From the IMG/VR virus record IMGVR_UViG_2778261276_000008, positions 1 through 25,191 of that record: a stretch of 25,191 nucleotides of DNA; one strand, 5' to 3'. Under the pieces are notes generated by a model, which had not been told where the DNA came from, did not search any database, and saw nothing but the letters and a program-made list of their open reading frames with translations. This document shows positions 1 through 25,191 of this stretch, in pieces (the stretch's first letter is position 1; every line of letters begins with the position of its first letter). Source of the DNA: a virus (Duplodnaviria > Heunggongvirae > Uroviricota > Caudoviricetes). The translations under genes were made by a program, and so were the position numbers.

Positions 1-1053
1 TTACGGGGTAATGCCAACCGCTGCCGCCACTTTGTCGCCACTTGGCAGTGTTGCCAGAGGATTGAAACGGAGCGCCGTTTCCAGATGATCCGGTGCCAGA
101 TGTGCGTAACGCATAGTCATTTTTATATCGTGGTGTCCGAGAATTTTTTGTAAGGCCAGAATGTTTCCACCCGACATCATGAAGTGCGCCGCAAACGTAT
201 GGCGCAGAACGTGTGTGAGTTGACCGCGAGGGAGCACGATAGACGTTTTTTCCATCACGGATAAAAATTGAAAATAGCAGTCTGTGAAGAAATTGAACCC
301 ATCAAGCGCCATGATCTCTTCGTAAAGCTCTTTACTGATAGGGATGCTTCTGTTTTTCTTCCCCTTCGTTCTTACAAAGGTAATTCGGTATTTGGTCACC
401 TGTGAACGAGTAAGATTTACGGCTTCTCGCCAGCGTGCGCCTGTGCTTAAGCATATCTTAACTACCAGTGCCAGAATTGGGTCCTGACGTTTGCAATCAG
501 CCAGTAATTCAACAATCTGCTCATGGGTAAGCCATGCCATCTCTTTTTCTGCGATGGTGAATTTTCGCATGTTCTCCAGTGGGTTTGGATATGACCATTC
601 GCCCAGGCGGGATAGTTCGCTAAAAACACTACTTAGATAGCTTTGCTCTAGGTTAATGGTGACCGGGCTGGCTCCTTTCTTCCATTTCTCGCTGAAGTAG
701 ATCTCACCTGTCAGTCGTTTATCTCGATAATGGGCAAACATTTTAGATGTGAGATCGGTTGCAAGGGGATTGCCCAGAGCGTCAACCATCAGCAGCAATT
801 TGTCATAGACATGCTGCCCAGCAGTCAGAGATTTACCATGTAGTTTGAACCATAGCTCAACCACGTCTTTCAGGGTTCGACGATCTACTGATTCGCCCAG
901 CCAGGGCTTTGCTTCGGTTTCTTCCATCGTGTGACGCTCAAAAGCCAGTGCTTCGCCTTTGGTGGCGAATTGTTTACGCACACGACGCCCACTACGTCCG
1001 GCGGGGTAACATTCGCAAAGCCATTTTCCTGTGGTGAGTTTTCGTACTGCCAT
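1..1053 (-). CDS. int: Tyrosine integrase (P2/186 Int family), 350 aa
   Basis: Full ORF with the stop codon at 1..3 on the reverse strand. The C-terminal region has the tyrosine-recombinase pattern (R...HxxR...Y; LRHTFAAH, MRYAHL). Sits at the prophage end next to the att repeat. Confidence 0.9.
   Translation of the reverse strand: MAVRKLTTGKWLCECYPAGRSGRRVRKQFATKGEALAFERHTMEETEAKPWLGESVDRRTLKDVVELWFKLHGKSLTAGQHVYDKLLLMVDALGNPLATDLTSKMFAHYRDKRLTGEIYFSEKWKKGASPVTINLEQSYLSSVFSELSRLGEWSYPNPLENMRKFTIAEKEMAWLTHEQIVELLADCKRQDPILALVVKICLSTGARWREAVNLTRSQVTKYRITFVRTKGKKNRSIPISKELYEEIMALDGFNFFTDCYFQFLSVMEKTSIVLPRGQLTHVLRHTFAAHFMMSGGNILALQKILGHHDIKMTMRYAHLAPDHLETALRFNPLATLPSGDKVAAAVGITP
19..41. repeat. 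Candidate attL core (CGCTGCCGCCACTTTGTCGCCAC), inside the 3' end of int
   Basis: Seen in sequence: matches 22337..22359 at 21 of 23 positions (two C/T differences). Confidence 0.5.
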
Positions 1054-1134
1054 AAAAAATGCCCTCCAATAGAGAGCATTTTTACTGTATGTATAACCAG
1101 TGTCAATGTATTAGATACATGTTGTCATACATCA

Positions 1135-2109
1135 TCACTTTTTGGTAATGCTGTCATCATTTGCTGCTGATTTTTTATCTACAAGTGTACCTAGAATGTT
1201 AAATAAATTTGGAGGTGGCTGCATTTTATCTGCGAATGCAGAATTAGCAGACATGTTCCAATCTTTAAACACATCAATAGCATCTTGTTTTGTCGCAGTT
1301 GAACCATAAATTTGTAAGAAGACTTCACCAAACATTAGAGCATGTTGTCTGTCTTTTCTTATGATTGCTTCATGTGTGTATTTTTTTGAATTGTTTAAAC
1401 AAAAATAAGAAAGCCAAGAAAGTAATGCAACCCCAAGCAAGCCTCTAGTGAAATAATAAAAAAGTTCAATGGGGGTAGTATCTTTTATATCTATTTTATA
1501 AAAAAATGTTAAAAAGGCGGCACTTATAGATAATAATGAAAATAGTATTCCGGCTATCGCCCAATTGTAAGACATTGCAGTGAAATCTTTATCATCCTGC
1601 TGTAGTTTTTCTTTGACGCCCTGCACATATTTAGGAACTTTTTCGTCAATTTTATTTTGTTGGATTTTGCTTGAAAGTTCTTGGTTTTGAAGCTTTAGCT
1701 CATTGTTTTTGGCGTGTTGGAAATCTAGCTGTGATGCTAGTTTTTTTTTACTTTCCATTTCATTTAATAATTTTTCATTCAACTTTTCCATTTGCTCTGA
1801 ATGAGAGTTATGGATTTTTTGCAATTCACGCACTTTATGCTCTAATTTAGTGATTTTTGAAATGTAATCATCTATCTCACTATTTTTTAAGGATGTGCGT
1901 TCGGGGTTAATGTGCTCACAATTATATTTTTTAGAAAAATATTTACTGTAAACATCAAAAAGCACATCGAATTCATTAAACTTTAAAGAATTCAATAGTT
2001 TTTTCAAATCATTATAGACACTATCGGATAAATATGATTTTAATTCCTCTAGTTTAATGATTCTAGAGATATATTCTTCACTATTATCTTTCCAATTGGA
2101 ACCGGCCAT
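1135..2109 (-). CDS. Hypothetical protein, 324 aa: coiled-coil N-terminal region plus two predicted transmembrane helices (cargo gene)
   Basis: Long ORF, visibly AT-rich compared with flanks. SD-like GAGGA about 7 nt upstream of ATG. Lys/Glu/Leu-rich heptad-like region around aa 80-170. Hydrophobic helices at about aa 183-204 and 224-238. Lies 12 bp downstream of the cI-like gene on the same strand. Confidence 0.6.
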   Translation of the reverse strand: MAGSNWKDNSEEYISRIIKLEELKSYLSDSVYNDLKKLLNSLKFNEFDVLFDVYSKYFSKKYNCEHINPERTSLKNSEIDDYISKITKLEHKVRELQKIHNSHSEQMEKLNEKLLNEMESKKKLASQLDFQHAKNNELKLQNQELSSKIQQNKIDEKVPKYVQGVKEKLQQDDKDFTAMSYNWAIAGILFSLLSISAAFLTFFYKIDIKDTTPIELFYYFTRGLLGVALLSWLSYFCLNNSKKYTHEAIIRKDRQHALMFGEVFLQIYGSTATKQDAIDVFKDWNMSANSAFADKMQPPPNLFNILGTLVDKKSAANDDSITKK

Positions 2110-2121
2110 TCCAATATCCTC

Positions 2122-3066
2122 TTATAATTCTTCTATAAGCAAAAATTTGCATTTAGCAATAACATCAATGTCTGAAATATTACATTCAAACGATAAATAA
2201 TTGTCTGAGATTTTTAATCTTCCTACAGGTATCCTAGTTAGGGTTCGAATACTCACTTTTCCTTCTATTTCAACAATCCATTTACCATCTGTAATTTCAT
2301 CAAATGACTGATCACATAGGTATGTTTTTTTTGGGGTACTGACAATCAGTGGTAATTGGATTGAGTCTGGTATTAATGCTTTATCAAGCATATAGAAATC
2401 TGACTCAAATAGATTCCCATCAGTGATTTTTTTGCGTGTAATAGCAATTACATCATTTCTTGCATCGTCAAACTTTGGGCCTTTACCAGTAGTTAGCCAC
2501 GTTAGTGAAGTACCCGTTTCTAGAGCGCACTTAATTATCCAGTCTGAAGGAAAGACATCACGCATATATCTTGTGGCTAATGTGCTTTTTGAAATACCTA
2601 AGTGATCAGCTAAGGCTTGGCGCGTCTTATAACCGTAAGCCTTAACAATTCGTTCTATTGCTTCCTTGCCACCTCGAGAAAAATCAACGGAGTTTTCATT
2701 GTCGAACTTTTGTTGTTTATAGTGAACATCATGATAAGAACCATCTTCGGAGTGTGTTTCAACATGTTGTTCTGGTGAAGGGGATGGCATTTGCTCGTCA
2801 TCATCTGAACCAAATGCTAGCCATTTAATTGATGCTCCTGTTTCCATTGAGCAGATAACTACCCAATCTGCAGGAAATGTATCGCGGGCATATCTGTTAG
2901 CCATCGTGCTTTGGGAAATACCTAGATGGTTACAGAATGCCTGGCGTGACTTGAAGCCATAAGCCATGAGTATCCGCTCAATTACTTTCTGACCACCGCG
3001 ATTCTGTATGACAACGGCTTTCATATCGTCATTCATATGGCGAAATGTGAATTTTTGAGTTGACAT
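2122..3066 (-). CDS. cI: CI-like immunity repressor with tandemly duplicated 186-CI-type HTH domain, 314 aa
   Basis: Two internal repeats (about aa 14-86 and 117-195) share a GG..IERI..AYG(F/Y)K.RQA...HLGIS.ST.A.RY.RD.FP.DW...C..ETG.S..WL..G pattern, resembling the N-terminal DNA-binding domain of coliphage 186 CI as I recall it. Divergent from the apl-like gene, as in 186. Confidence 0.75.
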   Translation of the reverse strand: MSTQKFTFRHMNDDMKAVVIQNRGGQKVIERILMAYGFKSRQAFCNHLGISQSTMANRYARDTFPADWVVICSMETGASIKWLAFGSDDDEQMPSPSPEQHVETHSEDGSYHDVHYKQQKFDNENSVDFSRGGKEAIERIVKAYGYKTRQALADHLGISKSTLATRYMRDVFPSDWIIKCALETGTSLTWLTTGKGPKFDDARNDVIAITRKKITDGNLFESDFYMLDKALIPDSIQLPLIVSTPKKTYLCDQSFDEITDGKWIVEIEGKVSIRTLTRIPVGRLKISDNYLSFECNISDIDVIAKCKFLLIEEL

Positions 3067-3154
3067 GTTCTTTATGTGAACCTATTCTCCGTTTTGTGAT
3101 GTCTTTATCACGATTAAAACCAGCTCACCACAAGCTAAAAGGAGATGTTGCATC
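3067..3154. promoter_or_regulatory. Lysis/lysogeny switch region (divergent or face-to-face promoters, candidate operator)
   Basis: Intergenic region between divergent cI-like and apl-like genes. Contains the palindrome GTGAT-N6-ATCAC at 3096..3111 and an AAGGAG SD for the apl-like gene at 3139..3144. Confidence 0.45.
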
Positions 3155-3376
3155 ATGACCCCTAACATTTCAATAACTCTGAATACGCCACACGTCACAA
3201 TCGAGCGTTATAGCGAACTTACTGGCCTTTCAATCGACACAATCAACGATATGCTGGCTGATGGTCGCATCCCTCGGCATCGTCTTCGTAAAGACAAAAA
3301 AAGAGAAAAGGTAATGATCAACCTTGCTGCTCTTACCGTTGATGCACTTACTGATTTCAATATTGCATTCAATTAG
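3155..3376 (+). CDS. Apl/Cox-like small HTH protein (excisionase / early regulator), 73 aa
   Basis: First gene of the rightward early operon, with an AAGGAG SD. HTH-like segment [24 protein letters not shown]. Position is equivalent to 186 apl / P2 cox. Confidence 0.6.
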
Positions 3377-3408
3377 TTCCATTTTGGGATGTTTCAGGAG
3401 TGTCGACT

Positions 3409-3918
3409 ATGTTTGATTACCAAGTTTCCAAACATCCACATTTTGATGAAGCCTGTCGTGCTTTCGCACTGCGCCACAACCTGGTGCAACTGGCAGAACG
3501 TGCAGGCATGAATGTGCAGATTCTGCGGAACAAGCTGAACCCAGCTCAACCTCATTTATTAACCGCACCAGATATCTGGCTACTTACCGATCTGACTGAA
3601 GATTCAACGCTGGTAGATGGCTTTTTGGCTCAGATTAATTGTCTGCCATGTGTACCGATTAATGAGGTGGCAAAAGAGAAACTGCCGCATTACATCATGA
3701 GTGCAACAGCAGAGATCGGGCGTGTAGCTGCAGGTGCGGTTTCAGGCGATGTAAAAACCAGTGCAGGTCGTCGTGATGCGATCAGCAGCATTAACTCTGT
3801 AACACGACTGATGGCGTTGGCTGCTGTTTCATTGCAGGCCCGTTTACAGGCTAATCCTGCGATGGCGAGTGCAGTTGATACCGTGACTGGCCTCGGTGCT
3901 TCATTCGGTTTGCTATGA
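3409..3918 (+). CDS. cII: CII-like transcriptional activator (186 CII family)
   Basis: Protein beginning [24 protein letters not shown]... closely resembles 186 CII as I recall it. ATG at 3409 has a CAGGAG SD 8 nt upstream. The ORF track's GTG at 3400 is an alternative start. Confidence 0.75.
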
Positions 3919-3925
3919 GGTGCTT

Positions 3926-4126
3926 ATGCTTACGAAAGAACCATCATTTGCATCGCTGCTGGTAAAACAAAGTCCGGCAATGCACTACGGTCACGGCTGG
4001 ATAATGGGTAAGGATGGTAAACGCTGGCATCCGTGCCGTTCACAAGATGAATTGCTGGCAGAACTATCAACGAAAAAACGGGGGAACAAATGGCTATTGA
4101 AGGCGCTGCGGCGACTGTTCCATTAA
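3926..4126 (+). CDS. Small hypothetical early protein (positional analogue of 186 fil)
   Basis: ORF with a GAGGTG SD directly after the cII stop. Function not recognisable from sequence. Start is uncertain (ATG at 3896 is the alternative). Confidence 0.4.
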   Translation: MLTKEPSFASLLVKQSPAMHYGHGWIMGKDGKRWHPCRSQDELLAELSTKKRGNKWLLKALRRLFH

Positions 4127-4431
4127 GCCCCGGTGAACGCCTGAATGGACTTAATCACATTGCGGAGTTAAGGGCGAAAGTTTTTGGCCTGAATATTGAG
4201 TCAGAGCTTGAGCGGTTTATTAAAGATATGCGTGATCCACGGGATATCAATAACGAACAAAATAAACGGGCACTGGCAGCCATATTCTTTATGGCAAAAA
4301 TTCCGGCTGAACGTCATAGCATCAGCATTAATGAGCTGACCACTGACGAAAAGCGGGAGTTGATTAAAGCAATGAATCATTTTCGTGCAGTGGTGAGCTT
4401 ATTTCCCAGACGGCTAACCATGCCGAATTAA
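4090..4431 (+). CDS. Hypothetical early protein, 113 aa (positional analogue of 186 dhr)
   Basis: ORF in the early operon that overlaps the preceding ORF by 37 nt. No recognisable motif. Confidence 0.5.
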   Translation: MAIEGAAATVPLSPGERLNGLNHIAELRAKVFGLNIESELERFIKDMRDPRDINNEQNKRALAAIFFMAKIPAERHSISINELTTDEKRELIKAMNHFRAVVSLFPRRLTMPN

Positions 4432-4498
4432 CCAACTAATGAAATTCATGGCGTAAACCCGCCGGGCATCCCTTTATCTAAATTAAGGAGAATTTATT

Positions 4499-4732
4499 AT
4501 GCGTAATATTGAAACCCTCAAGACTAAGACCGGACCGGATGACGCAGGGCTTAATATTTTACTGACAGAGGCTCGTCTGGAAGAACGCCGGGCAAGGGCT
4601 GAAGCAATGGCAGCTCGCCTTGATAGTCTGGCGTGTCATATTACATCCCGCCAGCTAAACCACGTCGAAGCGGCAGAACTGCTGCGTGTGACTGCTGAAG
4701 CAATCCAGAACGAAGCGCAGGAGATCCACTAA
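4499..4732 (+). CDS. Hypothetical early protein, 77 aa
   Basis: Strong SD (AAGGAG) 7 nt upstream. Stop overlaps the next start (TAATG). Confidence 0.55.
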   Translation: MRNIETLKTKTGPDDAGLNILLTEARLEERRARAEAMAARLDSLACHITSRQLNHVEAAELLRVTAEAIQNEAQEIH

Positions 4733-4959
4733 TGGCTGATGCAATGGATCTCGTACAGCAGCGCGTTGAAGAAGAACGCCAGCGCCATATCCGTGCTGCC
4801 CGTGCCAAAACGCCGGGCGTGTCACGCGTGCTTTGCATTGAATGTGAAGCGCCAATTCCGCCAGCAAGACGCCGCGTCATTCCGGGAGTGCAGCTTTGCA
4901 TTACCTGCCAGGAAATCGCAGAGCTGAAAGGCAAACATTACAACGGAGGTGCTGTATGA
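4732..4959 (+). CDS. TraR/DksA-type C4 zinc-finger protein, 75 aa
   Basis: CxxC...CxxC motif (CIECEAPIPPARRRVIPGVQLCITCQ) typical of the TraR/DksA family. Translationally coupled to the neighbouring genes. Confidence 0.7.
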   Translation: MADAMDLVQQRVEEERQRHIRAARAKTPGVSRVLCIECEAPIPPARRRVIPGVQLCITCQEIAELKGKHYNGGAV

Positions 4960-5813
4960 GCACCATCCTGAAATGGGCGGGTAATAAAACCGCCATTATG
5001 TCCGAACTGAAAAAACATCTTCCTGCTGGCCCGCGGCTGGTTGAACCTTTCGCGGGTTCTTGTGCTGTGATGATGGCGACGGATTACCCCAGCTATCTGG
5101 TTGCGGATATTAATCCTGATTTAATCAACCTCTATAAAAAGGTTTCTGCTGATTGTGAGGCGTTTATATCTCGCGCCAGAGTTTTATTTGAGAACGCAAA
5201 CAGGGAGGTGGCTTATTACAACATAAGGCAGGAGTTTAATTACTCAACTGAAATTACTGATTTCATGAAAGCGGTATATTTCCTGTATCTCAATCGTCAC
5301 GGTTACCGTGGGTTATGTCGCTATAACAAGAGCGGGCATTTCAACATTCCCTACGGTAATTATAAAAATCCGTATTTCCCTGAAAAAGAAATTCGCGCAT
5401 TTGCAGAGAAAGCCCAGCGAGCAACGTTTATCTGCGCCAGCTTTGATGAAACGCTGGCGATGCTGCAGGTGGGGGATGTGGTGTATTGCGATCCGCCTTA
5501 TGACGGTACGTTTTCCGGTTATCACACTGACGGCTTCACTGAAGATGACCAGTATCACCTGGCATCCGTTCTTGAACATCGGTCATCAGAAGGACATCCC
5601 GTCATTGTTTCTAACAGTGACACATCCCTGATCCGTTCGCTGTATCGCAATTTTACTCACCACTACATCAAGGCAAAACGCAGCATCGGTGTGGCAGCTG
5701 GTGATAGTAAATCTGCAACAGAAATCATTGCTGTTTCCGGGGCGCGCTGCTGGGTGGGATTTGATCCTTCGCGTGGCGTAGATAGTTCTGCTGTGTACGA
5801 GGTGCGTGTATGA
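4956..5813 (+). CDS. dam: DNA adenine methyltransferase (Dam family, N6-adenine, GATC-type)
   Basis: Motif I FAGSCAV and motif IV DPPY. N-terminus [11 protein letters not shown] resembles Dam. GGAGGT SD 6 nt upstream of ATG at 4956. ATGA overlap with upstream and downstream genes. Confidence 0.85.
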
Positions 5814-8224
5814 GTCATGACGATATGAGCAACTCTAGCGGCTTTAACGAGGCCGCTGCATCATTTTCATGGAACGGCCCGAAAAAGGCCATTAACCCTT
5901 ATCTGGACCCGGCGGAATTTGCGCCGGAGTCTGCACTTTCAAACCTGATCACTCTGTATGCTGCCGATAACGAGCAGGAACAACTGCGCCGCGAGGCACT
6001 GAGTGAGCAGGTCTGGGAGCGTTATTTCTTTAATGAATCCCGTGATCCTGTCCAGCGCGAAATGGAGCAGGATAAGCTCATTAGCCGCGCAAAGCTTGCG
6101 CATGAGCAGCAGCTTTTTAACCCGGACATGGTCATTCTGGCAGATGTCAGCGCCCAGCCTACCCACATCAGCAAGCCGCTGATGCAACGTATCGAATACT
6201 TCAGCAGCCTGGGCAGGCCAAAGGCTTATTCCCGCTATTTGCGTGAGACGATTAAGCCATGTCTGGAGCGACTGGATTGTGTACGCGACAGTCAGCTATC
6301 CGCTTCTTTCCGTTTTATGGCAAGCCATCAAGGGCTTGAGGGCCTGCTGATCCTGCCTGAAATGAGTCAGGATCAGGTAAAACGCCTGTCCACCCTGGTA
6401 GCTGCGCATATGAGCATGTGCCTTGATGCCGCTTGTGGCGATTTATATGCCACCGATGACGTTAAGCCAGAAGAAATCCGCAAGACATGGGAAAAGGTGG
6501 CAGCGGAAACCCTGCGACTGGATGTTATCCCGCCTGCGTTTGAGCAACTCCGCCGGAAAAGAAACCGCCGCAAACCCGTGCCCTATGAACTCATACCGGG
6601 TTCGCTGGCACGTATGCTTTGCGCCGACTGGTGGTATCGAAAATTGTGGAAGATGCGTTGCGAATGGCGGGAAGAGCAGTTGCGTGCTGTCTGCCTGGTC
6701 AGCAAAAAAGCATCTCCCTATGTCAGCTATGAAGCCGTGACGCATAAACGTGAGCAGCGCCGTAAGTCGCTGGAGTTTTTCCGTTCTCATGAACTGGTGA
6801 ACGAAGACGGCGACACGCTGGATATGGAAGATGTGGTAAACGCCAGCAGCAGCAACCCGGCACATCGCCGCAATGAGATGATGGCCTGTGTTAAAGGTCT
6901 GGAGCTTATCGCAGAAATGCGTGGTGACTGCGCCGTTTTCTACACTATCACCTGTCCGTCACGTTTCCATTCCACGCTCAACAACGGCAGACCCAACCCG
7001 ACCTGGACAAATGCGACGGTAAGACAAAGCAGCGATTATCTGGTCGGCATGTTTGCTGCATTTCGTAAGGCTATGCACAAAGCCGGGTTGCGCTGGTATG
7101 GCGTGCGGGTGGCTGAGCCGCACCATGACGGTACTGTGCACTGGCATCTCATGTGTTTCATGCGCAAAAAAGACCGCCGCGCCATTACTGCATTGTTGCG
7201 TAAGTTTGCCATCCGTGAAGACCGCGAGGAACTGGGTAATAACACAGGTCCACGCTTTAAATCTGAGCTGATAAACCCACGCAAAGGAACACCGACAAGC
7301 TACATCGCGAAATACATCAGTAAGAACATTGACGGGCGTGGTCTGGCTGGCGAGATCAGCAAGGAAACGGGTAAATCCCTGCGTGATAATGCTGAATACG
7401 TTAATGCCTGGGCGTCTCTGCATCGTGTTCAGCAATTCCGCTTCTTTGGCATTCCGGGGCGTCAGGCTTACCGTGAACTGCGATTGCTGGCTGGTCAGGC
7501 GGCAAGGCAACAGGGGGACAAAAAAGCAGGTGCGCCGGTACTGGATAACCCGCGCCTTGATGCCATCCTGGCTGCTGCTGATGCTGGTTGTTTTGCCACC
7601 TACATCATGAAGCAGGGCGGCGTACTGGTTCCCCGCAAATATCACCTTATCAGAACAGCTTATGAAATTAACGAAGAGCCGACTGCTTATGGCGATCACG
7701 GTATTCGTATTTATGGCATCTGGTCACCCATTGTACAGGGCAAGATTTGCACTCATGCAGTGAAGTGGAAAATGGTTCGTAAGGCCGTTGACGTTCAGGA
7801 GGCGGCAGCCGACCAGGGCGCTTGCGCCCCTTGGACTCGTGGCAATAACTGTCCCCTTGCTGAAAATTTGAACCAACAAGGGAAAGACAAATCAGCTGAT
7901 GGGGACTCCAGAACGGATATTACCCGTATGAATGACAAGGAGTTGCACGATTACCTGCACAGTATGAGCAAAAAAGAGCGCCGGGAACTGGCTGCAAGGT
8001 TACGCCAGGTGAAACCGAAACGGCGTAAAGACTACAAACAGCGAATTACAGACCATCAGCGACAGCAGCTCGTCTATGAACTGAAGTCCAGGGGATTTGA
8101 TGGCAGCGAGAAAGAAGTCGATTTGCTCCTTCGCGGCGGCAGTATTCCGTCAGGAGCAGGCCTGCGTATCTTCTATCGGAACCAGCGTCTGAAGGAAGAT
8201 GATAAGTGGCGGAACCTGTATTAA
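5810..8224 (+). CDS. A: Replication initiation endonuclease (P2 gpA family, rolling-circle HUH), 804 aa
   Basis: HUH-like HWHLMCF motif and YIAKYISK catalytic tyrosine motif. Size and position match P2/186 gene A. Confidence 0.9.
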
Positions 8225-8318
8225 TTACGCGGGTTAACAATTCGTGCTCTTAATAATACCAGGCATATCAGGCCGATGAACGTAAAAAAACGTTTTACAT
8301 CAGTAAGATTATTATATA

Positions 8319-8334
8319 CTGTAAATATAAACAG
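8319..8334. promoter_or_regulatory. LexA box (CTGTAAATATAAACAG) in the promoter of the tum-like operon
   Basis: Exact CTGT-N8-ACAG with an AT-rich spacer, 43 bp upstream of the ATG at 8377 and overlapping -10-like hexamers. Position is equivalent to the 186 SOS promoter p95. Confidence 0.6.
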
Positions 8335-8376
8335 TGGTTATGTGTACAGTATTGTTTTGGTGTCATAGGAGGAAAG

Positions 8377-8565
8377 ATGCAGGACTATTTTTTGGAGTCT
8401 TTGAAGCTCCAGCGCATTGATTTTTTTCTTAAGCTTGTAGCGGCTAGTGAGTGTAGTGATGAAGAGAAGGGGCTGGCTCTGCAGTGGGTTTCTGAATTGA
8501 CTGATGAACTCATGGCAAAAATCAGAAGCCACGAATACAACCGCTCAATGGATGTCATCAGCTGA
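8377..8565 (+). CDS. Small protein, 62 aa, first gene of the LexA-controlled operon
   Basis: AGGAGG SD 5 nt upstream. Immediately followed by the DinI-like gene. Confidence 0.5.
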   Translation: MQDYFLESLKLQRIDFFLKLVAASECSDEEKGLALQWVSELTDELMAKIRSHEYNRSMDVIS

Positions 8566-8575
8566 GGTGACTTTT

Positions 8576-8809
8576 ATGCGCATTGAAATAATGATCGATA
8601 AAGAGCAGAAGATTAGCCAGTCTACCCTGGACGCACTTGAATCCGAGCTTTACCGCAATCTGCGCCCCCTGTATCCCAAAACGGTAATTCGCATTCGCAA
8701 AGGTAGCTCTAACGGTGTGGAACTAACCGGACTGCAACTGGATGAAGAAAGAAAACAAGTGATGAAAATTATGCAGAAGGTGTGGGAGGACGACAGCTGG
8801 CTGCATTAA
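8576..8809 (+). CDS. DinI-family protein (186 Tum-like SOS antirepressor module), 77 aa
   Basis: Sequence MRIEIMIDKEQKISQ...LYRNL...IRIRKGSSNGVELTG...VMKIMQKVWEDDSWL resembles E. coli DinI (MRIEVTIAKT... ending in the W-rich acidic tail). GAGGTG SD 5 nt upstream of the ATG. Confidence 0.7.
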   Translation: MRIEIMIDKEQKISQSTLDALESELYRNLRPLYPKTVIRIRKGSSNGVELTGLQLDEERKQVMKIMQKVWEDDSWLH

Positions 8810-9001
8810 GAAATGTTGCCCCCAGGAGGATTCATTCTGATGGGGGCTAGTTTGGGCAATGAGTGAAATAAGGCGTAAGGTGGGCGGTTATTTTGATAAG
8901 TGATCGTCCGCTTTGTGTCAGAAGCAGAAGTGGGAGTGTCTGAGACTCTCTAAAAGTTGATGATTCACTTACAAAACCATTTTCCTGATGGATGCTTACA
9001 C

Positions 9002-9337
9002 TTACGAATGATCATTCTGTTTAGTCTTCATGAGAAAATCCCGAATCTTTGCCAAGTTTGAATTTTCGGGGATTGAATCCATGTACGGATCACGCTCAAA
9101 CACTAATTGCTCAGATTCAACGAAAGCCTGCCACTCTAATGGGTCTAGCTCAAATCCCATTGCTGTCATATCACTTTCATCTTCCCCCTCGATCCAGTGG
9201 ACTAAATAAAACAATTCATCATCAGGAGAATCATCCTCACCATCAACAATATCAACATCGGTTACAGTGATACGTAGGGTGGGATCGATTTTTGAGACAT
9301 AAATTCCTAACTGTGGTATAGGGGGAATATTGTTCAT
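9002..9337 (-). CDS. Strongly acidic hypothetical protein, 111 aa (cargo)
   Basis: ORF with an AAGGAG SD 5 nt upstream. By my count 26 Asp/Glu against 7 Lys/Arg. No recognisable catalytic motif. Confidence 0.55.
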   Translation of the reverse strand: MNNIPPIPQLGIYVSKIDPTLRITVTDVDIVDGEDDSPDDELFYLVHWIEGEDESDMTAMGFELDPLEWQAFVESEQLVFERDPYMDSIPENSNLAKIRDFLMKTKQNDHS

Positions 9338-9649
9338 GGAAACTCCTTTTATTGGTGTTTGCTATTTGAATAAAAATACGCCAAACAGAGTATTAACTGT
9401 GAATATGGAAAGAATCGTTGTAAGTACCCCGCTTAGGTGTCCCATTCTATTTTAGAGGTTCTCGTGCATATGGATTATGTTATCTGAAAGTTAACTTCCG
9501 CTTCCCGTTCACAGCGAACATTCATCTTTGTAAACCCGTATGATCCGTTTTTCAAGTGGCCATTCAGATACGGATTTTCACTTCCTTGACAGTGCATGAC
9601 TATGCTGCATGAAATCGCATGATCGATTGAGGATCGTCTTTGCTCAGAT

Positions 9650-9671
9650 CCGCCAGAACTGGCGGGCTTTT
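9650..9671 (+). terminator. Intrinsic-terminator-like hairpin (CCGCCAG-AA-CTGGCGG followed by GCTTTTG)
   Basis: Perfect 7-bp inverted repeat followed by a T-tract on the plus strand. Confidence 0.4.
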
Positions 9672-9716
9672 GCTCATGTCATGCATGTGCATGAAAACCA
9701 CTGCATAAAGCGGGCA

Positions 9717-9736
9717 GGCGTGGCGGGGATACGAGC
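9717..9736. other. Candidate cos cohesive-end sequence (GGCGTGGCGGGGATACGAGC)
   Basis: First 13 nt match the P2/186 cohesive end as I recall it (P2: GGCGAGGCGGGGAAAGCAC). The 3' part diverges. Lies in a GC-rich island inside an AT-rich region, upstream of the portal gene. Confidence 0.35.
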
Positions 9737-9811
9737 GCGCGGAAGCAGTTTCACATGTAATTCGATTGGTGTAATCTAAACTACAACTTAAGAAAAGAGA
9801 ATGAGTAAACC

Positions 9812-11551
9812 ATGGAATTGCACGCATATACTAGAACCATATCAGAATTACTTTCGGTTAATAGAAAATATGTTGTCCCAAGATTTCAGCGAGAATATTC
9901 TTGGGTAAAAGAACAAATTAATGAGCTTTGGTATGATGTAATATCTAATATCAAATTAGAGAATGATTTCACATATTCTAATAATGAGTATTTTATTGGT
10001 TCTTTAGTTTTAGTTGGAGATGAAACAGGAAGGGAAATGCAAATAGTTGATGGTCAGCAACGACTTACAACTCTTACGATTTTTCTTTCCGTTTTATGTG
10101 AGGCGTTCAAGCTAAACAATCAATCAGATTTAGCATCTGCTCTATTTGAAAATTATATTGAAGGTCGTGATGATGATGGTAAGAAATTTTTTAAGCTAAT
10201 AAATGAAACACCTAAGCCTTTTTTTCAGAAAAATATCCAACACCTTAATAAGGCAGATGACGCACCCCAGACACAAGAGGAGCGAAATCTCTTGTCTGCA
10301 TATAAGGAAATTACATCGTTAGCCTCAAAGGAAAAATTGGGAAAGTATTTTTCAGTCGAAATTAATACTGAAGATAATTATTCCAGTGTATTAAAAGCAA
10401 TTAGGGATCAGATTTTAAGATTTCTTAAGATAATTTTTATTACTGTTAATGAAGAGGACGAGGCGTATACAATATTTGAAACATTAAATGCGAGAGGGAT
10501 GAATTTAAGTTTTGTAGATCTAATTAAAAATAAATTATTTAAAGCGTTAAACAACCCTCATCCAAATGATGATGCAAAAGATAATTGGAAGGCTATACGT
10601 ACTACTTTAATGCAAAGAAATGGTGTAGGGACTTTTGAAAATTTCATGAGGCACTGGTGGGTGTCGAAGTATGCTTACGTAAGCAATGAAAATCTTTATA
10701 AGTCCTTTATTGGAAAATGGCGTAAGGGGGAAATTAATCCGGTAACCTTTATTGAAGAATTGAAACAGGATGCCGAATTGTATGTACGCTTGTCATCTCC
10801 TTTGGAGAGTGATTATCCACAAATGGAAGATAAACAGATATTCCATTCGTTGAATGCAATTAGGCTATTTGGTATAACGCAGTGTAGACCTTTTTTATTA
10901 GCTTTACTAAAGGCAAAACAGCAAAGGAGATTGCGTCAATGTGATCTTTTAAAAGCAGTTAAATATATTGAAAATTTTCATTTTGTATTTAATGCGATAT
11001 GTTCATTAAGGCCGTCAGGGATAGAAGGTGCATATTCTAAGGCCGCAAGAGCAATAAATTCACCAAATGCTACAAAAGTAACTAATGGTACAACAATTGA
11101 ACAGTTATGCTTGTTGTTGAGTAACCGCAAGCCAGAAATTTCTGTATTCACTGAAAATTTCAGAGATATATTATTTACTGATGACAACTCCAAGCAAAAA
11201 AGATTGGTCCAATATATTATAAATAAATTTGAAATGGCCCGTCATAATGGAGATGAGTATCGTCCTAATTCTATTTCTTTAGAGCATATAATGCCTCAAA
11301 GTGCTGGCAACGATAAGGAAATAGGAATGATTGGAAATATAATCCCTCTGTCAAAAGAACTTAATGAGCAAGCTGGTAATAAATCATTGGCACAAAAGCT
11401 CTCTATCTATTCACAATCGGAGTTTAGATTGACGGAAGAGTTTATTAGTGAACTTGAAACCATTTACCATAATGAATGGAATCTCCAGTCTATTATTCAG
11501 AAGACAGATAGAATGGCTGGTGAGGCTTATATGAATATTTGGAGTCATTAA
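9812..11551 (+). CDS. DUF262/DUF1524 (GmrSD-like) putative type IV restriction / anti-phage nuclease, 579 aa
   Basis: N-terminal DUF262 hallmarks (RFQREYSW at about aa 23-31, DGQQRLTTL at aa 80-88). C-terminal His-Me-finger-like SLEHIMPQS (His about 492) followed by Asn residues. AT-rich single gene. Confidence 0.75.
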   Translation: MELHAYTRTISELLSVNRKYVVPRFQREYSWVKEQINELWYDVISNIKLENDFTYSNNEYFIGSLVLVGDETGREMQIVDGQQRLTTLTIFLSVLCEAFKLNNQSDLASALFENYIEGRDDDGKKFFKLINETPKPFFQKNIQHLNKADDAPQTQEERNLLSAYKEITSLASKEKLGKYFSVEINTEDNYSSVLKAIRDQILRFLKIIFITVNEEDEAYTIFETLNARGMNLSFVDLIKNKLFKALNNPHPNDDAKDNWKAIRTTLMQRNGVGTFENFMRHWWVSKYAYVSNENLYKSFIGKWRKGEINPVTFIEELKQDAELYVRLSSPLESDYPQMEDKQIFHSLNAIRLFGITQCRPFLLALLKAKQQRRLRQCDLLKAVKYIENFHFVFNAICSLRPSGIEGAYSKAARAINSPNATKVTNGTTIEQLCLLLSNRKPEISVFTENFRDILFTDDNSKQKRLVQYIINKFEMARHNGDEYRPNSISLEHIMPQSAGNDKEIGMIGNIIPLSKELNEQAGNKSLAQKLSIYSQSEFRLTEEFISELETIYHNEWNLQSIIQKTDRMAGEAYMNIWSH

Positions 11552-11556
11552 TAGTT

Positions 11557-11589
11557 GAATGCCCTATTATTATATCAGTAATAGGGCAT
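11557..11589. terminator. Bidirectional-terminator-like hairpin between the convergent GmrSD-like and portal genes
   Basis: 12-bp perfect stem (AATGCCCTATTA / TAATAGGGCATT) with a 9-nt loop. Confidence 0.45.
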
Positions 11590-11595
11590 TTGAAA

Positions 11596-12627
11596 TTACT
11601 CCAACACGTAATTGCCAAATGAAATTATTGGCTCCCCAATCCATTTGTTTAATTCGCATATGAGTTTTTGTAAGGGAATTAACTCGTTTCTTACAAATAC
11701 CTTACTAGCTTTCTCTACATCCCCAAATCCCCCGACATTATTTGGCATTATCCCCATCATTTGCGGCGGCACTCGGTGTGCTGCCATCATGTCATCGCGG
11801 CTGACATTTTTGATATTCAGAAACTCATCCTTTGCCGCAACTTCTGACAAAGGGATGATCTGAAGGCCGTCCTTTTTGCCGTTAGGCGAGTACATAAACA
11901 GGTTGCGGAAGTTGCCTGGACCTTTGGCGCTTTTCATCGCGTTGCGGAGGTTGTTCACATCCTCCTGATTCTGCGCGGCGTCGGTCATGTACATGATGAA
12001 GCCTGCATGGCTGCCGTTGATGTAATACTTACGGCGGAATAGCGTGGCGGATTCGTTGAGCAGGGCGGATGGAATGGCAGAAAGATAGCCGGGCAGGCCG
12101 TAGATCTCCTGGTTGATGTCCGGTTCCATCAGATGAAAAATGCTGCCTTTCGTGAACTGATACGGTTGGGTTGTCATACCGTATTGCACAAACCAGTAGG
12201 TATCCAGGTCTAACCCGCGTCGGGTGTATTTTGCCAGCGCAGGCTCAAGGGCGATAACTTCACCGAATCGGTTCGTGCGTTTCTCCAGGTAGGCGTTACC
12301 AAATACCAGATAGTCCTGCACAAAACGCGAAAAAGCCTGCTGGCTGAGCAGCGGGTGAGGGATGTAGGTGCTGGTCAGAATGTTGCACTTCACTGCAATC
12401 GGTGAGCTGTGATGCACGGCGGCGCGGAAGGTTCGCGCCAGTCCGTCGAAACTCACAGGCGGCTCATACCAACGATCCATCTGTACGCATTCCACATAGT
12501 CCAGCAGTTCGCGGCGGTCCAGAACAGGAACGGGATCACCGAAGCTGAATGCTTCGGCTGAAGTCTGGCTTTGATGCTGGATCTGTTTCGTCGACGCAGC
12601 GCGGTTCTTCTTACTCTTTCCCATCAA
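11596..12627 (-). CDS. Q: Portal protein (P2 gpQ family), 343 aa
   Basis: Size and position match P2 gpQ. Start overlaps the terminase stop (ATGA coupling). Confidence 0.85.
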   Translation of the reverse strand: MMGKSKKNRAASTKQIQHQSQTSAEAFSFGDPVPVLDRRELLDYVECVQMDRWYEPPVSFDGLARTFRAAVHHSSPIAVKCNILTSTYIPHPLLSQQAFSRFVQDYLVFGNAYLEKRTNRFGEVIALEPALAKYTRRGLDLDTYWFVQYGMTTQPYQFTKGSIFHLMEPDINQEIYGLPGYLSAIPSALLNESATLFRRKYYINGSHAGFIMYMTDAAQNQEDVNNLRNAMKSAKGPGNFRNLFMYSPNGKKDGLQIIPLSEVAAKDEFLNIKNVSRDDMMAAHRVPPQMMGIMPNNVGGFGDVEKASKVFVRNELIPLQKLICELNKWIGEPIISFGNYVLE

Positions 12628-14390
12628 AAAATCTCCACAATATTGCTGGTATTGGCGGACTCGCCCTGCAGTGGTTCGTTAAACAGTGCGTGCATTGTTG
12701 CCCAGGCCAGATCGGCGTGGCTGGCTTCTTCGCTGCGGCTGGCTTCATAGGTTGGGCGGTTGCCGCTGGCGGTGGTGGCGCGACGGATTGCCATAAATGA
12801 CTGCGCTATGTCGGTGTGTCCGGCGTCAAACTCCAGACGACGGTGACTGATAATGTCGTAGGCTTTGAGTACCAGGGCGTTTTTAACGTTGGGGTTGTAG
12901 ACAAACTCCCGGACGGCAGGAAAGAACGCTTTCACGTTCTCGTAAACCCCGTGACCGACACCTGTTGAGTCGATGCCGATATAGGTCACGTTGTACTGTT
13001 CGGTCAGTTTTTTGATGGCGTCAGCCTGGGCGCGGAAGTCCATCCCGCGCCACTGGTGACGCTCAAGAATGCGAAACTTACCGCCTGGCACGGCTGGCGG
13101 TGCCACCACCACGCATCCGGCGCTGTCGCCGTTCTGCGTACCTTTTGCCGGGTCATAACCGATCCACACCTCGCGCCAGCCAAACGGGCGCAGGGCCAGT
13201 GCATGAAAGTCGGTCCAGACTTCCCAACTGTCCACCATGCACGCCTGCAGTTCGCTGAGCGGGAACACGGACGCGAGATCGTCCACGAACTCGCACATCA
13301 GCAGGTTCTGGTATTCGTCCGGGCTGTACTCCATGCGTAGCTGGTCGAGGTCGAACAGGTTACAGCCGCCGCGCACCGCATCTTCCACGGTGACTATCTG
13401 GCGGTATTGCCCGTCTGCGCACAGCAGGCCGGGGGCCAGATTGCTGTGGGACAGGTCGATGTCCACCTTGTCGGCTTTGTTGCGTCCACGGTTGAACAGC
13501 GCACCGGACCAGAACGGATAAGCACTGTGGGTCAGGCTGGATGGCGTGGAAAAATAGGTTTGTCGCCATTTTTTGTGAATAGCCATACCGGAAGCCACTT
13601 TACGCAGCTCCTGAAATTTCGGTATCCAGAAATATTCATCCAGATACAGGTTGCCGTGATAACTCTGGGCAGTGCGGGCATTGGTGCCGAGGAAGTAAAG
13701 CGTGGCACCGTTAGGAAGCACCATCGGATCACCTTTCAGCTCCACCTCCACTTCTTTGGCGAAGTCGATGATGTACTGCTTAAAGACGTGGGCCTGTGCC
13801 TTGCTGGCGGAAAGGAATATCTGGTTACGTCCGGTCAGCAGGGCGTCAATCAGGGCTTCACGGGCAAAATAGAAGGTTGCGCCGATCTGGCGTGACTTCA
13901 GCAGGTTGCGGATGCGGTTGGTTTTTCCGGCTTCCCACCAGTGGCGCTGGTAGTTGAACATGGAGGAATGGAAGATTTCTTCCAGCTTCTCAATCTGTTC
14001 ATCGGTGAAAACATTCTTTTCCGGCTGACGGCGTGGGCCTTTGTTGCGGTTGGCGACGTTAGGGTTTAAGTCGGCTTCGTTGCCGCCATTGTTAAACTTG
14101 CCGATCCGCGCGTGGCGCTCCGACTGGCGCGCCAGCAGGTCAATCTCTTTGAAATCTTTCCCTTCTTTGTGCTCCTTCATAATGAGCTGGCAGTAGCGTG
14201 CGGCGGTGGTGAGCTGCATCTGATCCAGCGGCCCATAGTCACCCCACTTGTCGCGTTTTTTCCAGCTGTGAACAGTTGCAACTTTCTCGCCCAGCATTTC
14301 AGCAATGCGGGCGACGCGGTATCCCTGAAAGTACAGCAGCATGGCCTGCCGACGGGGATCGAGATCTGCGGGTGTCAGTGTGGTGTTCAT
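12624..14390 (-). CDS. P: Terminase large subunit / ATPase (P2 gpP family), 588 aa
   Basis: Size and position match P2 gpP. Divergent from the capsid operon, as in P2. Confidence 0.85.
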   Translation of the reverse strand: MNTTLTPADLDPRRQAMLLYFQGYRVARIAEMLGEKVATVHSWKKRDKWGDYGPLDQMQLTTAARYCQLIMKEHKEGKDFKEIDLLARQSERHARIGKFNNGGNEADLNPNVANRNKGPRRQPEKNVFTDEQIEKLEEIFHSSMFNYQRHWWEAGKTNRIRNLLKSRQIGATFYFAREALIDALLTGRNQIFLSASKAQAHVFKQYIIDFAKEVEVELKGDPMVLPNGATLYFLGTNARTAQSYHGNLYLDEYFWIPKFQELRKVASGMAIHKKWRQTYFSTPSSLTHSAYPFWSGALFNRGRNKADKVDIDLSHSNLAPGLLCADGQYRQIVTVEDAVRGGCNLFDLDQLRMEYSPDEYQNLLMCEFVDDLASVFPLSELQACMVDSWEVWTDFHALALRPFGWREVWIGYDPAKGTQNGDSAGCVVVAPPAVPGGKFRILERHQWRGMDFRAQADAIKKLTEQYNVTYIGIDSTGVGHGVYENVKAFFPAVREFVYNPNVKNALVLKAYDIISHRRLEFDAGHTDIAQSFMAIRRATTASGNRPTYEASRSEEASHADLAWATMHALFNEPLQGESANTSNIVEIF

Positions 14391-14436
14391 GGCACAAACC
14401 TACAGCCTTGAATGAAGGCTTTCCCCGCCTGCGGTT

Positions 14437-14454
14437 TGTGTGGTTGTCGGTACA
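14437..14454. promoter_or_regulatory. Ogr/Delta-type activator binding dyad (TGT-N12-ACA) in the late promoter region
   Basis: TGTGTGGTTGTCGGTACA in the P-O divergent intergenic region, centred about 88 bp upstream of the O start codon. Confidence 0.5.
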
Positions 14455-14532
14455 AATACCGCGCATTGTTTCACTGCCCCCATCACCGCAACCATAAGGC
14501 TCCAGTAAGTTTTTTCTAACGGAGCACGGCTC

Positions 14533-15366
14533 ATGACAGTGAAAGCAAAGCGTTTTCGCATCGGGGTGGAAGGTGCCACCACCGACGGACGCGAAATCCA
14601 GCGTGAATGGCTGGAACAGATGGCAGCCAGCTACAACCCGGCGGTGTATACCGCGCTGATTAACCTTGAGCACATCAAGTCTTATCTGCCGGACAGCACC
14701 TTTAACCGCTACGGCAAGGTGACGGCGCTGTTTGCTGAAGAAATCACGGAAGGTCCGCTGGCAGGCAAGATGGCGCTGTATGCCGACGTTGAGCCAACGG
14801 AATCCCTGGTGGAACTGGTGAAAAAAGGCCAGAAATTATTCACCTCTATGGAAGTCAGCCCGAAGTTTGCTGATACGGGCAAAGCCTACCTGGTCGGCCT
14901 GGCTGCCACTGATGACCCTGCCAGTCTGGGCACTGAAATGCTGACATTCAGCGCCAGTGCAGCCCATAACCCGCTGGCAAACCGCAAGCAGAATCCCGCC
15001 AATCTCTTTACCGCCGCAGAGGAAACGGTGATCGAACTGGAAGAAATCCAGGAGGACAAGCCGTCCCTGTTTGCCCGCGTCACGGCACTGTTCACCAAAA
15101 AAGAGCAGTCCGACGATGCCCGGTTCTCTGATGTGCATAAGGCCGTGGAGTTGGTCGCCACTGAGCAGCAAAACCTGAGCGCACGCACCGAAAAATCCCT
15201 GTCTGAGCAGGAAGAACGTCTGTCTGAGCTGGAGACTGCCCTGCAGGCACAGCAGACCGCCTTTAACGAACTGGTGAATAAGCTGAGTCATGAAGACAGC
15301 CGCCAGGACTACCGCCAGCGTGCAACAGGCGGTAACGCCCCCGCTGACACTCTGACCAATTGCTGA
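14533..15366 (+). CDS. O: Capsid scaffolding protein (P2 gpO family), 277 aa
   Basis: Position and size match. GGAG SD upstream. Confidence 0.85.
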   Translation: MTVKAKRFRIGVEGATTDGREIQREWLEQMAASYNPAVYTALINLEHIKSYLPDSTFNRYGKVTALFAEEITEGPLAGKMALYADVEPTESLVELVKKGQKLFTSMEVSPKFADTGKAYLVGLAATDDPASLGTEMLTFSASAAHNPLANRKQNPANLFTAAEETVIELEEIQEDKPSLFARVTALFTKKEQSDDARFSDVHKAVELVATEQQNLSARTEKSLSEQEERLSELETALQAQQTAFNELVNKLSHEDSRQDYRQRATGGNAPADTLTNC

Positions 15367-15382
15367 TGGAGCACAAAACCCG

Positions 15383-16441
15383 ATGAAGAAGAATACCCGC
15401 TTTGCTTTTAACGCTTACCTGCAGCAGCTGGCGCGTCTGAACGGTGTGGCCGTTGAAGAACTGTCCAGCAAGTTCACTGTAGAGCCGTCTGTGCAGCAGA
15501 CGCTGGAAGATCAGATCCAGCAGTCCGCCGCATTCCTGACGCTGATTAACGTCACGCCAGTGACTGAGCAGTCTGGTCAGTTGCTGGGGCTGGGTGTTGG
15601 CAGCACCATTGCCGGAACCACTGATACCACAGCTAAAGAGCGTGAGCCTGTCGATCCGACGCTGATGGTCGATGTGGAATATAAATGCGAGCAGACTAAC
15701 TTTGACACGGTGCTGACCTACGCGAAGCTGGACCTGTGGGCGAAGTTTCAGGATTTCCAGGTGCGTATCCGTGACGCCATCGTAAAACGTCAGGCACTGG
15801 ACCGCATCATGATCGGCTTTAACGGCGTGAAGCGTGCGAAAACCTCCAACCGTAGCGAAAACCCGCTGCTGCAGGATGTGAACAAAGGCTGGCTGCAGAA
15901 AATCCGTGAAGATGCACCGGATCACGTCATGGGCAGCACCACCACGGGCGGTGAAACCACACCGGGTGCGGTGAAAGTCGGTAAAGGTGGCGAATATGCC
16001 AACCTGGACGCAGTGGTGATGGATGCCGTCAATGAGCTTATCGACGTGGTCTACCAGGACGATGACGATCTGGTGGTGATTTGCGGTCGTGAACTGCTGT
16101 CTGACAAGTATTTCCCGCTGGTCAACAAAGAGCAGGAAAACAGTGAAAAACTGGCTGCCGATATGATCATCAGCCAGAAACGCATGGGTGGCCTGCAGGC
16201 CGTGCGTGCGCCGTTCTTCCCGCCGAATGCGCTGCTGATCACCCGTCTGGATAACCTGTCCATCTACTGGCAGGAAGACACCCGCCGCCGTTCAGTTATC
16301 GACAACCCGAAACGTGACCGGATTGAAAACTTTGAATCCGTTAACGAAGCCTATGTGGTTGAGGACTACCGCTGCGCCGCACTGGTGGAAAACATCCAGA
16401 TTGGTGACTTCAGCGCCGCCGCAGCAGAAACCGGAGCGTAA
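15383..16441 (+). CDS. N: Major capsid protein (P2 gpN family), 352 aa
   Basis: Position and size (P2 gpN is about 357 aa) match. Confidence 0.9.
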   Translation: MKKNTRFAFNAYLQQLARLNGVAVEELSSKFTVEPSVQQTLEDQIQQSAAFLTLINVTPVTEQSGQLLGLGVGSTIAGTTDTTAKEREPVDPTLMVDVEYKCEQTNFDTVLTYAKLDLWAKFQDFQVRIRDAIVKRQALDRIMIGFNGVKRAKTSNRSENPLLQDVNKGWLQKIREDAPDHVMGSTTTGGETTPGAVKVGKGGEYANLDAVVMDAVNELIDVVYQDDDDLVVICGRELLSDKYFPLVNKEQENSEKLAADMIISQKRMGGLQAVRAPFFPPNALLITRLDNLSIYWQEDTRRRSVIDNPKRDRIENFESVNEAYVVEDYRCAALVENIQIGDFSAAAAETGA

Positions 16442-16444
16442 TTC

Positions 16445-17095
16445 ATGAGCCTGAGTCCCGCACGGCAGCATCGCCTGCGCGTTCAGGCTGAACAGGCCGC
16501 TCGCGAGGGTGGCAGTGTTCGCCACGCGTCGGGCTATGACCTGATGCTGCTGCAACTGGCGGAAGACCGCCGCCGTCTCAAGGGCGTTCAGTCCACGGTC
16601 AAAAAAGCGGAAATCAAGGTGGAGCTGCTGCCGAAGTACGCCGCCTGGGCGGAGGGCGTCCTGGCTGCCGGAGGCGCTCAACAGGATGACGTGCTGATGT
16701 ACGTGATGCTGTGGCGCATTGATGCCGGAGATTATGCCGGGGCGCTGGAGATCGGGCGTCATGCCCTGCGTCATGGCTGGGTGATGCCGCTGGGTAACCG
16801 CAACGTGCAGACCGTGCTGGCAGAGGAAATGGCAGATGCAGCGCAGAGTGCAATGCTTGCCGCCACCGACTTTGATGCCGATCTGTTGCTGCAGACGCTG
16901 GAGCTGACAGACGGTCTGGATATGCCGGACCAGTCACGGGCGCGTCTGCATAAAGCGATTGGCGCTGTCCTGAGTGAAAGCAATCCGGCTTCCGCCCTTA
17001 ATCATCTCAACCATGCGTTACAGCTCGATCCCCGCTGTGGCGTGAAAAAAGACAAACAGCAGCTGGAGCGCAGACTGCGCAATGACAGCCGCTGA
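16445..17095 (+). CDS. M: Terminase small (endonuclease) subunit (P2 gpM family), 216 aa
   Basis: Position after N. Arg-rich N-terminal region. Confidence 0.8.
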   Translation: MSLSPARQHRLRVQAEQAAREGGSVRHASGYDLMLLQLAEDRRRLKGVQSTVKKAEIKVELLPKYAAWAEGVLAAGGAQQDDVLMYVMLWRIDAGDYAGALEIGRHALRHGWVMPLGNRNVQTVLAEEMADAAQSAMLAATDFDADLLLQTLELTDGLDMPDQSRARLHKAIGAVLSESNPASALNHLNHALQLDPRCGVKKDKQQLERRLRNDSR

Positions 17096-17190
17096 CAGAA
17101 CGTGCCCCCGCGCACGGGCGGCACGGGGTGGCGAAAGGCACTGCCACATCAAAATCCCGTCCACCGCCCTCTATTTCAGGAGAAAGCAGC

Positions 17191-17655
17191 ATGAAGTTTG
17201 TTGCGCCAGAACAGGCACCGGAACAGGCGGAAATCATCAGAAATACGCCGTTCTGGCCTGATGTGGACCTGTCGGAGTTTCGCTGTGTCATGCGCACTGA
17301 CGGCACGGTGACGCAGCCGCGTTTAAAGCAGGTTGCGCTGTCGGCAATTTCGGAGGTCAACGCAGAGCTGTATGAGTTTCGCAGACGTCAGCAGATGCTG
17401 GGATATGCCTCGCTGGCAGAGGTTCCGGCGGAACAGCTGGACGGCAAAAGTGAGCGCATTCATCACTATTTCAACGCGGTTTACTGCTGGGCACGCGCCA
17501 TGCTCAACGAGCGTTATCAGGACTATGACGCCACGGCATCCGGTGTGAAGCGGGGCGAGGAACTGGCGGAAGCAAGCGGTGATTTGTGGCGTGACGCCCG
17601 CTGGGCCATCAGCCGGGTGCAGGATGCGCCGCACTGCACAGTGGAGCTTATCTGA
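17191..17655 (+). CDS. L: Head completion/stabilisation protein (P2 gpL family)
   Basis: ATG at 17191 has an AGGAG SD. The ORF track's upstream extension from 17128 has no SD. Position after M. Confidence 0.75.
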   Translation: MKFVAPEQAPEQAEIIRNTPFWPDVDLSEFRCVMRTDGTVTQPRLKQVALSAISEVNAELYEFRRRQQMLGYASLAEVPAEQLDGKSERIHHYFNAVYCWARAMLNERYQDYDATASGVKRGEELAEASGDLWRDARWAISRVQDAPHCTVELI

Positions 17656-17858
17656 TGAAAGTGCGTGCGCATCAGTATGACACGGTGGACGCGCTTTGCT
17701 GGCGTCATTACGGGCGCACGCAGGGTGTCACGGAGCAGGTACTGAAGGCAAATCCGGGGCTTGCCGAATACGGCCCCTTTTTACCTCACGGGCTGCAGGT
17801 GGAGCTGCCGGACATTCCGACAACCACCACCGTGCAGACCGTCCAGCTATGGGACTGA
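17655..17858 (+). CDS. X: Tail protein X (P2 gpX family), 67 aa
   Basis: 67 aa, the same length as P2 gpX. ATGA coupling with L. Confidence 0.8.
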   Translation: MKVRAHQYDTVDALCWRHYGRTQGVTEQVLKANPGLAEYGPFLPHGLQVELPDIPTTTTVQTVQLWD

Positions 17859-17861
17859 ATT

Positions 17862-18077
17862 ATGACGCTTGAGCGAATCAGCGCCTTTATCACGTATTGC
17901 ATCGCCGTCGTGCTGGCCTGGCTGGGCGATTTGTCCATCAAGGATGCCTCAACGCTGGGCGGCCTGATGATTGGTGTACTGATGCTGGCTATCAACTGGT
18001 ACTACAAACACAAAGCCTACCAGCTTCTGCGCGACGGGCAGATCTCGCGGGAGGACTATGAATCCATCAATCGTTAA
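17862..18077 (+). CDS. Holin, 71 aa, two hydrophobic helices
   Basis: Two predicted TM segments with a charged C-terminus, immediately upstream of and overlapping the endolysin gene. Confidence 0.65.
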   Translation: MTLERISAFITYCIAVVLAWLGDLSIKDASTLGGLMIGVLMLAINWYYKHKAYQLLRDGQISREDYESINR

Positions 18078-18570
18078 ACGCTGCCTTGTCGGGGCCGTGC
18101 TGGCTATTGCTGCCACGCTGCCGGGTTTTCAGCAGCTTCACACCTCCGTGGAGGGGCTGAAACTGATTGCTGATTACGAAGGCTGTCGTCTGCAGCCGTA
18201 TCAGTGCAGCGCGGGTGTCTGGACCGACGGCATTGGTAATACGTCGGGCGTCATTCCCAGCAAAACCATTACGGAGCGACAGGCAGCAGAAGGGCTGATC
18301 TCCAACGTGCTGCGTGTGGAGCGGGCGCTGGAAAGGTGTGTGAAGCAACAGCCGCCGCAGAAGGTGTATGACGCTGCGGTGTCGTTTGCCTTCAACGTGG
18401 GAACGGGCAATGCCTGCAGTTCCACACTGGTGAAATTACTCAATCAGCGGCGCTGGGCGGATGCGTGCCGACAGTTGCCGCGCTGGGTTTATGTGAAAGG
18501 TGTTTTTAATCAGGGGCTGGATAACCGCCGTGCGCGGGAGATGGCCTGGTGCTTACAGGGAGCAAACTGA
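18058..18570 (+). CDS. Endolysin, lysozyme family with N-terminal signal-anchor-release (SAR)-like segment, 170 aa
   Basis: Gly/Ala-rich weakly hydrophobic N-terminus (CLVGAVLAIAATLPGF) followed by a lysozyme catalytic region (EG...Y.C.AGVWT.GIG.T). Confidence 0.8.
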   Translation: MNPSIVKRCLVGAVLAIAATLPGFQQLHTSVEGLKLIADYEGCRLQPYQCSAGVWTDGIGNTSGVIPSKTITERQAAEGLISNVLRVERALERCVKQQPPQKVYDAAVSFAFNVGTGNACSSTLVKLLNQRRWADACRQLPRWVYVKGVFNQGLDNRRAREMAWCLQGAN

Positions 18571-18571
18571 A

Positions 18572-18949
18572 ATGAAAAAGAAAGTAATCAGCGGGCTGTT
18601 TCTGATGTTATGGATGGCGCTGTTGATCGCAGCAATGGTGTATCCACAGGGGATTTTTCCGGTACTGGCAGCGTCCGGTGTCTGGGTAGCCTGTCTGCTG
18701 ACATGGGCGGTAATTCCGGTAGCACTGGCTGCGTTAATTAAGAACGGCCCGCTCTGGCAGGAGTTGAGGGCATCTTTGCTAAAGACCATTACCCGAAAAG
18801 AAAACGTATTTATCAGCTGGGTGATGCGATTGCTGATTGTCGTAAGTTTCGCCTGGACGGGGTGGGCTATTACCCTGGTCTTTTATCTGCTGACCGTTAT
18901 TGCCTTCTGGATGATCCGTAATCAGATTGCGCAACAGGTAGCAGCATGA
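18572..18949 (+). CDS. lysA: LysA-like lysis accessory membrane protein, 125 aa
   Basis: Multi-TM small protein following the endolysin, as in P2 lysA. The ORF track's upstream extension is rejected. Confidence 0.6.
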   Translation: MKKKVISGLFLMLWMALLIAAMVYPQGIFPVLAASGVWVACLLTWAVIPVALAALIKNGPLWQELRASLLKTITRKENVFISWVMRLLIVVSFAWTGWAITLVFYLLTVIAFWMIRNQIAQQVAA

Positions 18950-19374
18950 ACCGGTTGCTGCTGGTTGTGCTGGCGTTATTACTGGCGGCGCTGGGCTGGC
19001 AGACGTGGCGGCTGGCTGATGCCAGCCAGACCATCAGCACGCAGGCAGACGAGCTTCGGAGCAAAAGCCAGGCACTGGCAAAGAGCAACAGCCAGCTTAT
19101 CAGCCTGTCCATTCTGACTGAAACCAATAACCGGGAGCAGGCGCGGCTCTATGCCGAAGCAGAACAGACCAGTGTACTGCTGAGACAACGACAACACCGG
19201 ATTGAGGAACTGAAACGTGAGAACGAGGATTTACGCCGCTGGGCTGATACTCCTTTGCCTGCTGACATTATCCGGCTGCGGGAACGCCCCACACTCACCG
19301 GAGGTGCAGCTTACCGTCAGTGGTTGTCCGCGAGTGACGCCGTGTCGGCTGGGGCAGGCAGCGCCGCGCACTAA
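18946..19374 (+). CDS. lysB: i-spanin (LysB / Rz-like), 142 aa
   Basis: N-terminal TM helix then coiled-coil periplasmic domain. ATGA coupling with lysA. Confidence 0.7.
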   Translation: MNRLLLVVLALLLAALGWQTWRLADASQTISTQADELRSKSQALAKSNSQLISLSILTETNNREQARLYAEAEQTSVLLRQRQHRIEELKRENEDLRRWADTPLPADIIRLRERPTLTGGAAYRQWLSASDAVSAGAGSAAH

Positions 19375-19507
19375 CGGTGACCTGAACGCGTTGCTGGATG
19401 AAACGGAGGCCGCCTGGGCGGTCTGTGCAGACAAAGTGGACATGATTATTGCGTGTCAGGAGCGAAACAGTGAACAAACCACAATCCCTGCGCCACGCCC
19501 TCAATAA
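19217..19507 (+). CDS. lysC: o-spanin lipoprotein (LysC / Rz1-like), begins inside lysB in another frame
   Basis: Signal peptide with lipobox LTLSGC (Cys21) and a Pro-rich mature region. GTG start. Overlaps the lysB 3' half. Confidence 0.6.
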   Translation: MRTRIYAAGLILLCLLTLSGCGNAPHSPEVQLTVSGCPRVTPCRLGQAAPRTNGDLNALLDETEAAWAVCADKVDMIIACQERNSEQTTIPAPRPQ

Positions 19508-19901
19508 AGCGGTGCCTTATGTCCGCAATAACCCGGACAAACTGCATCTGTTTGTGGATAACGGTTCGCTGGTTGCCACGGGGGCCAGCTCCATGTCATG
19601 GGAGTACCGCTATACCCTGAACGTGGTGATAGAGGATTTCAGCGGCGACCAGAATCTGCTGATGGCCCCGGTTTTACTGTGGCTTCGGGATAACCAGCCC
19701 GATGCCATCAATAACCCGGCGTTACGGGAAAAGCTATTCACCTTTGAGGTGGATATTTTGCGCAACGATGTCTGTGATATCAGCCTTAACCTGCAACTGA
19801 CGGAACGTGTGCTGGTCAGTACTGACGGCAGTGTGTCGAGCGTTGAAGCTGTAGCAGAACCCGATGAACCTGAAGAAATGTGGACGGTGAAACGTGGCTG
19901 A
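19470..19901 (+). CDS. R: Tail completion protein R (P2 gpR family)
   Basis: GTG at 19470 has an AGGAG SD 8 nt upstream. Sequence pattern LR.AL...V......P..L..FVDNGS resembles gpR as I recall it. Confidence 0.7.
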   Translation: MNKPQSLRHALNKAVPYVRNNPDKLHLFVDNGSLVATGASSMSWEYRYTLNVVIEDFSGDQNLLMAPVLLWLRDNQPDAINNPALREKLFTFEVDILRNDVCDISLNLQLTERVLVSTDGSVSSVEAVAEPDEPEEMWTVKRG

Positions 19902-20340
19902 ACTGCAGAAGGTGGACGACTGGCTGAGTGCCTTGCTGGCGAATCTGGAACCAGCCACGAGAAGCCGCATGATGCGCCAGCTGGCGCAGGAACTGCGCCG
20001 GACACAGCAGCAGAATATCAGGATGCAGCGCAATCCAGATGGCAGCAGTTATGAACCGCGCAGGGTAACAGCACGCAGCAAAAAAGGCCGCATCAAACGT
20101 CAGATGTTTGCAAAGCTGCGCACCACAAAATACCTGAAAACTGCCGCCAGCGCCGACTCTGCCAGCGTACAGTTTGAAGGCAAGGTGCAGCGTATTGCCC
20201 GTGTTCACCATTACGGCCTGCGCGATCGTGTCAGTCGCAAAGGACCGGAAGTGCGTTATGCAGAGCGGCGGTTGCTTGGTATCAATAACAAGATGCAGTC
20301 TGTCATTGGAGATATATTGCATCAGTGGCTGTTTAAATGA
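19894..20340 (+). CDS. S: Tail completion / virion morphogenesis protein S (P2 gpS family), 148 aa
   Basis: Position after R with overlapping start. Size matches P2 gpS (about 150 aa). Confidence 0.7.
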   Translation: MAELQKVDDWLSALLANLEPATRSRMMRQLAQELRRTQQQNIRMQRNPDGSSYEPRRVTARSKKGRIKRQMFAKLRTTKYLKTAASADSASVQFEGKVQRIARVHHYGLRDRVSRKGPEVRYAERRLLGINNKMQSVIGDILHQWLFK

Positions 20341-20365
20341 GTCAACTAATTTGGTTAATCTAATT

Positions 20366-20384
20366 TATTCGTTGTTAACGAATA
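20366..20384 (+). terminator. Hairpin TATTCGTT-GTT-AACGAATA followed by a T-rich tract
   Basis: Perfect 8-bp stem directly after the S stop and abutting the stop of the convergent HNH-motif gene. Confidence 0.4.
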
Positions 20385-21200
20385 TCATATTTTTAATTTT
20401 TTATGGATATGCTCCATCCCTAAATTAGATATCTCTTTTTTTAGCTGGGTTTCACTTGCAGTTATCCAGTTTTTTCCACAGTTTGGTAGAAGCATCTCGC
20501 TACTTGACGGATTGATAAGTTTTACTTTTTCATTCTTTATAATTTTGTTTTTCAAATAACTTTTACTTATTAAGGCTGATTTTTCAGTTATAACGAGATA
20601 AAAAAATATGCTTCCAAAAAATATACCTTTTAAAATAATACCGCTGCGTAACAGAACAGGGTCATTTTTGGTTATTCTCATTTTAAAGGGAGAGCAAAGG
20701 TTGTCTTCACTTGTAGGTATATTAAGTTCGCTTTTTTGCTCGTCAGTAAGTTTAAGAGGCATGAGCAGTCCAGCGAAGAGCATGACATCTTTTTCTGAAG
20801 GCAAAGGTTCTCCGCGGAGAATATAATCTTTATATGCGCCAAAAATATGTGTGGATGGATCATTGACCGCGCTTGCCGAGTTGTAAGAAATTTTCATTAA
20901 CCAGCGTAGCAATAAATGATAATCATAAGTTATAGTCGTTTGTGTCTTTAGATAAAGTTGGGTTAAGAAACCGTTTCTGGCTAAAAACTGACTTCCATAA
21001 TCATCTAAAAAACTTAATGCTCCACCATTGCATGTTTTACAAACATCGGCAATTGTTGCCTCACCACCAATTATATCATTTGCTCTCTCGTTCCAGCCTA
21101 TAAAACGATCTCCAGATTCTTTTTGATATTTATATATAAATTTAGGGATAATATGTTCTCTTTCTATTATTCCATCTTGCTCGCAATATCTGCAGTGCAT
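20385..21200 (-). CDS. HNH-motif nuclease-domain protein with uncharacterised C-terminal domain, 271 aa (cargo at the S-V locus)
   Basis: N-terminal 60 aa carry C3-x2-C6 ... E15-H16-IIPK ... N37/N41 ... C54-x2-C57-N58, the spacing of HNH/His-Me finger nucleases. Gene is AT-rich, on the opposite strand to the late genes, with GGAG SD 8 nt upstream. Confidence 0.6.
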   Translation of the reverse strand: MHCRYCEQDGIIEREHIIPKFIYKYQKESGDRFIGWNERANDIIGGEATIADVCKTCNGGALSFLDDYGSQFLARNGFLTQLYLKTQTTITYDYHLLLRWLMKISYNSASAVNDPSTHIFGAYKDYILRGEPLPSEKDVMLFAGLLMPLKLTDEQKSELNIPTSEDNLCSPFKMRITKNDPVLLRSGIILKGIFFGSIFFYLVITEKSALISKSYLKNKIIKNEKVKLINPSSSEMLLPNCGKNWITASETQLKKEISNLGMEHIHKKLKI

Positions 21201-21244
21201 TATTTTCTCCGTTGATTTTATTTATCGTTAATTTTCAGTTGTAA

Positions 21245-21262
21245 TGTGCCATCCATCATACA
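21245..21262. promoter_or_regulatory. Ogr/Delta-type activator dyad (TGT-N12-ACA) for late promoter of V
   Basis: TGTGCCATCCATCATACA, centred about 55 bp upstream of the V start codon. Confidence 0.5.
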
Positions 21263-21307
21263 ACGGTATGTTATCGACTGAAATTCCATTTAGTTTAACA
21301 TTTTTAC

Positions 21308-21826
21308 ATGAACGCACAATTAACCGAAATCATGCGCCTTATCACCAACCTGATCCGCACTGGGGTAGTCACCGAAGTGGACAGGGAAAACTGGCTTTGC
21401 CGAGTGAAAACGGGCGACCTTGAAACTAACTGGATCAGTTGGCTGACGCTGCGTGCAGGAAATGCCCGGACATGGTGGCGACCATCGGAAGGTGAGCAGG
21501 TGGTGCTGCTGAGTCTGGGCGGTAATCTGGAAACCGCGTTTGCCCTGCCTGCGGTCTACTCAAACCAGTTTCCGCCACCTTCAGGCTCTGAGGACGGCAA
21601 CGTGACGGAATACCCGGACGGCGGCTGGTTTGAATACGAACCCGCCACCGGGCGCTGGTATGTCAGGGGCATCAAATCAATGGTCATTGAGGCCGCTGAC
21701 AATATCACCCTGAAAACCAGTGAGTTTGTGCTGGAGGCTGACCGCACGCGTATTAACAGCGAAGTGGTGATCAATGGTGGCGTTACCCACATTCCGTTTT
21801 GCCGCTTCTCCCAAACCAACGTTTAA
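21308..21826 (+). CDS. V: Baseplate spike/assembly protein V (P2 gpV family), 172 aa, probably C-terminally truncated
   Basis: N-terminus MNAQLTEIMRLITNLIRTGVVTEVD resembles P2 gpV. Shorter than P2 gpV (about 211 aa). No W, J, I, H, G, FI, FII, E, T, U genes follow. Confidence 0.75.
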   Translation: MNAQLTEIMRLITNLIRTGVVTEVDRENWLCRVKTGDLETNWISWLTLRAGNARTWWRPSEGEQVVLLSLGGNLETAFALPAVYSNQFPPPSGSEDGNVTEYPDGGWFEYEPATGRWYVRGIKSMVIEAADNITLKTSEFVLEADRTRINSEVVINGGVTHIPFCRFSQTNV

Positions 21827-22027
21827 GAAAATGCAGAGGTAACAGCTAACTGGCATCATCTCCGGTTTTTATTCAGGGGAATGCCAGTGAAAGTCAGTGG
21901 TTTTAAACAGCCGATAGATGATGCGGAATGGACCATTACGACTCTGACACATACCGTCAGCCCGGATAACGGTTTTATGACCAGTCTGGAGCTTGAAGTG
22001 AGGATTGATGATTTCGAAATGGAATGA
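21827..22027 (+). pseudogene. D: Remnant of the 3' end of tail gene D, in frame with V after its stop codon
   Basis: Open frame ending ...MPVKVSGFKQPIDDAEWTITTLTHTVSPDNGFMTSLELEVRIDDFEME, located immediately upstream of ogr where gene D ends in P2. Resemblance to the gpD C-terminus is from memory only. Confidence 0.45.
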
Positions 22028-22117
22028 TTCTTCGCAATGGAGAACTTTTAAGTTTGCAAAATGGAATAATGAGGTATCATTATTGTGAATTTAGCAAAAA
22101 TGGGGAGAACTCGAAAA

Positions 22118-22336
22118 ATGATGATTTGCCCACTGTGTGGAAGTGCCGCCCATACTCGCAGCAGTTTTCAGGTATCTTCATTGACCAAAGAGCGTTACAA
22201 CCAGTGCCAGAACATTAACTGCAGCCATACTTTTGTTACCCATGAAACTTTTGTTCGTTCGATTGCAACGCCAAAAGAGTCAAATCCGGTTCAGCCGCAT
22301 CCAATGAAATCAGGACAGGTGGCGCTCTCTCTTTGA
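22118..22336 (+). CDS. ogr: Ogr/Delta-family zinc-finger late transcription activator, 72 aa
   Basis: CPLCGSAAHTRSS...KERYNQCQNINCSHTF matches the P2 Ogr CxxC...CxxxxC zinc-finger pattern. Last phage gene before the att repeat. Confidence 0.85.
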   Translation: MMICPLCGSAAHTRSSFQVSSLTKERYNQCQNINCSHTFVTHETFVRSIATPKESNPVQPHPMKSGQVALSL

Positions 22337-22359
22337 CGCTGCCGCCATTTTGTCGCCAT
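22337..22359. repeat. Candidate attR core (CGCTGCCGCCATTTTGTCGCCAT)
   Basis: Direct repeat of 19..41 with two C/T mismatches. Starts immediately after the ogr stop codon. Confidence 0.5.
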
Positions 22360-22422
22360 CGTTAAAAAACAGTGCTTATAACATCATGATTTTAAAAGGC
22401 ATAAATTTCAGGCAACAAAAAA

Positions 22423-22459
22423 CCCATCAACCTTGAACCGAAATGGCGGGGTTGATGGG
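22423..22459 (-). terminator. Intrinsic-terminator-like hairpin downstream of ybjL
   Basis: 10-bp stem CCCATCAACC / GGTTGATGGG followed by TTTTTTG on the minus strand. Confidence 0.4.
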
Positions 22460-22571
22460 CTCCACAAAATGGGGACATCAAAGAAAAGCAGTGGCACTAA
22501 TTAAGACTGATGCCCTGCGGAAAAGTTCTGCGGTTGTGCAAAAAAATTTCATTTTCAGGGCAACTTCAGTT

Positions 22572-24257
22572 TTATCCTAATCCTGGCCATACCATGACGA
22601 TGATTGTCCCTGCCAGCGTCAGCAGGACGTTGGCGATTGCATAGGTGCCCGCATAGCCCAGCGCCGGGATGTTACTGCGAGCTGTATCACTGATGATCTC
22701 CATTGCCGGCGCGCAGGTACGTGCGCCCATCATTGCGCCGAACAACAGCGCGCGGTTCATTCGCAATACATAAGCACCGAACAAGAAACAGATAACCACG
22801 GGCACCAGACTGACAATCAATCCGGCAATCAACATCTGACCGCCAATCGCGCCCAGGCCGTTATTAATACCGCTACCGGCGCTCAGACCAACGCCTGCCA
22901 TAAACACCATCAAGCCGAACTCTTTCACCATGCTTAATGCACCCTGCGGAATGTAACCGAAGGTCGGGTGGTTAGCACGCATAAAGCCCAGCATAATTCC
23001 GGCGAATAACAACCCGGCAGCGTTCCCCATGCCGAAACTGAATGTGCTGAACTGGAAGGTGATCATCCCGATCATCAGCCCAATAACAAAGAAGGCGCAG
23101 AATGCCAGCAGGTCAGTGACCTGGCTGTGAATCGAGATAAAGCCGATGCGATCGGCGATGGTTTTTACGCGGCGGGCATCGCCGCTGACTTGTAAAACGT
23201 CACCTTTGTTAAGCACGACGTTGTCATCTATCGGCATCTCAATCTGGCTACGAATGACGCGGTTAAGGAAGCAACCGTGATCGGTCAACTTCAGTTGTGC
23301 GAGACGTTTACCTACAGCGTTATGGTTTTTAACGACCACTTCTTCAGTGACGATACGCATGTCGAGAAGGTCACGATCGAAAACTTCTTTACCGTTACGG
23401 AAGCTGGGATCGAGTCGGGCATGGGCGTCGGGATAGCCTACCAACGCTATTTCATCGCCCATTTGTAGCACGGCATCACCGTCTGGATTTGCCAGAATCC
23501 CGTTACGTCGAATACGTTCAATGTAGCAGCCGGTTTGTCGATAAATACCCAGTTCACGCAGATTTTTGCCGTCGGTCCAGGCCACCAGTTCCGGGCCGAC
23601 GCGATAGGCGCGGATCACCGGTAAATAAACCTTACGGTTGGCATCAGTGTCCAGGCCACGTTCGCGGGCGATTTGCTGGGCGCTGGTCTGTAAGTCCTGA
23701 TGCTGCAATTTCGGCAAGTAACGCGCACCAACAATCAAACTCACCAGACCGATTAAATAGGTTAAGGCATACCCGAGGCTCAGATTATCCAGTGCCAGTG
23801 AGAGCTGCCTGCTTTCCATGCCGGAATGACGCAGTGTATCGCCAGCACCGACCAGAACCGGTGTCGACGTCATAGAGCCTGCTAACATACCGGCCGTCAG
23901 GCCAATATCCCAGCCAAACAGCTTACCTAACCCTAAGGCGATCACCAGCGCACTGCCAACCATCACCAGTGCTAACATTAGGTAATTTTTCCCATCGCGA
24001 AAAAAAATGGAAAAAAAGTTCGGTCCGGCTTCGACCCCGACGCAGAAAATAAACAGCATAAAGCCAAGATTAAGCGCATCGGTGTTAATGCTGAAATGTT
24101 GTTGGCCTAATAACAGCGATACGACTAAAACGCCAATGGAATTACCCAGTTGGATCGAACCAAGTCGTAACTTTCCGAGACATAGCCCAAGCGCGAGGAC
24201 CACAAATAATAACAGAATGTAATTCCCATTTAACAATTCGGCGACGTTTATATTCAC
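22572..24257 (-). CDS. ybjL: Putative transport protein YbjL (AAE-type transporter with central RCK_C/TrkA-C domains), 561 aa
   Basis: Multi-TM N- and C-terminal halves with soluble central domains. Sequence and length match E. coli YbjL as I recall it. Neighbours ybjM and grxA as in E. coli. Confidence 0.85.
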
Positions 24258-24526
24258 GGAGGCTAACTTCTTGTTTACTAGTAAGCTGTTGAAAGAAATG
24301 GTAATTTACGATAATGTTTTTTACCAGAATTCAGGGCGCAGATTCATTCAGCGCACCTAAACGATAGTAAAGTAACAATATATTTTACTAGTGTAATCAC
24401 ATTAGGTATCAACGGCTATATGAATTGCGTTGGCCTATATTAGCATGGAATGCGAAGCGGCTTTATCTTACTGAACGCCACACTGGCGAAAAATGTGTTC
24501 GATAGACGCAGTGTCAGGAGGAACGA

Positions 24527-24904
24527 GTGAAACATAAACAACGTTGGGCGGGGGCAATCTGCTGTTTTGTCCTCTTCATTGTGGTGTGCCTTTTTCTGGC
24601 GACGCACATGAAAGGCGCTTTTCGGGCTGCCGGGCATCCTGAAATCGGCTTGCTATTTTTCATTCTTCCTGGAGCAGTCGCCAGCTTCTTTTCACAGCGT
24701 AGAGAAGTCCTGAAACCTCTGTTTGGCGCAATGCTGGCGGCACCCTGTTCGATGCTCATTATGCGGCTGTTTTTTTCACCGACGCGCTCATTCTGGCAAG
24801 AGCTGGCATGGTTACTAAGCGCGGTGTTCTGGTGTGCGCTGGGGGCACTGTGTTTCTTATTTATCAGTAGTTTGTTTAAACCACAGCACAGAAAAAATCA
24901 GTAA
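24527..24904 (+). CDS. ybjM: Inner membrane protein YbjM, 125 aa
   Basis: Four predicted TM helices. Synteny between ybjL and grxA. Confidence 0.8.
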   Translation: MKHKQRWAGAICCFVLFIVVCLFLATHMKGAFRAAGHPEIGLLFFILPGAVASFFSQRREVLKPLFGAMLAAPCSMLIMRLFFSPTRSFWQELAWLLSAVFWCALGALCFLFISSLFKPQHRKNQ

Positions 24905-24924
24905 AGCCCTCAACGCGAGGGCTT
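24904..24924 (-). terminator. Hairpin AAGCCCTC-AACGC-GAGGGCTT between convergent ybjM and grxA
   Basis: Perfect 8-bp GC-rich stem. T-tract follows on the minus strand (grxA side). Confidence 0.5.
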
Positions 24925-24933
24925 GTCAGACGA

Positions 24934-25191
24934 TCAGGCGTCCAGATTTTCTTTCACCCATGCAGCAAAATCGGTATAGCCGCCGATATGTTGCTGATCG
25001 ACAAAAATCTGCGGCACGGTTTCTACGGGTTTACCTGCCTTTTGTTGTAGATCTTCTTTAGTGATCCCTTCCGCACGAATATCTACATACTGATACTGAA
25101 AATCATCGCGTTCATTGCTCAATTTCTCAGCCAGATCTTTTGCACGCACACAGTAAGGGCAACCCGAACGACCAAAAATAACGGTTTGCAT
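24934..25191 (-). CDS. grxA: Glutaredoxin 1, 85 aa
   Basis: CPYC active site. Sequence MQTVIFGRSGCPYCVRAKDLAEKL... matches E. coli GrxA. The start codon is the last 3 nt of the window. Confidence 0.9.
   Translation of the reverse strand: MQTVIFGRSGCPYCVRAKDLAEKLSNERDDFQYQYVDIRAEGITKEDLQQKAGKPVETVPQIFVDQQHIGGYTDFAAWVKENLDA

Follow-up and report, generated by a model that had tools for sequence, protein, structure and literature searches.

Genomic context and expression

The window analyzed here, i.e., the whole stretch of 25,191 nucleotides of the virus record IMGVR_UViG_2778261276_000008, belongs to a defective 186-like E. coli prophage, whose integration site adjoins rcdA in the chromosomal context. 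Between the genes of a repressor (cI) and a tyrosine integrase (int) it contains an additional open reading frame, termed gene X (Table 1). The ORF list and the Pfam assignments of the neighbours agree with the preliminary description in that gene X shares the strand of cI, is located 12 bp 3' of it, and precedes int. The distance to int is 81 bp. The repressor matches Phage_CI_repr (E 3.1e-58, two stretches) and Phage_CI_C (E 2.7e-31). The choice of P2 as reference has to be revised, because the repressor and the early region (CI, CII, Fil, Apl-like) are of the 186 type and not of the P2 type.

Table 1. Features of the cI–int region and of the gene X product (positions refer to the window; TM, transmembrane helix)
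Feature	Positions	Strand	Basis and remarks
Tyrosine integrase (int), 350 aa	1-1053	-	Pfam Int_N and Phage_integrase
Interval of the preliminary description	1054-2121		Gene X plus both flanking spacers
Hairpin of 13 bp between gene X and int, flanked by A-run and U-run	1055-1083	-	RNA fold, region z-score -3.8
Promoter-like site TTGACA-N17-AAAAAT, 5' of int	1078-1106	-	Consensus scan, 10/12 positions
Gene X, 324 aa, predicted inner-membrane protein (phrog_2628)	1135-2109	-	ORF list
C-terminal 2TM module, aa 145-300, conserved	1210-1677	-	Alignments, AF2, profile search
Predicted cytoplasmic motif YTHEAIIRKDRQHALMFG…VFKDWNMS…SAF, aa 244-293	1231-1380	-	Alignment
TM2, ~aa 216-239	1393-1464	-	Kyte-Doolittle 1.43 and AF2 hairpin
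TM1, ~aa 183-204	1498-1563	-	Kyte-Doolittle maximum 2.2 and AF2 hairpin
Long single helix with coiled-coil character, aa 77-157, hypervariable between alleles	1639-1881	-	AF2, pLDDT >90
N-terminal small helical domain, aa 1-65, fast-evolving	1915-2109	-	AF2 and alignment
cI–X spacer, 12 bp	2110-2121	-	Read from sequence; GAGGA Shine-Dalgarno 7 nt before the gene X ATG
186-type CI repressor (cI), 314 aa, two HTH repeats and CI C-terminal domain	2122-3066	-	Pfam

Gene X is a genuine gene. Its product has 153 close homologues and matches PHROGs family phrog_2628 (E 4.7e-71, residues 27-319 on profile positions 26-310 of 314), for which the function is listed as unknown; together with the low dN/dS of its C-terminal part (0.11), this argues against a chance open reading frame. 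As previously noted, the gene is AT-rich relative to the phage backbone: its GC content is 30.9% (GC3, 26.5%), compared to 38% for cI and 48.2% for both int and the entire window.

The spacer separating cI and gene X is too short to accommodate a terminator, suggesting that both genes are co-transcribed. This operon logic is taken from the record of phage 186, which documents an operon leading from pL/pE via cI to int. The hairpin downstream of gene X looks like an intrinsic terminator in the fold prediction, and its 3' arm holds the Shine-Dalgarno sequence of int (GGAGG). The 86-nt int leader is kept in 655 E. coli genomes. The total number of promoter-like sites found by the consensus scan in the region, including the one 5' of int, is no higher than expected by chance.

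Architecture and topology of the gene X protein

Two hydrophobic helices (about aa 183-204 and 224-238) had been proposed, and both were recovered: hydropathy analysis in 19-residue windows gave Kyte-Doolittle peaks at aa 184-203 (2.2) and aa 220-238 (1.43), and in the AF2 models they make up the tip of a helical hairpin. The order of elements in the module is stalk helix, TM1, short loop, TM2, stalk helix, and a WN-SAF loop, and it was modelled with a pLDDT of 91.5 and a pTM of 0.75. The protein is predicted to insert into the inner membrane with both termini in the cytoplasm. Five K/R residues follow TM2, as in a positive-inside charge distribution, and the N-terminus should be cytoplasmic because relatives carry an N-terminal TIR domain without a signal peptide. 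The predicted periplasmic loop comprises only ~10 residues.

The claim of an N-terminal coiled coil was confirmed. Residues 77-157 form a single helix in the model, and heptad analysis in the best register gave 61% hydrophobic residues at positions a and d, compared to 16% elsewhere; residues 5-65, however, are modelled as a three-helix bundle of short helices (aa 5-22, 29-40, and 44-65). Scans of the full protein against Pfam, NCBIfam, and PADLOC returned coiled-coil noise and a sub-threshold match to DUF2207_C, and a sensor or enzymatic domain was not recognizable. For one close homologue there is a precomputed match to PF28496, which was not reproduced by the local Pfam copy.

In the alignments, the gene X protein is divided into two parts, a fast-evolving region (aa 1 to ~140) and a strongly conserved module (aa ~145-300). 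Between the window allele and the SA53-3 allele, the N-terminal part is 62% identical, compared to 95% for the C-terminal part, 94% for CI, and 99.7% for Int. The dN/dS ratios likewise differ, being 0.56 for the N-terminal and 0.11 for the C-terminal part.

Distribution of the C-terminal module

Profile searches with the module retrieved 465 protein clusters (defined at 50% identity), all of which have it C-terminally; their sources are Proteobacteria and, in at least one case, a Firmicute plasmid. Pfam, NCBIfam, and PADLOC hold no model that covers it. In general form its motif reads YTHExIxRKDRxHALxFG…FKDWN…SAF; residues H256, A257, G261, F281, and W284 are invariant in 98 diverse members. 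The N-termini of these 98 proteins include TIR_2 (16), TIR (8), EAD11 (7), MgtE_N (3), and HNH (2) domains. The TIR fusions clear the Pfam thresholds, one of them with 74.9 bits where 28 are required, and PADLOC matches in distant members are confined to these TIR parts. EAD domains are regarded as marks of effectors in conflict systems (PMC7159879). In the source names of ten distant clusters, nine are "hypothetical" and one is "TIR domain". As far as sequence comparison goes, the module is a portable part of bacterial conflict systems.

Among 5,426 complete E. coli genomes, the gene X family is represented in at least 151; the lysogen CFT073 has an allele in the same slot. No match was obtained in 50,697 phage genomes by tblastn with the gene X protein and one distant module sequence; a related-loci search with the narrow family alignment gave 7 loci. 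Intact orphan copies without cI or int are present in three Chimaeribacter species, which we count as a sign of host benefit independent of the phage. A literature search for the accessions of the gene X protein, or for a system of such architecture, did not find any report.

The cI–int slot and its neighbourhoods

The gene order cI–X–int occurs in E. coli, Serratia, Yersinia, Brenneria, Dryocola, and other Enterobacterales. In related phages, the same position is empty (phage 186, in whose annotated record int directly follows cI) or is occupied by other genes, namely by a DUF2511 gene in PSP3, by a gene for a 349-aa protein in 4LV2017, and by a 63-aa YdcA-like gene in other E. coli prophages. 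The 4LV2017 protein was considered as a relative of gene X and discarded, because hhalign against the family profile gave a probability of 0.2%. With unrelated genes in related phages and an atypical GC content (31% versus 48%), gene X is accessory cargo of a variable cI–int slot in a 186-like prophage. The int–primase region is a recognized minor defence hotspot of P2 phages, holding 8% of the recognizable P2 defence systems (PMC13586616).

Defence genes were found within ~5 kb of the module gene in four distant contexts inspected, that is, in a handful of loci. One distant member is located beside HamA and a helicase (Hachiman); for another, an Abi_alpha gene is present in the same cI–int slot, with a restriction-modification system close by. 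A TIR-fusion gene neighbours genes for a patatin and a nucleotidyltransferase in a CBASS-like arrangement, and a further member lies beside DUF4238 and DUF262 genes. Three contexts lacked a defence signal, namely that of the TIR fusion P0226, that of P0131 inside a phage, and that of a Chimaeribacter orphan among metabolic genes.

Relationship to SLATT domains and other folds

The preliminary description had likened the protein to membrane-acting abortive-infection or superinfection-exclusion effectors and had named SLATT-like 2TM effectors and Sie families as targets for a search. SLATT domains are membrane effectors in CBASS and type VII Thoeris. The effector part of this proposal gains indirect support from the TIR, EAD11, and HNH fusions, the defence neighbours, the variable slot, and the fast-evolving N-terminus, whereas its SLATT part did not receive profile support: there was no SLATT match in Pfam or NCBIfam for the gene X protein at E<=1, and the C-terminal module alone did not give one at E<=10 either. 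Among 34 distant module sequences, just two were matched by the NCBIfam model SLATT_1 (best E 5.5e-4). SLATT proteins were 6 of the 50 top Foldseek matches in BFVD, but these are non-significant (E 0.18-0.8, TM-score <=0.49), and a solved SLATT structure was not found in the PDB.

What the gene X family shares with the SLATT proteins of CBASS, retrons, and type VII Thoeris (ThsH) is the layout of a two-TM hairpin with cytoplasmic helical extensions, which in the gene X protein emerges from hydropathy, charge, and the AF2 model, as well as the occurrence in conflict systems and, in distant members, the association with TIR domains. The predicted role, membrane breaching once activated (PMC7159879), would also be common to both. 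Unlike SLATT, the family has its own motif (H-E…R-x-H-A…F-G…W-N…S-A-F), and its module is C-terminal throughout, behind a sensor-like or enzyme domain. Distant members are fused to TIR domains, and one lies beside a patatin–nucleotidyltransferase pair. The neighbours of gene X are just cI and int, and its product has no partner gene for making a nucleotide signal.

Foldseek did not detect a significant match of the full-length model in the PDB, and PDB sequence searches with profiles gave coiled coils or nothing. A relationship to alpha pore-forming toxins of the ClyA/AhlB type was rejected, since the Foldseek comparisons with AhlB and SmhB resulted in E values of 0.66-1.8 and TM-scores of 0.22-0.26. 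The fold, as predicted, is a generic helical hairpin.

Proposed function and alternative explanations

We consider it an even call that gene X codes for a single-protein anti-phage factor, in which a coiled-coil sensor would be joined to a SLATT-like 2TM effector that aborts infection. Gene X would be transcribed together with cI from the lysogenic promoters, and the terminator-like hairpin at its 3' side would limit read-through into int. The conserved module is modelled as a long hairpin carrying two TM helices at the tip and the invariant polar motif at the base. The variable N-terminal coiled-coil region may sense a cue of the infecting phage, whereupon the 2TM module may oligomerize and depolarize or permeabilize the inner membrane, so that the infection is aborted; both the lysogens as a population and the prophage they carry would thereby be protected. 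A bolder version, which we put forward tentatively, is that the module represents a widespread immune membrane domain of its own, not captured by current models and distinct from SLATT. It would combine swappable cytoplasmic heads (coiled-coil sensors, TIR, HNH, and EAD11 adaptors) with a hairpin that switches from a closed state to a membrane-breaching or signalling oligomer. The version in 186-like prophages, driven directly from the repressor promoter, would be the smallest form of such an immune protein, a "sensor coil plus pore".

Superinfection exclusion is an unlikely alternative, in which the module would be a mere inner-membrane anchor and the N-terminal coiled coil would block DNA entry, leaving the cell unharmed; the coil is proposed to bind ejection or tape-measure proteins or a host entry factor. 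Exclusion genes recur next to repressor or integrase genes; examples are those of the Ltp-type exclusion proteins in Streptococcus thermophilus phages, Sie2009, and glo of K139. The fast evolution of the gene X N-terminus would suit a binding surface of this kind, and SNIPE is a precedent for a membrane-anchored defence protein that acts where the phage injects and whose phage-binding surface diversifies (PMC13190303). In the fusions with enzyme effectors (TIR, HNH), moreover, the N-terminus may be the active part, and the 2TM module may serve for anchoring or sensing and not for killing. However, the invariant cytoplasmic polar motif (E247, R254, H256, W284, N285), which is conserved over 465 clusters, exceeds the needs of a passive anchor, the periplasmic loop has only ~10 residues, and the EAD11 fusions suggest an effector role.

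That the protein serves the phage's own cycle appears quite improbable. It might, for example, act from the membrane on the maintenance of lysogeny, on induction, on integration/excision, or on the timing of lysis (holin- or antiholin-like), and gene X would then stay with cI and int as their functional partner. Such a role in lysogeny would suit the strict cI–X–int order in several genera, and gene X is closely coupled to cI in translation. Class II holins have two TM segments in an N-in/C-in layout, as predicted for the gene X protein, and 3 of 34 module sequences gave weak matches to Phage_holin_3_6 (best E 0.0024). An actual class II holin, which would have <150 aa and be encoded in the lysis cassette, was dismissed, since the gene X protein of 324 aa is encoded in the lysogenic operon; it is three times as large as a holin, and a near-identical relative has a separate HP1-family holin in its lysis cassette. 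Phage 186 and many relatives do without a slot gene or have an unrelated one, module homologues outside phages are fused to immune domains and reside in defence islands, and orphan copies persist without a prophage. We regard it as very improbable that gene X mediates a lysogenic conversion unrelated to phages, acting on envelope physiology such as stress tolerance, ion homeostasis, or colicin/CDI resistance. AT-rich, moron-like cargo with predicted expression in the lysogen would be compatible with such a function, as would the MgtE_N domain of some relatives, which is a Mg2+-sensing domain of a transporter, and the Chimaeribacter orphans among metabolic genes. The partner domains, however, are mostly immune (TIR, EAD11, HNH), distant members have defence-gene neighbours, and the rapid diversification of the N-terminus is typical of an arms race.

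Comparison with known systems and implications

Like gene X, Ltp of the S. thermophilus phage TP-J34, BstA of BTP1, and PdpSau of S. aureus prophages are lone accessory genes beside a repressor or integrase gene (PMC3952083, PMC10127798, PMC8585504). Further examples are Sie2009, from the P335 phages of lactococci, and glo of Vibrio phage K139. All of these also resemble gene X in predicted expression in the lysogen and in their often membrane-associated products, and they protect against other phages. Their products are lipoproteins, membrane proteins of small size, or soluble proteins that bind DNA, in contrast to the gene X protein with its coiled coil and conserved 2TM module. Gene X lies in the int–primase interval, and it resembles the cargo of the hotspots of P2-like prophages (tin/old, Z/fun, int–primase) in being AT-rich and in occupying a changeable slot. 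It is none of the systems described there, does not match any PADLOC model, and lies inside the lysogenic operon and not in the gpA–portal or tail hotspots. [quoted passage not shown] The latter has no nuclease domain; this trait of SNIPE is echoed by the HNH domains located N-terminal to the module in some family members.

If a role in defence or exclusion is true, gene X would add a single-gene system to the immune functions of E. coli prophages, and the cI–int junction of 186-like phages would be a slot in which lysogeny itself turns on the cargo. It would also provide a name and a testable function for a 2TM module missed by the annotation resources, which occurs in hundreds of protein clusters and is joined to TIR, EAD11, and HNH domains. 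With a diversifying N-terminus set against a frozen module, domain swaps addressing the specificity of sensing would be straightforward.

Position, composition and predicted expression of X

The ORF list for the window contains three consecutive minus-strand genes coding for proteins of 314, 324 and 350 aa, namely a 186-type CI repressor, X, and a tyrosine integrase (see the table). As claimed in the preliminary description, X lies just past the repressor gene, on the same strand and before int: its start follows the cI stop codon by 12 bp, with GAGGA 7 nt before the ATG, and 81 bp separate its end from the int ATG. The AT-richness reported there is also borne out, as the GC content of X is 30.9% (GC3, 26.5%), compared to 48.2% for int and 48.2% for the window. 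The P2 frame of that description has to be replaced, since the early region (CI, CII, Fil, Apl-like) is 186-like rather than P2-like. In the annotated record of phage 186 itself, cI directly abuts int without an intervening gene.

The repressor of the window contains two tandem Phage_CI_repr helix-turn-helix domains preceding the CI C-terminal domain, whereas CI of phage 186 (192 aa) has one Phage_CI_repr domain, and the 190-aa CI proteins of Serratia and Yersinia relatives have a single helix-turn-helix. X is found alongside both repressor types.

According to its record, phage 186 transcribes a cI-int lysogenic operon from pL (maintenance) and pE (establishment). The 12-bp spacer between cI and X leaves no room for a terminator. 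A hairpin resembling an intrinsic terminator follows X; its 3' arm holds the Shine-Dalgarno sequence of int. Conservation of the 86-nt int leader is about 90% across 655 E. coli genomes and does not depend on which cargo precedes it; the leader may attenuate int in lysogens. The operon of phage 186, the short spacer and the leader hairpin suggest that X would be co-transcribed with cI from the lysogenic promoters, so that the lysogen would produce X along with CI, with int being attenuated.

Features of the window discussed in the text
Feature	Position	Strand	Remarks
Tyrosine integrase, 350 aa	1-1053	-	Pfam Int_N, Phage_integrase
Terminator-like hairpin, 13 bp, A-run and U-run	1055-1083	-	directly after X, before int; folding z-score of the region -3.8
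Promoter-like TTGACA-N17-AAAAAT	1078-1106	-	overlaps hairpin
X, 324 aa	1135-2109	-	ORF list
186-type CI repressor, 314 aa	2122-3066	-	Pfam Phage_CI_repr (twice, E 3e-58), Phage_CI_C (E 3e-31)
DUF262 protein, 579 aa	9812-11551	+	gpA-portal hotspot
271-aa ORF	20385-21200	-	annotated "hypothetical"
End of homology to intact relatives	~21789		inside baseplate gene V
Resumption of homology	~21873		end of gene D, and ogr
Host gene ybjL	22572-24257	-	

Conservation and two-part evolution

X belongs to phrog_2628, a PHROGs family of unknown function (E 4.7e-71). A search of 5.8 billion proteins yielded 153 homologues. Those listed share a length of about 320 aa, and wherever a source is named, it is a member of the Enterobacterales or a Caudoviricetes metagenome assembly. 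Their annotation is "hypothetical" in nearly all cases; three have incidental coiled-coil names. In an alignment of 34 sequences, the first ~140 residues are hypervariable and the rest is near-frozen, with 47 invariant columns. The same division emerged from pairwise comparison of the window with the same-site prophage of strain SA53-3. Amino acid identity is 99.7% for Int, 93.6% for CI and 95.4% for the C-terminal part of X (dN/dS 0.11), but only 62.4% for its N-terminal part (dN/dS 0.56; dS 0.43), indicating that change in the N-terminus, by replacement or diversification, has far outpaced that in the neighbouring sequences. X thus is a real gene with a diversifying N-terminus and a frozen C-terminal module.

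Predicted structure and topology

AlphaFold2 predicts X to be all-helical, with three short helices (aa 5-65), a disordered linker, a single 81-residue helix (aa 77-157) and a helical hairpin. The proposed coiled-coil region is recovered in the long helix, where 61% of heptad a/d positions are hydrophobic, versus 16% elsewhere, and the two proposed hydrophobic helices coincide with hydropathy maxima at aa 184-203 and 220-238, both located in the hairpin. A model of the module, based on an alignment of 34 diverse modules (pLDDT 91.5, pTM 0.75), comprises a 63-residue helix (stalk and TM1), a short loop, a 56-residue helix (TM2 and returning stalk), and two short helices bracketing a WN…SAF loop. 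X is therefore well predicted to be an integral-membrane hairpin protein. Five K/R residues after TM2, the absence of a signal peptide, and the cytoplasmic N-terminal TIR domains of relatives indicate that both ends lie in the cytoplasm (N-in, C-in), the periplasmic loop being only ~10 residues long.

The module and its N-terminal partners

Searching 1.84 billion representative proteins with a profile of residues 140-324 retrieved 465 clusters at E<1e-3, of which 280 reach E<1e-10. Among the 150 top matches listed, each full-length protein has the module at its C-terminal end, preceded by 50-260 residues. Across 98 diverse members, H256, A257, G261, F281 and W284 are invariant, and E247, R254, F260, N285 and F292 near-invariant. 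No Pfam, NCBIfam or PADLOC model covers the module. The N-terminal partners in these 98 proteins include TIR_2 (16), TIR (8), EAD11 (7), MgtE_N (3) and HNH (2); ThsB_TIR, CAP12-PCTIR_TIR and DUF4062 also occur. Single TIR-module fusions exceed the Pfam cut-offs, as exemplified by the distant protein P0226 (74.9 bits vs 28). EADs are adaptor domains marking effectors of conflict systems (PMC7159879). The module hence is common to X and to immune-domain fusions.

Distant members occur beside Hachiman (HamA and helicase), near DUF4238 and DUF262 genes on a Vibrio plasmid, and at a moron position in a P22-like phage (P0131). On a Sinorhizobium plasmid, a TIR-module fusion adjoins a patatin and nucleotidyltransferase pair that looks like CBASS.

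The preliminary description had likened the architecture to that of membrane-acting abortive-infection or superinfection-exclusion effectors and had named SLATT-like 2TM effectors as one group to compare. The two-TM hairpin architecture stands, while X failed the test for SLATT sequence membership. Foldseek searches gave no significant match of the X model in the PDB and none below E 0.02 for the module among viral models; six of the 50 top viral-model matches, though not significant, are SLATT or "SMODS and SLOG-associating 2TM effector" proteins. Together with matches of NCBIfam SLATT_1 to two of 34 module sequences (E 5.5e-4), this makes a distant relationship to SLATT plausible.

Variability of the cI-int slot and distribution of X

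The prophage of the window adjoins rcdA in E. coli. The order cI-X-int also occurs in E. coli alleles just 25-55% identical to the window protein, and in Serratia, Dryocola, Brenneria, Yersinia and an unclassified Enterobacteriaceae isolate. The slot is variable: it is empty in phage 186, and holds a DUF2511 gene in PSP3, a 63-aa YdcA-like gene in many of the E. coli prophages integrated at rcdA, and a gene for a soluble 349-aa protein unrelated to X in Klebsiella phage 4LV2017, which shares ~92% DNA identity with the window in the int region and cI start (CI proteins, ~57% identical). In a degraded 186-like element adjoining smpB (L017), an Abi_alpha gene (PF14337; 6050-6943) lies between the CI remnant and an X homologue, with an RM system and a DUF2726 helicase just past int. 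In a recent survey, the int-primase interval of P2-like phages figures among the minor hotspots for defence, with 8% of recognisable P2 systems (PMC13586616).

Module-like DNA is present in at least 151 of 5,426 complete E. coli genomes, and 655 genomes share the int leader, so that roughly one in four prophages having this type of int contains a family member. Searching 50,697 isolated phage genomes by tblastn with X and a distant module sequence revealed no X-family member, although 141 of these genomes have a gene for a related CI repressor. Members seem to be restricted to prophages, plasmids and chromosomes, none of which has been obtained as a phage isolate.

The window prophage is defective: homology to intact relatives breaks off in V and resumes at the end of D and ogr, just ahead of ybjL, so that ~11 kb of tail genes are missing. 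The cI-X-int block is kept in this remnant. Relatives of the DUF262 protein are a solved DUF262 protein (E 1e-15) and, at greater distance, SspE; the near-identical prophage of strain 20KM2222 has three small hypothetical genes at this position. A further candidate for hotspot cargo is the 271-aa ORF, which only 10 of the 5,426 E. coli genomes contain; it lies within an insert of 1.1 kb that separates the virion-morphogenesis gene from V, at the position of P2 Z/fun.

Possible function

X matches no described defence system, and none of the papers searched names it. In its predicted way of working it most resembles SLATT-type 2TM effectors, despite failing the sequence test, and it also recalls exclusion or Abi genes that other phages have in their lysogeny modules. 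We infer an anti-phage role for X. The chance that it defends by membrane action is, in our view, about even, and we are less confident of the exact mode, in which the N-terminal coiled-coil region would hold the module inactive and sense a phage cue, whereupon the module would oligomerise and breach or depolarise the inner membrane, by analogy with the membrane breaching or depolarisation proposed for SLATT effectors. The main rival, and a serious one, is that X excludes incoming phages where their genomes enter, without killing the cell, the module acting as anchor or sensor; SNIPE provides a precedent for such a role (PMC13190303), and the HNH and TIR fusions lend it weight.

A contribution to lysogeny or to lysis control of the phage itself, or a conversion function unrelated to phages, appears less likely than either mode of defence. 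Three Chimaeribacter species have an intact orphan copy with neither cI nor int nearby (L023-L025, ~3536-4620; L031, 5536-6615), in syntenic host flanks of 82-88% DNA identity, the module being 90-96% identical. Since the orphan adjoins yjcB, as does an X-carrying 186-like prophage of Serratia, it may be the domesticated remnant of such a prophage. Its retention in three species argues that X benefits the cell even without the prophage. X is a candidate for a prophage-borne, single-gene, membrane-acting anti-phage protein built on an unmodelled 2TM module; the size of this family and the tie of the X module to TIR, EAD11 and HNH fusions are new and testable.

Follow-up and report, generated by a model that had tools for sequence, protein, structure and literature searches.

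The cI gene of the phage DNA analysed here, a stretch of 25,191 nucleotides that we refer to as the window, encodes a 314-aa protein with two DNA-binding heads. Our best explanation is that a 186/PSP3-like (Peduoviridae) E. coli prophage uses it as its working immunity repressor and that it is a chimeric member of the 186 CI family with two heads. The N-terminal head (D1) would read the lytic promoter pR, the internal head (D2) would read a separate target and the C-terminal domain (CTD) would build a 186-type wheel. To this explanation as a whole, origin and mechanism included, we assign a probability of about 0.6. Repressors with two heads are widespread in the family and seem not to have been studied; the one in the window is an ordinary example of its class and no unique oddity. 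Two-headed CIs are built modularly from heads of different lineages, with pR operators that correspond to the N-terminal head. Activity of both heads would give a single repressor two DNA specificities, which bears on the evolution of immunity groups, on the prediction of superinfection immunity from sequence and on synthetic circuits that use parts of 186 CI. Among alternatives to the lambda switch, the 186 CI wheel is one of the best studied, and to our knowledge all mechanistic work on it uses the one-headed protein.

Architecture of the Switch Locus and of the Repressor

The gene order is that of the 186 switch, with int and cI running leftward, apl and cII running rightward and pR at the start of cI (Table 1). 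In 186 too, cI adjoins int and is divergent from apl-cII, and pR overlaps the cI start. The position and hexamers of the predicted promoter are kept in all related loci and are analogous to those of the annotated 186 pR. A sequence-only reading of this DNA had identified the gene as the immunity repressor of a 186-like switch, and the locus supports that identification.

Table 1. Features of the immunity region, with positions in the window.
Feature	Position	Strand	Remarks
int	1..1053	-	ORF; adjoins cI
cI, two-headed 186-family immunity repressor, 314 aa	2122..3066	-	ORF
C-terminal domain, aa 209-307, 186-CI-type beta domain	2146..2442	-	PF16452
HTH domain D2, aa 130-194, recognition helix SKSTLATRY	2485..2679	-	BLASTP, Pfam
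Inter-domain linker, aa 87-129, acidic, Pro/Ser-rich, predicted disordered	2680..2808	-	
Conserved island GTTCGACAATGAAAAC in linker codons, candidate for a distal, FL-like operator of head 2	2692..2707	-	359 nt into cI, about 360 bp left of pR
HTH domain D1, aa 22-86, recognition helix SQSTMANRY	2809..3003	-	BLASTP, Pfam
Head 1 leader, 21 aa, N-terminal, MSTQKFTFRH...	3004..3066	-	codons hold left pR operator repeat
pR operator repeat, left, GCGAAATGTGA	3040..3050	+	exact match to sCG-WWW-TGyGA
Predicted lytic promoter pR, TTGACA-17-TATTCT	3060..3088	+	10/12 consensus match; -35 overlaps cI start codon
pR middle site in promoter spacer, GTTCTTTATGTGAAC	3067..3081	+	weaker match, 2 mismatches to motif
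pR operator repeat, right, CCGTTTTGTGA	3089..3099	+	motif match; then inverted TCACG at 3108-3112
apl, Cox-like excisionase/repressor, first lytic-operon gene	3155..3376	+	phrog_575, E 4e-30
cII-type lysogeny establishment activator	3400..3918	+	PF06892, E 3e-41

The protein matches the transcriptional repressors of phrog_4 (E 1e-72) and contains two stretches of PF07022 (Phage_CI_repr, E 3e-58) followed by PF16452 (Phage_CI_C) at aa 209-307 (E 2.7e-31), all assigned by Pfam. Both families are common to this protein and 186 CI (PDB 2FJR, 2FKD). However, 186 CI has 192 aa and a single head, as the sequence-only reading had indicated, and its structure 2fjr covers only aa 135-305 of the 314-aa CI (phmmer E 2.6e-26), whereas here two heads of different lineages are joined by a tether of 40 residues.

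When the first 100 residues were compared with the remainder of the protein by BLASTP, aa 22-86 and aa 130-194 aligned without gaps at 38 of 65 identical positions (58%, with 82% positives; E 1e-31). Together with the two PF07022 stretches, this bears out the claim of two paralogous 186-CI-type HTH domains. The ranges first given for them, residues 14-86 and 117-195, are about right, except that 14-21 and 117-129 at their edges belong to leader sequence, beyond the limits of the significant alignment. The underlying DNA is also similar, as had been proposed, with 66% identity over the 195 nt that relate 2809-3003 to 2485-2679 at an offset of 324 nt (25 +/- 3% for random windows in the same comparison) and identities of 0.68/0.83/0.48 at the three codon positions. 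The spans originally named, 2860..3030 and 2560..2730, do not show it: their offset of 300 nt puts them 24 nt out of register, and their ungapped identity as written is only 24%.

In the AF2 model each HTH copy consists of five or six helices (residues 13-85 for D1, pLDDT about 80; residues 133-193 for D2, pLDDT 79-86), while linker residues 89-128 have pLDDT values of 29-43 and are predicted to form a disordered tether of about 40 residues. The CTD is modelled with pLDDT above 90, and Foldseek matched it to 2fkd_A, the 14-mer-forming 186 CTD, with a TM score of 0.90 and an rmsd of 1.9 A over 110 columns. From this model we infer that the CTD oligomerises as in 186 CI; formation of a wheel by the 314-aa protein is assumed from the similarity of the CTD folds.

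Both Heads Are Conserved

The sequence-only reading had allowed that one of the repeats might have lost its DNA-contacting residues. Both recognition helices are intact (D1, SQSTMANRY; D2, SKSTLATRY; 186, ASSSLSNRY). D1 is the best-conserved segment of the protein, with a mean identity of 86% to the 32 other proteins of the main class, and across the class the mean identity is 76% for D2, 38% for the CTD, the lowest of the folded parts, and 21% for the linker. The recognition helix of D2 is essentially invariant. At the nucleotide level the identity of D2 is 0.80, falling to 0.64 at third positions; because the synonymous sites have diverged, the conservation of D2 at the protein level reflects selection. 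We infer from these patterns that both heads are functional and are kept under selection.

These values weigh on the possibility that D2 is a functionless leftover of a fusion and that the protein is in effect a D1 repressor with a long spacer. Such a leftover would fit the finding, detailed below, that pR has operators of the D1 type only and that the window is without an S15-type palindrome, and it would also fit the divergence of the ancestral operator island in the window's subclass. Nevertheless, the much stronger conservation of D2 than of the linker or the CTD, its near-invariant recognition helix and the protein-level selection all argue against it, as does the fact that an internal SK-type head has been retained in several two-headed classes. 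We therefore regard this explanation as unlikely.

The Two Heads Come from Different Lineages

Among single-headed proteins the nearest relative of D1 is the head of P0087 (identity 0.84) and that of D2 is the head of P0031 (0.82), while D1 and D2 are only 0.57 identical to each other in this comparison. The relationship extends beyond the heads. Residues 1-86, comprising the leader and D1, are 78% identical to aa 1-86 of P0087, a 208-aa single-headed CI of the S22 type, and residues 119-314, comprising D2 and the CTD, are 81% identical to aa 4-199 of P0027, a complete 199-aa single-headed CI of the S15 type. As the alignment with P0027 runs from aa 119, the last 13 or so residues of the linker are a remnant of the N-terminal leader of an S15-type CI. 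When the domains were clustered, 36 D1 copies joined eight single-headed S22/S24 heads and 44 of 45 D2 copies joined S15/S4 heads, so that the two copies are not each other's closest relatives, as they would be after a recent duplication in place, but fall in different clusters.

These comparisons show D1, its leader and the pR operators to resemble the S22 lineage (SQSTMANRY) and the protein from aa 119 onward to be of the S15 lineage (SKSTLA[T/N]RY). Being a chimera of an S22 head and a whole S15 cI, the gene looks like an entire cI gene to whose front a head-plus-operator module has been joined in frame, and not like the product of a recent local duplication. The term "tandemly duplicated", which had been applied to the domain, is not supported in the sense of a local and recent event, each part being closer to a separate single-headed protein. 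A one-headed isoform arising from an internal translation start was also considered and was dropped, since no conserved Met or start codon was found within the linker at the position of the old S15 start.

The same kinships tell against a local tandem duplication of the HTH that would have produced a single-chain pseudo-dimer, with equivalent heads on adjacent half-sites changing the geometry at pR. D1 and D2 are clear paralogues, neighbouring sites would be within reach of both heads on the flexible tether of 40 residues, pR has direct repeats in place of palindromes, and a Shewanella CI (P0220) looks like a true duplication in place (D1-D2 identity 0.70). On the other hand, each head is far more similar to a single-headed lineage of its own than to the other head, their recognition helices differ (Q/K, M/L and N/T), and the flanking repeats at pR have the same layout in single-headed SQ phages, where a second head is not needed. 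A pseudo-dimer of this origin seems to us distinctly improbable.

The Operators at pR Match Head 1

Exact matches to sCG-WWW-TGyGA, a motif derived from these same sequences, occur twice in the 25 kb, both times at pR. When one mismatch was allowed, the motif was not enriched in the window (9 found against 12.9 expected), and a window-wide enrichment was dropped from consideration because this count is below chance. Measured from the right repeat, the left repeat is 49 nt away and the middle site 20 nt. In the leader codons of head 1, every main-class locus carries GGCGAAATGTG unchanged, apart from the rearranged L096, L097 and L116. The arrangement differs from that of 186, in which TCTCAATTGGGAGA-type palindromes with a spacing of two turns serve as pR operators, and from that of single-headed S15 phages, which carry GATCTCAYTTGGGTAC on the left and GTTCCCATTTGGGGAC on the right instead. 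A search of the window for S15-type palindromes (GTWCCCANNTGGGWAC) gave 2 matches against 2.3 expected, neither of them meaningful.

The left and right repeats of the two-headed loci are found at the same positions and with the same motif in the single-headed SQ phages L054 and L075, and the repeats of the window resemble those of S22-type phages, whose CIs (P0087) have one head only. By inspection, a pR resembling that of single-headed CIs of the D1 type was also seen in the SASTMGTRW class and in L118. The argument that D1 reads pR rests on this occurrence of the same operators in single-headed relatives; joint inheritance of D1 and pR is expected anyway, because the two are physically adjacent. 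Since single-headed SQ phages have the same layout, the flanking repeats need no second head, and because the layout matches that of the single-headed relatives of head 1, the operator geometry at pR looks unchanged with respect to them. The change in operator geometry that the sequence-only reading had expected from a two-headed repressor is accordingly not seen in the flanking repeats.

The middle site differs between subclasses. Aligned on the -35, all three pR sites of the ...ANRY subclass fit one repeat, whereas in the window's own subclass (...ATRY) the middle site fits the motif poorly and resembles the S15 middle site. A "hybrid pR" with one operator for each type of head does not hold for the ...ANRY subclass, whose sites are all one repeat; the deviant middle site is confined to the window's subclass, where such a pR is at most a possibility. 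The idea that the recognition helix alone predicts the type of operator was also given up, as L015 and L124 both have SKSTLANRY and their operators differ.

A further alternative is that D2 and the CTD form the actual repressor and that D1 is a regulatory appendage, either a decoy or sensor for an SOS antirepressor or an autoinhibitory domain. It draws on the alignment of 186 CI with D2 and the CTD only, and on the presence in the phage of a LexA-controlled Tum/DinI-like module: a LexA box at 8319-8334 is followed by a 62-aa ORF (phrog_698) and then by a DinI ORF that shares 41% identity with the C-terminal half of Tum, which, according to the annotation of the 186 record, inhibits DNA binding by CI. 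Yet the pR operators match those of phages that have only a D1-like head and not those of phages with a D2-like head, and D1, with its full recognition helix, is conserved more strongly than any other segment, so that we give an appendage role for D1 little credence. The 62-aa ORF resembles the N-terminal half of Tum by eye only; BLASTP of the ORF against that half returned nothing.

A Candidate Target for Head 2 in the Linker Codons

In 186 the distal operators FL and FR flank pR at about 300 bp on either side, FL lies inside the cI coding sequence, and deletion of FL/FR alters the activity of pL or the CI level. Its counterpart here would be the candidate island in the linker codons (Table 1), whose position is also that of the leftmost operator of S15-type phages, the CIs of which (P0027) have one head only. 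The island occurs once in the window, with no second copy, and its nucleotide identity among the four lineages of the window's subclass is 0.91, compared with 0.67-0.71 for its flanks. A GTTCAC sequence lies nearby, at 2717-2722.

The sister subclass (...ANRY) carries at this position CCCAAWTGAGA, which is the 186 pR operator core TCTCAATTGGG in reverse complement. Its distance to D2 is 25 nt (25-28 nt if other classes are counted), and its pairwise identity is 0.94, against 0.45 for the adjacent linker. An island of this kind in a sister phage reads CCCAATTGAGA, and the canonical island GTTCCCAATTGAGAC is carried, for example, by L105- or L003-type prophages. The Pro and Glu codons of the island are invariant, whereas in D1 and D2 just 2% of the comparable codon columns are, while the residues encoded by the island vary non-conservatively (F/S/N, I/N and T/I/N), which points to a constraint at the DNA level that extends to synonymous sites. 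A 186-like operator core survives only in these linker codons, in the sister phages; the island of the window's own subclass has diverged from it and has lost the canonical core (4-5 mismatches). Judged by its conservation and position, the island appears to be the best, and the only, candidate in the window for a target of head 2, although its conservation could instead reflect a function of the linker peptide.

An S15-operator-like element, GTTCCATTTTGGGAT, at 3376-3390 in the apl-cII gap, lies at the position of 186 FR and is present in all two-headed loci. It was rejected as an "FR-like" site for head 2 when a control found it in every class of CI, including phages with an SQ head only, and it is probably part of the CII-dependent promoter pE.

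Proposed Mechanism

Dimers of 186 CI assemble into a 14-mer wheel, around which operator DNA is wrapped. In the mechanism that we favour for the two-headed protein, D1 would repress the lytic operon by reading the direct repeats on either side of the -35 and -10 of pR, and the CTD would dimerise and assemble a wheel of the 186 type. D2, under purifying selection, would read a separate target, for which the linker-codon island is the best candidate; this island would then act as a distal operator like 186 FL, looping to the wheel bound at pR. D2 may also read the operators of incoming S15-type phages.

Lambda CI offers a partial parallel. It too joins an N-terminal HTH domain to an oligomerising C-terminal domain, and its operator sets cooperate by long-range looping, as proposed here for the distal island, with an octamer forming through OL-OR looping. 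However, its HTH belongs to an unrelated subfamily, with one head per chain, and it is inactivated by RecA-mediated self-cleavage, in contrast to the Tum-type antirepressor of the 186 type.

More speculatively, two-headed CIs might represent a modular route by which the immunity of 186-like phages is changed or widened. A new head would be grafted, with its own pR operators, before a complete repressor, and the old head would be reused, on the old operator buried in the linker codons (FL-like and looping to the wheel), on incoming phages of the old immunity, or on both; in the second case a single repressor would confer two immunity specificities. Such a wheel would have 28 heads, of two kinds. 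We offer this only as a tentative proposal.

Distribution of Two-Headed Repressors

Two-headed CIs make up 46 of the 121 close clusters at 90% identity and 20 of the 82 full-length family representatives at 50% identity, about a quarter. The N-terminal heads belong to at least four different D1 lineages. Among the sequences fetched there were 140 full-length two-domain proteins, encoded by intact ORFs of 285-330 aa in many genera, and the 314-aa ORF itself recurs at 99.9-100% identity in five complete E. coli genomes, where it is annotated "phage repressor protein CI", as well as in IMG/VR contigs; an artefact in which two adjacent genes or a pseudogene were fused by an assembly or frameshift error thus has next to no likelihood.

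The architecture of two PF07022 stretches and PF16452 is shared by the deposited phages PSP3 (a Salmonella phage), SEN1, Midge, SW9 and 4LV2017 (a Klebsiella phage), and two-headed CIs are also found in Klebsiella prophages and in a prophage of EPEC E2348/69. In the light of these numbers, the two-headed form can hardly be called unusual, as the sequence-only reading had supposed. Our literature search found no description of a 186-type CI with two HTH domains, and the one paper found that mentions size puts that of PsP3 CI down to "a longer C-terminal domain" (PMC3448106).

The deposited relatives differ from the window's protein in separate ways. PSP3 CI is of another sequence class, with D1 and D2 45% identical, a linker of about 24 aa and a D1 that has no close single-headed relative. 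In 4LV2017 both heads, the operators, apl and cII are common with the window at 88% nucleotide identity, and the CTD is a swapped, unrelated-looking allele (32-58% nucleotide identity over 2122-2480). In the Shewanella protein P0220, the identity between D1 and D2 is higher than that of either to any single head.

The CI repressor of the prophage has two HTH domains

The window carries an E. coli prophage of the P2 type (Peduoviridae) that resembles 186 and PSP3. After cII come a methylase gene, the replication gene A and an SOS module. Five complete E. coli genomes have the cI-apl region at 99.9% identity, while the flanks match Klebsiella phage 4LV2017, KP12 and vB_EcoM-813R9 with 94-95% identity. 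The position of pR, the predicted lytic promoter, is kept in every related locus. Pfam and PADLOC searches gave no match for the 324-aa ORF.

Features of the cI region and of the SOS module
Feature	Position	Strand or orientation	Remarks
int	1..1053	minus	first in gene order
324-aa ORF	1135..2109	minus	between int and cI; phrog_2628 (unknown function)
cI	2122..3066	minus	real ORF, 314 aa
Left pR repeat	3040-3050		inside D1-leader codons (TFRH); exact motif match
pR	3060-3088		sigma-70-like, TTGACA-17-TATTCT; overlaps cI start codon
Middle pR site	3067-3081		in promoter spacer; two mismatches to motif
Right pR repeat	3089-3099		just after -10; exact motif match
apl	3155..3376	divergent from cI	phrog_575
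cII	3400..3918	divergent from cI	PF06892
62-aa ORF	8377..8565		phrog_698, unknown function
DinI ORF	8576..8809		41% identical to C-terminal half of 186 Tum

The sequence-only reading had proposed that cI encodes two paralogous copies of the 186-CI-type HTH domain, and this observation is correct, with residue ranges that were roughly right. When the first 100 residues were compared with the remainder by BLASTP, residues 22-86 (D1) matched residues 130-194 (D2) gap-free with 58% identity and 82% positives (E = 1e-31), and Pfam places PF07022 (Phage_CI_repr) on two stretches and PF16452 (Phage_CI_C) on residues 209-307, the C-terminal domain (CTD). PHROGs assigns the product to phrog_4, transcriptional repressor. 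The similarity of the underlying DNA is also real, at 66% over 195 nt (2809-3003 against 2485-2679; random windows, 25 ± 3%), but the true offset is 324 nt, so that the segments first paired, 300 nt apart, were 24 nt out of register. 186 CI itself has a single HTH domain; it is 192 aa long and aligns only with residues 135-305, which makes residues 1 to ~130 the extra material.

An AlphaFold2 model built on 44 two-headed homologues has helical HTH domains at 13-85 (pLDDT about 80) and 133-193 (79-86), a disordered stretch at 89-128 (29-43) and a beta-rich CTD (above 90), and its pTM is 0.38, so that no domain packs on another. Foldseek retrieves 186 CI (2fjr, E 1.4e-17), whose 14-mer-forming CTD (2fkd) superposes on the modelled CTD with a TM-score of 0.90 and an rmsd of 1.9 Å.

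Two-headed repressors are widespread

The architecture had been thought unusual. However, two HTH domains are present in 46 of 121 proteins (the query and the best 120 clusters at 90% identity) and, where HMMER was run exhaustively over 1.84 billion representatives at 50% identity, in 20 of the 82 matches of at least 170 aa, as well as in deposited phages, so the two-headed form is largely common in this group and the CI of the window is an ordinary member of it. The 46 come from Escherichia, Salmonella, Klebsiella, Enterobacter, Citrobacter, Kosakonia and Edwardsiella; most are 43-62% identical to the query, and one (P0001) is 94% identical. Some of those found by HMMER are only 29-40% identical, and named members are from Pantoea, Hafnia, Citrobacter, Edwardsiella and Shewanella. 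A 293-aa class occurs on >1000 contigs, from E. coli and from further Enterobacteriaceae. The deposited phages include 4LV2017, PSP3, SEN1, Midge, SW9, SI22 and vB_EcoM-613R3, alongside about 20 Klebsiella prophage records, and megablast detected the head module of the window in 34 of 5426 complete E. coli genomes, one of them that of EPEC E2348/69.

In PSP3 (NC_005340, 1501-2361) CI is 286 aa long, with PF07022 twice, PF16452, a ~24-aa linker and heads that are 45% identical to each other. A 2011 comparative paper put the size of the PsP3 and prophage PhiECO3 CI proteins down to "a longer C-terminal domain" (PMC3448106). Our literature search found no paper describing the two-headed 186-type CI, a form that is common and old but apparently still uncharacterised.

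The heads come from different lineages

Two paralogous heads are what a tandem duplication would leave, but each is nearer to a different single-headed lineage (D1 to P0087, 0.84; D2 to P0031, 0.82) than to the other (0.57), so the pair is not the product of a recent duplication. Residues 1-86 are 78% identical to residues 1-86 of P0087, a single-headed CI of 208 aa, and residues 119-314 are 81% identical to residues 4-199 of P0027, a single-headed CI of 199 aa. Clustering at the level of domains puts 36 D1 copies together with eight heads of the single-headed S22/S24 lineages, and 44 of 45 D2 copies together with ordinary S15/S4 heads. From these identities and clusters the gene reads as the leader and head of one lineage, a linker and the complete CI of another; the linker reads as about 30 residues assignable to neither lineage, then a remnant of the second CI's own N-terminal leader. 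A chimeric, two-headed 186-type CI is a better description of it than a "duplication".

Other classes drew D1 from elsewhere: the 293-aa E. coli class from STSTMSTRW-type heads (0.79), and P0049, P0051 and the CI of locus L118 from S4-LATRY heads (0.82-0.84), while the D1 of the PSP3 class is an orphan. Separate fusions could account for these differing origins, as could a single fusion followed by swapping of a D1-pR module, and we favor neither. In contrast to the enterobacterial chimeras, the Shewanella proteins P0220 and P0260 (315-334 aa) look like genuine in-place duplications, with D1-D2 identities of 0.70 and 0.52, while their identities to single heads reach no more than 0.51 and 0.46, respectively.

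Both heads are conserved and the CTD is exchanged

When the query is compared with 32 other proteins of its two-headed class, identity is 86% in D1 and 76% in D2 but falls to 21% in the linker; the CTD, at 38%, is less conserved than any other folded part of the family. Third codon positions in the heads have diverged (identity 0.64-0.65), so conservation of the protein reflects selection. The recognition helices differ (SQSTMANRY in D1, SKSTLATRY in D2, ASSSLSNRY in 186), but D1 and D2 both keep the S-x-S-[ST]-[LM]-[AS]-x-R-Y pattern of 186, and thus neither copy has lost its DNA-contacting residues.

Relative to 4LV2017, positions 2480-4092 (both heads, linker, operators, apl and cII) are common at 88% nucleotide identity, and 1112-2480 (CTD and 324-aa ORF), AT-rich at 28-33% GC, is replaced as a unit. 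Heads and operators thus move as one block, with the oligomerisation domain exchanged separately. The CTD segment (2122-2480, compared with locus L002, KY271398) is swapped between phages with common heads and operators; such swaps may, for example, keep mixed oligomers from forming or help to evade antirepressors.

D1 and the operators at pR

For pR the 186 record lists three CI sites (23011-23067), in which TCTCAATTGGGAGA occurs, and for FL, FR and pB it lists A-type sites, ATTCAC-N5-GTGAAT; the pR sites lie two turns apart on a seven-dimer wheel (PMC3675496). When 160 related loci were aligned on the -35 hexamer, direct repeats of ~sCG-WWW-TGyGA were found in all phages of the main two-headed class except L096, L097 and L116. 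In these three IMG/VR contigs, which encode a two-headed CI of 307 aa, the normal apl region is missing to the right of the pR -35 and unrelated DNA stands in its place; each may be a defective element or one that has undergone rearrangement. The window has its pR sites 29 and 20 nt apart, start to start. Apart from the left and right repeats, its 25 kb hold no exact match to the motif; with one mismatch permitted the motif is not enriched in the window.

The single-headed SQ phages L054 and L075, nearest in D1, share this layout. The S15 single-headed phages, nearest in D2, instead carry GATCTCAYTTGGGTAC on the left and GTTCCCATTTGGGGAC on the right, and a search of the window for an S15-type palindrome found none. 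We infer that D1 reads pR, although the two are neighbours in any case, the motif derives from the same sequences and it shows no enrichment at one mismatch. The second head had been expected to change operator geometry; at pR the layout would be unaltered, being the same in L054 and L075. The middle site is TTCTTTATGyGAACC where the D2 recognition helix ends in ...ATRY, as in the window, and mCCGwwwTGnGATCC where it ends in ...ANRY, even though D1 is ~90% identical between the two subclasses. Covariation with D2 could explain the difference, as could linkage alone.

A candidate target for D2

In S15 single-headed phages the leftmost operator lies within leader codons (AAG TAC CCA AGT GAG ATC, K-Y-P-S-E-I). 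The ...ANRY two-headed CIs have CCCAAWTGAGA in disordered-linker codons, 25 nt before D2 (GTTCCCAATTGAGAC in L003, L105 and L115), and the SASTMGTRW class has a near-palindrome 28 nt before D2 (GTCCCCAATTGGGAAC in L119). On the opposite strand the linker core reads as the core of the 186 pR operator, TCTCAATTGGG, and its place, ~350 nt into cI, is comparable to that of FL in 186 (~270-285 nt). Among 11 distinct sequences pairwise identity is 0.94 in this island, against 0.77 in D2 and 0.45 in the linker next to it. The island always has CCA for Pro and GAG for Glu, whereas in D1 and D2 a single codon is used in only 2% of the columns whose residue is invariant, and the residues that the island encodes vary non-conservatively. 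Together these features indicate constraint on the DNA rather than on the peptide.

The ...ATRY subclass, window included, has a variant, GTTCGACAATGAAAAC, at the same position (2692-2707), unique in the window. Its conservation across four lineages is 0.91 (flanks, 0.67-0.71), with GTTCAC 21 nt upstream in three of the four, and we tentatively put it forward as a possible D2 target.

An S15 motif match, GTTCCATTTTGGGAT, lies at 3376-3390 in the apl-cII gap, the place of FR in 186, in all two-headed loci. It was rejected as a head-specific site when a control found the same element in S15, SQ-only and every other class, independent of head type. The conserved sequence, TAGTTCCATTTTGGGAT at 3374-3390, lies at the apl stop / cII start in every CI class examined, and is probably one core part of the CII-activated pE promoter, not a CI operator.

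The most likely arrangement, partly supported by these comparisons, is one in which the CTD would form the wheel, D1 would sit on pR, and D2 would sit on the distal in-gene site or on foreign operators.

SOS module and moron

A perfect LexA box, CTGTAAATATAAACAG, at 8319-8334 lies ahead of the 62-aa ORF. Tum of 186 is a single 146-aa protein, whereas in the window it appears split into two genes; BLASTP of the 62-aa ORF against the N-terminal half of Tum returned nothing, the likeness being by eye only. A defence-type moron separates the SOS module from the packaging genes: 9812..11551 (plus strand, 32-37% GC) encodes a 579-aa GmrSD_N + GmrSD_C protein (PADLOC HEC-06, E 1e-92).

Follow-up and report, generated by a model that had tools for sequence, protein, structure and literature searches.

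The window, by which we mean the whole stretch of 25,191 bases that was analysed, is a Fels-2-type P2-family prophage, followed on its 3' side by the host genes rybB, ybjL and ybjM. A 186-type CI, an ORF at the position of Apl and CII are all present, and on the plus strand the order after cI runs from the Apl-position ORF and cII through several small early genes and a Dam-type methylase to replication gene A. The gap 3' of gene A is 152 bp long and contains the sequence CTGTAAATATAAACAG, read at 8319..8334; behind it lie two small open reading frames, of 62 and 77 aa, which we call ORF62 and ORF77. An initial annotation of this DNA had described them as a two-gene operon with a LexA box at its promoter, and the coordinates and sizes it gave for the two frames are correct. 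Each frame has its own RBS and its own ATG; the ORF62 TGA stop lies at 8563, and the spacer between the two cistrons is 10 nt. The features on which our analysis draws are collected in Table 1.

Table 1. Features of the prophage that bear on the operon, with their positions in the window.
Feature	Position	Strand	Basis or remark
int	1..1053	-	
324-aa ORF between cI and int	1135..2109	-	coiled-coil-like, hydrophobic C-terminal half; phrog_2628 (unknown function)
cI, 186-type immunity repressor, 314 aa	2122..3066	-	two HTH domains and a C-terminal domain; presumed target of the antirepressor
replication gene A	5810..8224	+	
putative -35, TTTACA	8294..8299	+	5/6 against TTGACA; 17 bp upstream of TACTGT
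putative -10, TACTGT, left half of the LexA box	8317..8322	+	by analogy with 186 p95
LexA (SOS) box TACTGTAAATATAAACAGTG	8317..8336	none	core CTGT-N8-ACAG at 8319..8334; uniqueness, shuffles, conservation
RBS AGGAGG	8367..8372	+	read from the sequence; 4 nt before the ORF62 ATG; conserved
tumA-like gene, 62 aa (ORF62)	8377..8565	+	antirepressor; homologue of the N-terminal part of 186 Tum
RBS GAGGTGA for ORF77	8564..8570	+	read from the sequence; overlaps the ORF62 stop codon
tumB-like gene, 77 aa, DinI family (ORF77)	8576..8809	+	Pfam DinI; C-terminal half of 186 Tum
possible weak intrinsic terminator	8818..8847	+	7-bp G+C-rich stem GCCCCCA...TGGGGGC, then TAGTTTG; putative, weak
convergent 111-aa ORF	9002..9337	-	length and position as the DUF8087-hit gene in two E. 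coli prophages (L019, L026)
GmrSD-type nuclease	9812..11551	+	Pfam GmrSD_N, GmrSD_C; PADLOC HEC-06, E 1e-92
ogr, intact	22118..22336		
RybB small RNA gene	22414..22492	-	Rfam, 105 bits; flanked by ogr and ybjL, at the right prophage end

The two gene products

ORF77 matches the Pfam DinI profile (PF06183) over profile positions 1-63 of 63 with an E-value of 6.6e-23 and 81.3 bits (cutoff 24.2), it is 41% identical to residues 71-145 of 186 Tum (E 3e-24), and it aligns over residues 1-75 with the E. coli DinI structure 1GHH (E 2.7e-6); its PHROG is phrog_189. The DinI-like second product that had been read from the letters alone is thus borne out. Since ORF77 reaches 42.7 bits against the NCBIfam equivalog for chromosomal DinI, where the cutoff is 111, we take it to be a member of the DinI family and not a dinI orthologue. 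The protein is identical to its counterparts in Fels-2 and in E. coli HS. Membership in the family suggests that TumB would bind RecA filaments and modulate RecA coprotease activity.

The first gene of the operon, immediately 3' of gene A in a P2-family genome, is harder to place by name: in the databases its product is "hypothetical" everywhere, in PHROGs it is of "unknown function", and occasionally it is mislabelled "levan regulatory protein". Sequence searches of Pfam, NCBIfam and the PDB with ORF62 returned no family and no structure, and pairwise BLASTP found no similarity between ORF62 and 186 Tum, between ORF62 and PSP3 TumA, or between PSP3 TumA and 186 Tum, so that profile methods were needed to see the link with Tum. 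When a profile of the ORF62 family (alignment A4, 34 diverse members) is compared by hhalign with 186 Tum, residues 4-46 align with residues 4-46 over 43 columns at a probability of 95% and an E-value of 3.9e-8; the same profile matches the "tum protein" of a Yersinia phage at a probability of 96.8% and PSP3 TumA weakly, at 6%. The PHROG matches of ORF62 are phrog_698, phrog_8554 and phrog_1993, and the N-terminus of 186 Tum matches all three; 186 Tum finds the PHROG of ORF62 with an E-value of 2.4e-5, and ORF62 finds that of PSP3 TumA (phrog_1993) with an E-value of 0.002.

As judged by these profile comparisons, ORF62 is a remote homologue of the N-terminal 46 residues of 186 Tum. The initial annotation had allowed that alignment might reveal the 62-aa product to be unrelated to Tum, which the hhalign match and the PHROG cross-matches argue against. 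Its proposal that the function of Tum is divided over two ORFs also stands, with ORF62 corresponding to Tum residues 4-46 and ORF77 to residues 71-145; 186 Tum does have a length of 146 aa, in keeping with the figure given there. The AlphaFold model of ORF62 is a two-helix hairpin (pLDDT 88.6) with a conserved cysteine in the turn. A Foldseek comparison of this predicted hairpin with viral models found nothing significant (best E 0.17), a null result that is uninformative because a two-helix fold is too simple.

An exhaustive profile search collected the ORF62 family into 85 clusters at 50% identity, nearly all of them stand-alone proteins of 50-75 aa, and at E<=0.001 it contained no fused Tum-like protein. 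In the assembly collection, 38,529 blocks record the exact ORF62 protein, and of 5426 complete E. coli genomes 1126 carry the tumA-tumB cassette. Many diverged TumA-like proteins in alignment A4 share a C-terminal tail, K(N/S)PQxGGxxSGGxx(L/F)Q, which the window protein does not have. The tumA homologue of Escherichia phage 500465-1 (L013, 701..889) carries a short out-of-frame stretch, ERGWLCSG for EKGLALQW, after which the frame is restored; the stretch reflects either a sequencing error or two frameshifts that compensate each other.

Which of the two products triggers induction? It could be argued that the DinI-like ORF77 does so, for example via RecA or CI, and that ORF62 is an accessory or a leader peptide. 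ORF77 is, after all, the only one of the two that databases name, all the products of 186 tum, including the shorter ones that are initiated internally, contain the DinI-like domain, and those shorter products are annotated as modulating SOS induction. The genetics of a close relative speaks against this. In the Phollow study (PMC12055606) a gene given as "tum (locus tag ECHS_RS04495)" was deleted in the prophage DuoHS of E. coli HS, and after this in-frame deletion mitomycin C no longer induced lysis or virion foci. That locus tag belongs to a 189-bp "hypothetical protein" gene that immediately precedes the DinI-like gene (ECHS_RS04500), and positions 8377..8565 of the window show 0 nucleotide differences from ECHS_RS04495; in HS, then, induction was abolished by deletion of the ORF62 orthologue alone. 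Moreover, the upstream gene of PSP3 is reported as the antirepressor in PMC3121763, several P2-family phages of the inducible type combine a LexA box with the small gene but lack an annotated DinI gene, and in 186 the DinI-like product that starts internally is itself annotated as a modulator rather than an inducer. We consider it quite unlikely that ORF77 is the trigger, and we keep ORF62 in that role. TumB may nevertheless contribute to induction, since the published in-frame deletion of tum could also have lowered tumB translation.

The LexA box and the putative promoter

By a LexA box we mean a 16-bp palindromic core CTGT-N8-ACAG with an AT-rich spacer, lying in a sequence near the 20-mer consensus TACTGTATATATATACAGTA, and the segment 8317..8336 is such a sequence. 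The core has a single match in the 25,191-base window, against a chance expectation of 0.26. This uniqueness is weak evidence when taken alone, because 22 of 100 shuffled windows contain at least one bare CTGT-N8-ACAG, and it is this number that lends some substance to the idea that the match is fortuitous or vestigial and that the operon is constitutive or silent in the window element. The full 20-mer, however, which has 3 mismatches to the LexA consensus, was equalled in 0 of the 100 shuffles.

The decisive evidence that the box exceeds chance is the comparison across phages. We compared the locus with those of 186, Fels-2, PSP3, two Yersinia phages, Cronobacter ESSI-2, Erwinia ENT90 and Escherichia ev015, and in all eight, which come from different genera, a LexA box with 1-3 mismatches lies just 5' of the small ORF that follows gpA. 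In an alignment of the nine diverged intergenic regions the box is the sole invariant block, and the flanks are essentially unalignable. The box lies over the putative -10 in the same way as p95 of 186 is annotated, and lexA(Ind-), like the tum deletion, abolishes the mitomycin C-induced lysis and virion foci of DuoHS (PMC12055606), whose -35-to-box segment is identical to that of the window; the differences between the two promoter regions are confined to outside that segment. That the box is an accident or a relic in this element appears very improbable in this light, and the canonical LexA box described in the initial annotation, with its sequence as given there, is confirmed.

The promoter is best understood by reference to 186. 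In the 186 record, p95 with its LexA site and the tum gene are annotated at the corresponding place behind gene A, and the window arrangement TTTACA-17 bp-TACTGT can be set against TTCACA-18 bp-TACTGT of annotated p95, where the -10 is likewise inside the LexA site. A generic promoter scan of 8100..9100 called no promoter; it passed over the p95-like promoter because the -10 matches only 3 of 6 positions. The assignment, including the exact hexamers, is thus made by analogy with p95 and should be considered putative. Among the sampled E. coli prophages the -35 hexamer is unchanged in all 10, and the LexA box is unchanged in 9 of the 10, the tenth having one substitution inside the N8 spacer. 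Across these ten loci, whose ORF62 proteins are identical, the segment reaching from the -35 through the box shows two single substitutions in total, while the 5' leader downstream of the box is variable.

At the other end of the operon, the stem that may act as a weak terminator folds with -22.6 kcal/mol as RNA, with a z-score of only -1.6, and its position matches that of the annotated partial terminator t95a of 186. Between the cistrons, at 8554..8571, a scan also marked a hairpin resembling a terminator. We discarded the idea that this hairpin couples translation of the two genes, because its z-score is -1.15 and its sequence is not kept in SEN8 or in the Klebsiella phage.

Two cistrons or a broken gene

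In 186 both modules lie in one ORF of about 146 aa, whereas in the window we find two cistrons in different frames. Both are under strong purifying selection. When ORF62 is compared with its counterparts in SEN8 and in the Klebsiella phage, dS is about 1.0-1.3 and dN/dS is 0.06, and for ORF77 the same comparisons give dN/dS of 0.07-0.10. The cistrons are offset by +1 in the window, Fels-2 and HS, by +2 in SEN8 and in the Klebsiella phage and by 0 in PSP3. Because of these differing offsets we rejected a programmed +1 frameshift as a means of making a fused Tum. In ENT90, ESSI-2, YenM324 and ev015 the LexA box and the small gene are followed by convergent genes directly 3', with no DinI gene annotated downstream. 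186 also expresses its DinI-like part separately, from an internal GTG start according to its record.

The initial annotation had raised the question of whether the split reflects a frameshift, and one can imagine that the two ORFs are what is left of a fused 186-type tum after a recent frameshift or nonsense mutation in a decaying prophage, the system then being non-functional. The prophage is indeed defective, and the frame of ORF77 is open for 25 codons upstream of its ATG, overlapping the end of ORF62, so that one +1 shift would give a fusion of about 140 aa, near the 146 aa of 186 Tum. But this explanation is hardly tenable, given that the HS prophage, which is inducible, shows the same split with an identical ORF62, as do 10 of 10 sampled loci, that close versions of the split occur in Fels-2 and in Klebsiella and Salmonella phages, that each cistron has a separate RBS and ATG and dN/dS of 0.06-0.10, that the frame offset varies among relatives, that the members of the ORF62 family nearly all stand alone, and that the small gene occurs where no DinI gene is annotated. 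The antirepressor and the DinI-like part are two modules that are found alone, adjacent or fused, and not a broken gene.

State of the prophage

Relative to the prophage of E. coli HS, the window is colinear except in the cI region (1112..3139), at the accessory spot after the operon and at one jump in the tail genes, which leaves baseplate gene V at an internal point (21789) and lands at the 3' end of gene D (21874). About 10.9 kb, comprising baseplate, fibre, sheath, tube and tape-measure genes, is therefore missing, and the prophage is defective, as the initial annotation had supposed. The junction 21789..21874 was found in no complete E. coli genome of the collection. What the window retains is int, cI, apl, cII, A, head genes, lysis genes and ogr. 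Because the tail genes are lost and the regulatory, replication, head and lysis modules are kept, induction would probably still derepress this prophage, and perhaps lyse the cell, without yielding infectious particles. The RybB gene directly adjoins the right end of the prophage, which places the attachment site at or next to rybB.

The spot beside the SOS operon is variable and corresponds to the position of orf97 in 186. In sister prophages its cargo includes a reverse transcriptase, AIPR, TIR, PIN and an OLD-like nuclease.

The repressor of the window matches Pfam Phage_CI_repr in two stretches (E 3.1e-58) and Phage_CI_C (E 2.7e-31), and it aligns with 186 CI. PADLOC gave no match for the ORF of 324 aa that lies between cI and int; this ORF accompanies a CI of 314 aa also in L020, one of the E. 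coli prophages. In the E. coli prophages (loci L019-L028) the identical 62-aa TumA is linked to at least 7 types of CI that share 36-62% identity. The lengths of the repressors beside the identical TumA are 189, 198, 210 (two types), 292 (two types) and 314 aa; those of 292-314 aa, including the window CI, have a duplicated Phage_CI_repr HTH domain, and similar tandem-HTH CIs occur in Klebsiella phages.

There is in addition a LexA-like box before int. On the minus strand at 1083..1102, about 30 bp upstream of the int start, the sequence reads CACTGGTTATACATACAGTA, with the core CTGG-N8-ACAG, and it occupies the spacer between the two hexamers of a site that resembles a promoter, TTGACA-17 bp-AAAAAT (1078..1106, minus strand). 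Its half-sites are those of the chromosomal dinI box. Between this box and the int ATG there is a hairpin with a T-run that contains the int RBS. The -35, both half-sites and the hairpin, the last with compensatory changes, are conserved in six prophages, where the remainder varies, and an inverted repeat ATGTATG...CATACAT further upstream is conserved in the same six. Homology with HS and the Klebsiella phages stops at 1111, just past the -35. Through this box, int may be under SOS control.

Discussion

Our analysis indicates, with high confidence, that the DNA behind gene A holds an SOS operon belonging to a P2-family prophage of the Fels-2/PSP3 type, a split form of the tum system of coliphage 186. 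How would such an operon work? In an undamaged cell LexA would occupy the box at 8317..8336 and keep the operon off, since the box would cover the -10 region of the p95-like promoter. Upon DNA damage, RecA-stimulated self-cleavage of LexA would free the promoter, and one mRNA would then give rise to two proteins. The TumA-like helical hairpin of 62 aa would bind the 186-type CI and stop it from binding its operators, and the inactivation of CI would turn on the early lytic operon. The DinI-like TumB would act not on CI but on RecA filaments, tuning the SOS signal. For 186, it is published, as cited in PMC3121763, that Tum binds CI and blocks its DNA binding. That the window TumA binds the 314-aa CI directly is an inference, since this CI is just 49% identical to the HS CI with which the genetics was done.

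While the above identifies the operon, it leaves knowledge of the SOS control of P2-family prophages unchanged. The operon is the SOS switch of Fels-2/PSP3-type P2-like prophages, which had been described and functionally tested before, and the split arrangement was known as well; our finding is correct but ordinary, because the identical 62-aa gene has already been shown to be required for induction in E. coli HS. A paper on the Salmonella SOS regulon, which used a strain without Fels-2, has nothing on the tumA-tumB operon. For annotators the practical consequence is that the ubiquitous 62-aa "hypothetical protein" beside a prophage DinI gene is a Tum-type antirepressor, and for the window itself it is that a prophage without a tail probably still responds to DNA damage.

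Only two observations go beyond the literature consulted, namely the invariant TumA that occurs with many diverged CIs and the LexA-like box before int. The company of so many diverged repressors suggests that the TumA antirepressor is not specific to one immunity type. A picture in which one invariant TumA serves many immunity types and a second SOS input possibly acts upstream of int is tentative, and we would not yet bet on it. If TumA recognises a surface common to all the CIs, one SOS-induced prophage could relieve the repression of heteroimmune P2-family prophages that share its cell, and this would be possible even from a remnant without tail genes such as the window prophage. More generally, an invariant antirepressor that is uncoupled from highly variable CIs would bear on the cross-talk between co-resident prophages.

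Comparison with known systems

The closest system is that of DuoHS, with which the window shares identical ORF62 DNA, an identical ORF77 protein, the same LexA box, the same position after gene A and the same chromosomal site, between rcdA and rybB/ybjL. Unlike the window prophage with its missing tail genes, the HS prophage is complete and infectious. The HS CI has 189 aa and one HTH domain, whereas the window CI has 314 aa and two, and the accessory genes beside the operon are different.

The order of LexA box, small antirepressor gene and separate 77-aa DinI-like gene after gene A is also that of tumA/tumB in PSP3 and of STM2728/STM2726.1 in Fels-2, whose cassette has 96.9% DNA identity to that of the window. 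The PSP3 record annotates both tumA ("similar to 5' end 186 tum; UV induction of prophage") and tumB, and the Fels-2 record refers to PSP3 TumB. In both phages, according to PMC3121763 (Lemire et al.), tum is split by a stop codon and the antirepressor activity lies in the upstream gene. PSP3 TumA belongs to another sequence subfamily (phrog_1993) than the window protein (phrog_698), and the PSP3 cistrons are in the same frame with a TAG plus 3 nt between them, whereas those of the window are in different frames and 10 nt apart. The dinI-gfoA and dinI-gftA operons of the Gifsy prophages of Salmonella are similar in kind, being LexA-repressed operons that pair a DinI homologue with a small antirepressor, which binds a non-cleavable repressor and thereby inactivates it, but they have the reverse order, with dinI first (PMC3121763).

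With 186 tum, finally, the operon has in common its genome position, the geometry of the putative promoter and LexA box, and a presumed target CI of the same family. ORF62 is homologous to residues 4-46 of 186 Tum, and ORF77 to the C-terminal 76 residues of that protein. Unlike the window, 186 has both modules in a single 146-aa polypeptide and an operon that extends into orf97; in the window the next gene on the same strand is the GmrSD-type nuclease, beyond the convergent ORF. The parallel to the 186 tum system that the initial annotation had drawn thus holds in genome position, in the geometry of the box and the putative promoter, and in both products, each of which matches one half of Tum.

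What the first reader, a model, noticed from the sequence alone, without database searches (positions are those of the whole stretch)
9812..11551. GmrSD-like DUF262/DUF1524 nuclease gene between the cos-like site and the portal gene
A 579-aa protein with the DUF262 signature (DGQQR at aa 80-84) and a C-terminal His-Me-finger-like motif (EH at about 491-492) is the classic fused architecture of GmrSD-type modification-dependent (type IV) restriction and related defence nucleases. The gene is AT-rich cargo. If the cos call at 9717..9736 is right, it lies between cos and gene Q rather than at the usual tin/old side of cos, an unusual insertion point.
Basis: partly seen in the sequence, partly recalled or inferred. 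Interest (0 to 1): 0.65.

Follow-up and report, generated by a model that had tools for sequence, protein, structure and literature searches.

The report
GmrSD-like defence nuclease in P2 hotspot
An intact gene for a GmrSD-type (HEC-06-like) anti-phage DNA nuclease sits as swappable cargo between the packaging site (cos) and the portal gene of a tail-less P2/186-like E. coli prophage; this is the ordinary defence-gene slot of this phage lineage, not an unusual position.

Summary
ORF 9812..11551 (+) encodes an intact 579-aa protein with GmrSD_N (E 1.7e-38) and GmrSD_C (E 2.4e-15) domains. DGQQR is at residues 80-84 and EH at 491-492, and GC is 33% against 51-57% in the flanks.

Its best defence model is HEC-06 (E 1e-92, full length). 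HEC-06 is a validated single-gene GmrSD-like defence whose DGQQR and EH mutants lose activity. The only structural relatives found are DndI, SspE and BrxU. The motifs are invariant down to 49% identity, and dN/dS is 0.07.

The cos call is supported by homology: 15 of 19 bases match 186 cos, inside a block conserved in 74 relatives. The "unusual insertion point" is not supported. 73 of 74 close relatives and 53 of 64 cross-species relatives carry cargo between cos and the portal gene, and all ten cargo proteins checked matched defence models. The published P2 hotspot (gpA to gpQ) covers this position and already lists a 96%-identical protein.

The most likely function is NTP-dependent, modification-dependent (type IV) restriction of phages with modified DNA. 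That is inferred from relatives. This protein's cluster (CLS_024) is catalogued but untested. It is an ordinary new member of a known kind.

The parts
9591..9741 (.). Conserved cos region shared with P2/186-like phages. It marks the left boundary of the cargo slot.
   Evidence: At least 90% column conservation across 70 unique sequences from 74 related loci, collapsing to noise at 9742. Megablast matches to 45 phage records cover only this block.
9717..9735 (+). Inferred 19-nt cohesive end (cos cut site), GGCGTGGCGGGGATACGAG.
   Evidence: 15 of 19 identical to 186 cos and 14 of 19 to P2 cos, both annotated at position 1-19 of records that start at the cohesive end. Identified by homology only.
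9742..11595 (+). Cargo cassette of 1854 bp at 33.0% GC: 70-bp leader, ORF, and 44-bp tail with a hairpin.
   Evidence: The boundaries come from the loss of conservation at 9742 and the portal stop codon at 11596. Composition. No flanking repeats were found.
9742..9811 (+). Cassette-specific leader that presumably holds the gene's own promoter and ribosome-binding site (not resolved).
   Evidence: No sigma-70 consensus hit in this stretch. A terminator-like hairpin at 9649-9666 upstream argues against read-through from the left. This is inference.
9812..11551 (+). GmrSD-like (HEC-06-clade) nuclease gene, 579 aa, intact.
   Evidence: dN/dS is 0.07 against the 94%-identical allele.
9839..10540 (+). 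N-terminal DUF262/GmrSD_N (ParB/Srx-like NTPase) domain, aa 10-243.
   Evidence: Pfam PF03235, E 1.7e-38, profile positions 1-199 of 199.
10049..10063 (+). DGQQR motif (aa 80-84), the predicted NTP-binding and hydrolysis site.
   Evidence: Invariant in 16 homologues of 49-100% identity. Q and R mutants of HEC-06, and R87A of DndI, abolish defence or ATPase activity.
11135..11518 (+). C-terminal DUF1524/GmrSD_C His-Me-finger nuclease domain, aa 442-569.
   Evidence: Pfam PF07510, E 2.4e-15. The model shows a beta-beta-alpha element: strands 489-492 and 510-513, helix 515-521.
11282..11287 (+). E491-H492 of the LEHIMPQ motif, the predicted catalytic acid and general base. Partners N509 and N518 lie downstream.
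   Evidence: Invariant. It fits the published family motifs (I/L/V)(E/D)H(I/L/V)xPQ and L(G/A)NLxLLxxxN. The equivalent E471A and H472A mutations kill HEC-06 defence.
11555..11593 (.). 17-bp hairpin between the converging nuclease and portal genes, a candidate bidirectional terminator. It occupies the place of tQ/tW in P2/186.
   Evidence: Minimum free energy -20 kcal/mol, z = -5.6, and 0 of 200 shuffles fold as well. A perfect 12-nt inverted repeat lies at 11558-11569 and 11579-11590.
11596..12627 (-). Portal gene (P2 Q / 186 W homologue). It marks the right boundary of the slot.
   Evidence: ORF. Annotated as phage portal protein in matching E. coli records. 93-96% aa identity to 80 viral loci.
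5810..8224 (+). Replication endonuclease gene A, the left landmark of the published gpA-gpQ hotspot.
   Evidence: ORF. The equivalent 804-aa gene is annotated as replication endonuclease / Phage_GPA in L001 and L087.

Best explanation
The gene encodes a stand-alone GmrSD-like anti-phage nuclease of the HEC-06 clade. It is carried as an exchangeable cassette in the cos-proximal defence hotspot of a P2/186-like prophage.

Proposed mechanism:
1. The lysogen expresses the protein from a cassette-borne promoter (inferred).
2. The N-terminal ParB/Srx-like DUF262 domain binds and hydrolyses NTP through QR, DGQQR and FxxxN, and couples this to DNA recognition.
3. The C-terminal His-Me finger (E491, H492, N509, N518) nicks or cuts the DNA of a superinfecting phage.
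4. Self DNA is most probably distinguished by modification. The enzyme would attack hypermodified DNA, such as the hmC or glucosyl-hmC of T-even phages, and spare the unmodified host and prophage DNA. That makes it a type IV restriction enzyme.

Shown here: gene integrity, domain architecture, motif conservation, fold family, purifying selection, solitary genomic context, and hotspot location. Inferred from relatives: nuclease and NTPase activities, the defence phenotype, and modification dependence.
For: Family and fold:
- Both GmrSD domains are present, with a full-length match to HEC-06 models at E 1.2e-92.
- The protein is colinear with the experimentally tested HEC-06 over 410 aa, at 27% identity and E 9e-33.
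- QR, DGQQR, FETLNARG, EH, GN and N518 are invariant in homologues down to 49% identity, and match the published family motifs.
- The AlphaFold model has pLDDT 84. Its only significant PDB matches are DndI, SspE and BrxU.

Constraint:
- dN/dS is 0.07.

Experiments on relatives:
- HEC-06 defends E. coli as a single gene, and its DGQQR and EH mutants lose defence.
- HEC-06 was reported to block T4. HEC-06_Bact restricts T-even phages but not the unmodified T4-GT7.
- 8 of 15 enterobacterial GmrSD groups restrict T-even phages.

Context:
- The gene is solitary here and in relatives. It occupies the same slot in E. coli, Hafnia and two uncultured/metagenome contigs whose protein is named Klebsiella pneumoniae in NCBI.
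- A homologue sits in the nin region of lambdoid prophages, and another is a lone chromosomal gene in a cyanobacterium. None has dnd or ssp neighbours.
- The slot is defence-rich: all 10 cargo representatives checked hit defence models, and ShosA occupies it in L002.
- The hotspot is published.
Against: - Nothing has been tested for this protein or its cluster. The 96%-identical WP_094658700 falls in CLS_024, outside the CLS_001-020 groups that were synthesised and tested.
- It is only 27% identical to the tested HEC-06.
- Its closest solved relative is DndI (profile E 2.9e-21, full length). DndI senses phosphorothioate and attacks unmodified DNA, so modification dependence is not guaranteed within this clade.
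- About half of the tested GmrSD groups showed no activity on T-even phages.
- No consensus promoter was found upstream.
- The prophage is truncated, so expression in this strain is unknown.
Confidence: 0.6

Rival explanations
1. It is a defence nuclease of the same family, but with a different target or trigger. It might recognise another DNA hypermodification (for example 5hmU derivatives, deazaguanines or Mom-type adenine). Alternatively it might act on unmodified invading DNA, with self-protection achieved by regulation rather than by a modification mark.
For: GmrSD groups share almost nothing beyond DGQQR, and differ in phage range and in which inhibitors block them. 7 of 15 tested groups did not restrict T-even phages. 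HEC-06 and BrxU gave different defence profiles. This cluster is untested. Another modification-dependent nuclease, PD-T4-3, is plastic in the modifications it accepts.
Against: The two tested members nearest to this protein, HEC-06 and HEC-06_Bact, act on T-even phages, and HEC-06_Bact spares unmodified T4-GT7. An enzyme that cut unmodified DNA would endanger the host and the prophage itself.
Confidence: 0.25
2. It is a phosphorothioate-sensing nuclease of the DndI/SspE type. Host DNA would be protected by PT modification made by dnd or ssp genes elsewhere in the chromosome, and PT-free phage DNA would be nicked.
For: DndI is the closest solved structure by sequence profile (E 2.9e-21, full length) and by fold (E 4e-16), followed by SspE. 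DndI-type 'Orf5' models score up to 264 bits. P23 and Q26 of the DndI PT-sensing patch are conserved.
Against: - No dnd or ssp genes lie next to the gene in the window or in any of about 15 homologue contexts.
- The gene travels in phages between genera, so it cannot count on host PT modification.
- The PT-sensing Tyr (DndI Y25, SspE Y30) is an invariant Phe here and in the tested HEC-06.
- HEC-06 defends in the K-12 MG1655 deltaRM test strain as a single cloned gene with no dnd/ssp partner.
- DndI's own model scores only 136 bits, against 309 for HEC-06.
Confidence: 0.07
3. It is not a defence gene. It could be a selfish or homing-type HNH nuclease, or an accessory of phage DNA metabolism or packaging that sits beside cos for that reason.
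For: It lies beside cos and the terminase/portal operon. HNH nucleases assist the terminase in some phages (my own knowledge). PHROGs lists the family as 'unknown function' (phrog_21165, E 3.4e-109).
Against: The slot holds more than 50 unrelated cargo sets in relatives with near-identical packaging genes, and P2, 186 and L066 have nothing there, so the gene is dispensable for packaging. Only 1 of 160 surveyed slots holds a relative. Homologues occur far from any packaging genes. The architecture is that of validated defence proteins.
Confidence: 0.05
4. It is an inactive relic in a decaying prophage.
For: The prophage is truncated inside baseplate gene V, and host DNA follows.
Against: The reading frame is full length, and all catalytic residues are intact. 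The protein is 99.8% identical to the one in an apparently fuller prophage, L087. dN/dS is 0.07-0.08.
Confidence: 0.03

Closest known systems
HEC-06 (Hma-embedded candidate 06; WP_096851903, E. coli MOD1-EC1687; Payne et al., bioRxiv 10.1101/2024.01.29.577857)
   Same: A single-gene, 560-580-aa protein with DUF262, a helical linker and DUF1524. It shares PRFQR(D/E)Y, DGQQR, FETLNARG and EHIxP. It is the best PADLOC model family (E 1e-92, full length). It has Phe at the position of the DndI PT-sensing Tyr.
   Different: Only 27% identity over the 410 aa that could be compared. The tested HEC-06 is embedded in an Hma system, whereas this gene is cargo of a P2-like prophage. This protein's phage range is unknown.
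DndI (PDB 9JFL; Salmonella Cerro 87; PADLOC 'Orf5')
   Same: The closest solved structure: profile E 2.9e-21 over the full length, Foldseek E 4e-16. It has the same three-part architecture, the DGQQR ATPase motif and a C-terminal HNH nickase.
   Different: DndI is co-transcribed with dndFGH, lies next to dndBCDE, and uses PT sensing (Y25) to spare self DNA. This gene has no dnd neighbours, Phe25 in place of Tyr, about 19% identity, and a weaker score on DndI's own model (136 bits) than on HEC-06 models (309 bits).
SspE (PDB 6JIV, 7DRS)
   Same: DUF262 NTPase plus a C-terminal nuclease. Significant fold match at E 3e-14.
   Different: SspE is about 770 aa, is coupled to SspABCD, and is stimulated by PT. 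Only the first ~100 residues align by sequence.
BrxU (PDB 7P9K) and canonical GmrSD (EcoCT596, Eco94GmrSD)
   Same: The same Pfam domain pair, with DGQQR and (D/E)H...N...N motifs. These are single-chain, NTP-stimulated type IV enzymes acting on hmC or glucosyl-hmC DNA. GmrSD has been proposed to be prophage-borne.
   Different: The sequence relationship is very distant: profile E 0.34 to BrxU, and 51 bits on the mREase_IV model. There is no RLFDS motif. BrxU is embedded in BREX.
P2 cos-proximal defence hotspot (tin/old locus; Rousset et al. 2022, PMC9122126; Vassallo et al. 2022, PMC9519451)
   Same: Located between gpA and gpQ and next to cos. It is AT-rich cargo and hypervariable between relatives. 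DUF262/DUF1524 proteins, including the 96%-identical WP_094658700, are listed in the hotspot table.
   Different: In P2 itself, tin and old lie on the A side of cos and are transcribed away from it. Here, and in most relatives, the cargo lies on the portal side and is transcribed from cos towards the portal gene.

Membership tests
GmrSD family (Pfam PF03235 + PF07510; Machnicka et al. 2015) | N-terminal DUF262/GmrS (ParB/Srx-like) domain | tested here: met
   PF03235 E 1.7e-38, 133 bits against a cutoff of 33, full profile.
GmrSD family (Pfam PF03235 + PF07510; Machnicka et al. 2015) | C-terminal DUF1524/GmrD His-Me-finger domain fused in one chain | tested here: met
   PF07510 E 2.4e-15, 57 bits against a cutoff of 23, aa 442-569. 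A beta-beta-alpha element appears in the model.
GmrSD family (Pfam PF03235 + PF07510; Machnicka et al. 2015) | GmrS motifs QR, (I/V)(I/V)DGQQRLTT and FxxxN | tested here: met
   Q26-R27, I78-V79-D80-G81-Q82-Q83-R84-L85-T86-T87 and F222...N226 are all invariant in A1.
GmrSD family (Pfam PF03235 + PF07510; Machnicka et al. 2015) | GmrD motifs (I/L/V)(E/D)H(I/L/V)xPQ and L(G/A)NLxLLxxxN | tested here: met
   L490-E491-H492-I493-M494-P495-Q496, and I507-G508-N509...N518. E491, H492, Q496, G508, N509 and N518 are invariant.
GmrSD family (Pfam PF03235 + PF07510; Machnicka et al. 2015) | Modification-dependent, NTP-stimulated cleavage of hmC or glucosyl-hmC DNA (type IV restriction) | not testable with these tools
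   Needs plaque assays and biochemistry. Only relatives have been tested.
HEC-06 (PADLOC; Payne et al.) | Full-length match to the HEC-06 profile HMMs, better than to other GmrSD-like model sets | tested here: met
   PDLC04154, 04155 and 04157 score 309, 301 and 301 bits over aa 3-578. The best Orf5 model scores 264, SspE 66 and mREase_IV 51. The HEC-06 and Orf5 model sets overlap, because the tested HEC-06 itself scores 465 bits on Orf5 model PDLC02687.
HEC-06 (PADLOC; Payne et al.) | Direct homology to the experimentally tested protein, with the mutated residues conserved (Q79/R80, E471/H472) | tested here: met
   27% identity, E 9e-33, colinear over 410 aa. DGQQR aligns. EH(I)xP is present. 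The C-terminal 160 aa of the tested protein were not available for alignment.
HEC-06 (PADLOC; Payne et al.) | Single-gene system that needs no partner | tested here: inconclusive
   No conserved neighbour across contexts, which is consistent with a solitary system. Sufficiency needs an experiment.
DndI / SspE phosphorothioate-sensing nucleases | Genetic linkage to dndBCDE(-FGH) or sspABCD modification genes | tested here: not met
   None in the window or in any homologue locus examined. The rest of the host genome could not be examined.
DndI / SspE phosphorothioate-sensing nucleases | PT-sensing tyrosine (DndI Y25 / SspE Y30) in the N-domain hydrophobic patch | tested here: not met
   It aligns to F25, which is invariant in 16 homologues and also Phe in the tested HEC-06. 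P23 and Q26 of the patch are conserved.
BrxU | BREX embedding, an RLFDS nucleotide-binding motif, and close sequence similarity | tested here: not met
   No BREX genes nearby. No RLFDS string in the translation. Profile E 0.34. The fold is related (Foldseek E 8e-6).
P2-like cos-proximal defence hotspot cargo (Rousset et al. 2022) | Lies between replication gene A and portal gene Q, next to cos | tested here: met
   A at 5810-8224, cos at 9717, gene at 9812-11551, portal at 11596-12627.
P2-like cos-proximal defence hotspot cargo (Rousset et al. 2022) | Content varies among otherwise near-identical prophages and is rich in defence systems | tested here: met
   At least 50 arrangements in 74 loci with portal identity of 93% or more. 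All 10 representatives tested hit PADLOC models. The allele WP_094658700 is listed in the published table.

The most novel reading that the evidence does not exclude
This untested cluster (CLS_024), which sits between the solitary HEC-06 and the PT-sensing DndI, might recognise something other than glucosyl-hmC. The target could be a different phage DNA modification, or unmodified DNA with a new way of sparing self.

Separately, every cassette in this lineage starts exactly 25 nt past the cos cut, always reads from cos towards the portal gene, and displaces the native portal terminator. This sharp boundary might mean that cassettes are exchanged through the cos end itself (by terminase cutting or cohesive-end joining between co-infecting P2-like phages), rather than by ordinary flanking homology.
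Probability: 0.12. Interest if true: 0.5.

Novelty: new member of a known kind. Interest (0 to 1): 0.2.

Why it matters
This adds one more intact GmrSD-like gene under purifying selection to the catalogue of prophage-borne defences. It also places an untested enterobacterial cluster (CLS_024) in the HEC-06/DndI branch. The practical value is as a candidate for testing how far modification dependence extends within that branch, given that its nearest solved relative works by the opposite logic (PT sensing).

The survey also makes explicit a point the hotspot papers leave implicit. In the 186/Fels-2-like lineages, defence cargo sits mostly on the portal side of cos, starting about 6 nt beyond the cohesive end. 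None of this changes current understanding.

Tried and rejected
- Flanking repeats or att-like sites that would indicate site-specific insertion: only short chance repeats were found.
- A sigma-70 promoter in the 70-bp leader: none was found by the consensus scan, and counts equal those in shuffles. Expression signals remain unresolved.
- NCBIfam: only a sub-threshold DGQHR domain hit, which is uninformative.
- Near-identical DNA in the phage collection: only the cos block matches, and the gene itself is absent from 50,697 phage records at megablast sensitivity.
- Supplements of the 2026 P2/P4 survey: none are held. Its text does not discuss which side of cos carries cargo.
- Full sequence of the tested HEC-06: only the first 399 aa were recoverable, because the supplement cells are truncated. 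The C-terminal nuclease domain could not be compared directly.
- Tblastn of the HEC-06 fragment against plasmids: it showed that the family is also common on plasmids (693 records), but added nothing about this gene.
- PT-sensing (DndI-type) reading: considered seriously because DndI is the top structural hit, then down-weighted for the reasons given under rivals.
- Packaging-accessory HNH reading: rejected, because the slot is empty or filled with unrelated genes in phages with near-identical packaging genes.
Full report
**1. The observation**

The ORF is real and lies exactly where stated: 9812..11551 on the + strand, ATG start, 579 aa. A script confirmed DGQQR at residues 80-84 and E491-H492 within LEHIMPQ. 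Pfam finds GmrSD_N (PF03235, aa 10-243, E 1.7e-38, whole profile) and GmrSD_C (PF07510, aa 442-569, E 2.4e-15). The gene is 33.1% GC, against 51-57% for the neighbouring replication, portal and terminase genes. This is far beyond chance.

**2. The surroundings**

The window is a P2/186-like prophage. In order it carries:
- integrase and a CI-type repressor, then CII, a Dam-type methylase and replication gene A (5810-8224);
- a 62-aa ORF, a DinI-like gene, and a 111-aa DUF8087 ORF on the minus strand;
- the cos region and the nuclease gene;
- portal (11596-12627, -), terminase (12624-14390, -), and the scaffold, capsid, small terminase, head-completion, lysis and tail-completion genes (and by comparison).

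Prophage homology stops inside baseplate gene V at about 21790, and conserved host DNA (an Asp-Al_Ex permease and YbjM) follows. This copy is therefore a tail-less remnant.

**3. The cos site**

P2 and 186 records begin at the cohesive end. Their 19-nt ends are GGCGAGGCGGGGAAAGCAC and GGCGTGGCGGGGAAAGCAT. The window has GGCGTGGCGGGGATACGAG at 9717-9735, which matches 186 at 15 of 19 positions and P2 at 14 of 19. Its orientation relative to the portal gene is the same.

The site lies in a block (9591-9741) that is the only part of the 9300-11700 interval matching other phage records. That block is at least 90% conserved column by column in 74 related loci. Conservation collapses at 9742, 25 nt after the cut.

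**4. Is that position unusual? No.**

In P2 and 186 the portal stop codon is 187 and 196 bp from the cos cut, with only a terminator between them. In this window the distance is 1879 bp. I ran two surveys.

- *Close relatives.* I took 80 IMG/VR loci whose portal is 93-96% identical to this one. Of these, 74 have both landmarks. The cos-portal distance ranges from 196 to 3537 bp, and only one locus has the compact 196-bp form. There are at least 50 distinct gene arrangements, and almost all ORFs are transcribed from cos towards the portal gene, as here.
- *Across species.* I took 80 loci, one genome per species, with portal identity of 59-94%. Of these, 64 have the 12-nt cos core downstream of the portal gene. 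Ten have at most 300 bp in between, and 53 have more than 600 bp.

The cargo is defence-rich. Ten large cargo proteins from the slot were scanned against PADLOC, and all ten hit defence models. These include a retron RT-Toprim, LmuB, AbiU, IetS, PDC-S06, PDC-S49, an OLD/AriA-like ATPase, a helicase, NsnA/PD-T4-2_A and another HEC-06. L002 carries ShosA in the same slot. The isolated phage SopEPhi and the phage record vB_EcoM-813R9 also carry genes there.

The literature defines the P2 hotspot as the cos-proximal region between gpA and gpQ, so it spans both sides of cos. The supplementary hotspot table of Rousset et al. lists DUF262/DUF1524 proteins, including WP_094658700. That is the protein annotated at this position in E. 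coli strain 61, and it is 96% identical to the window protein.

The two sides of cos vary independently. L087 carries a protein 99.8% identical to the window's (a one-residue difference) in the same slot, with a HEPN_LA2681 gene on the A side. The window has DUF8087 there instead.

The slot is common, but this occupant is rare. Only 4 of 5426 complete E. coli genomes carry the gene, and 1 of 160 surveyed slots holds a relative of the clade.

**5. The cassette**

The cassette spans 9742-11595 (1854 bp, 33.0% GC). It consists of a 70-bp leader, the ORF, and a 44-bp tail. The tail holds a 17-bp hairpin (11555-11593; -20 kcal/mol, z = -5.6) between the converging genes, in the place where P2 and 186 have tQ/tW. 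No flanking repeats were found, and no consensus promoter was found in the leader. A terminator-like hairpin at 9649-9666 upstream of cos argues that the gene needs its own promoter (inference).

**6. The protein**

*Distribution.* A protein that differs at a single residue is in NCBI from E. coli, in a cluster of 78 sequences. In all, 4436 homologues have E of 1e-10 or better, including cyanobacterial proteins at 50-53% identity.

*Motifs.* In an alignment of 16 homologues (49-83% identity), the following residues are invariant: F25, Q26, R27, D80-R84, F222, N226, R228, G229, E491, H492, Q496, G508, N509 and N518. These are exactly the published family motifs: QR, (I/V)(I/V)DGQQRLTT, FxxxN, (I/L/V)(E/D)H(I/L/V)xPQ and L(G/A)NLxLLxxxN.

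*Selection.* dN/dS against the 94%-identical allele is 0.07.

*Structure.* The AlphaFold model (pLDDT 84.4) shows an N-terminal alpha/beta domain, a long helical linker, and a C-terminal beta-beta-alpha element at residues 489-521. Foldseek against the PDB returns only DndI (4e-16), SspE (3e-14 to 4e-10) and BrxU (8e-6). Nothing else scores below E 0.6.

**7. Placement within the family**

PADLOC ranks the model families as follows: HEC-06 (309 bits, full length), then 'Orf5' (264 at best), SspE (66), and mREase_IV (51). I showed that 'Orf5' is the DndI type. A 261-aa DndI fragment scores 437 bits on PDLC02701, a model of 596 positions, which is DndI's own length. The tested HEC-06 also scores 465 bits on an Orf5 model. 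HEC-06 and DndI-like proteins therefore form one broad clade. The window protein scores 136 bits on DndI's own model, so it lies nearer to HEC-06.

I recovered the first 399 aa of the tested HEC-06 (WP_096851903) from the preprint's supplement. The window protein is 27% identical to it, colinear over 410 aa (E 9e-33).

In the clustering of enterobacterial GmrSD proteins by the Nat Commun 2025 study, WP_094658700 is in CLS_024. Only CLS_001-020 were synthesised and tested, so this cluster is catalogued but untested.

**8. Mechanism**

What is established for relatives:
- HEC-06 defends E. coli as a single gene, and Q79A, R80A, E471A and H472A abolish defence.
- HEC-06 was reported to block T4. 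A Bacteroides homologue restricts T-even phages but not T4-GT7, which has unmodified cytosine.
- Eco94GmrSD is an ATP-stimulated enzyme specific for hmC and glucosyl-hmC DNA, and D507, H508 and N522 of its nuclease domain were the putative catalytic residues targeted by mutagenesis.
- 8 of 15 enterobacterial GmrSD groups restrict T-even phages.
- DndI is an ATPase and nickase whose ATPase is stimulated by PT in self DNA through Y25, which releases it from self DNA.

The window protein has all the catalytic residues. It has Phe at the Tyr25 position, as does HEC-06. It has no dnd or ssp neighbours in any context examined. Those contexts include lambdoid prophages and a cyanobacterial chromosome.

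I therefore favour a solitary type IV (modification-dependent) restriction enzyme. I give roughly 0.85 to 'GmrSD-like defence nuclease' and roughly 0.55 to 'modification-dependent against hmC-type phages'. The main rival is a different target or trigger within the same enzyme family.

**9. Verdict**

The cos call is supported. The claim of an unusual insertion point is refuted by comparative data and by the published definition of the hotspot. The finding is an ordinary new member of a known kind, sitting in a known hotspot, and the interest is low.

Noticed in passing
window 21308-22571 (junction at about 21790): The prophage is truncated. Baseplate gene V aligns to its 192-aa homologue only up to residue 161, and prophage DNA similarity ends at about 21790. 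Host genes follow: an Asp-Al_Ex/TrkA_C permease at 22572-24257 (-) and YbjM at 24527-24904. All tail genes downstream of V are missing. No complete E. coli genome in the collection contains this junction.
   Followed up: partly
window 20385-21200 (-): An AT-rich (about 34% GC) 271-aa ORF is inserted between tail-completion gene S and baseplate gene V. L087 has no gene there. It shows only a weak, sub-threshold HNH_5 hit and a weak PHROG hit, with no PADLOC hit. The same insert is 99% identical in several E. coli P2-like prophages. It may mark another small cargo slot.
   Followed up: partly
window 1135-2109 (-): An AT-rich (30-34% GC) 324-aa ORF lies between the integrase and the repressor. 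It has no Pfam or PADLOC hit, but a full-length match to phrog_2628 (unknown function, E 5e-71). It sits in the integrase-proximal region, which the 2026 P2/P4 survey lists as a minor defence hotspot.
   Followed up: partly
window 2122-3066 (-): The CI-type repressor ORF is 314 aa, against 189 aa in L087. It carries two copies of the CI helix-turn-helix domain: aa 23-86, 61% identical to the L087 CI N-terminus, and aa 127-190. The second copy begins a complete CI (aa 127-305, 49% identical to the L087 CI), which makes this a different immunity type. The ORF is either a tandem-HTH repressor or two genes with no stop codon between them.
   Followed up: partly
window 9742 (and the equivalent position in L007-L086): The cargo boundary is extremely sharp. 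All 74 relatives share cos plus 25 nt (GGCGTGGCGGGGATACGAGCGCGCG) and then diverge completely. Cargo thus starts about 6 nt beyond the 19-nt cohesive end, and nearly all of it is transcribed from cos towards the portal gene. The native portal terminator of P2/186 is replaced by cassette-borne hairpins.
   Followed up: yes
window 9002-9337 (-): A 111-aa DUF8087 ORF (phrog_17127, unknown function) lies on the A side of cos. It is 99.8% identical in many E. coli prophages, and it co-occurs with different portal-side cassettes: this nuclease, a 55%-identical second GmrSD-like allele in L179, and ShosA in L002. In L087 a HEPN_LA2681 gene takes its place.
   Followed up: partly
window 9649-9666 (+) and 9698-9713 (-): Two terminator-like hairpins lie inside the conserved block just left of the cos cut. 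They may terminate the DinI/SOS-operon transcript, or they may be part of the terminase recognition region.
   Followed up: no
P0046, P0059, P0068, P0102 (cyanobacteria); L181: Cyanobacterial proteins are 50-53% identical over the full length to this enterobacterial prophage protein. In Leptolyngbya the gene is solitary and lies near a transposase fragment. This is unusually high identity for such distant hosts and suggests wide horizontal spread of the clade.
   Followed up: partly
L088-L092 (Klebsiella lambdoid prophages), gene at 8001-9740: A 55%-identical homologue (P0032, seen in 262 collection blocks) is carried in the nin region of lambdoid prophages, between the replication genes and an Arc/Ant-like module. 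The same clade has therefore been captured by two unrelated temperate-phage types.
   Followed up: partly

Follow-up and report, generated by a model that had tools for sequence, protein, structure and literature searches.

Prophages of the P2 group carry accessory genes at fixed positions between their conserved modules. The P2 genes old, tin and fun occupy slots other than the one considered here and have known targets (PMC9519451), and the tail-gene region of P2 is counted among the defence hotspots of this phage as well (PMC13586616). In P2 (NC_001895), gene S is followed by the O-operon terminator, Orf30 (minus strand, 261 aa), an activator site and gene V. One-gene anti-phage cassettes with nucleases are known from integrons of V. 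cholerae, namely Sirona and Nemetona, both His-Me finger proteins, and Divona, a nuclease-Crr6 fusion (Darracq et al. 2024 preprint). The HNH_5 family (PF14279), to which the protein described below is related, is placed, within the His-Me finger superfamily, partly in group 1 and partly in the small bacterial group 8, for which no function is listed (Jablonska et al. 2017, PMC5714182). The window analysed in this study, the complete 25,191 nucleotides of IMG/VR record IMGVR_UViG_2778261276_000008, is a defective P2-like prophage of E. coli. An HNH gene is located in it as lysogenic-conversion cargo (moron) between two late operons.

The cargo gene between S and V

Gene S (19894 to 20340, plus strand; Pfam Phage_tail_S, E 1.6e-41), a gene of tail completion and virion morphogenesis, closes the O late operon, and the baseplate gene V (21308 to 21826, plus strand) starts the next one. 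The gap between both is filled, as the initial annotation had stated, by an intact ORF of 271 amino acids that runs against the direction of the late genes (20385 to 21200, minus strand; ATG start, stop codon at 20385 to 20387). It is the sole ORF of substance in the gap, with 44 bp to the stop of S and 107 bp to the start of V, and encodes a protein of 30.9 kDa with a computed pI of 8.7. The AT-richness reported for the inserted gene was also found, the GC content ranging from 0.33 to 0.37 along the gene (approx 0.35) compared to 0.53 to 0.60 in the late genes (approx 0.57 in the flanks). At the composition of the gene about 7% of the codons would be stops, and the probability of 271 open codons amounts to about 2e-9 by our own arithmetic, so that the ORF is not due to chance. 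Independent support for a real gene comes from hundreds of homologues and from a structural model with a pLDDT of 94.6. A Shine-Dalgarno sequence of its own, GGAG at 21207 to 21210 (minus strand), can be read directly 6 nt 5' of the ATG, in line with the earlier claim. A scan for sigma-70-like promoters 5' of the gene gave no candidate, and the upstream regions of the diverged homologues in the same slot could not be aligned and are not conserved between lineages.

The prophage has lost the genes from V through D. V itself is truncated by this deletion: approximately 161 residues match intact V at 98–99% identity (tblastn), followed by unrelated sequence, and Pfam Phage_base_V covers residues 17 to 84 only. 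Intact V in E. coli EA7 has 579 nt. Compared to cargo-free phages, homology stops within the last codons of S and picks up again at the ATG of V. S and the HNH gene converge, and an 8-bp A/U-rich hairpin (UAUUCGUU-GUU-AACGAAUA, 20366 to 20384) lies between their stop codons, followed on the plus strand by a T-rich run; its position is equivalent to that of the annotated O-operon terminator of P2. The hairpin that had been described as a terminator is thus present, but the terminator role is weakly supported: 65-nt fragments containing it fold with −6.6 (plus strand) and −7.2 kcal/mol (minus strand), corresponding to z-scores of −0.5 and −1.9 against shuffled sequences, and it is absent from the output of the terminator scan. 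A strong terminator at this site is not supported by these results. A TGT-N12-ACA dyad, read from the sequence at 21245 to 21262 (plus strand), lies 46 to 63 bp upstream of the V start and is likely the site at which Ogr/Delta activates the late promoter of V; it would have been retained in the stretch that separates the cargo gene from V. This assignment is made by position, the annotated activator-binding site of P2 being located 42–69 bp upstream of V; the motif specifies six bases only, and the match itself is no argument. Phage 500465-1, whose S-V site is empty, carries a similar TGT-N12-ACA there.

Among 5426 complete E. coli genomes, ten harbor a copy of the gene with 99–100% identity, and so do three IMG/VR contigs. 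Nine of the ten complete-genome copies are intact and one is frameshifted; the ORF of the window is 99–100% identical to copies in intact prophages. The gene travels as a one-gene cassette of approximately 900 bp. About two thirds of the sampled E. coli prophages have no cargo in the S-V slot, while the remainder harbor TIR, DUF6216, DUF5677 or further single genes there. Homologues of 52%, 45% and 44% identity were found in the S-V slot of diverged P2-like contigs, all in the same opposite orientation, which answers positively the question of recurrence at this locus raised in the initial annotation. The place named there, that of P2 orf30, is correct too, since Orf30 is encoded on the minus strand between S and V in NC_001895. 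Homology of the HNH protein to P2 Orf30 was considered and rejected (hhalign probability 0.6%).

HNH centre and family-specific domain

Residues 1 to 78 (20967 to 21200, minus strand) are predicted to form a Cys4-zinc HNH/His-Me finger core with the motifs C3-x2-C6, E15-H16, D52-V-C54-x2-C57-N58 and D66. Conservation was counted in an alignment of 71 relatives from many phyla. E15-H16 is invariant (71 of 71 sequences), with H16 at the end of a predicted strand (12 to 16). C3 and C6 are conserved to 99%, C54 and C57 to 100%, and D52 and D66 show no or almost no variation. N58, directly after C57, is invariant in the alignment and is placed by the model at the start of a helix (55–59/61–75). The HNH spacing proposed earlier thus holds for C3, C6, H16, C54 and C57, but not for N37/N41, which show no conservation among the relatives; the conserved asparagine is N58. 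With this correction, the expectation that the HNH-like residues are conserved in homologues was confirmed for the catalytic and zinc residues, all of them invariant or nearly so. Judged from these motifs, C3, C6, C54 and C57 are the predicted zinc ligands, while H16 is likely the general base and E15 and N58 are likely metal ligands. The 271-aa protein is accordingly a predicted stand-alone nuclease of the HNH/His-Me type with a complete zinc-stabilised centre. At two near-invariant positions, the E. coli allele in the window differs from the consensus of the family, with E in place of T13 and S in place of R110.

The HNH_5 model of Pfam scores 20.3 bits with the query, compared to a curated cut-off of 27.5, and matches 56 of the 71 relatives at E ≤ 0.01 (best 2.6e-7). 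A precomputed PF14279 match is on record for many relatives. The family has an insert of approximately 30 residues between the halves of the HNH motif and a conserved extension of approximately 190 residues, which no model describes.

This extension, residues 79 to 271 (20388 to 20966, minus strand), forms a basic (pI 9.4), family-specific domain of unrecognised fold. It includes helix 94–111, in which R99 and K103 are invariant and W100 and N107 near-invariant. In the model, the HNH core is packed against the basic domain. No Pfam domain was found in residues 79 to 271 of any of the 71 members, and the fold search of the model against the PDB returned no counterpart. Sequence-based searches of the PDB with the single sequence, the full-length profile and the N-terminal profile gave nothing meaningful. 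Known modified-base readers (SRA, PUA/EVE/ASCH/YTH, McrA N-domain) were detected neither by Pfam in the 71 members nor by PDB fold. Residues 131 to 271 vary strongly between the relatives while the core is conserved in the same 71-sequence alignment. Such variability would suit a specificity or sensor region engaged in an arms race.

Distribution and neighbourhoods of the family

At profile level, the family comprises 858 clusters at 50% identity from many phyla, including Proteobacteria, Bacteroidota, Bacillota and Planctomycetota. In a genome scan with an 11-sequence alignment, the relatives were mostly encoded in bacterial chromosomes, and tblastn of the 271-aa protein against 50,697 deposited phage genomes gave no match. 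The query alone has no NCBIfam or PADLOC match and only weak matches to PHROGs families of unknown function; with the 71 relatives, PADLOC-DB 2.0.0 (2023) returned two stray single matches only (E > 0.002). The family is widespread. The RefSeq accession of the protein gave no match in a full-text search of the literature, and the search of supplements led to an entry of DefensePredictor. This entry, cluster WP_075851438.1, has a listed member of 271 aa and 816 nt; in E. coli 2024CK-00475, WP_075851438.1 is encoded in the S-V slot. Table S10 reports a mean log-odds of 6.68 and a minimum of 4.15 for the cluster, the strict cut-off of the authors being 4, and labels it "predicted novel defense gene" with no name or mechanism (PMC13092281). 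A remote HHblits match to the restriction endonucleases Alw26I/Eco31I/Esp3I is given in the same table (probability 88.2, coverage 23%), and the overall validation rate of DefensePredictor was 45% (PMC13092281). Among the supplementary tables searched, several of them truncated, only prediction table S10 lists the cluster. The suggestion of a system "possibly not yet described" therefore has to be narrowed: the cluster has already been scored, but carries no name in the table, and among the tables searched it is listed in the prediction table only.

An all-against-all comparison of neighbours at 26 loci revealed no conserved partner gene. The one recurrent neighbour family (five of the 26 loci) consists of generic ABC ATPases, whose distance and orientation vary. 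Seven neighbourhoods of homologues were labelled with Pfam, and none of them encodes an adjacent methyltransferase. The cassette in the window comprises one gene. The homologue of Aliivibrio fischeri is a single-gene integron cassette between attC-like repeats. In an Aeromonas P2-like prophage, a homologue of 42% identity occupies the classic gpA-portal defence hotspot; DarT and a Macro-domain protein are encoded in the same prophage. The Photobacterium homologue is located directly after an integrase and approximately 2 kb from gop-beta-cII-like genes; that of Mucilaginibacter adjoins gop-beta-cII-like genes, with Mrr, DpnII and TIR within about 5 kb. Further homologues adjoin HEPN_Swt1, NERD or PDDEXK_4 together with large helicases, and GmrSD is also among the neighbourhood genes. 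The relatives thus always occur singly, in settings of mobile elements or defence (an integron cassette, two different hotspots of P2-like phages, islands with integrases and defence islands), an association which is qualitative. Together with the conserved centre and the recurrent S-V homologues, their solo position bears out the initial description of a stand-alone HNH gene as cargo of a prophage hotspot.

Possible functions and comparison with known systems

On the available evidence, we consider it rather probable that the HNH gene encodes a single-protein anti-phage nuclease. This is suggested by the invariant catalytic and zinc residues, the solo gene, the relatives in defence contexts, the cargo slot, the DefensePredictor score and the variable residues 131 to 271; it is weakened by the missing PADLOC match, the negative promoter scan, the departures T13E and R110S, the frameshifted copy and the 45% validation rate. 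According to the proposed mechanism, the HNH protein would be made in the lysogen, which is assumed in view of the negative promoter scan and the non-conserved upstream regions. The basic domain, with the invariant R99 and K103 and the near-invariant N107 beside the active site, would hold DNA, and the HNH centre would cut incoming phage DNA. Host DNA might be spared without a methyltransferase in either of two ways. The enzyme could need a feature restricted to phage DNA, for instance a modified base or a replication or recombination structure, following a logic like that of type IV enzymes; or it could be auto-inhibited until infection, which would correspond to abortive infection. Within this defence reading, direct restriction-like cutting is somewhat more probable than a triggered, suicidal nuclease, and neither mode reaches even chances when all readings are counted. 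A further proposal is put forward tentatively and is doubtful: the family would represent unnamed, widespread one-protein immune nucleases, in which an HNH centre like that of T4 endonuclease VII is governed by a new sensor domain without relatives in the PDB, the sensor reading a feature of phage DNA or binding a phage protein, and residues 131 to 271 setting the phage range.

Guilt by association does not separate defence from other conflict functions, and a nuclease acting in a conflict other than that with phages has to be weighed, either against plasmids or satellites (P4), in counter-defence, in degradation of host or competitor DNA, or as a helper in recombination or repair like lambda NinG/Rap. 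Many roles are known for HNH nucleases (PMC5714182), cargo slots of mobile elements also house partition systems, toxins and other genes without a defence role (PMC9122126), and the association with integrases, integrons and islands would suit any conflict function of mobile elements. Nevertheless, such a role is unlikely given the specifically anti-phage company of the relatives (gop-beta-cII-like genes, DarT and Macro, Mrr, TIR, HEPN, NERD, GmrSD) and the DefensePredictor score for defence, and the many non-phage chromosomal sites make a function tied to the P2 life cycle improbable. Free-standing HNH genes of deviant composition between conserved phage genes have the classic look of homing endonucleases. 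A selfish enzyme of this kind would cut cargo-free S-V junctions in co-infection and be copied in by repair, with no benefit for the host; many related prophages offer an empty junction as possible target, and the diverged homologues reside at the same junction. We regard homing as distinctly unlikely, however, because deposited phage genomes gave no match and the relatives mostly reside in bacterial chromosomes (islands, integron cassette) and in another P2-like hotspot. Except for HNH_5, no Pfam family occurs in more than one of the 71 members, and thus no typical homing DNA-binding module was detected. The slot also takes unrelated cargo (TIR, DUF6216, DUF5677, P2 orf30), which marks it as a general recombination hotspot, and an orientation against the late operons, between terminator and V promoter, is unexpected for a gene needed in lytic co-infection.

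An orphan type II or IIS restriction endonuclease, with its methyltransferase elsewhere in the genome, would agree with the remote match to Alw26I/Eco31I/Esp3I, but this match spans the HNH part only. It is very improbable in view of the annotated neighbourhoods, which have no adjacent methyltransferase, the lack of a conserved neighbour at 26 loci and the mobility as one gene of about 900 bp, since a sequence-specific enzyme would kill a new host without the methylase. There is also a small chance that the gene is inert or decaying cargo, which once worked but has fallen silent in a defective prophage and has lost its role. Silencing by H-NS is common for AT-rich foreign genes, and the loss of V through D, the negative promoter scan and the frameshifted E. 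coli copy would fit; the intact ORF with its near-identity to copies in intact prophages, the presence of all catalytic residues and the nine intact complete-genome copies speak against it.

If the anti-phage nuclease proves protective, it would be a compact defence system of approximately 0.8 kb composed of a nuclease and one unrecognised domain, a size that lets a system travel as integron cassette or prophage moron. The S-V slot of P2-like phages would then be a working defence hotspot beside the gpA-Q and fun/Z loci. The well-predicted, unmatched C-terminal fold is a tractable entry to the question of how solitary nucleases discriminate phage DNA from self without a methylase, and the gene would allow a machine-learning prediction to be tested directly, one that among the supplementary tables searched is listed in the prediction table only.

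Compared to described nucleases, the HNH protein shares the motif of HNH_5 (C-x2-C ... E-H-I-I-P ... C-x2-C-N ... D), whereas the Pfam model spans only about 56 residues and includes neither the insert nor the long extension of the family. The [D/E]-H ... C-x-x-C-N arrangement is that of T4 endonuclease VII and of the Cas9 HNH domain. Type IV HNH enzymes (EcoKMcrA and relatives) differ in that no known modified-base reader is detectable in the family and HNH comes first, reversing the domain order. From type II restriction-modification, the gene is distinguished by the missing cognate methyltransferase in the seven Pfam-annotated neighbourhoods. Sirona, Nemetona and Divona resemble the family insofar as its Aliivibrio fischeri member is likewise a one-gene integron cassette, and variants of 430 residues show weak Crr6-like matches reminiscent of Divona. 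The relatives described for Sirona and Nemetona, in contrast, are NinG and a type II enzyme rather than HNH_5, and none of the best 120 relatives of the HNH protein is from V. cholerae; compared by description only, identity with either of them looks unlikely. With old, tin, fun/Z and orf30 of P2, the gene has in common that it is non-essential cargo in a fixed slot of P2-like prophages. P2 orf30 has exactly the same slot and the same orientation against the late genes, with the O-operon terminator on one side and the V activator site on the other, but reads like a membrane protein. The DefensePredictor cluster WP_075851438.1, finally, is the same protein as the product of the HNH gene in the window.

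The S-V gene and its slot in P2-like prophages

Between gene S (19894-20340, + strand) and gene V (start at 21308, + strand), a single ORF is located on the minus strand (20385-21200), which starts with ATG and encodes 271 amino acids (S-V gene). A Shine-Dalgarno sequence (GGAG) is found 6 nt upstream of the ATG. The GC content of the gene is 0.33-0.37, compared to 0.53-0.60 for the late genes, and by our own arithmetic the chance of a 271-codon open run at this composition is about 2e-9. The gene is real, intact and of foreign composition. The initial annotation was correct in describing an ORF opposite to the late genes, equipped with its own Shine-Dalgarno sequence and occupying the slot of P2 orf30, which is annotated on the minus strand between S and V. 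The hairpin terminator proposed to flank the gene was recovered only in part: an A/U-rich hairpin of 8 bp (20366-20384), followed by a T-rich run on the plus strand, is present between the S stop codon and the gene (44 bp), but 65-nt fragments containing it fold only weakly (z-scores of -0.5 and -1.9 relative to shuffled sequences) and a terminator scan of the window did not pick it up. The 107-bp spacer to V contains a TGT-N12-ACA dyad (21245-21262) at the position of P2's annotated V-promoter activator site. Since hairpin, minus-strand ORF and dyad follow the order in P2 (S, O-operon terminator, the non-essential minus-strand gene orf30, activator site, V), the layout of the gap is an exact copy of that of P2. 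P2 Orf30 has the look of a membrane protein and is not related to the S-V protein (hhalign probability 0.6%).

In related phages free of cargo (Escherichia phage 500465-1 and many Klebsiella phages), S and V are 68 bp apart. Homology of the window to these phages is lost within the final codons of S and regained at the V ATG, so that the cargo unit is approximately 900 bp large. Of 5426 complete E. coli genomes, the S/V lineage is present in about 1040 and the nuclease gene in only 10. In a spread sample of the genomes with this lineage, roughly two in three slots contain no cargo; a TIR-domain protein, DUF6216, DUF5677 or another single hypothetical gene fills the rest. Complete prophages carry the S-V gene (annotated as "hypothetical protein") in E. 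coli EA7 and Ecol_542, where it occurs together with different cargo at the gpA-portal hotspot. Among the ten copies from E. coli, that of strain G5 (486-1299 of locus L036) is frameshifted into two ORFs. In E. coli 2024CK-00475 (locus L035, 483-1180), IS1 is inserted in the 3' end of S and the adjoining nuclease gene is intact.

The window carries a P2-like prophage, in which genes for CII, gpA, a DinI-like protein, portal, terminase, scaffold, capsid, lysis, R and S were identified. The prophage is defective (about 21790-22030). Its V matches intact V over approximately 161 residues and diverges thereafter, a 48-aa ORF without Pfam match (21881-22027) is read as the likely C-terminus of gpD, and Ogr (22085-22336) is followed by the host gene ybjL. 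Apparently lost by deletion are W, J, I, H, G, the genes for tail sheath/tube and tape measure, and the greater part of D; this exact deletion was not seen in any complete E. coli genome. A GmrSD-type type IV restriction enzyme of 579 aa (9812-11551, + strand; GmrSD_N E 1.7e-38, GmrSD_C E 2.4e-15) is encoded in the classic gpA-portal defence hotspot, with a DinI-like gene (8504-8809, + strand) between gpA and this cargo as in other P2-like prophages. With GmrSD at gpA-portal and the HNH gene at S-V, the element therefore has a separate candidate nuclease in each of two hotspots.

Nuclease domain, second domain and protein family

The N-terminal part of the S-V protein contains the motif C-x2-C ... 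E-H ... D-V-C-x2-C-N ... D, in which the His ends a predicted strand and the Asn starts the next helix. T4 endonuclease VII has C58-x-x-C61-N62 together with D40/H41, and the HNH domain of Cas9 has D839-H840 ... N863; the arrangement is the same in all three. The Pfam family HNH_5 matches the S-V protein below the curated cut-off (E 5.5e-4), is matched by 56 of the 71 aligned relatives (best E 2.6e-7) and is the sole recurring Pfam family. Among 67 matches in the fold comparison, five are HNH nucleases, namely ZRANB3 (rank 2), GVE2 HNH, EcoKMcrA (23% identity), a Cas9 and T4 endonuclease VII. Motif and profile speak clearly for membership in the His-Me finger superfamily, and fold comparison does so only weakly. 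The predicted HNH centre is complete. Invariant in the 71-sequence alignment are E15, H16, D52, C54, C57, N58, L62, D66, R99 and K103, while C3, C6, Y5, P19, V53, L65, L97, W100, N107 and P171 are conserved in at least 90%. The residue spacing proposed initially holds for C3, C6, H16, C54 and C57, but not for N37/N41, which are missing from distant members; the invariant Asn is N58. Enterobacterial S-V alleles, including those of E. coli, have E at residue 13 (T in 93% of the family) and S at residue 110 (R in 92%).

The full-length model is very confident (pLDDT 94.6, pTM 0.92) and forms a single compact body, in which the second domain is confidently predicted and has no known structural relative in the PDB. 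Residues 79-271 are not covered by a Pfam, NCBIfam or PADLOC model in any member, in agreement with the earlier statement that the remaining ~210 aa lack a placeable motif. This stretch is basic, with a pI of 9.4 compared to 5.2 for the HNH domain. In helix 94-111, R99 and K103 are invariant and W100 and N107 nearly so. Variability within the protein is highest in residues 131-271.

With a word-indexed search of 5.8 billion proteins, only 11 clusters were recovered. When 1.84 billion cluster representatives were searched exhaustively with a profile, far more were obtained: 858 clusters (50% identity) with E <= 1e-3 (593 with <= 1e-10, 155 with <= 1e-30), mostly end-to-end matches to proteins of 250-280 residues. 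These are named "hypothetical protein", "HNH endonuclease" or "HNH endonuclease 5 domain-containing protein" at source, and genome matches are found in Gamma-, Beta- and Alphaproteobacteria, Planctomycetota, Bacillota and Bacteroidota. A subgroup of about 430 aa (P0088, P0101, P0122, P0242 and similar proteins) has an extra C-terminal region of approximately 160-200 residues. This extension gives weak sub-threshold matches to Crr6 (PF08847, E 0.004-0.009); Crr6 has been reported in the integron defence Divona fused to a nuclease.

Genomic surroundings of the relatives

Homologues recur at the S-V locus of other P2-like elements. In diverged P2-like viral contigs, proteins of 52%, 45% and 44% identity are encoded in this slot in the same opposite orientation, flanked by S (74%, 61% and 56% identical to the window) and V (88% and 70%). 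In L040 and L042/L043 of these loci, the cargo (52% and 45%) is far more diverged than the flanks (V 88% and 70%; capsid 88% in L040). This difference suggests that the cargo gene evolves fast or that alleles have been replaced at the slot.

The family resides recurrently in prophage hotspots, integrons and defence islands. A P2-like prophage of Aeromonas hydrophila (L027) encodes a 42% homologue between gpA and Ogr/portal; two DarT ORFs and a Macro-domain protein adjoin the repressor (L027, 1-1790), which gives this small prophage two defence loci. On chromosome 2 of Aliivibrio fischeri (L029, 1-16786), the homologue (8001-8786) is a one-gene cassette flanked by attC-like repeats of ~129 nt; the chromosomal integron array to which it belongs has about 19 of these repeats. 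Neighbouring cassettes encode GmrSD_N, DUF2971, ASCH and an acetyltransferase. The Photobacterium homologue follows an integrase, ~2 kb from Peptidase_M78, Beta_protein and P4 cII (gop-beta-cII-like). The same trio adjoins the Mucilaginibacter homologue, with Mrr, DpnII and TIR-like proteins within ~5 kb. Neighbours in Desulfitobacterium are a serine recombinase and a DUF5343/HEPN_Swt1 pair, and in Pseudomonas monteilii, PDDEXK_4 and two large helicases share an integrase island with the homologue. Directly upstream of two Planctomycetota homologues, a NERD-domain protein is encoded. No shared partner gene was found across 26 loci, all neighbours within 6 kb being compared, and the gene is therefore a solo unit. 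The only neighbour family in five of these loci comprises ordinary ABC ATPases, whose distance and orientation vary. An adjacent methyltransferase was absent from all seven Pfam-labelled homologue neighbourhoods.

A candidate defence nuclease

Defence is the probable function of the S-V protein. The gene would be expressed from the prophage and the nuclease would cut the DNA of incoming phage. Within this reading, restriction-like cutting is somewhat more likely than a triggered, suicidal nuclease. Because no methylase or immunity gene travels along, sparing of the host's own DNA would require either a feature peculiar to phage DNA on which the enzyme depends, or auto-inhibition until infection relieves the block. 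The basic conserved surface beside the active site favours direct DNA recognition. The strongly variable distal half would suit a specificity element as well as a phage-protein sensor.

A conflict role other than defence is considered unlikely. That the protein is a homing endonuclease is quite improbable: it is absent from 50,697 phage genomes, its relatives are chiefly chromosomal and the S-V slot is generic. Silent relic cargo is judged equally improbable, and an orphan type II enzyme is hardly to be expected.

Defence hotspots of P2 have been described at gpA-Q (Rousset et al., PMC9122126) and at fun (Vassallo et al., PMC9519451), and a survey from 2026 assigned 16% of P2 defence systems to a tail-gene hotspot downstream of gpL (PMC13586616); the S-V protein is mentioned in none of the three. 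In E. coli 2024CK-00475, the S-V gene product is annotated as WP_075851438.1. In Table S10 of the machine-learning study DefensePredictor (PMC13092281), this accession represents a cluster listed as a 271-aa hypothetical protein and "Predicted novel defense gene" (mean log-odds 6.68, range 4.15-8.68; authors' strict cut-off 4), with a remote HHblits match to the Alw26I/Eco31I/Esp3I restriction endonucleases (probability 88.2, 23% coverage). Validation in that study amounted to 45% of the units tested (PMC13092281). Accessions of the S-V protein occur only in this table and not in the other supplementary text, several files of which are searchable in part; therefore, no sign was found of the protein having been cloned or tested. 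The suggestion that the system is possibly not yet described is to be tempered, as a published model had already flagged it as a prediction. The observation underlying the initial annotation is confirmed, and its defence interpretation is reasonable but unproven. As a clean, compact and widespread uncharacterised candidate with an unmatched second domain, the family merits a bench test. The gene is not categorically new and fits the established pattern of single-gene nuclease defences in prophage hotspots.

What the first reader, a model, noticed from the sequence alone, without database searches (positions are those of the whole stretch)
21780..22030. Tail module deleted: V is followed directly by a D remnant and ogr
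After gene V (172 aa, shorter than P2 gpV) there are no genes for W, J, I, H, G, sheath, tube, tape measure or U. Instead an in-frame 66-codon stretch ending in a gpD-like C-terminus runs into ogr. The prophage therefore keeps its switch, SOS induction, replication, head and lysis genes and all cargo loci but cannot make tails. It is either a decaying prophage retained for its cargo, or an element dependent on a helper for tails.
Basis: partly seen in the sequence, partly recalled or inferred. Interest (0 to 1): 0.6.

Follow-up and report, generated by a model that had tools for sequence, protein, structure and literature searches.

The report
Tail-deleted P2-like prophage, recurrent breakpoint
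An otherwise intact P2-like prophage of E. coli has lost its roughly 12-kb tail gene block by ordinary short-homology deletion, but the left break sits at a spot in gene V where at least 17 other independent E. coli prophages have also broken.

Summary
The window is an SOS-inducible P2-like (Elveevirus-type) prophage of E. coli inserted next to ybjL. Its integrase, switch, replication, head, lysis, R and S genes are full length compared with Klebsiella phage 4LV2017. W, J, I, H, tfa, FI, FII, E, T and U are absent.

Gene V is not a short V. It is cut at nt 482 of 579 and loses the apex domain. V is not followed directly by D. An 84-bp island (21790-21873) lies between them. It is the outer part of the right inverted repeat of an invertible tail-fibre segment plus the leader of a Gin-like invertase. 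Only the last 154 nt of D remain, and ogr is intact.

Both junctions carry microhomology. That fits two illegitimate deletions or one double template switch removing about 11.9-12.2 kb. The same scar occurs, 100% identical, on about 20 contigs of public assemblies I took to be independent, so it is real and clonal. As such it is an ordinary defective prophage, like the one in E. coli B at the same site.

One thing is unexpected. Eighteen distinct large deletions in E. coli prophages all start at V codons 158-160, at the only Dcm site in V, with different right ends. The cause is unknown.

The parts
21308..21789 (+). Gene V, the first 482 of 579 nt (codons 1-160 and two bases of codon 161). It has the OB-fold domain and part of the beta-helix. 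The apex domain is missing.
   Evidence: blastn to 4LV2017 V, 21734-22215. Pfam finds PF04717 only, whereas intact homologues also carry PF18946 Apex. PDB relatives are 3QR8 and 3QR7.
21308..21826 (+). Chimeric ORF V' of 172 aa: 160 V residues, a junction codon, then 11 codons read from the filler, then a stop.
   Evidence: The exact protein is found on 20 contigs.
21781..21789 (+). Left junction microhomology CGTTACCCA. It is shared by V and by the sequence just inside the right inverted repeat in a Cartapus-type ancestor (only CCCA in the KP12 type).
   Evidence: Three-way registers.
21790..21873 (+). 84-bp island: the outer 42 bp of the right inverted repeat of an invertible tail-fibre segment, plus 42 bp of the leader of the Gin-like invertase gene. 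The invertase gene itself is gone.
   Evidence: 95-97% identity to Cartapus L002 5996-6098 and to KP12, lying 4-9 bp upstream of the annotated DNA invertase start. The Cartapus inverted repeats are 4490-4564 and 5972-6046. The invertase has Resolvase + HTH_7 domains.
21806..21831 (.). Orphan 26-bp hix/gix-like crossover site, TTCTCCCAAACC AA CGTTTAAGAAAA.
   Evidence: It forms the outer end of the right inverted repeat. The resemblance to Hin/Gin/Cin sites is from memory of the consensus and was not tested.
21874..22027 (+). Gene D remnant: the last 154 nt (51 codons including the stop).
   Evidence: 96% identity to 4LV2017 32887-33040. PHROG tail-protein C-terminus match.
21887..22027 (+). 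46-codon ORF (GTG start) in the D frame. It now sits behind the invertase leader and Shine-Dalgarno sequence, and the GTG falls exactly where the invertase ATG was. Probably junk, possibly expressed.
   Evidence: Called as a gene in public assemblies. Register with the Cartapus invertase start.
22100..22336 (+). ogr, the late-gene activator, intact. The 72-aa core runs from 22118.
   Evidence: 100% identity to 4LV2017 Ogr. Pfam Ogr_Delta, 5e-22. A promoter-like site lies at 22053-22080.
22409..22427 (.). attR core, 19 bp.
   Evidence: Identical to the annotated attL and attR of 4LV2017.
22572..24257 (-). Host gene ybjL. It marks the end of the prophage and identifies the host as E. coli.
   Evidence: >99% identity to E. 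coli chromosomes, annotated ybjL.
19470..20340 (+). Tail-completion genes R and S, retained and intact. They are now useless remnants of the tail pathway.
   Evidence: tblastn gives 98.6% identity for R and 91% for S. R is full length (143/143 residues); S aligns over 146 of 148.

Best explanation
This is a recently inactivated P2-like prophage: Elveevirus-type late genes with a 186-type SOS-inducible switch, in E. coli at the ybjL attachment site.

Its ancestor carried an invertible tail-fibre segment with a Gin-like invertase, as phages Cartapus and KP12 do. About 11.9-12.2 kb was lost at two junctions:
1. V nt 482 was joined to a point 16 bp inside the right inverted repeat. This removed the V 3' end, W, J, I, H, the tfa genes and the invertible segment (about 4.5-4.8 kb).
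2. The invertase leader, a few bp before its ATG, was joined to the last 154 nt of D. This removed the invertase, FI, FII, E, E', T, U and 86% of D (about 7.4 kb).

Both junctions carry short microhomology: CGTTACCCA or CCCA on the left, and an imperfect GG.ATG on the right. The mechanism is therefore RecA-independent illegitimate recombination. It was either two successive deletions or one replication-linked event with two template switches. This step is inferred, and no intermediate was found.

Consequences, also inferred: after SOS induction the element should still excise, replicate, fill heads and lyse the cell. It would release tail-less, non-infectious heads unless another P2-like phage supplies tails.

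The left break is not random. It lies in a 9-nt zone, ...TGGTGGCGTTAC|CCAGG, where 18 distinct deletions in E. coli P2-like prophages begin. Their right ends are scattered over W, I, H, FI, FII, E, T, D and the invertase leader. All partner sites share short homology to the V-side end. This points to a fixed DNA 3' end at that site, from a nick, a break or a stalled nascent strand, which then anneals downstream. The site is the only Dcm site in V. Its cause is not established.
For: Gene content: one search shows the retained phage genes full length and 10 tail genes absent. Searches show synteny with 4LV2017 at 95% identity.

Junction mapping.

Filler identity.

Host and attachment site.

Reality and clonality of the scar. 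There are 20-22 contigs with an identical arrangement and 100% identity, and no intermediates.

Absent from 5,426 complete E. coli genomes.

Ordinary nature of the event. Independent, different tail deletions occur in prophages at the same site in REL606 (invertase nt 240 joined to the last 402 nt of D), P276M (V, a T fragment, then ogr) and PSS-10 (V, W, J', then ogr), and at ssrA in TUM1887 (V joined to D).

Hotspot:
- Searches give 18 distinct fusion junctions at V codons 158-160, against about 3 large-deletion fusions elsewhere in the detectable part of V.
- Ten DNA junctions all end at ...GGCGTTAC(C), and the partner sites share (C)G.TAC.
- CCAGG at V nt 480 is the only CCWGG in V.
- Other strains carry CCAGG>CTAGG, an amber at codon 161.
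Against: No intermediate with only one of the two junctions was found. One-step and two-step origins therefore cannot be told apart.

The ancestor's exact tail-fibre region is unknown, so deletion sizes are estimates from Cartapus and KP12.

For the hotspot, about 10 non-V deletion junctions in the same set of prophages are not at CCWGG sites. Truncations of the T N-terminus scatter. A Dcm site alone therefore cannot explain the V site. Selection for a V(1-160) product is not formally excluded.

Functional consequences (induction, tail-less heads) were not tested.
Confidence: 0.88

Rival explanations
1. A helper-dependent element, functionally like capsid-forming PICIs. It keeps its own heads, packaging and lysis genes and is maintained because it spreads using tails from a co-resident or superinfecting P2-like phage.
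For: Head, packaging, lysis, excision, replication and ogr genes are all intact. P2-type heads and tails assemble separately (established knowledge), so complementation by a helper is physically plausible.
Against: There is no sign of adaptation. The junctions are microhomology scars that leave a truncated V, a D stub and the useless R, S and X genes. All about 20 copies are identical, so no evolutionary persistence has been shown. Other prophages with the same V break have gone on to lose head and lysis genes. Among 5,426 complete genomes this architecture is absent.
Confidence: 0.06
2. The deletion was made by the Gin-like invertase acting on its crossover site and on pseudo-sites in V and D (site-specific deletion).
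For: A complete 26-bp crossover site survives exactly between the two junctions. This is an odd thing to be spared by chance.
Against: Neither junction lies at the central dinucleotide of the site. The left one is 16 bp outside the site and the right one 42 bp beyond it. The V and D breakpoints do not resemble the site. The other 17 V-hotspot deletions end at many unrelated places.
Confidence: 0.03
3. The recurrence of the V breakpoint reflects selection for a V(1-160) product, for example a dominant-negative spike that blocks baseplate assembly of superinfecting P2-like phages. It would not then be a mutational hotspot.
For: Deletions, one small V-W deletion and an amber mutation all yield V cut at residues 158-160. 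The cut removes exactly the apex domain.
Against: At DNA level the V ends fall within 9 nt, and every partner shares homology with the same ...GTTAC end. That is a mutational signature. The amber is the classical C-to-T change at the inner C of CCAGG. P276M and PSS-10 lost tails while keeping V intact. The truncated copies are rare: 7 of 1,031 V-carrying records lack a match covering at least 80% of the V 3' segment, an upper bound on truncated copies.
Confidence: 0.05
4. Assembly artefact: contigs joined wrongly through the repeated invertase/hix region.
For: The filler sequence is a repeat family present in many prophages and plasmids.
Against: The overlaps at the junctions are only 4-10 bp, far below assembler k-mers. 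The identical structure was recovered in 20-22 contigs of public assemblies from NCBI and Logan, which I took to be independent.
Confidence: 0.01

Closest known systems
Defective P2-like prophage of E. coli B (REL606/BL21) at ybjL
   Same: Same attachment site, same phage type, same moron slot between S and V, and loss of tail genes by illegitimate deletion ending inside D. A D stub, ogr and attR are kept.
   Different: In B the break runs from invertase nt 240 to the last 402 nt of D. V through H and the invertible segment are kept, while head genes N through the lysozyme are lost. In the window, V through U are lost and the heads are intact. One V-hotspot deletion (L011/P0016) is a secondary derivative of the B-type arrangement.
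Cryptic P2 remnant of E. coli K-12 (D fragment yegZ + ogrK + attR). Cited from my own knowledge (Barreiro and Haggard-Ljungquist 1992), not checked here.
   Same: It ends with a C-terminal D fragment, an intact ogr and attR.
   Different: In K-12 only that stub is left. Here 22 kb of otherwise intact prophage remains.
Intact Elveevirus phages: Klebsiella phage 4LV2017, Klebsiella phage KP12, Escherichia phage Cartapus
   Same: Gene order, about 95% nucleotide identity over 67-69% of the window (4LV2017 and KP12), and a cargo slot at the same position between S and V in Cartapus.
   Different: They have the complete V-to-D tail module. Cartapus and KP12 also have the invertible fibre segment plus invertase, of which the window keeps only 84 bp.
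Capsid-forming PICIs (tail-stealing satellites). Cited from my own knowledge (Alqurainy et al. 2023).
   Same: Functional analogy only: the element has its own capsid and packaging genes and no tails.
   Different: Those are a conserved, diverged family with dedicated architecture. This is a fresh deletion scar in a standard phage genome.
5-methylcytosine deamination hotspots at Dcm sites (lacI amber hotspots). Cited from my own knowledge (Coulondre et al. 1978).
   Same: The CCAGG>CTAGG amber at V codon 161 in other strains is exactly this type of change. The deletion hotspot abuts the same site.
   Different: As far as I could find, that literature describes point mutations, not kilobase deletions with one fixed end.

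Membership tests
P2-like (Peduoviridae) prophage | Syntenic int, switch, A, Q-P / O-N-M-L-X, lysis, R-S and ogr genes, plus an att site | tested here: met
   Full-length matches of 91-100% aa identity to 4LV2017 in the same order (57% for the switch repressor CI). Pfam families on the public contigs. attR core.
P2-like (Peduoviridae) prophage | Complete contractile-tail module (V W J I H G FI FII E T U D) | tested here: not met
   No tblastn hit for W, J, I, H, tfa, FI, FII, E, T or U. V and D are partial.
186-type SOS-inducible switch | CI repressor of the Phage_CI_repr/CI_C type, a Cox/Apl gene, and a LexA-controlled Tum-like antirepressor | tested here: met
   Pfam on the CI gene. PHROG Cox-like match. 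A single LexA box at 8319-8334 upstream of a DinI-like ORF. Induction itself was not tested.
Gin/Hin/Cin/Pin invertible tail-fibre switch | A serine invertase gene plus two inverted crossover sites flanking alternative fibre ends | tested here: not met
   Only one site and the invertase leader survive (21790-21873). The gene and the second site are absent. The complete switch is present in Cartapus.
Phage satellite / tail-pirating element | A conserved, diverged lineage whose architecture lacks tail genes by design, with a helper-dependent life cycle | tested here: not met
   All copies are identical and the scar-type junctions carry gene stubs. Not found in 5,426 complete genomes. Helper dependence cannot be tested with these tools.
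Microhomology-mediated (illegitimate) deletion | Short shared sequence at each junction, no long repeats, no IS or recombinase site at the break | tested here: met
   The left junction has a 9-bp (Cartapus type) or 4-bp (KP12 type) overlap and the right junction an imperfect 3-5 bp overlap. The same pattern is seen at nine other V junctions.
Dcm/Vsr-linked lesion at CCWGG | The breakpoint abuts a CCWGG, and C-to-T changes occur at its inner C in relatives | tested here: met
   CCAGG at V nt 480 is the only such site in V. CTAGG amber in L016 and L017.
Dcm/Vsr-linked lesion at CCWGG | Deletion endpoints enriched at CCWGG sites in general; dependence on dcm/vsr | tested here: not met
   About 10 other junctions are not at CCWGG. 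T truncations show at most 1 of 11 at a Dcm site. Genetic dependence on dcm/vsr cannot be tested here.

The most novel reading that the evidence does not exclude
V nt 474-482 (...TGGTGGCGTTAC|CCAGG) is a true site-specific initiation point for kilobase deletions in E. coli P2-like prophages.

On this reading a fixed 3' end is generated there. It could be a Vsr nick at a deaminated 5-methylcytosine, a replication block at the Dcm site, or cleavage by an unidentified nuclease. The end is then rescued by annealing to microhomology 0.4-11 kb downstream, in the direction of fork movement. The result would be that tails of this phage family are disarmed over and over in independent lineages.
Probability: 0.55. 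Interest if true: 0.55.

Novelty: new member of a known kind. Interest (0 to 1): 0.35.

Why it matters
As a single locus it matters little. It is one more defective prophage that keeps its cargo (a GmrSD-like restriction gene and others), and this situation is already described for P2-like elements (PMC13586616).

Two points go beyond that. First, the 84-bp island shows that the ancestor had a fibre-inversion switch, and it gives a clean example of a two-junction microhomology scar. Second, the shared V breakpoint gives a natural, replicated data set of 18 or more independent events with one fixed end and mapped partner sites. That set could be used to study how long deletions start in the E. 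coli chromosome and why prophage decay is not random. The cited survey reported "no obvious pattern" of core-gene loss, so this pattern appears to be undescribed.

Tried and rejected
1. Searched species-representative genomes for the left-junction 30-mer. No hit. This is uninformative, because one genome stands for all E. coli.

2. Looked for the same junctions in 5,426 complete E. coli genomes. None found.

3. Looked for intermediates carrying only one junction, using the exact V' and D' proteins. None found.

4. Hairpin or secondary structure at the V hotspot. Folding of both strands is no better than shuffled sequence, z = +1.1 and +1.5. Rejected.

5. Canonical Chi as the cause of a fixed end. 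There is no GCTGGTGG on either strand in the window or in 4LV2017, only a two-mismatch AATGGTGG. Not supported.

6. A gpA (rolling-circle nickase) pseudo-origin in V. No sequence similar to the hotspot occurs in gene A. The paper giving the P2 nick site is not held. Not supported.

7. An invertase pseudo-site. The junctions are not at the crossover core. Rejected.

8. Generality of Dcm sites as deletion starts. Control junctions and T truncations do not cluster at CCWGG. Rejected as a sufficient cause.

9. Queries with only the N-terminus of T or V returned only short proteins. The search seems to limit hit length, so they could not give an unbiased breakpoint map.

10. Literature searches for a described V hotspot or for Dcm-linked deletions found nothing specific.

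Full report
**What is there**

The window is a P2-like prophage in the E. coli chromosome. Its right end is a 19-bp attR core at 22409-22427. The host gene ybjL follows at 22572-24257 on the minus strand, more than 99% identical to E. coli chromosomes. The closest annotated relatives are Klebsiella phage 4LV2017 and KP12 (about 95% nucleotide identity over 67-69% of the window) and Escherichia phage Cartapus, whose V segment is about 91% identical. 4LV2017 and Cartapus are classified as Elveevirus.

I ran tblastn with every 4LV2017 protein against the window. It gives full-length matches at 91-100% identity for int, CII, Dam, A, Q, P, O, N, M, L, X, holin, endolysin, LysA, LysB, R, S and ogr, and a 57% match for the CI repressor. 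It gives nothing for W, J, I, H, tfa, FI, FII, E, T or U. V matches only over residues 1-161 and D only over residues 315-366.

The switch is of the 186 type:
- a CI repressor with Phage_CI_repr and CI_C domains;
- a Cox-like gene;
- one LexA box (8319-8334) upstream of a DinI/Tum-like ORF.

**Anatomy of the scar**

V homology stops at 21789, which is V nt 482 of 579. D homology resumes at 21874, covering the last 154 nt of D with its stop at 22027.

The 84 bp in between are not random. They match, at 95-97% identity, the sequence just upstream of a DNA invertase gene in Cartapus, KP12 and other P2-like phages. That gene has Resolvase and HTH_7 domains and is annotated as a Gin homologue.

In Cartapus the invertase lies next to an invertible tail-fibre segment bounded by 75-nt inverted repeats at L002 4490-4564 and 5972-6046. 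The window keeps the outer 42 bp of the right repeat, which includes a 26-bp hix/gix-like site at 21806-21831. It also keeps 42 bp of the invertase leader.

The ancestor therefore had the inversion switch, and the scar has two junctions. The left one lies in a CGTTACCCA overlap (Cartapus type) or a CCCA overlap (KP12 type). The right one lies in an imperfect GG.ATG overlap. Measured against Cartapus and KP12, about 4.5-4.8 kb and about 7.4 kb were removed.

Three consequences follow for the coding sequence:
- The '172-aa V' is a chimera: 160 V residues, a junction codon and 11 filler codons. It lacks the apex domain that intact homologues carry.
- The 66-codon open frame is D only in its last 51 codons.
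- A 46-codon GTG-started ORF in the D frame now sits where the invertase start codon used to be.

ogr is intact and has its own promoter-like site.

**Is it real?**

The exact V' protein is encoded on 20 contigs and the D stub on 22 contigs from NCBI and Logan assemblies, which I took to be independent. The neighbouring genes are always the same. Two of these contigs are 100% identical to the window over 13.9 kb and 4.6 kb. The junction overlaps are far too short to mislead an assembler. The scar is therefore real, clonal and recent.

None of 5,426 complete E. coli genomes has either junction. No intermediate with only one junction was found. Two successive deletions and a single event with two template switches therefore remain equally possible.

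**How ordinary is it?**

Prophages of the same type at the same site show other, independent tail deletions:
- REL606/BL21: invertase nt 240 joined to the last 402 nt of D, plus a head deletion.
- P276M: V, then a T fragment, then ogr.
- PSS-10: V, W, a partial J, then ogr.
- TUM1887 (prophage at ssrA): V joined directly to D.

A recent survey already describes defective P2-like prophages that keep conserved defence cargo, and it found 'no obvious pattern' of core-gene loss (PMC13586616). The finding as given is thus a new example of a known thing.

Nothing indicates a helper-adapted element. Gene stubs remain, all copies are identical, and sister prophages with the same V break have lost further modules.

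**The unexpected part**

Searching with V' returned many E. coli proteins that follow intact gpV up to ...EVVINGG(V)(T) and then continue into other sequences. These continuations are D (three different points or frames), E, FII, FI (two points), I, several tail-fibre ends, T, W and others.

Counting distinct junctions gives 18 at codons 158-160, including the window. About three large-deletion fusions lie elsewhere in the part of V where they would have been detected. A handful of frameshifts and internal deletions are scattered. If breakpoints were spread evenly over that part of V, the chance of this clustering is of the order of 1e-16 by my own estimate.

The events are independent. They occur in prophages at different attachment sites, with different cargo and different V alleles.

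I examined ten junctions at DNA level. All ten end the V side within TGGTGGCGTTAC(C)(C)(A). Every partner site shares short, often imperfect, homology with that end, of the form (C)G.TAC(C). This is what a fixed 3' end searching for microhomology downstream would produce.

The site abuts CCAGG at V nt 480-484, the only Dcm site in V. Other strains carry CCAGG>CTAGG there, an amber at codon 161. From established knowledge, that is the classical signature of 5-methylcytosine deamination.

From REL606 coordinates and ssrA orientation I infer that the replication fork moves from V towards D in the two sites I could orient. This matches the one-sided direction of the deletions.

**What the hotspot is not**

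- Not a hairpin.
- Not canonical Chi, which is absent from the whole phage.
- Not a copy of a sequence in gene A.
- Not an invertase site.
- Not a general property of Dcm sites. About ten other junctions in the same prophages, and the truncations of T, do not sit at CCWGG.

The truncated copies are rare. In 7 of 1,031 V-carrying records among complete genomes, the V 3' segment is not covered to at least 80%, which is an upper bound on truncated copies. That argues against strong selection for them.

I therefore commit to a mutational hotspot caused by a site-specific lesion, nick or replication block at or next to the Dcm site. A Vsr nick after deamination is the most concrete candidate, but I give that specific enzyme only about one chance in four.

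**Verdict**

The interpretation 'decaying prophage retained with its cargo' is supported, and 'helper-dependent element' is not. The locus itself is ordinary. The recurrent V breakpoint is the only feature that deserves follow-up.

Noticed in passing
window 21774-21789; loci L005, L011-L015, L018-L021; proteins P0002-P0034: Eighteen distinct deletions in E. coli P2-like prophages all start at V codons 158-160 (...TGGTGGCGTTAC|CCAGG). Their right ends lie in W, I, H, FI, FII, E, T, D or the invertase leader. The cause is unknown.
   Followed up: yes
L016 and L017, position 3481 (V codon 161): CCAGG>CTAGG amber at the only Dcm site of V, in a protein cluster of 71 member sequences. This is the classical 5-methylcytosine deamination change, at the same spot as the deletion hotspot.
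   Followed up: partly
window 9812-11551 (+): A 579-aa GmrSD_N + GmrSD_C protein (PADLOC HEC-06/Orf5, E 1e-92). It is type IV restriction-like cargo in the A-Q hotspot, where 4LV2017 carries a retron St85 system.
   Followed up: partly
window 20385-21200 (-): A 271-aa ORF of unknown function in the moron slot between S and V. It has only a sub-threshold HNH_5 hit. REL606 has a DUF6216 gene and P276M a GmrSD-like gene in the same slot.
   Followed up: partly
window 2122-3066 (-) and 1135-2109 (-): The CI repressor (314 aa) has two Phage_CI_repr stretches plus CI_C and is only 57% identical to its 4LV2017 counterpart, so it is a different immunity type. Next to it lies a 324-aa ORF of unknown function (phrog_2628).
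   Followed up: no
window 8319-8334 and 8377-8809 (+): A single LexA box, CTGTAAATATAAACAG, lies upstream of a 62-aa ORF and a DinI-like 101-aa ORF. This is probably a Tum-type SOS antirepressor.
   Followed up: partly
whole window and L001: There is no canonical Chi site (GCTGGTGG) on either strand in the 25-kb window or in the 33.5-kb phage 4LV2017.
   Followed up: no
L011/L012 4454-4490 and L006 12298-12330: The V-D fusion P0016 (18 contigs) derives from the E. coli B-type defective prophage. Its right end uses a GTTACCC that was itself created by the older invertase|D junction of REL606.
   Followed up: yes
proteins P0136 and P0137 (T codon 83); L013 T gene: The tape-measure gene is broken after codon 83 in two events with different partners. 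The 9-mer GGAGCGATG lies 3 nt to the right of that break and 10 nt to the right of the V hotspot. This may be chance.
   Followed up: no
one search hits, e.g. NZ_CP025141.1 15710-15802: The 93-bp crossover-site and invertase-leader sequence also occurs at 91-97% identity on many large Klebsiella, E. coli and Citrobacter plasmids, within annotated hypothetical or tail-protein genes.
   Followed up: no
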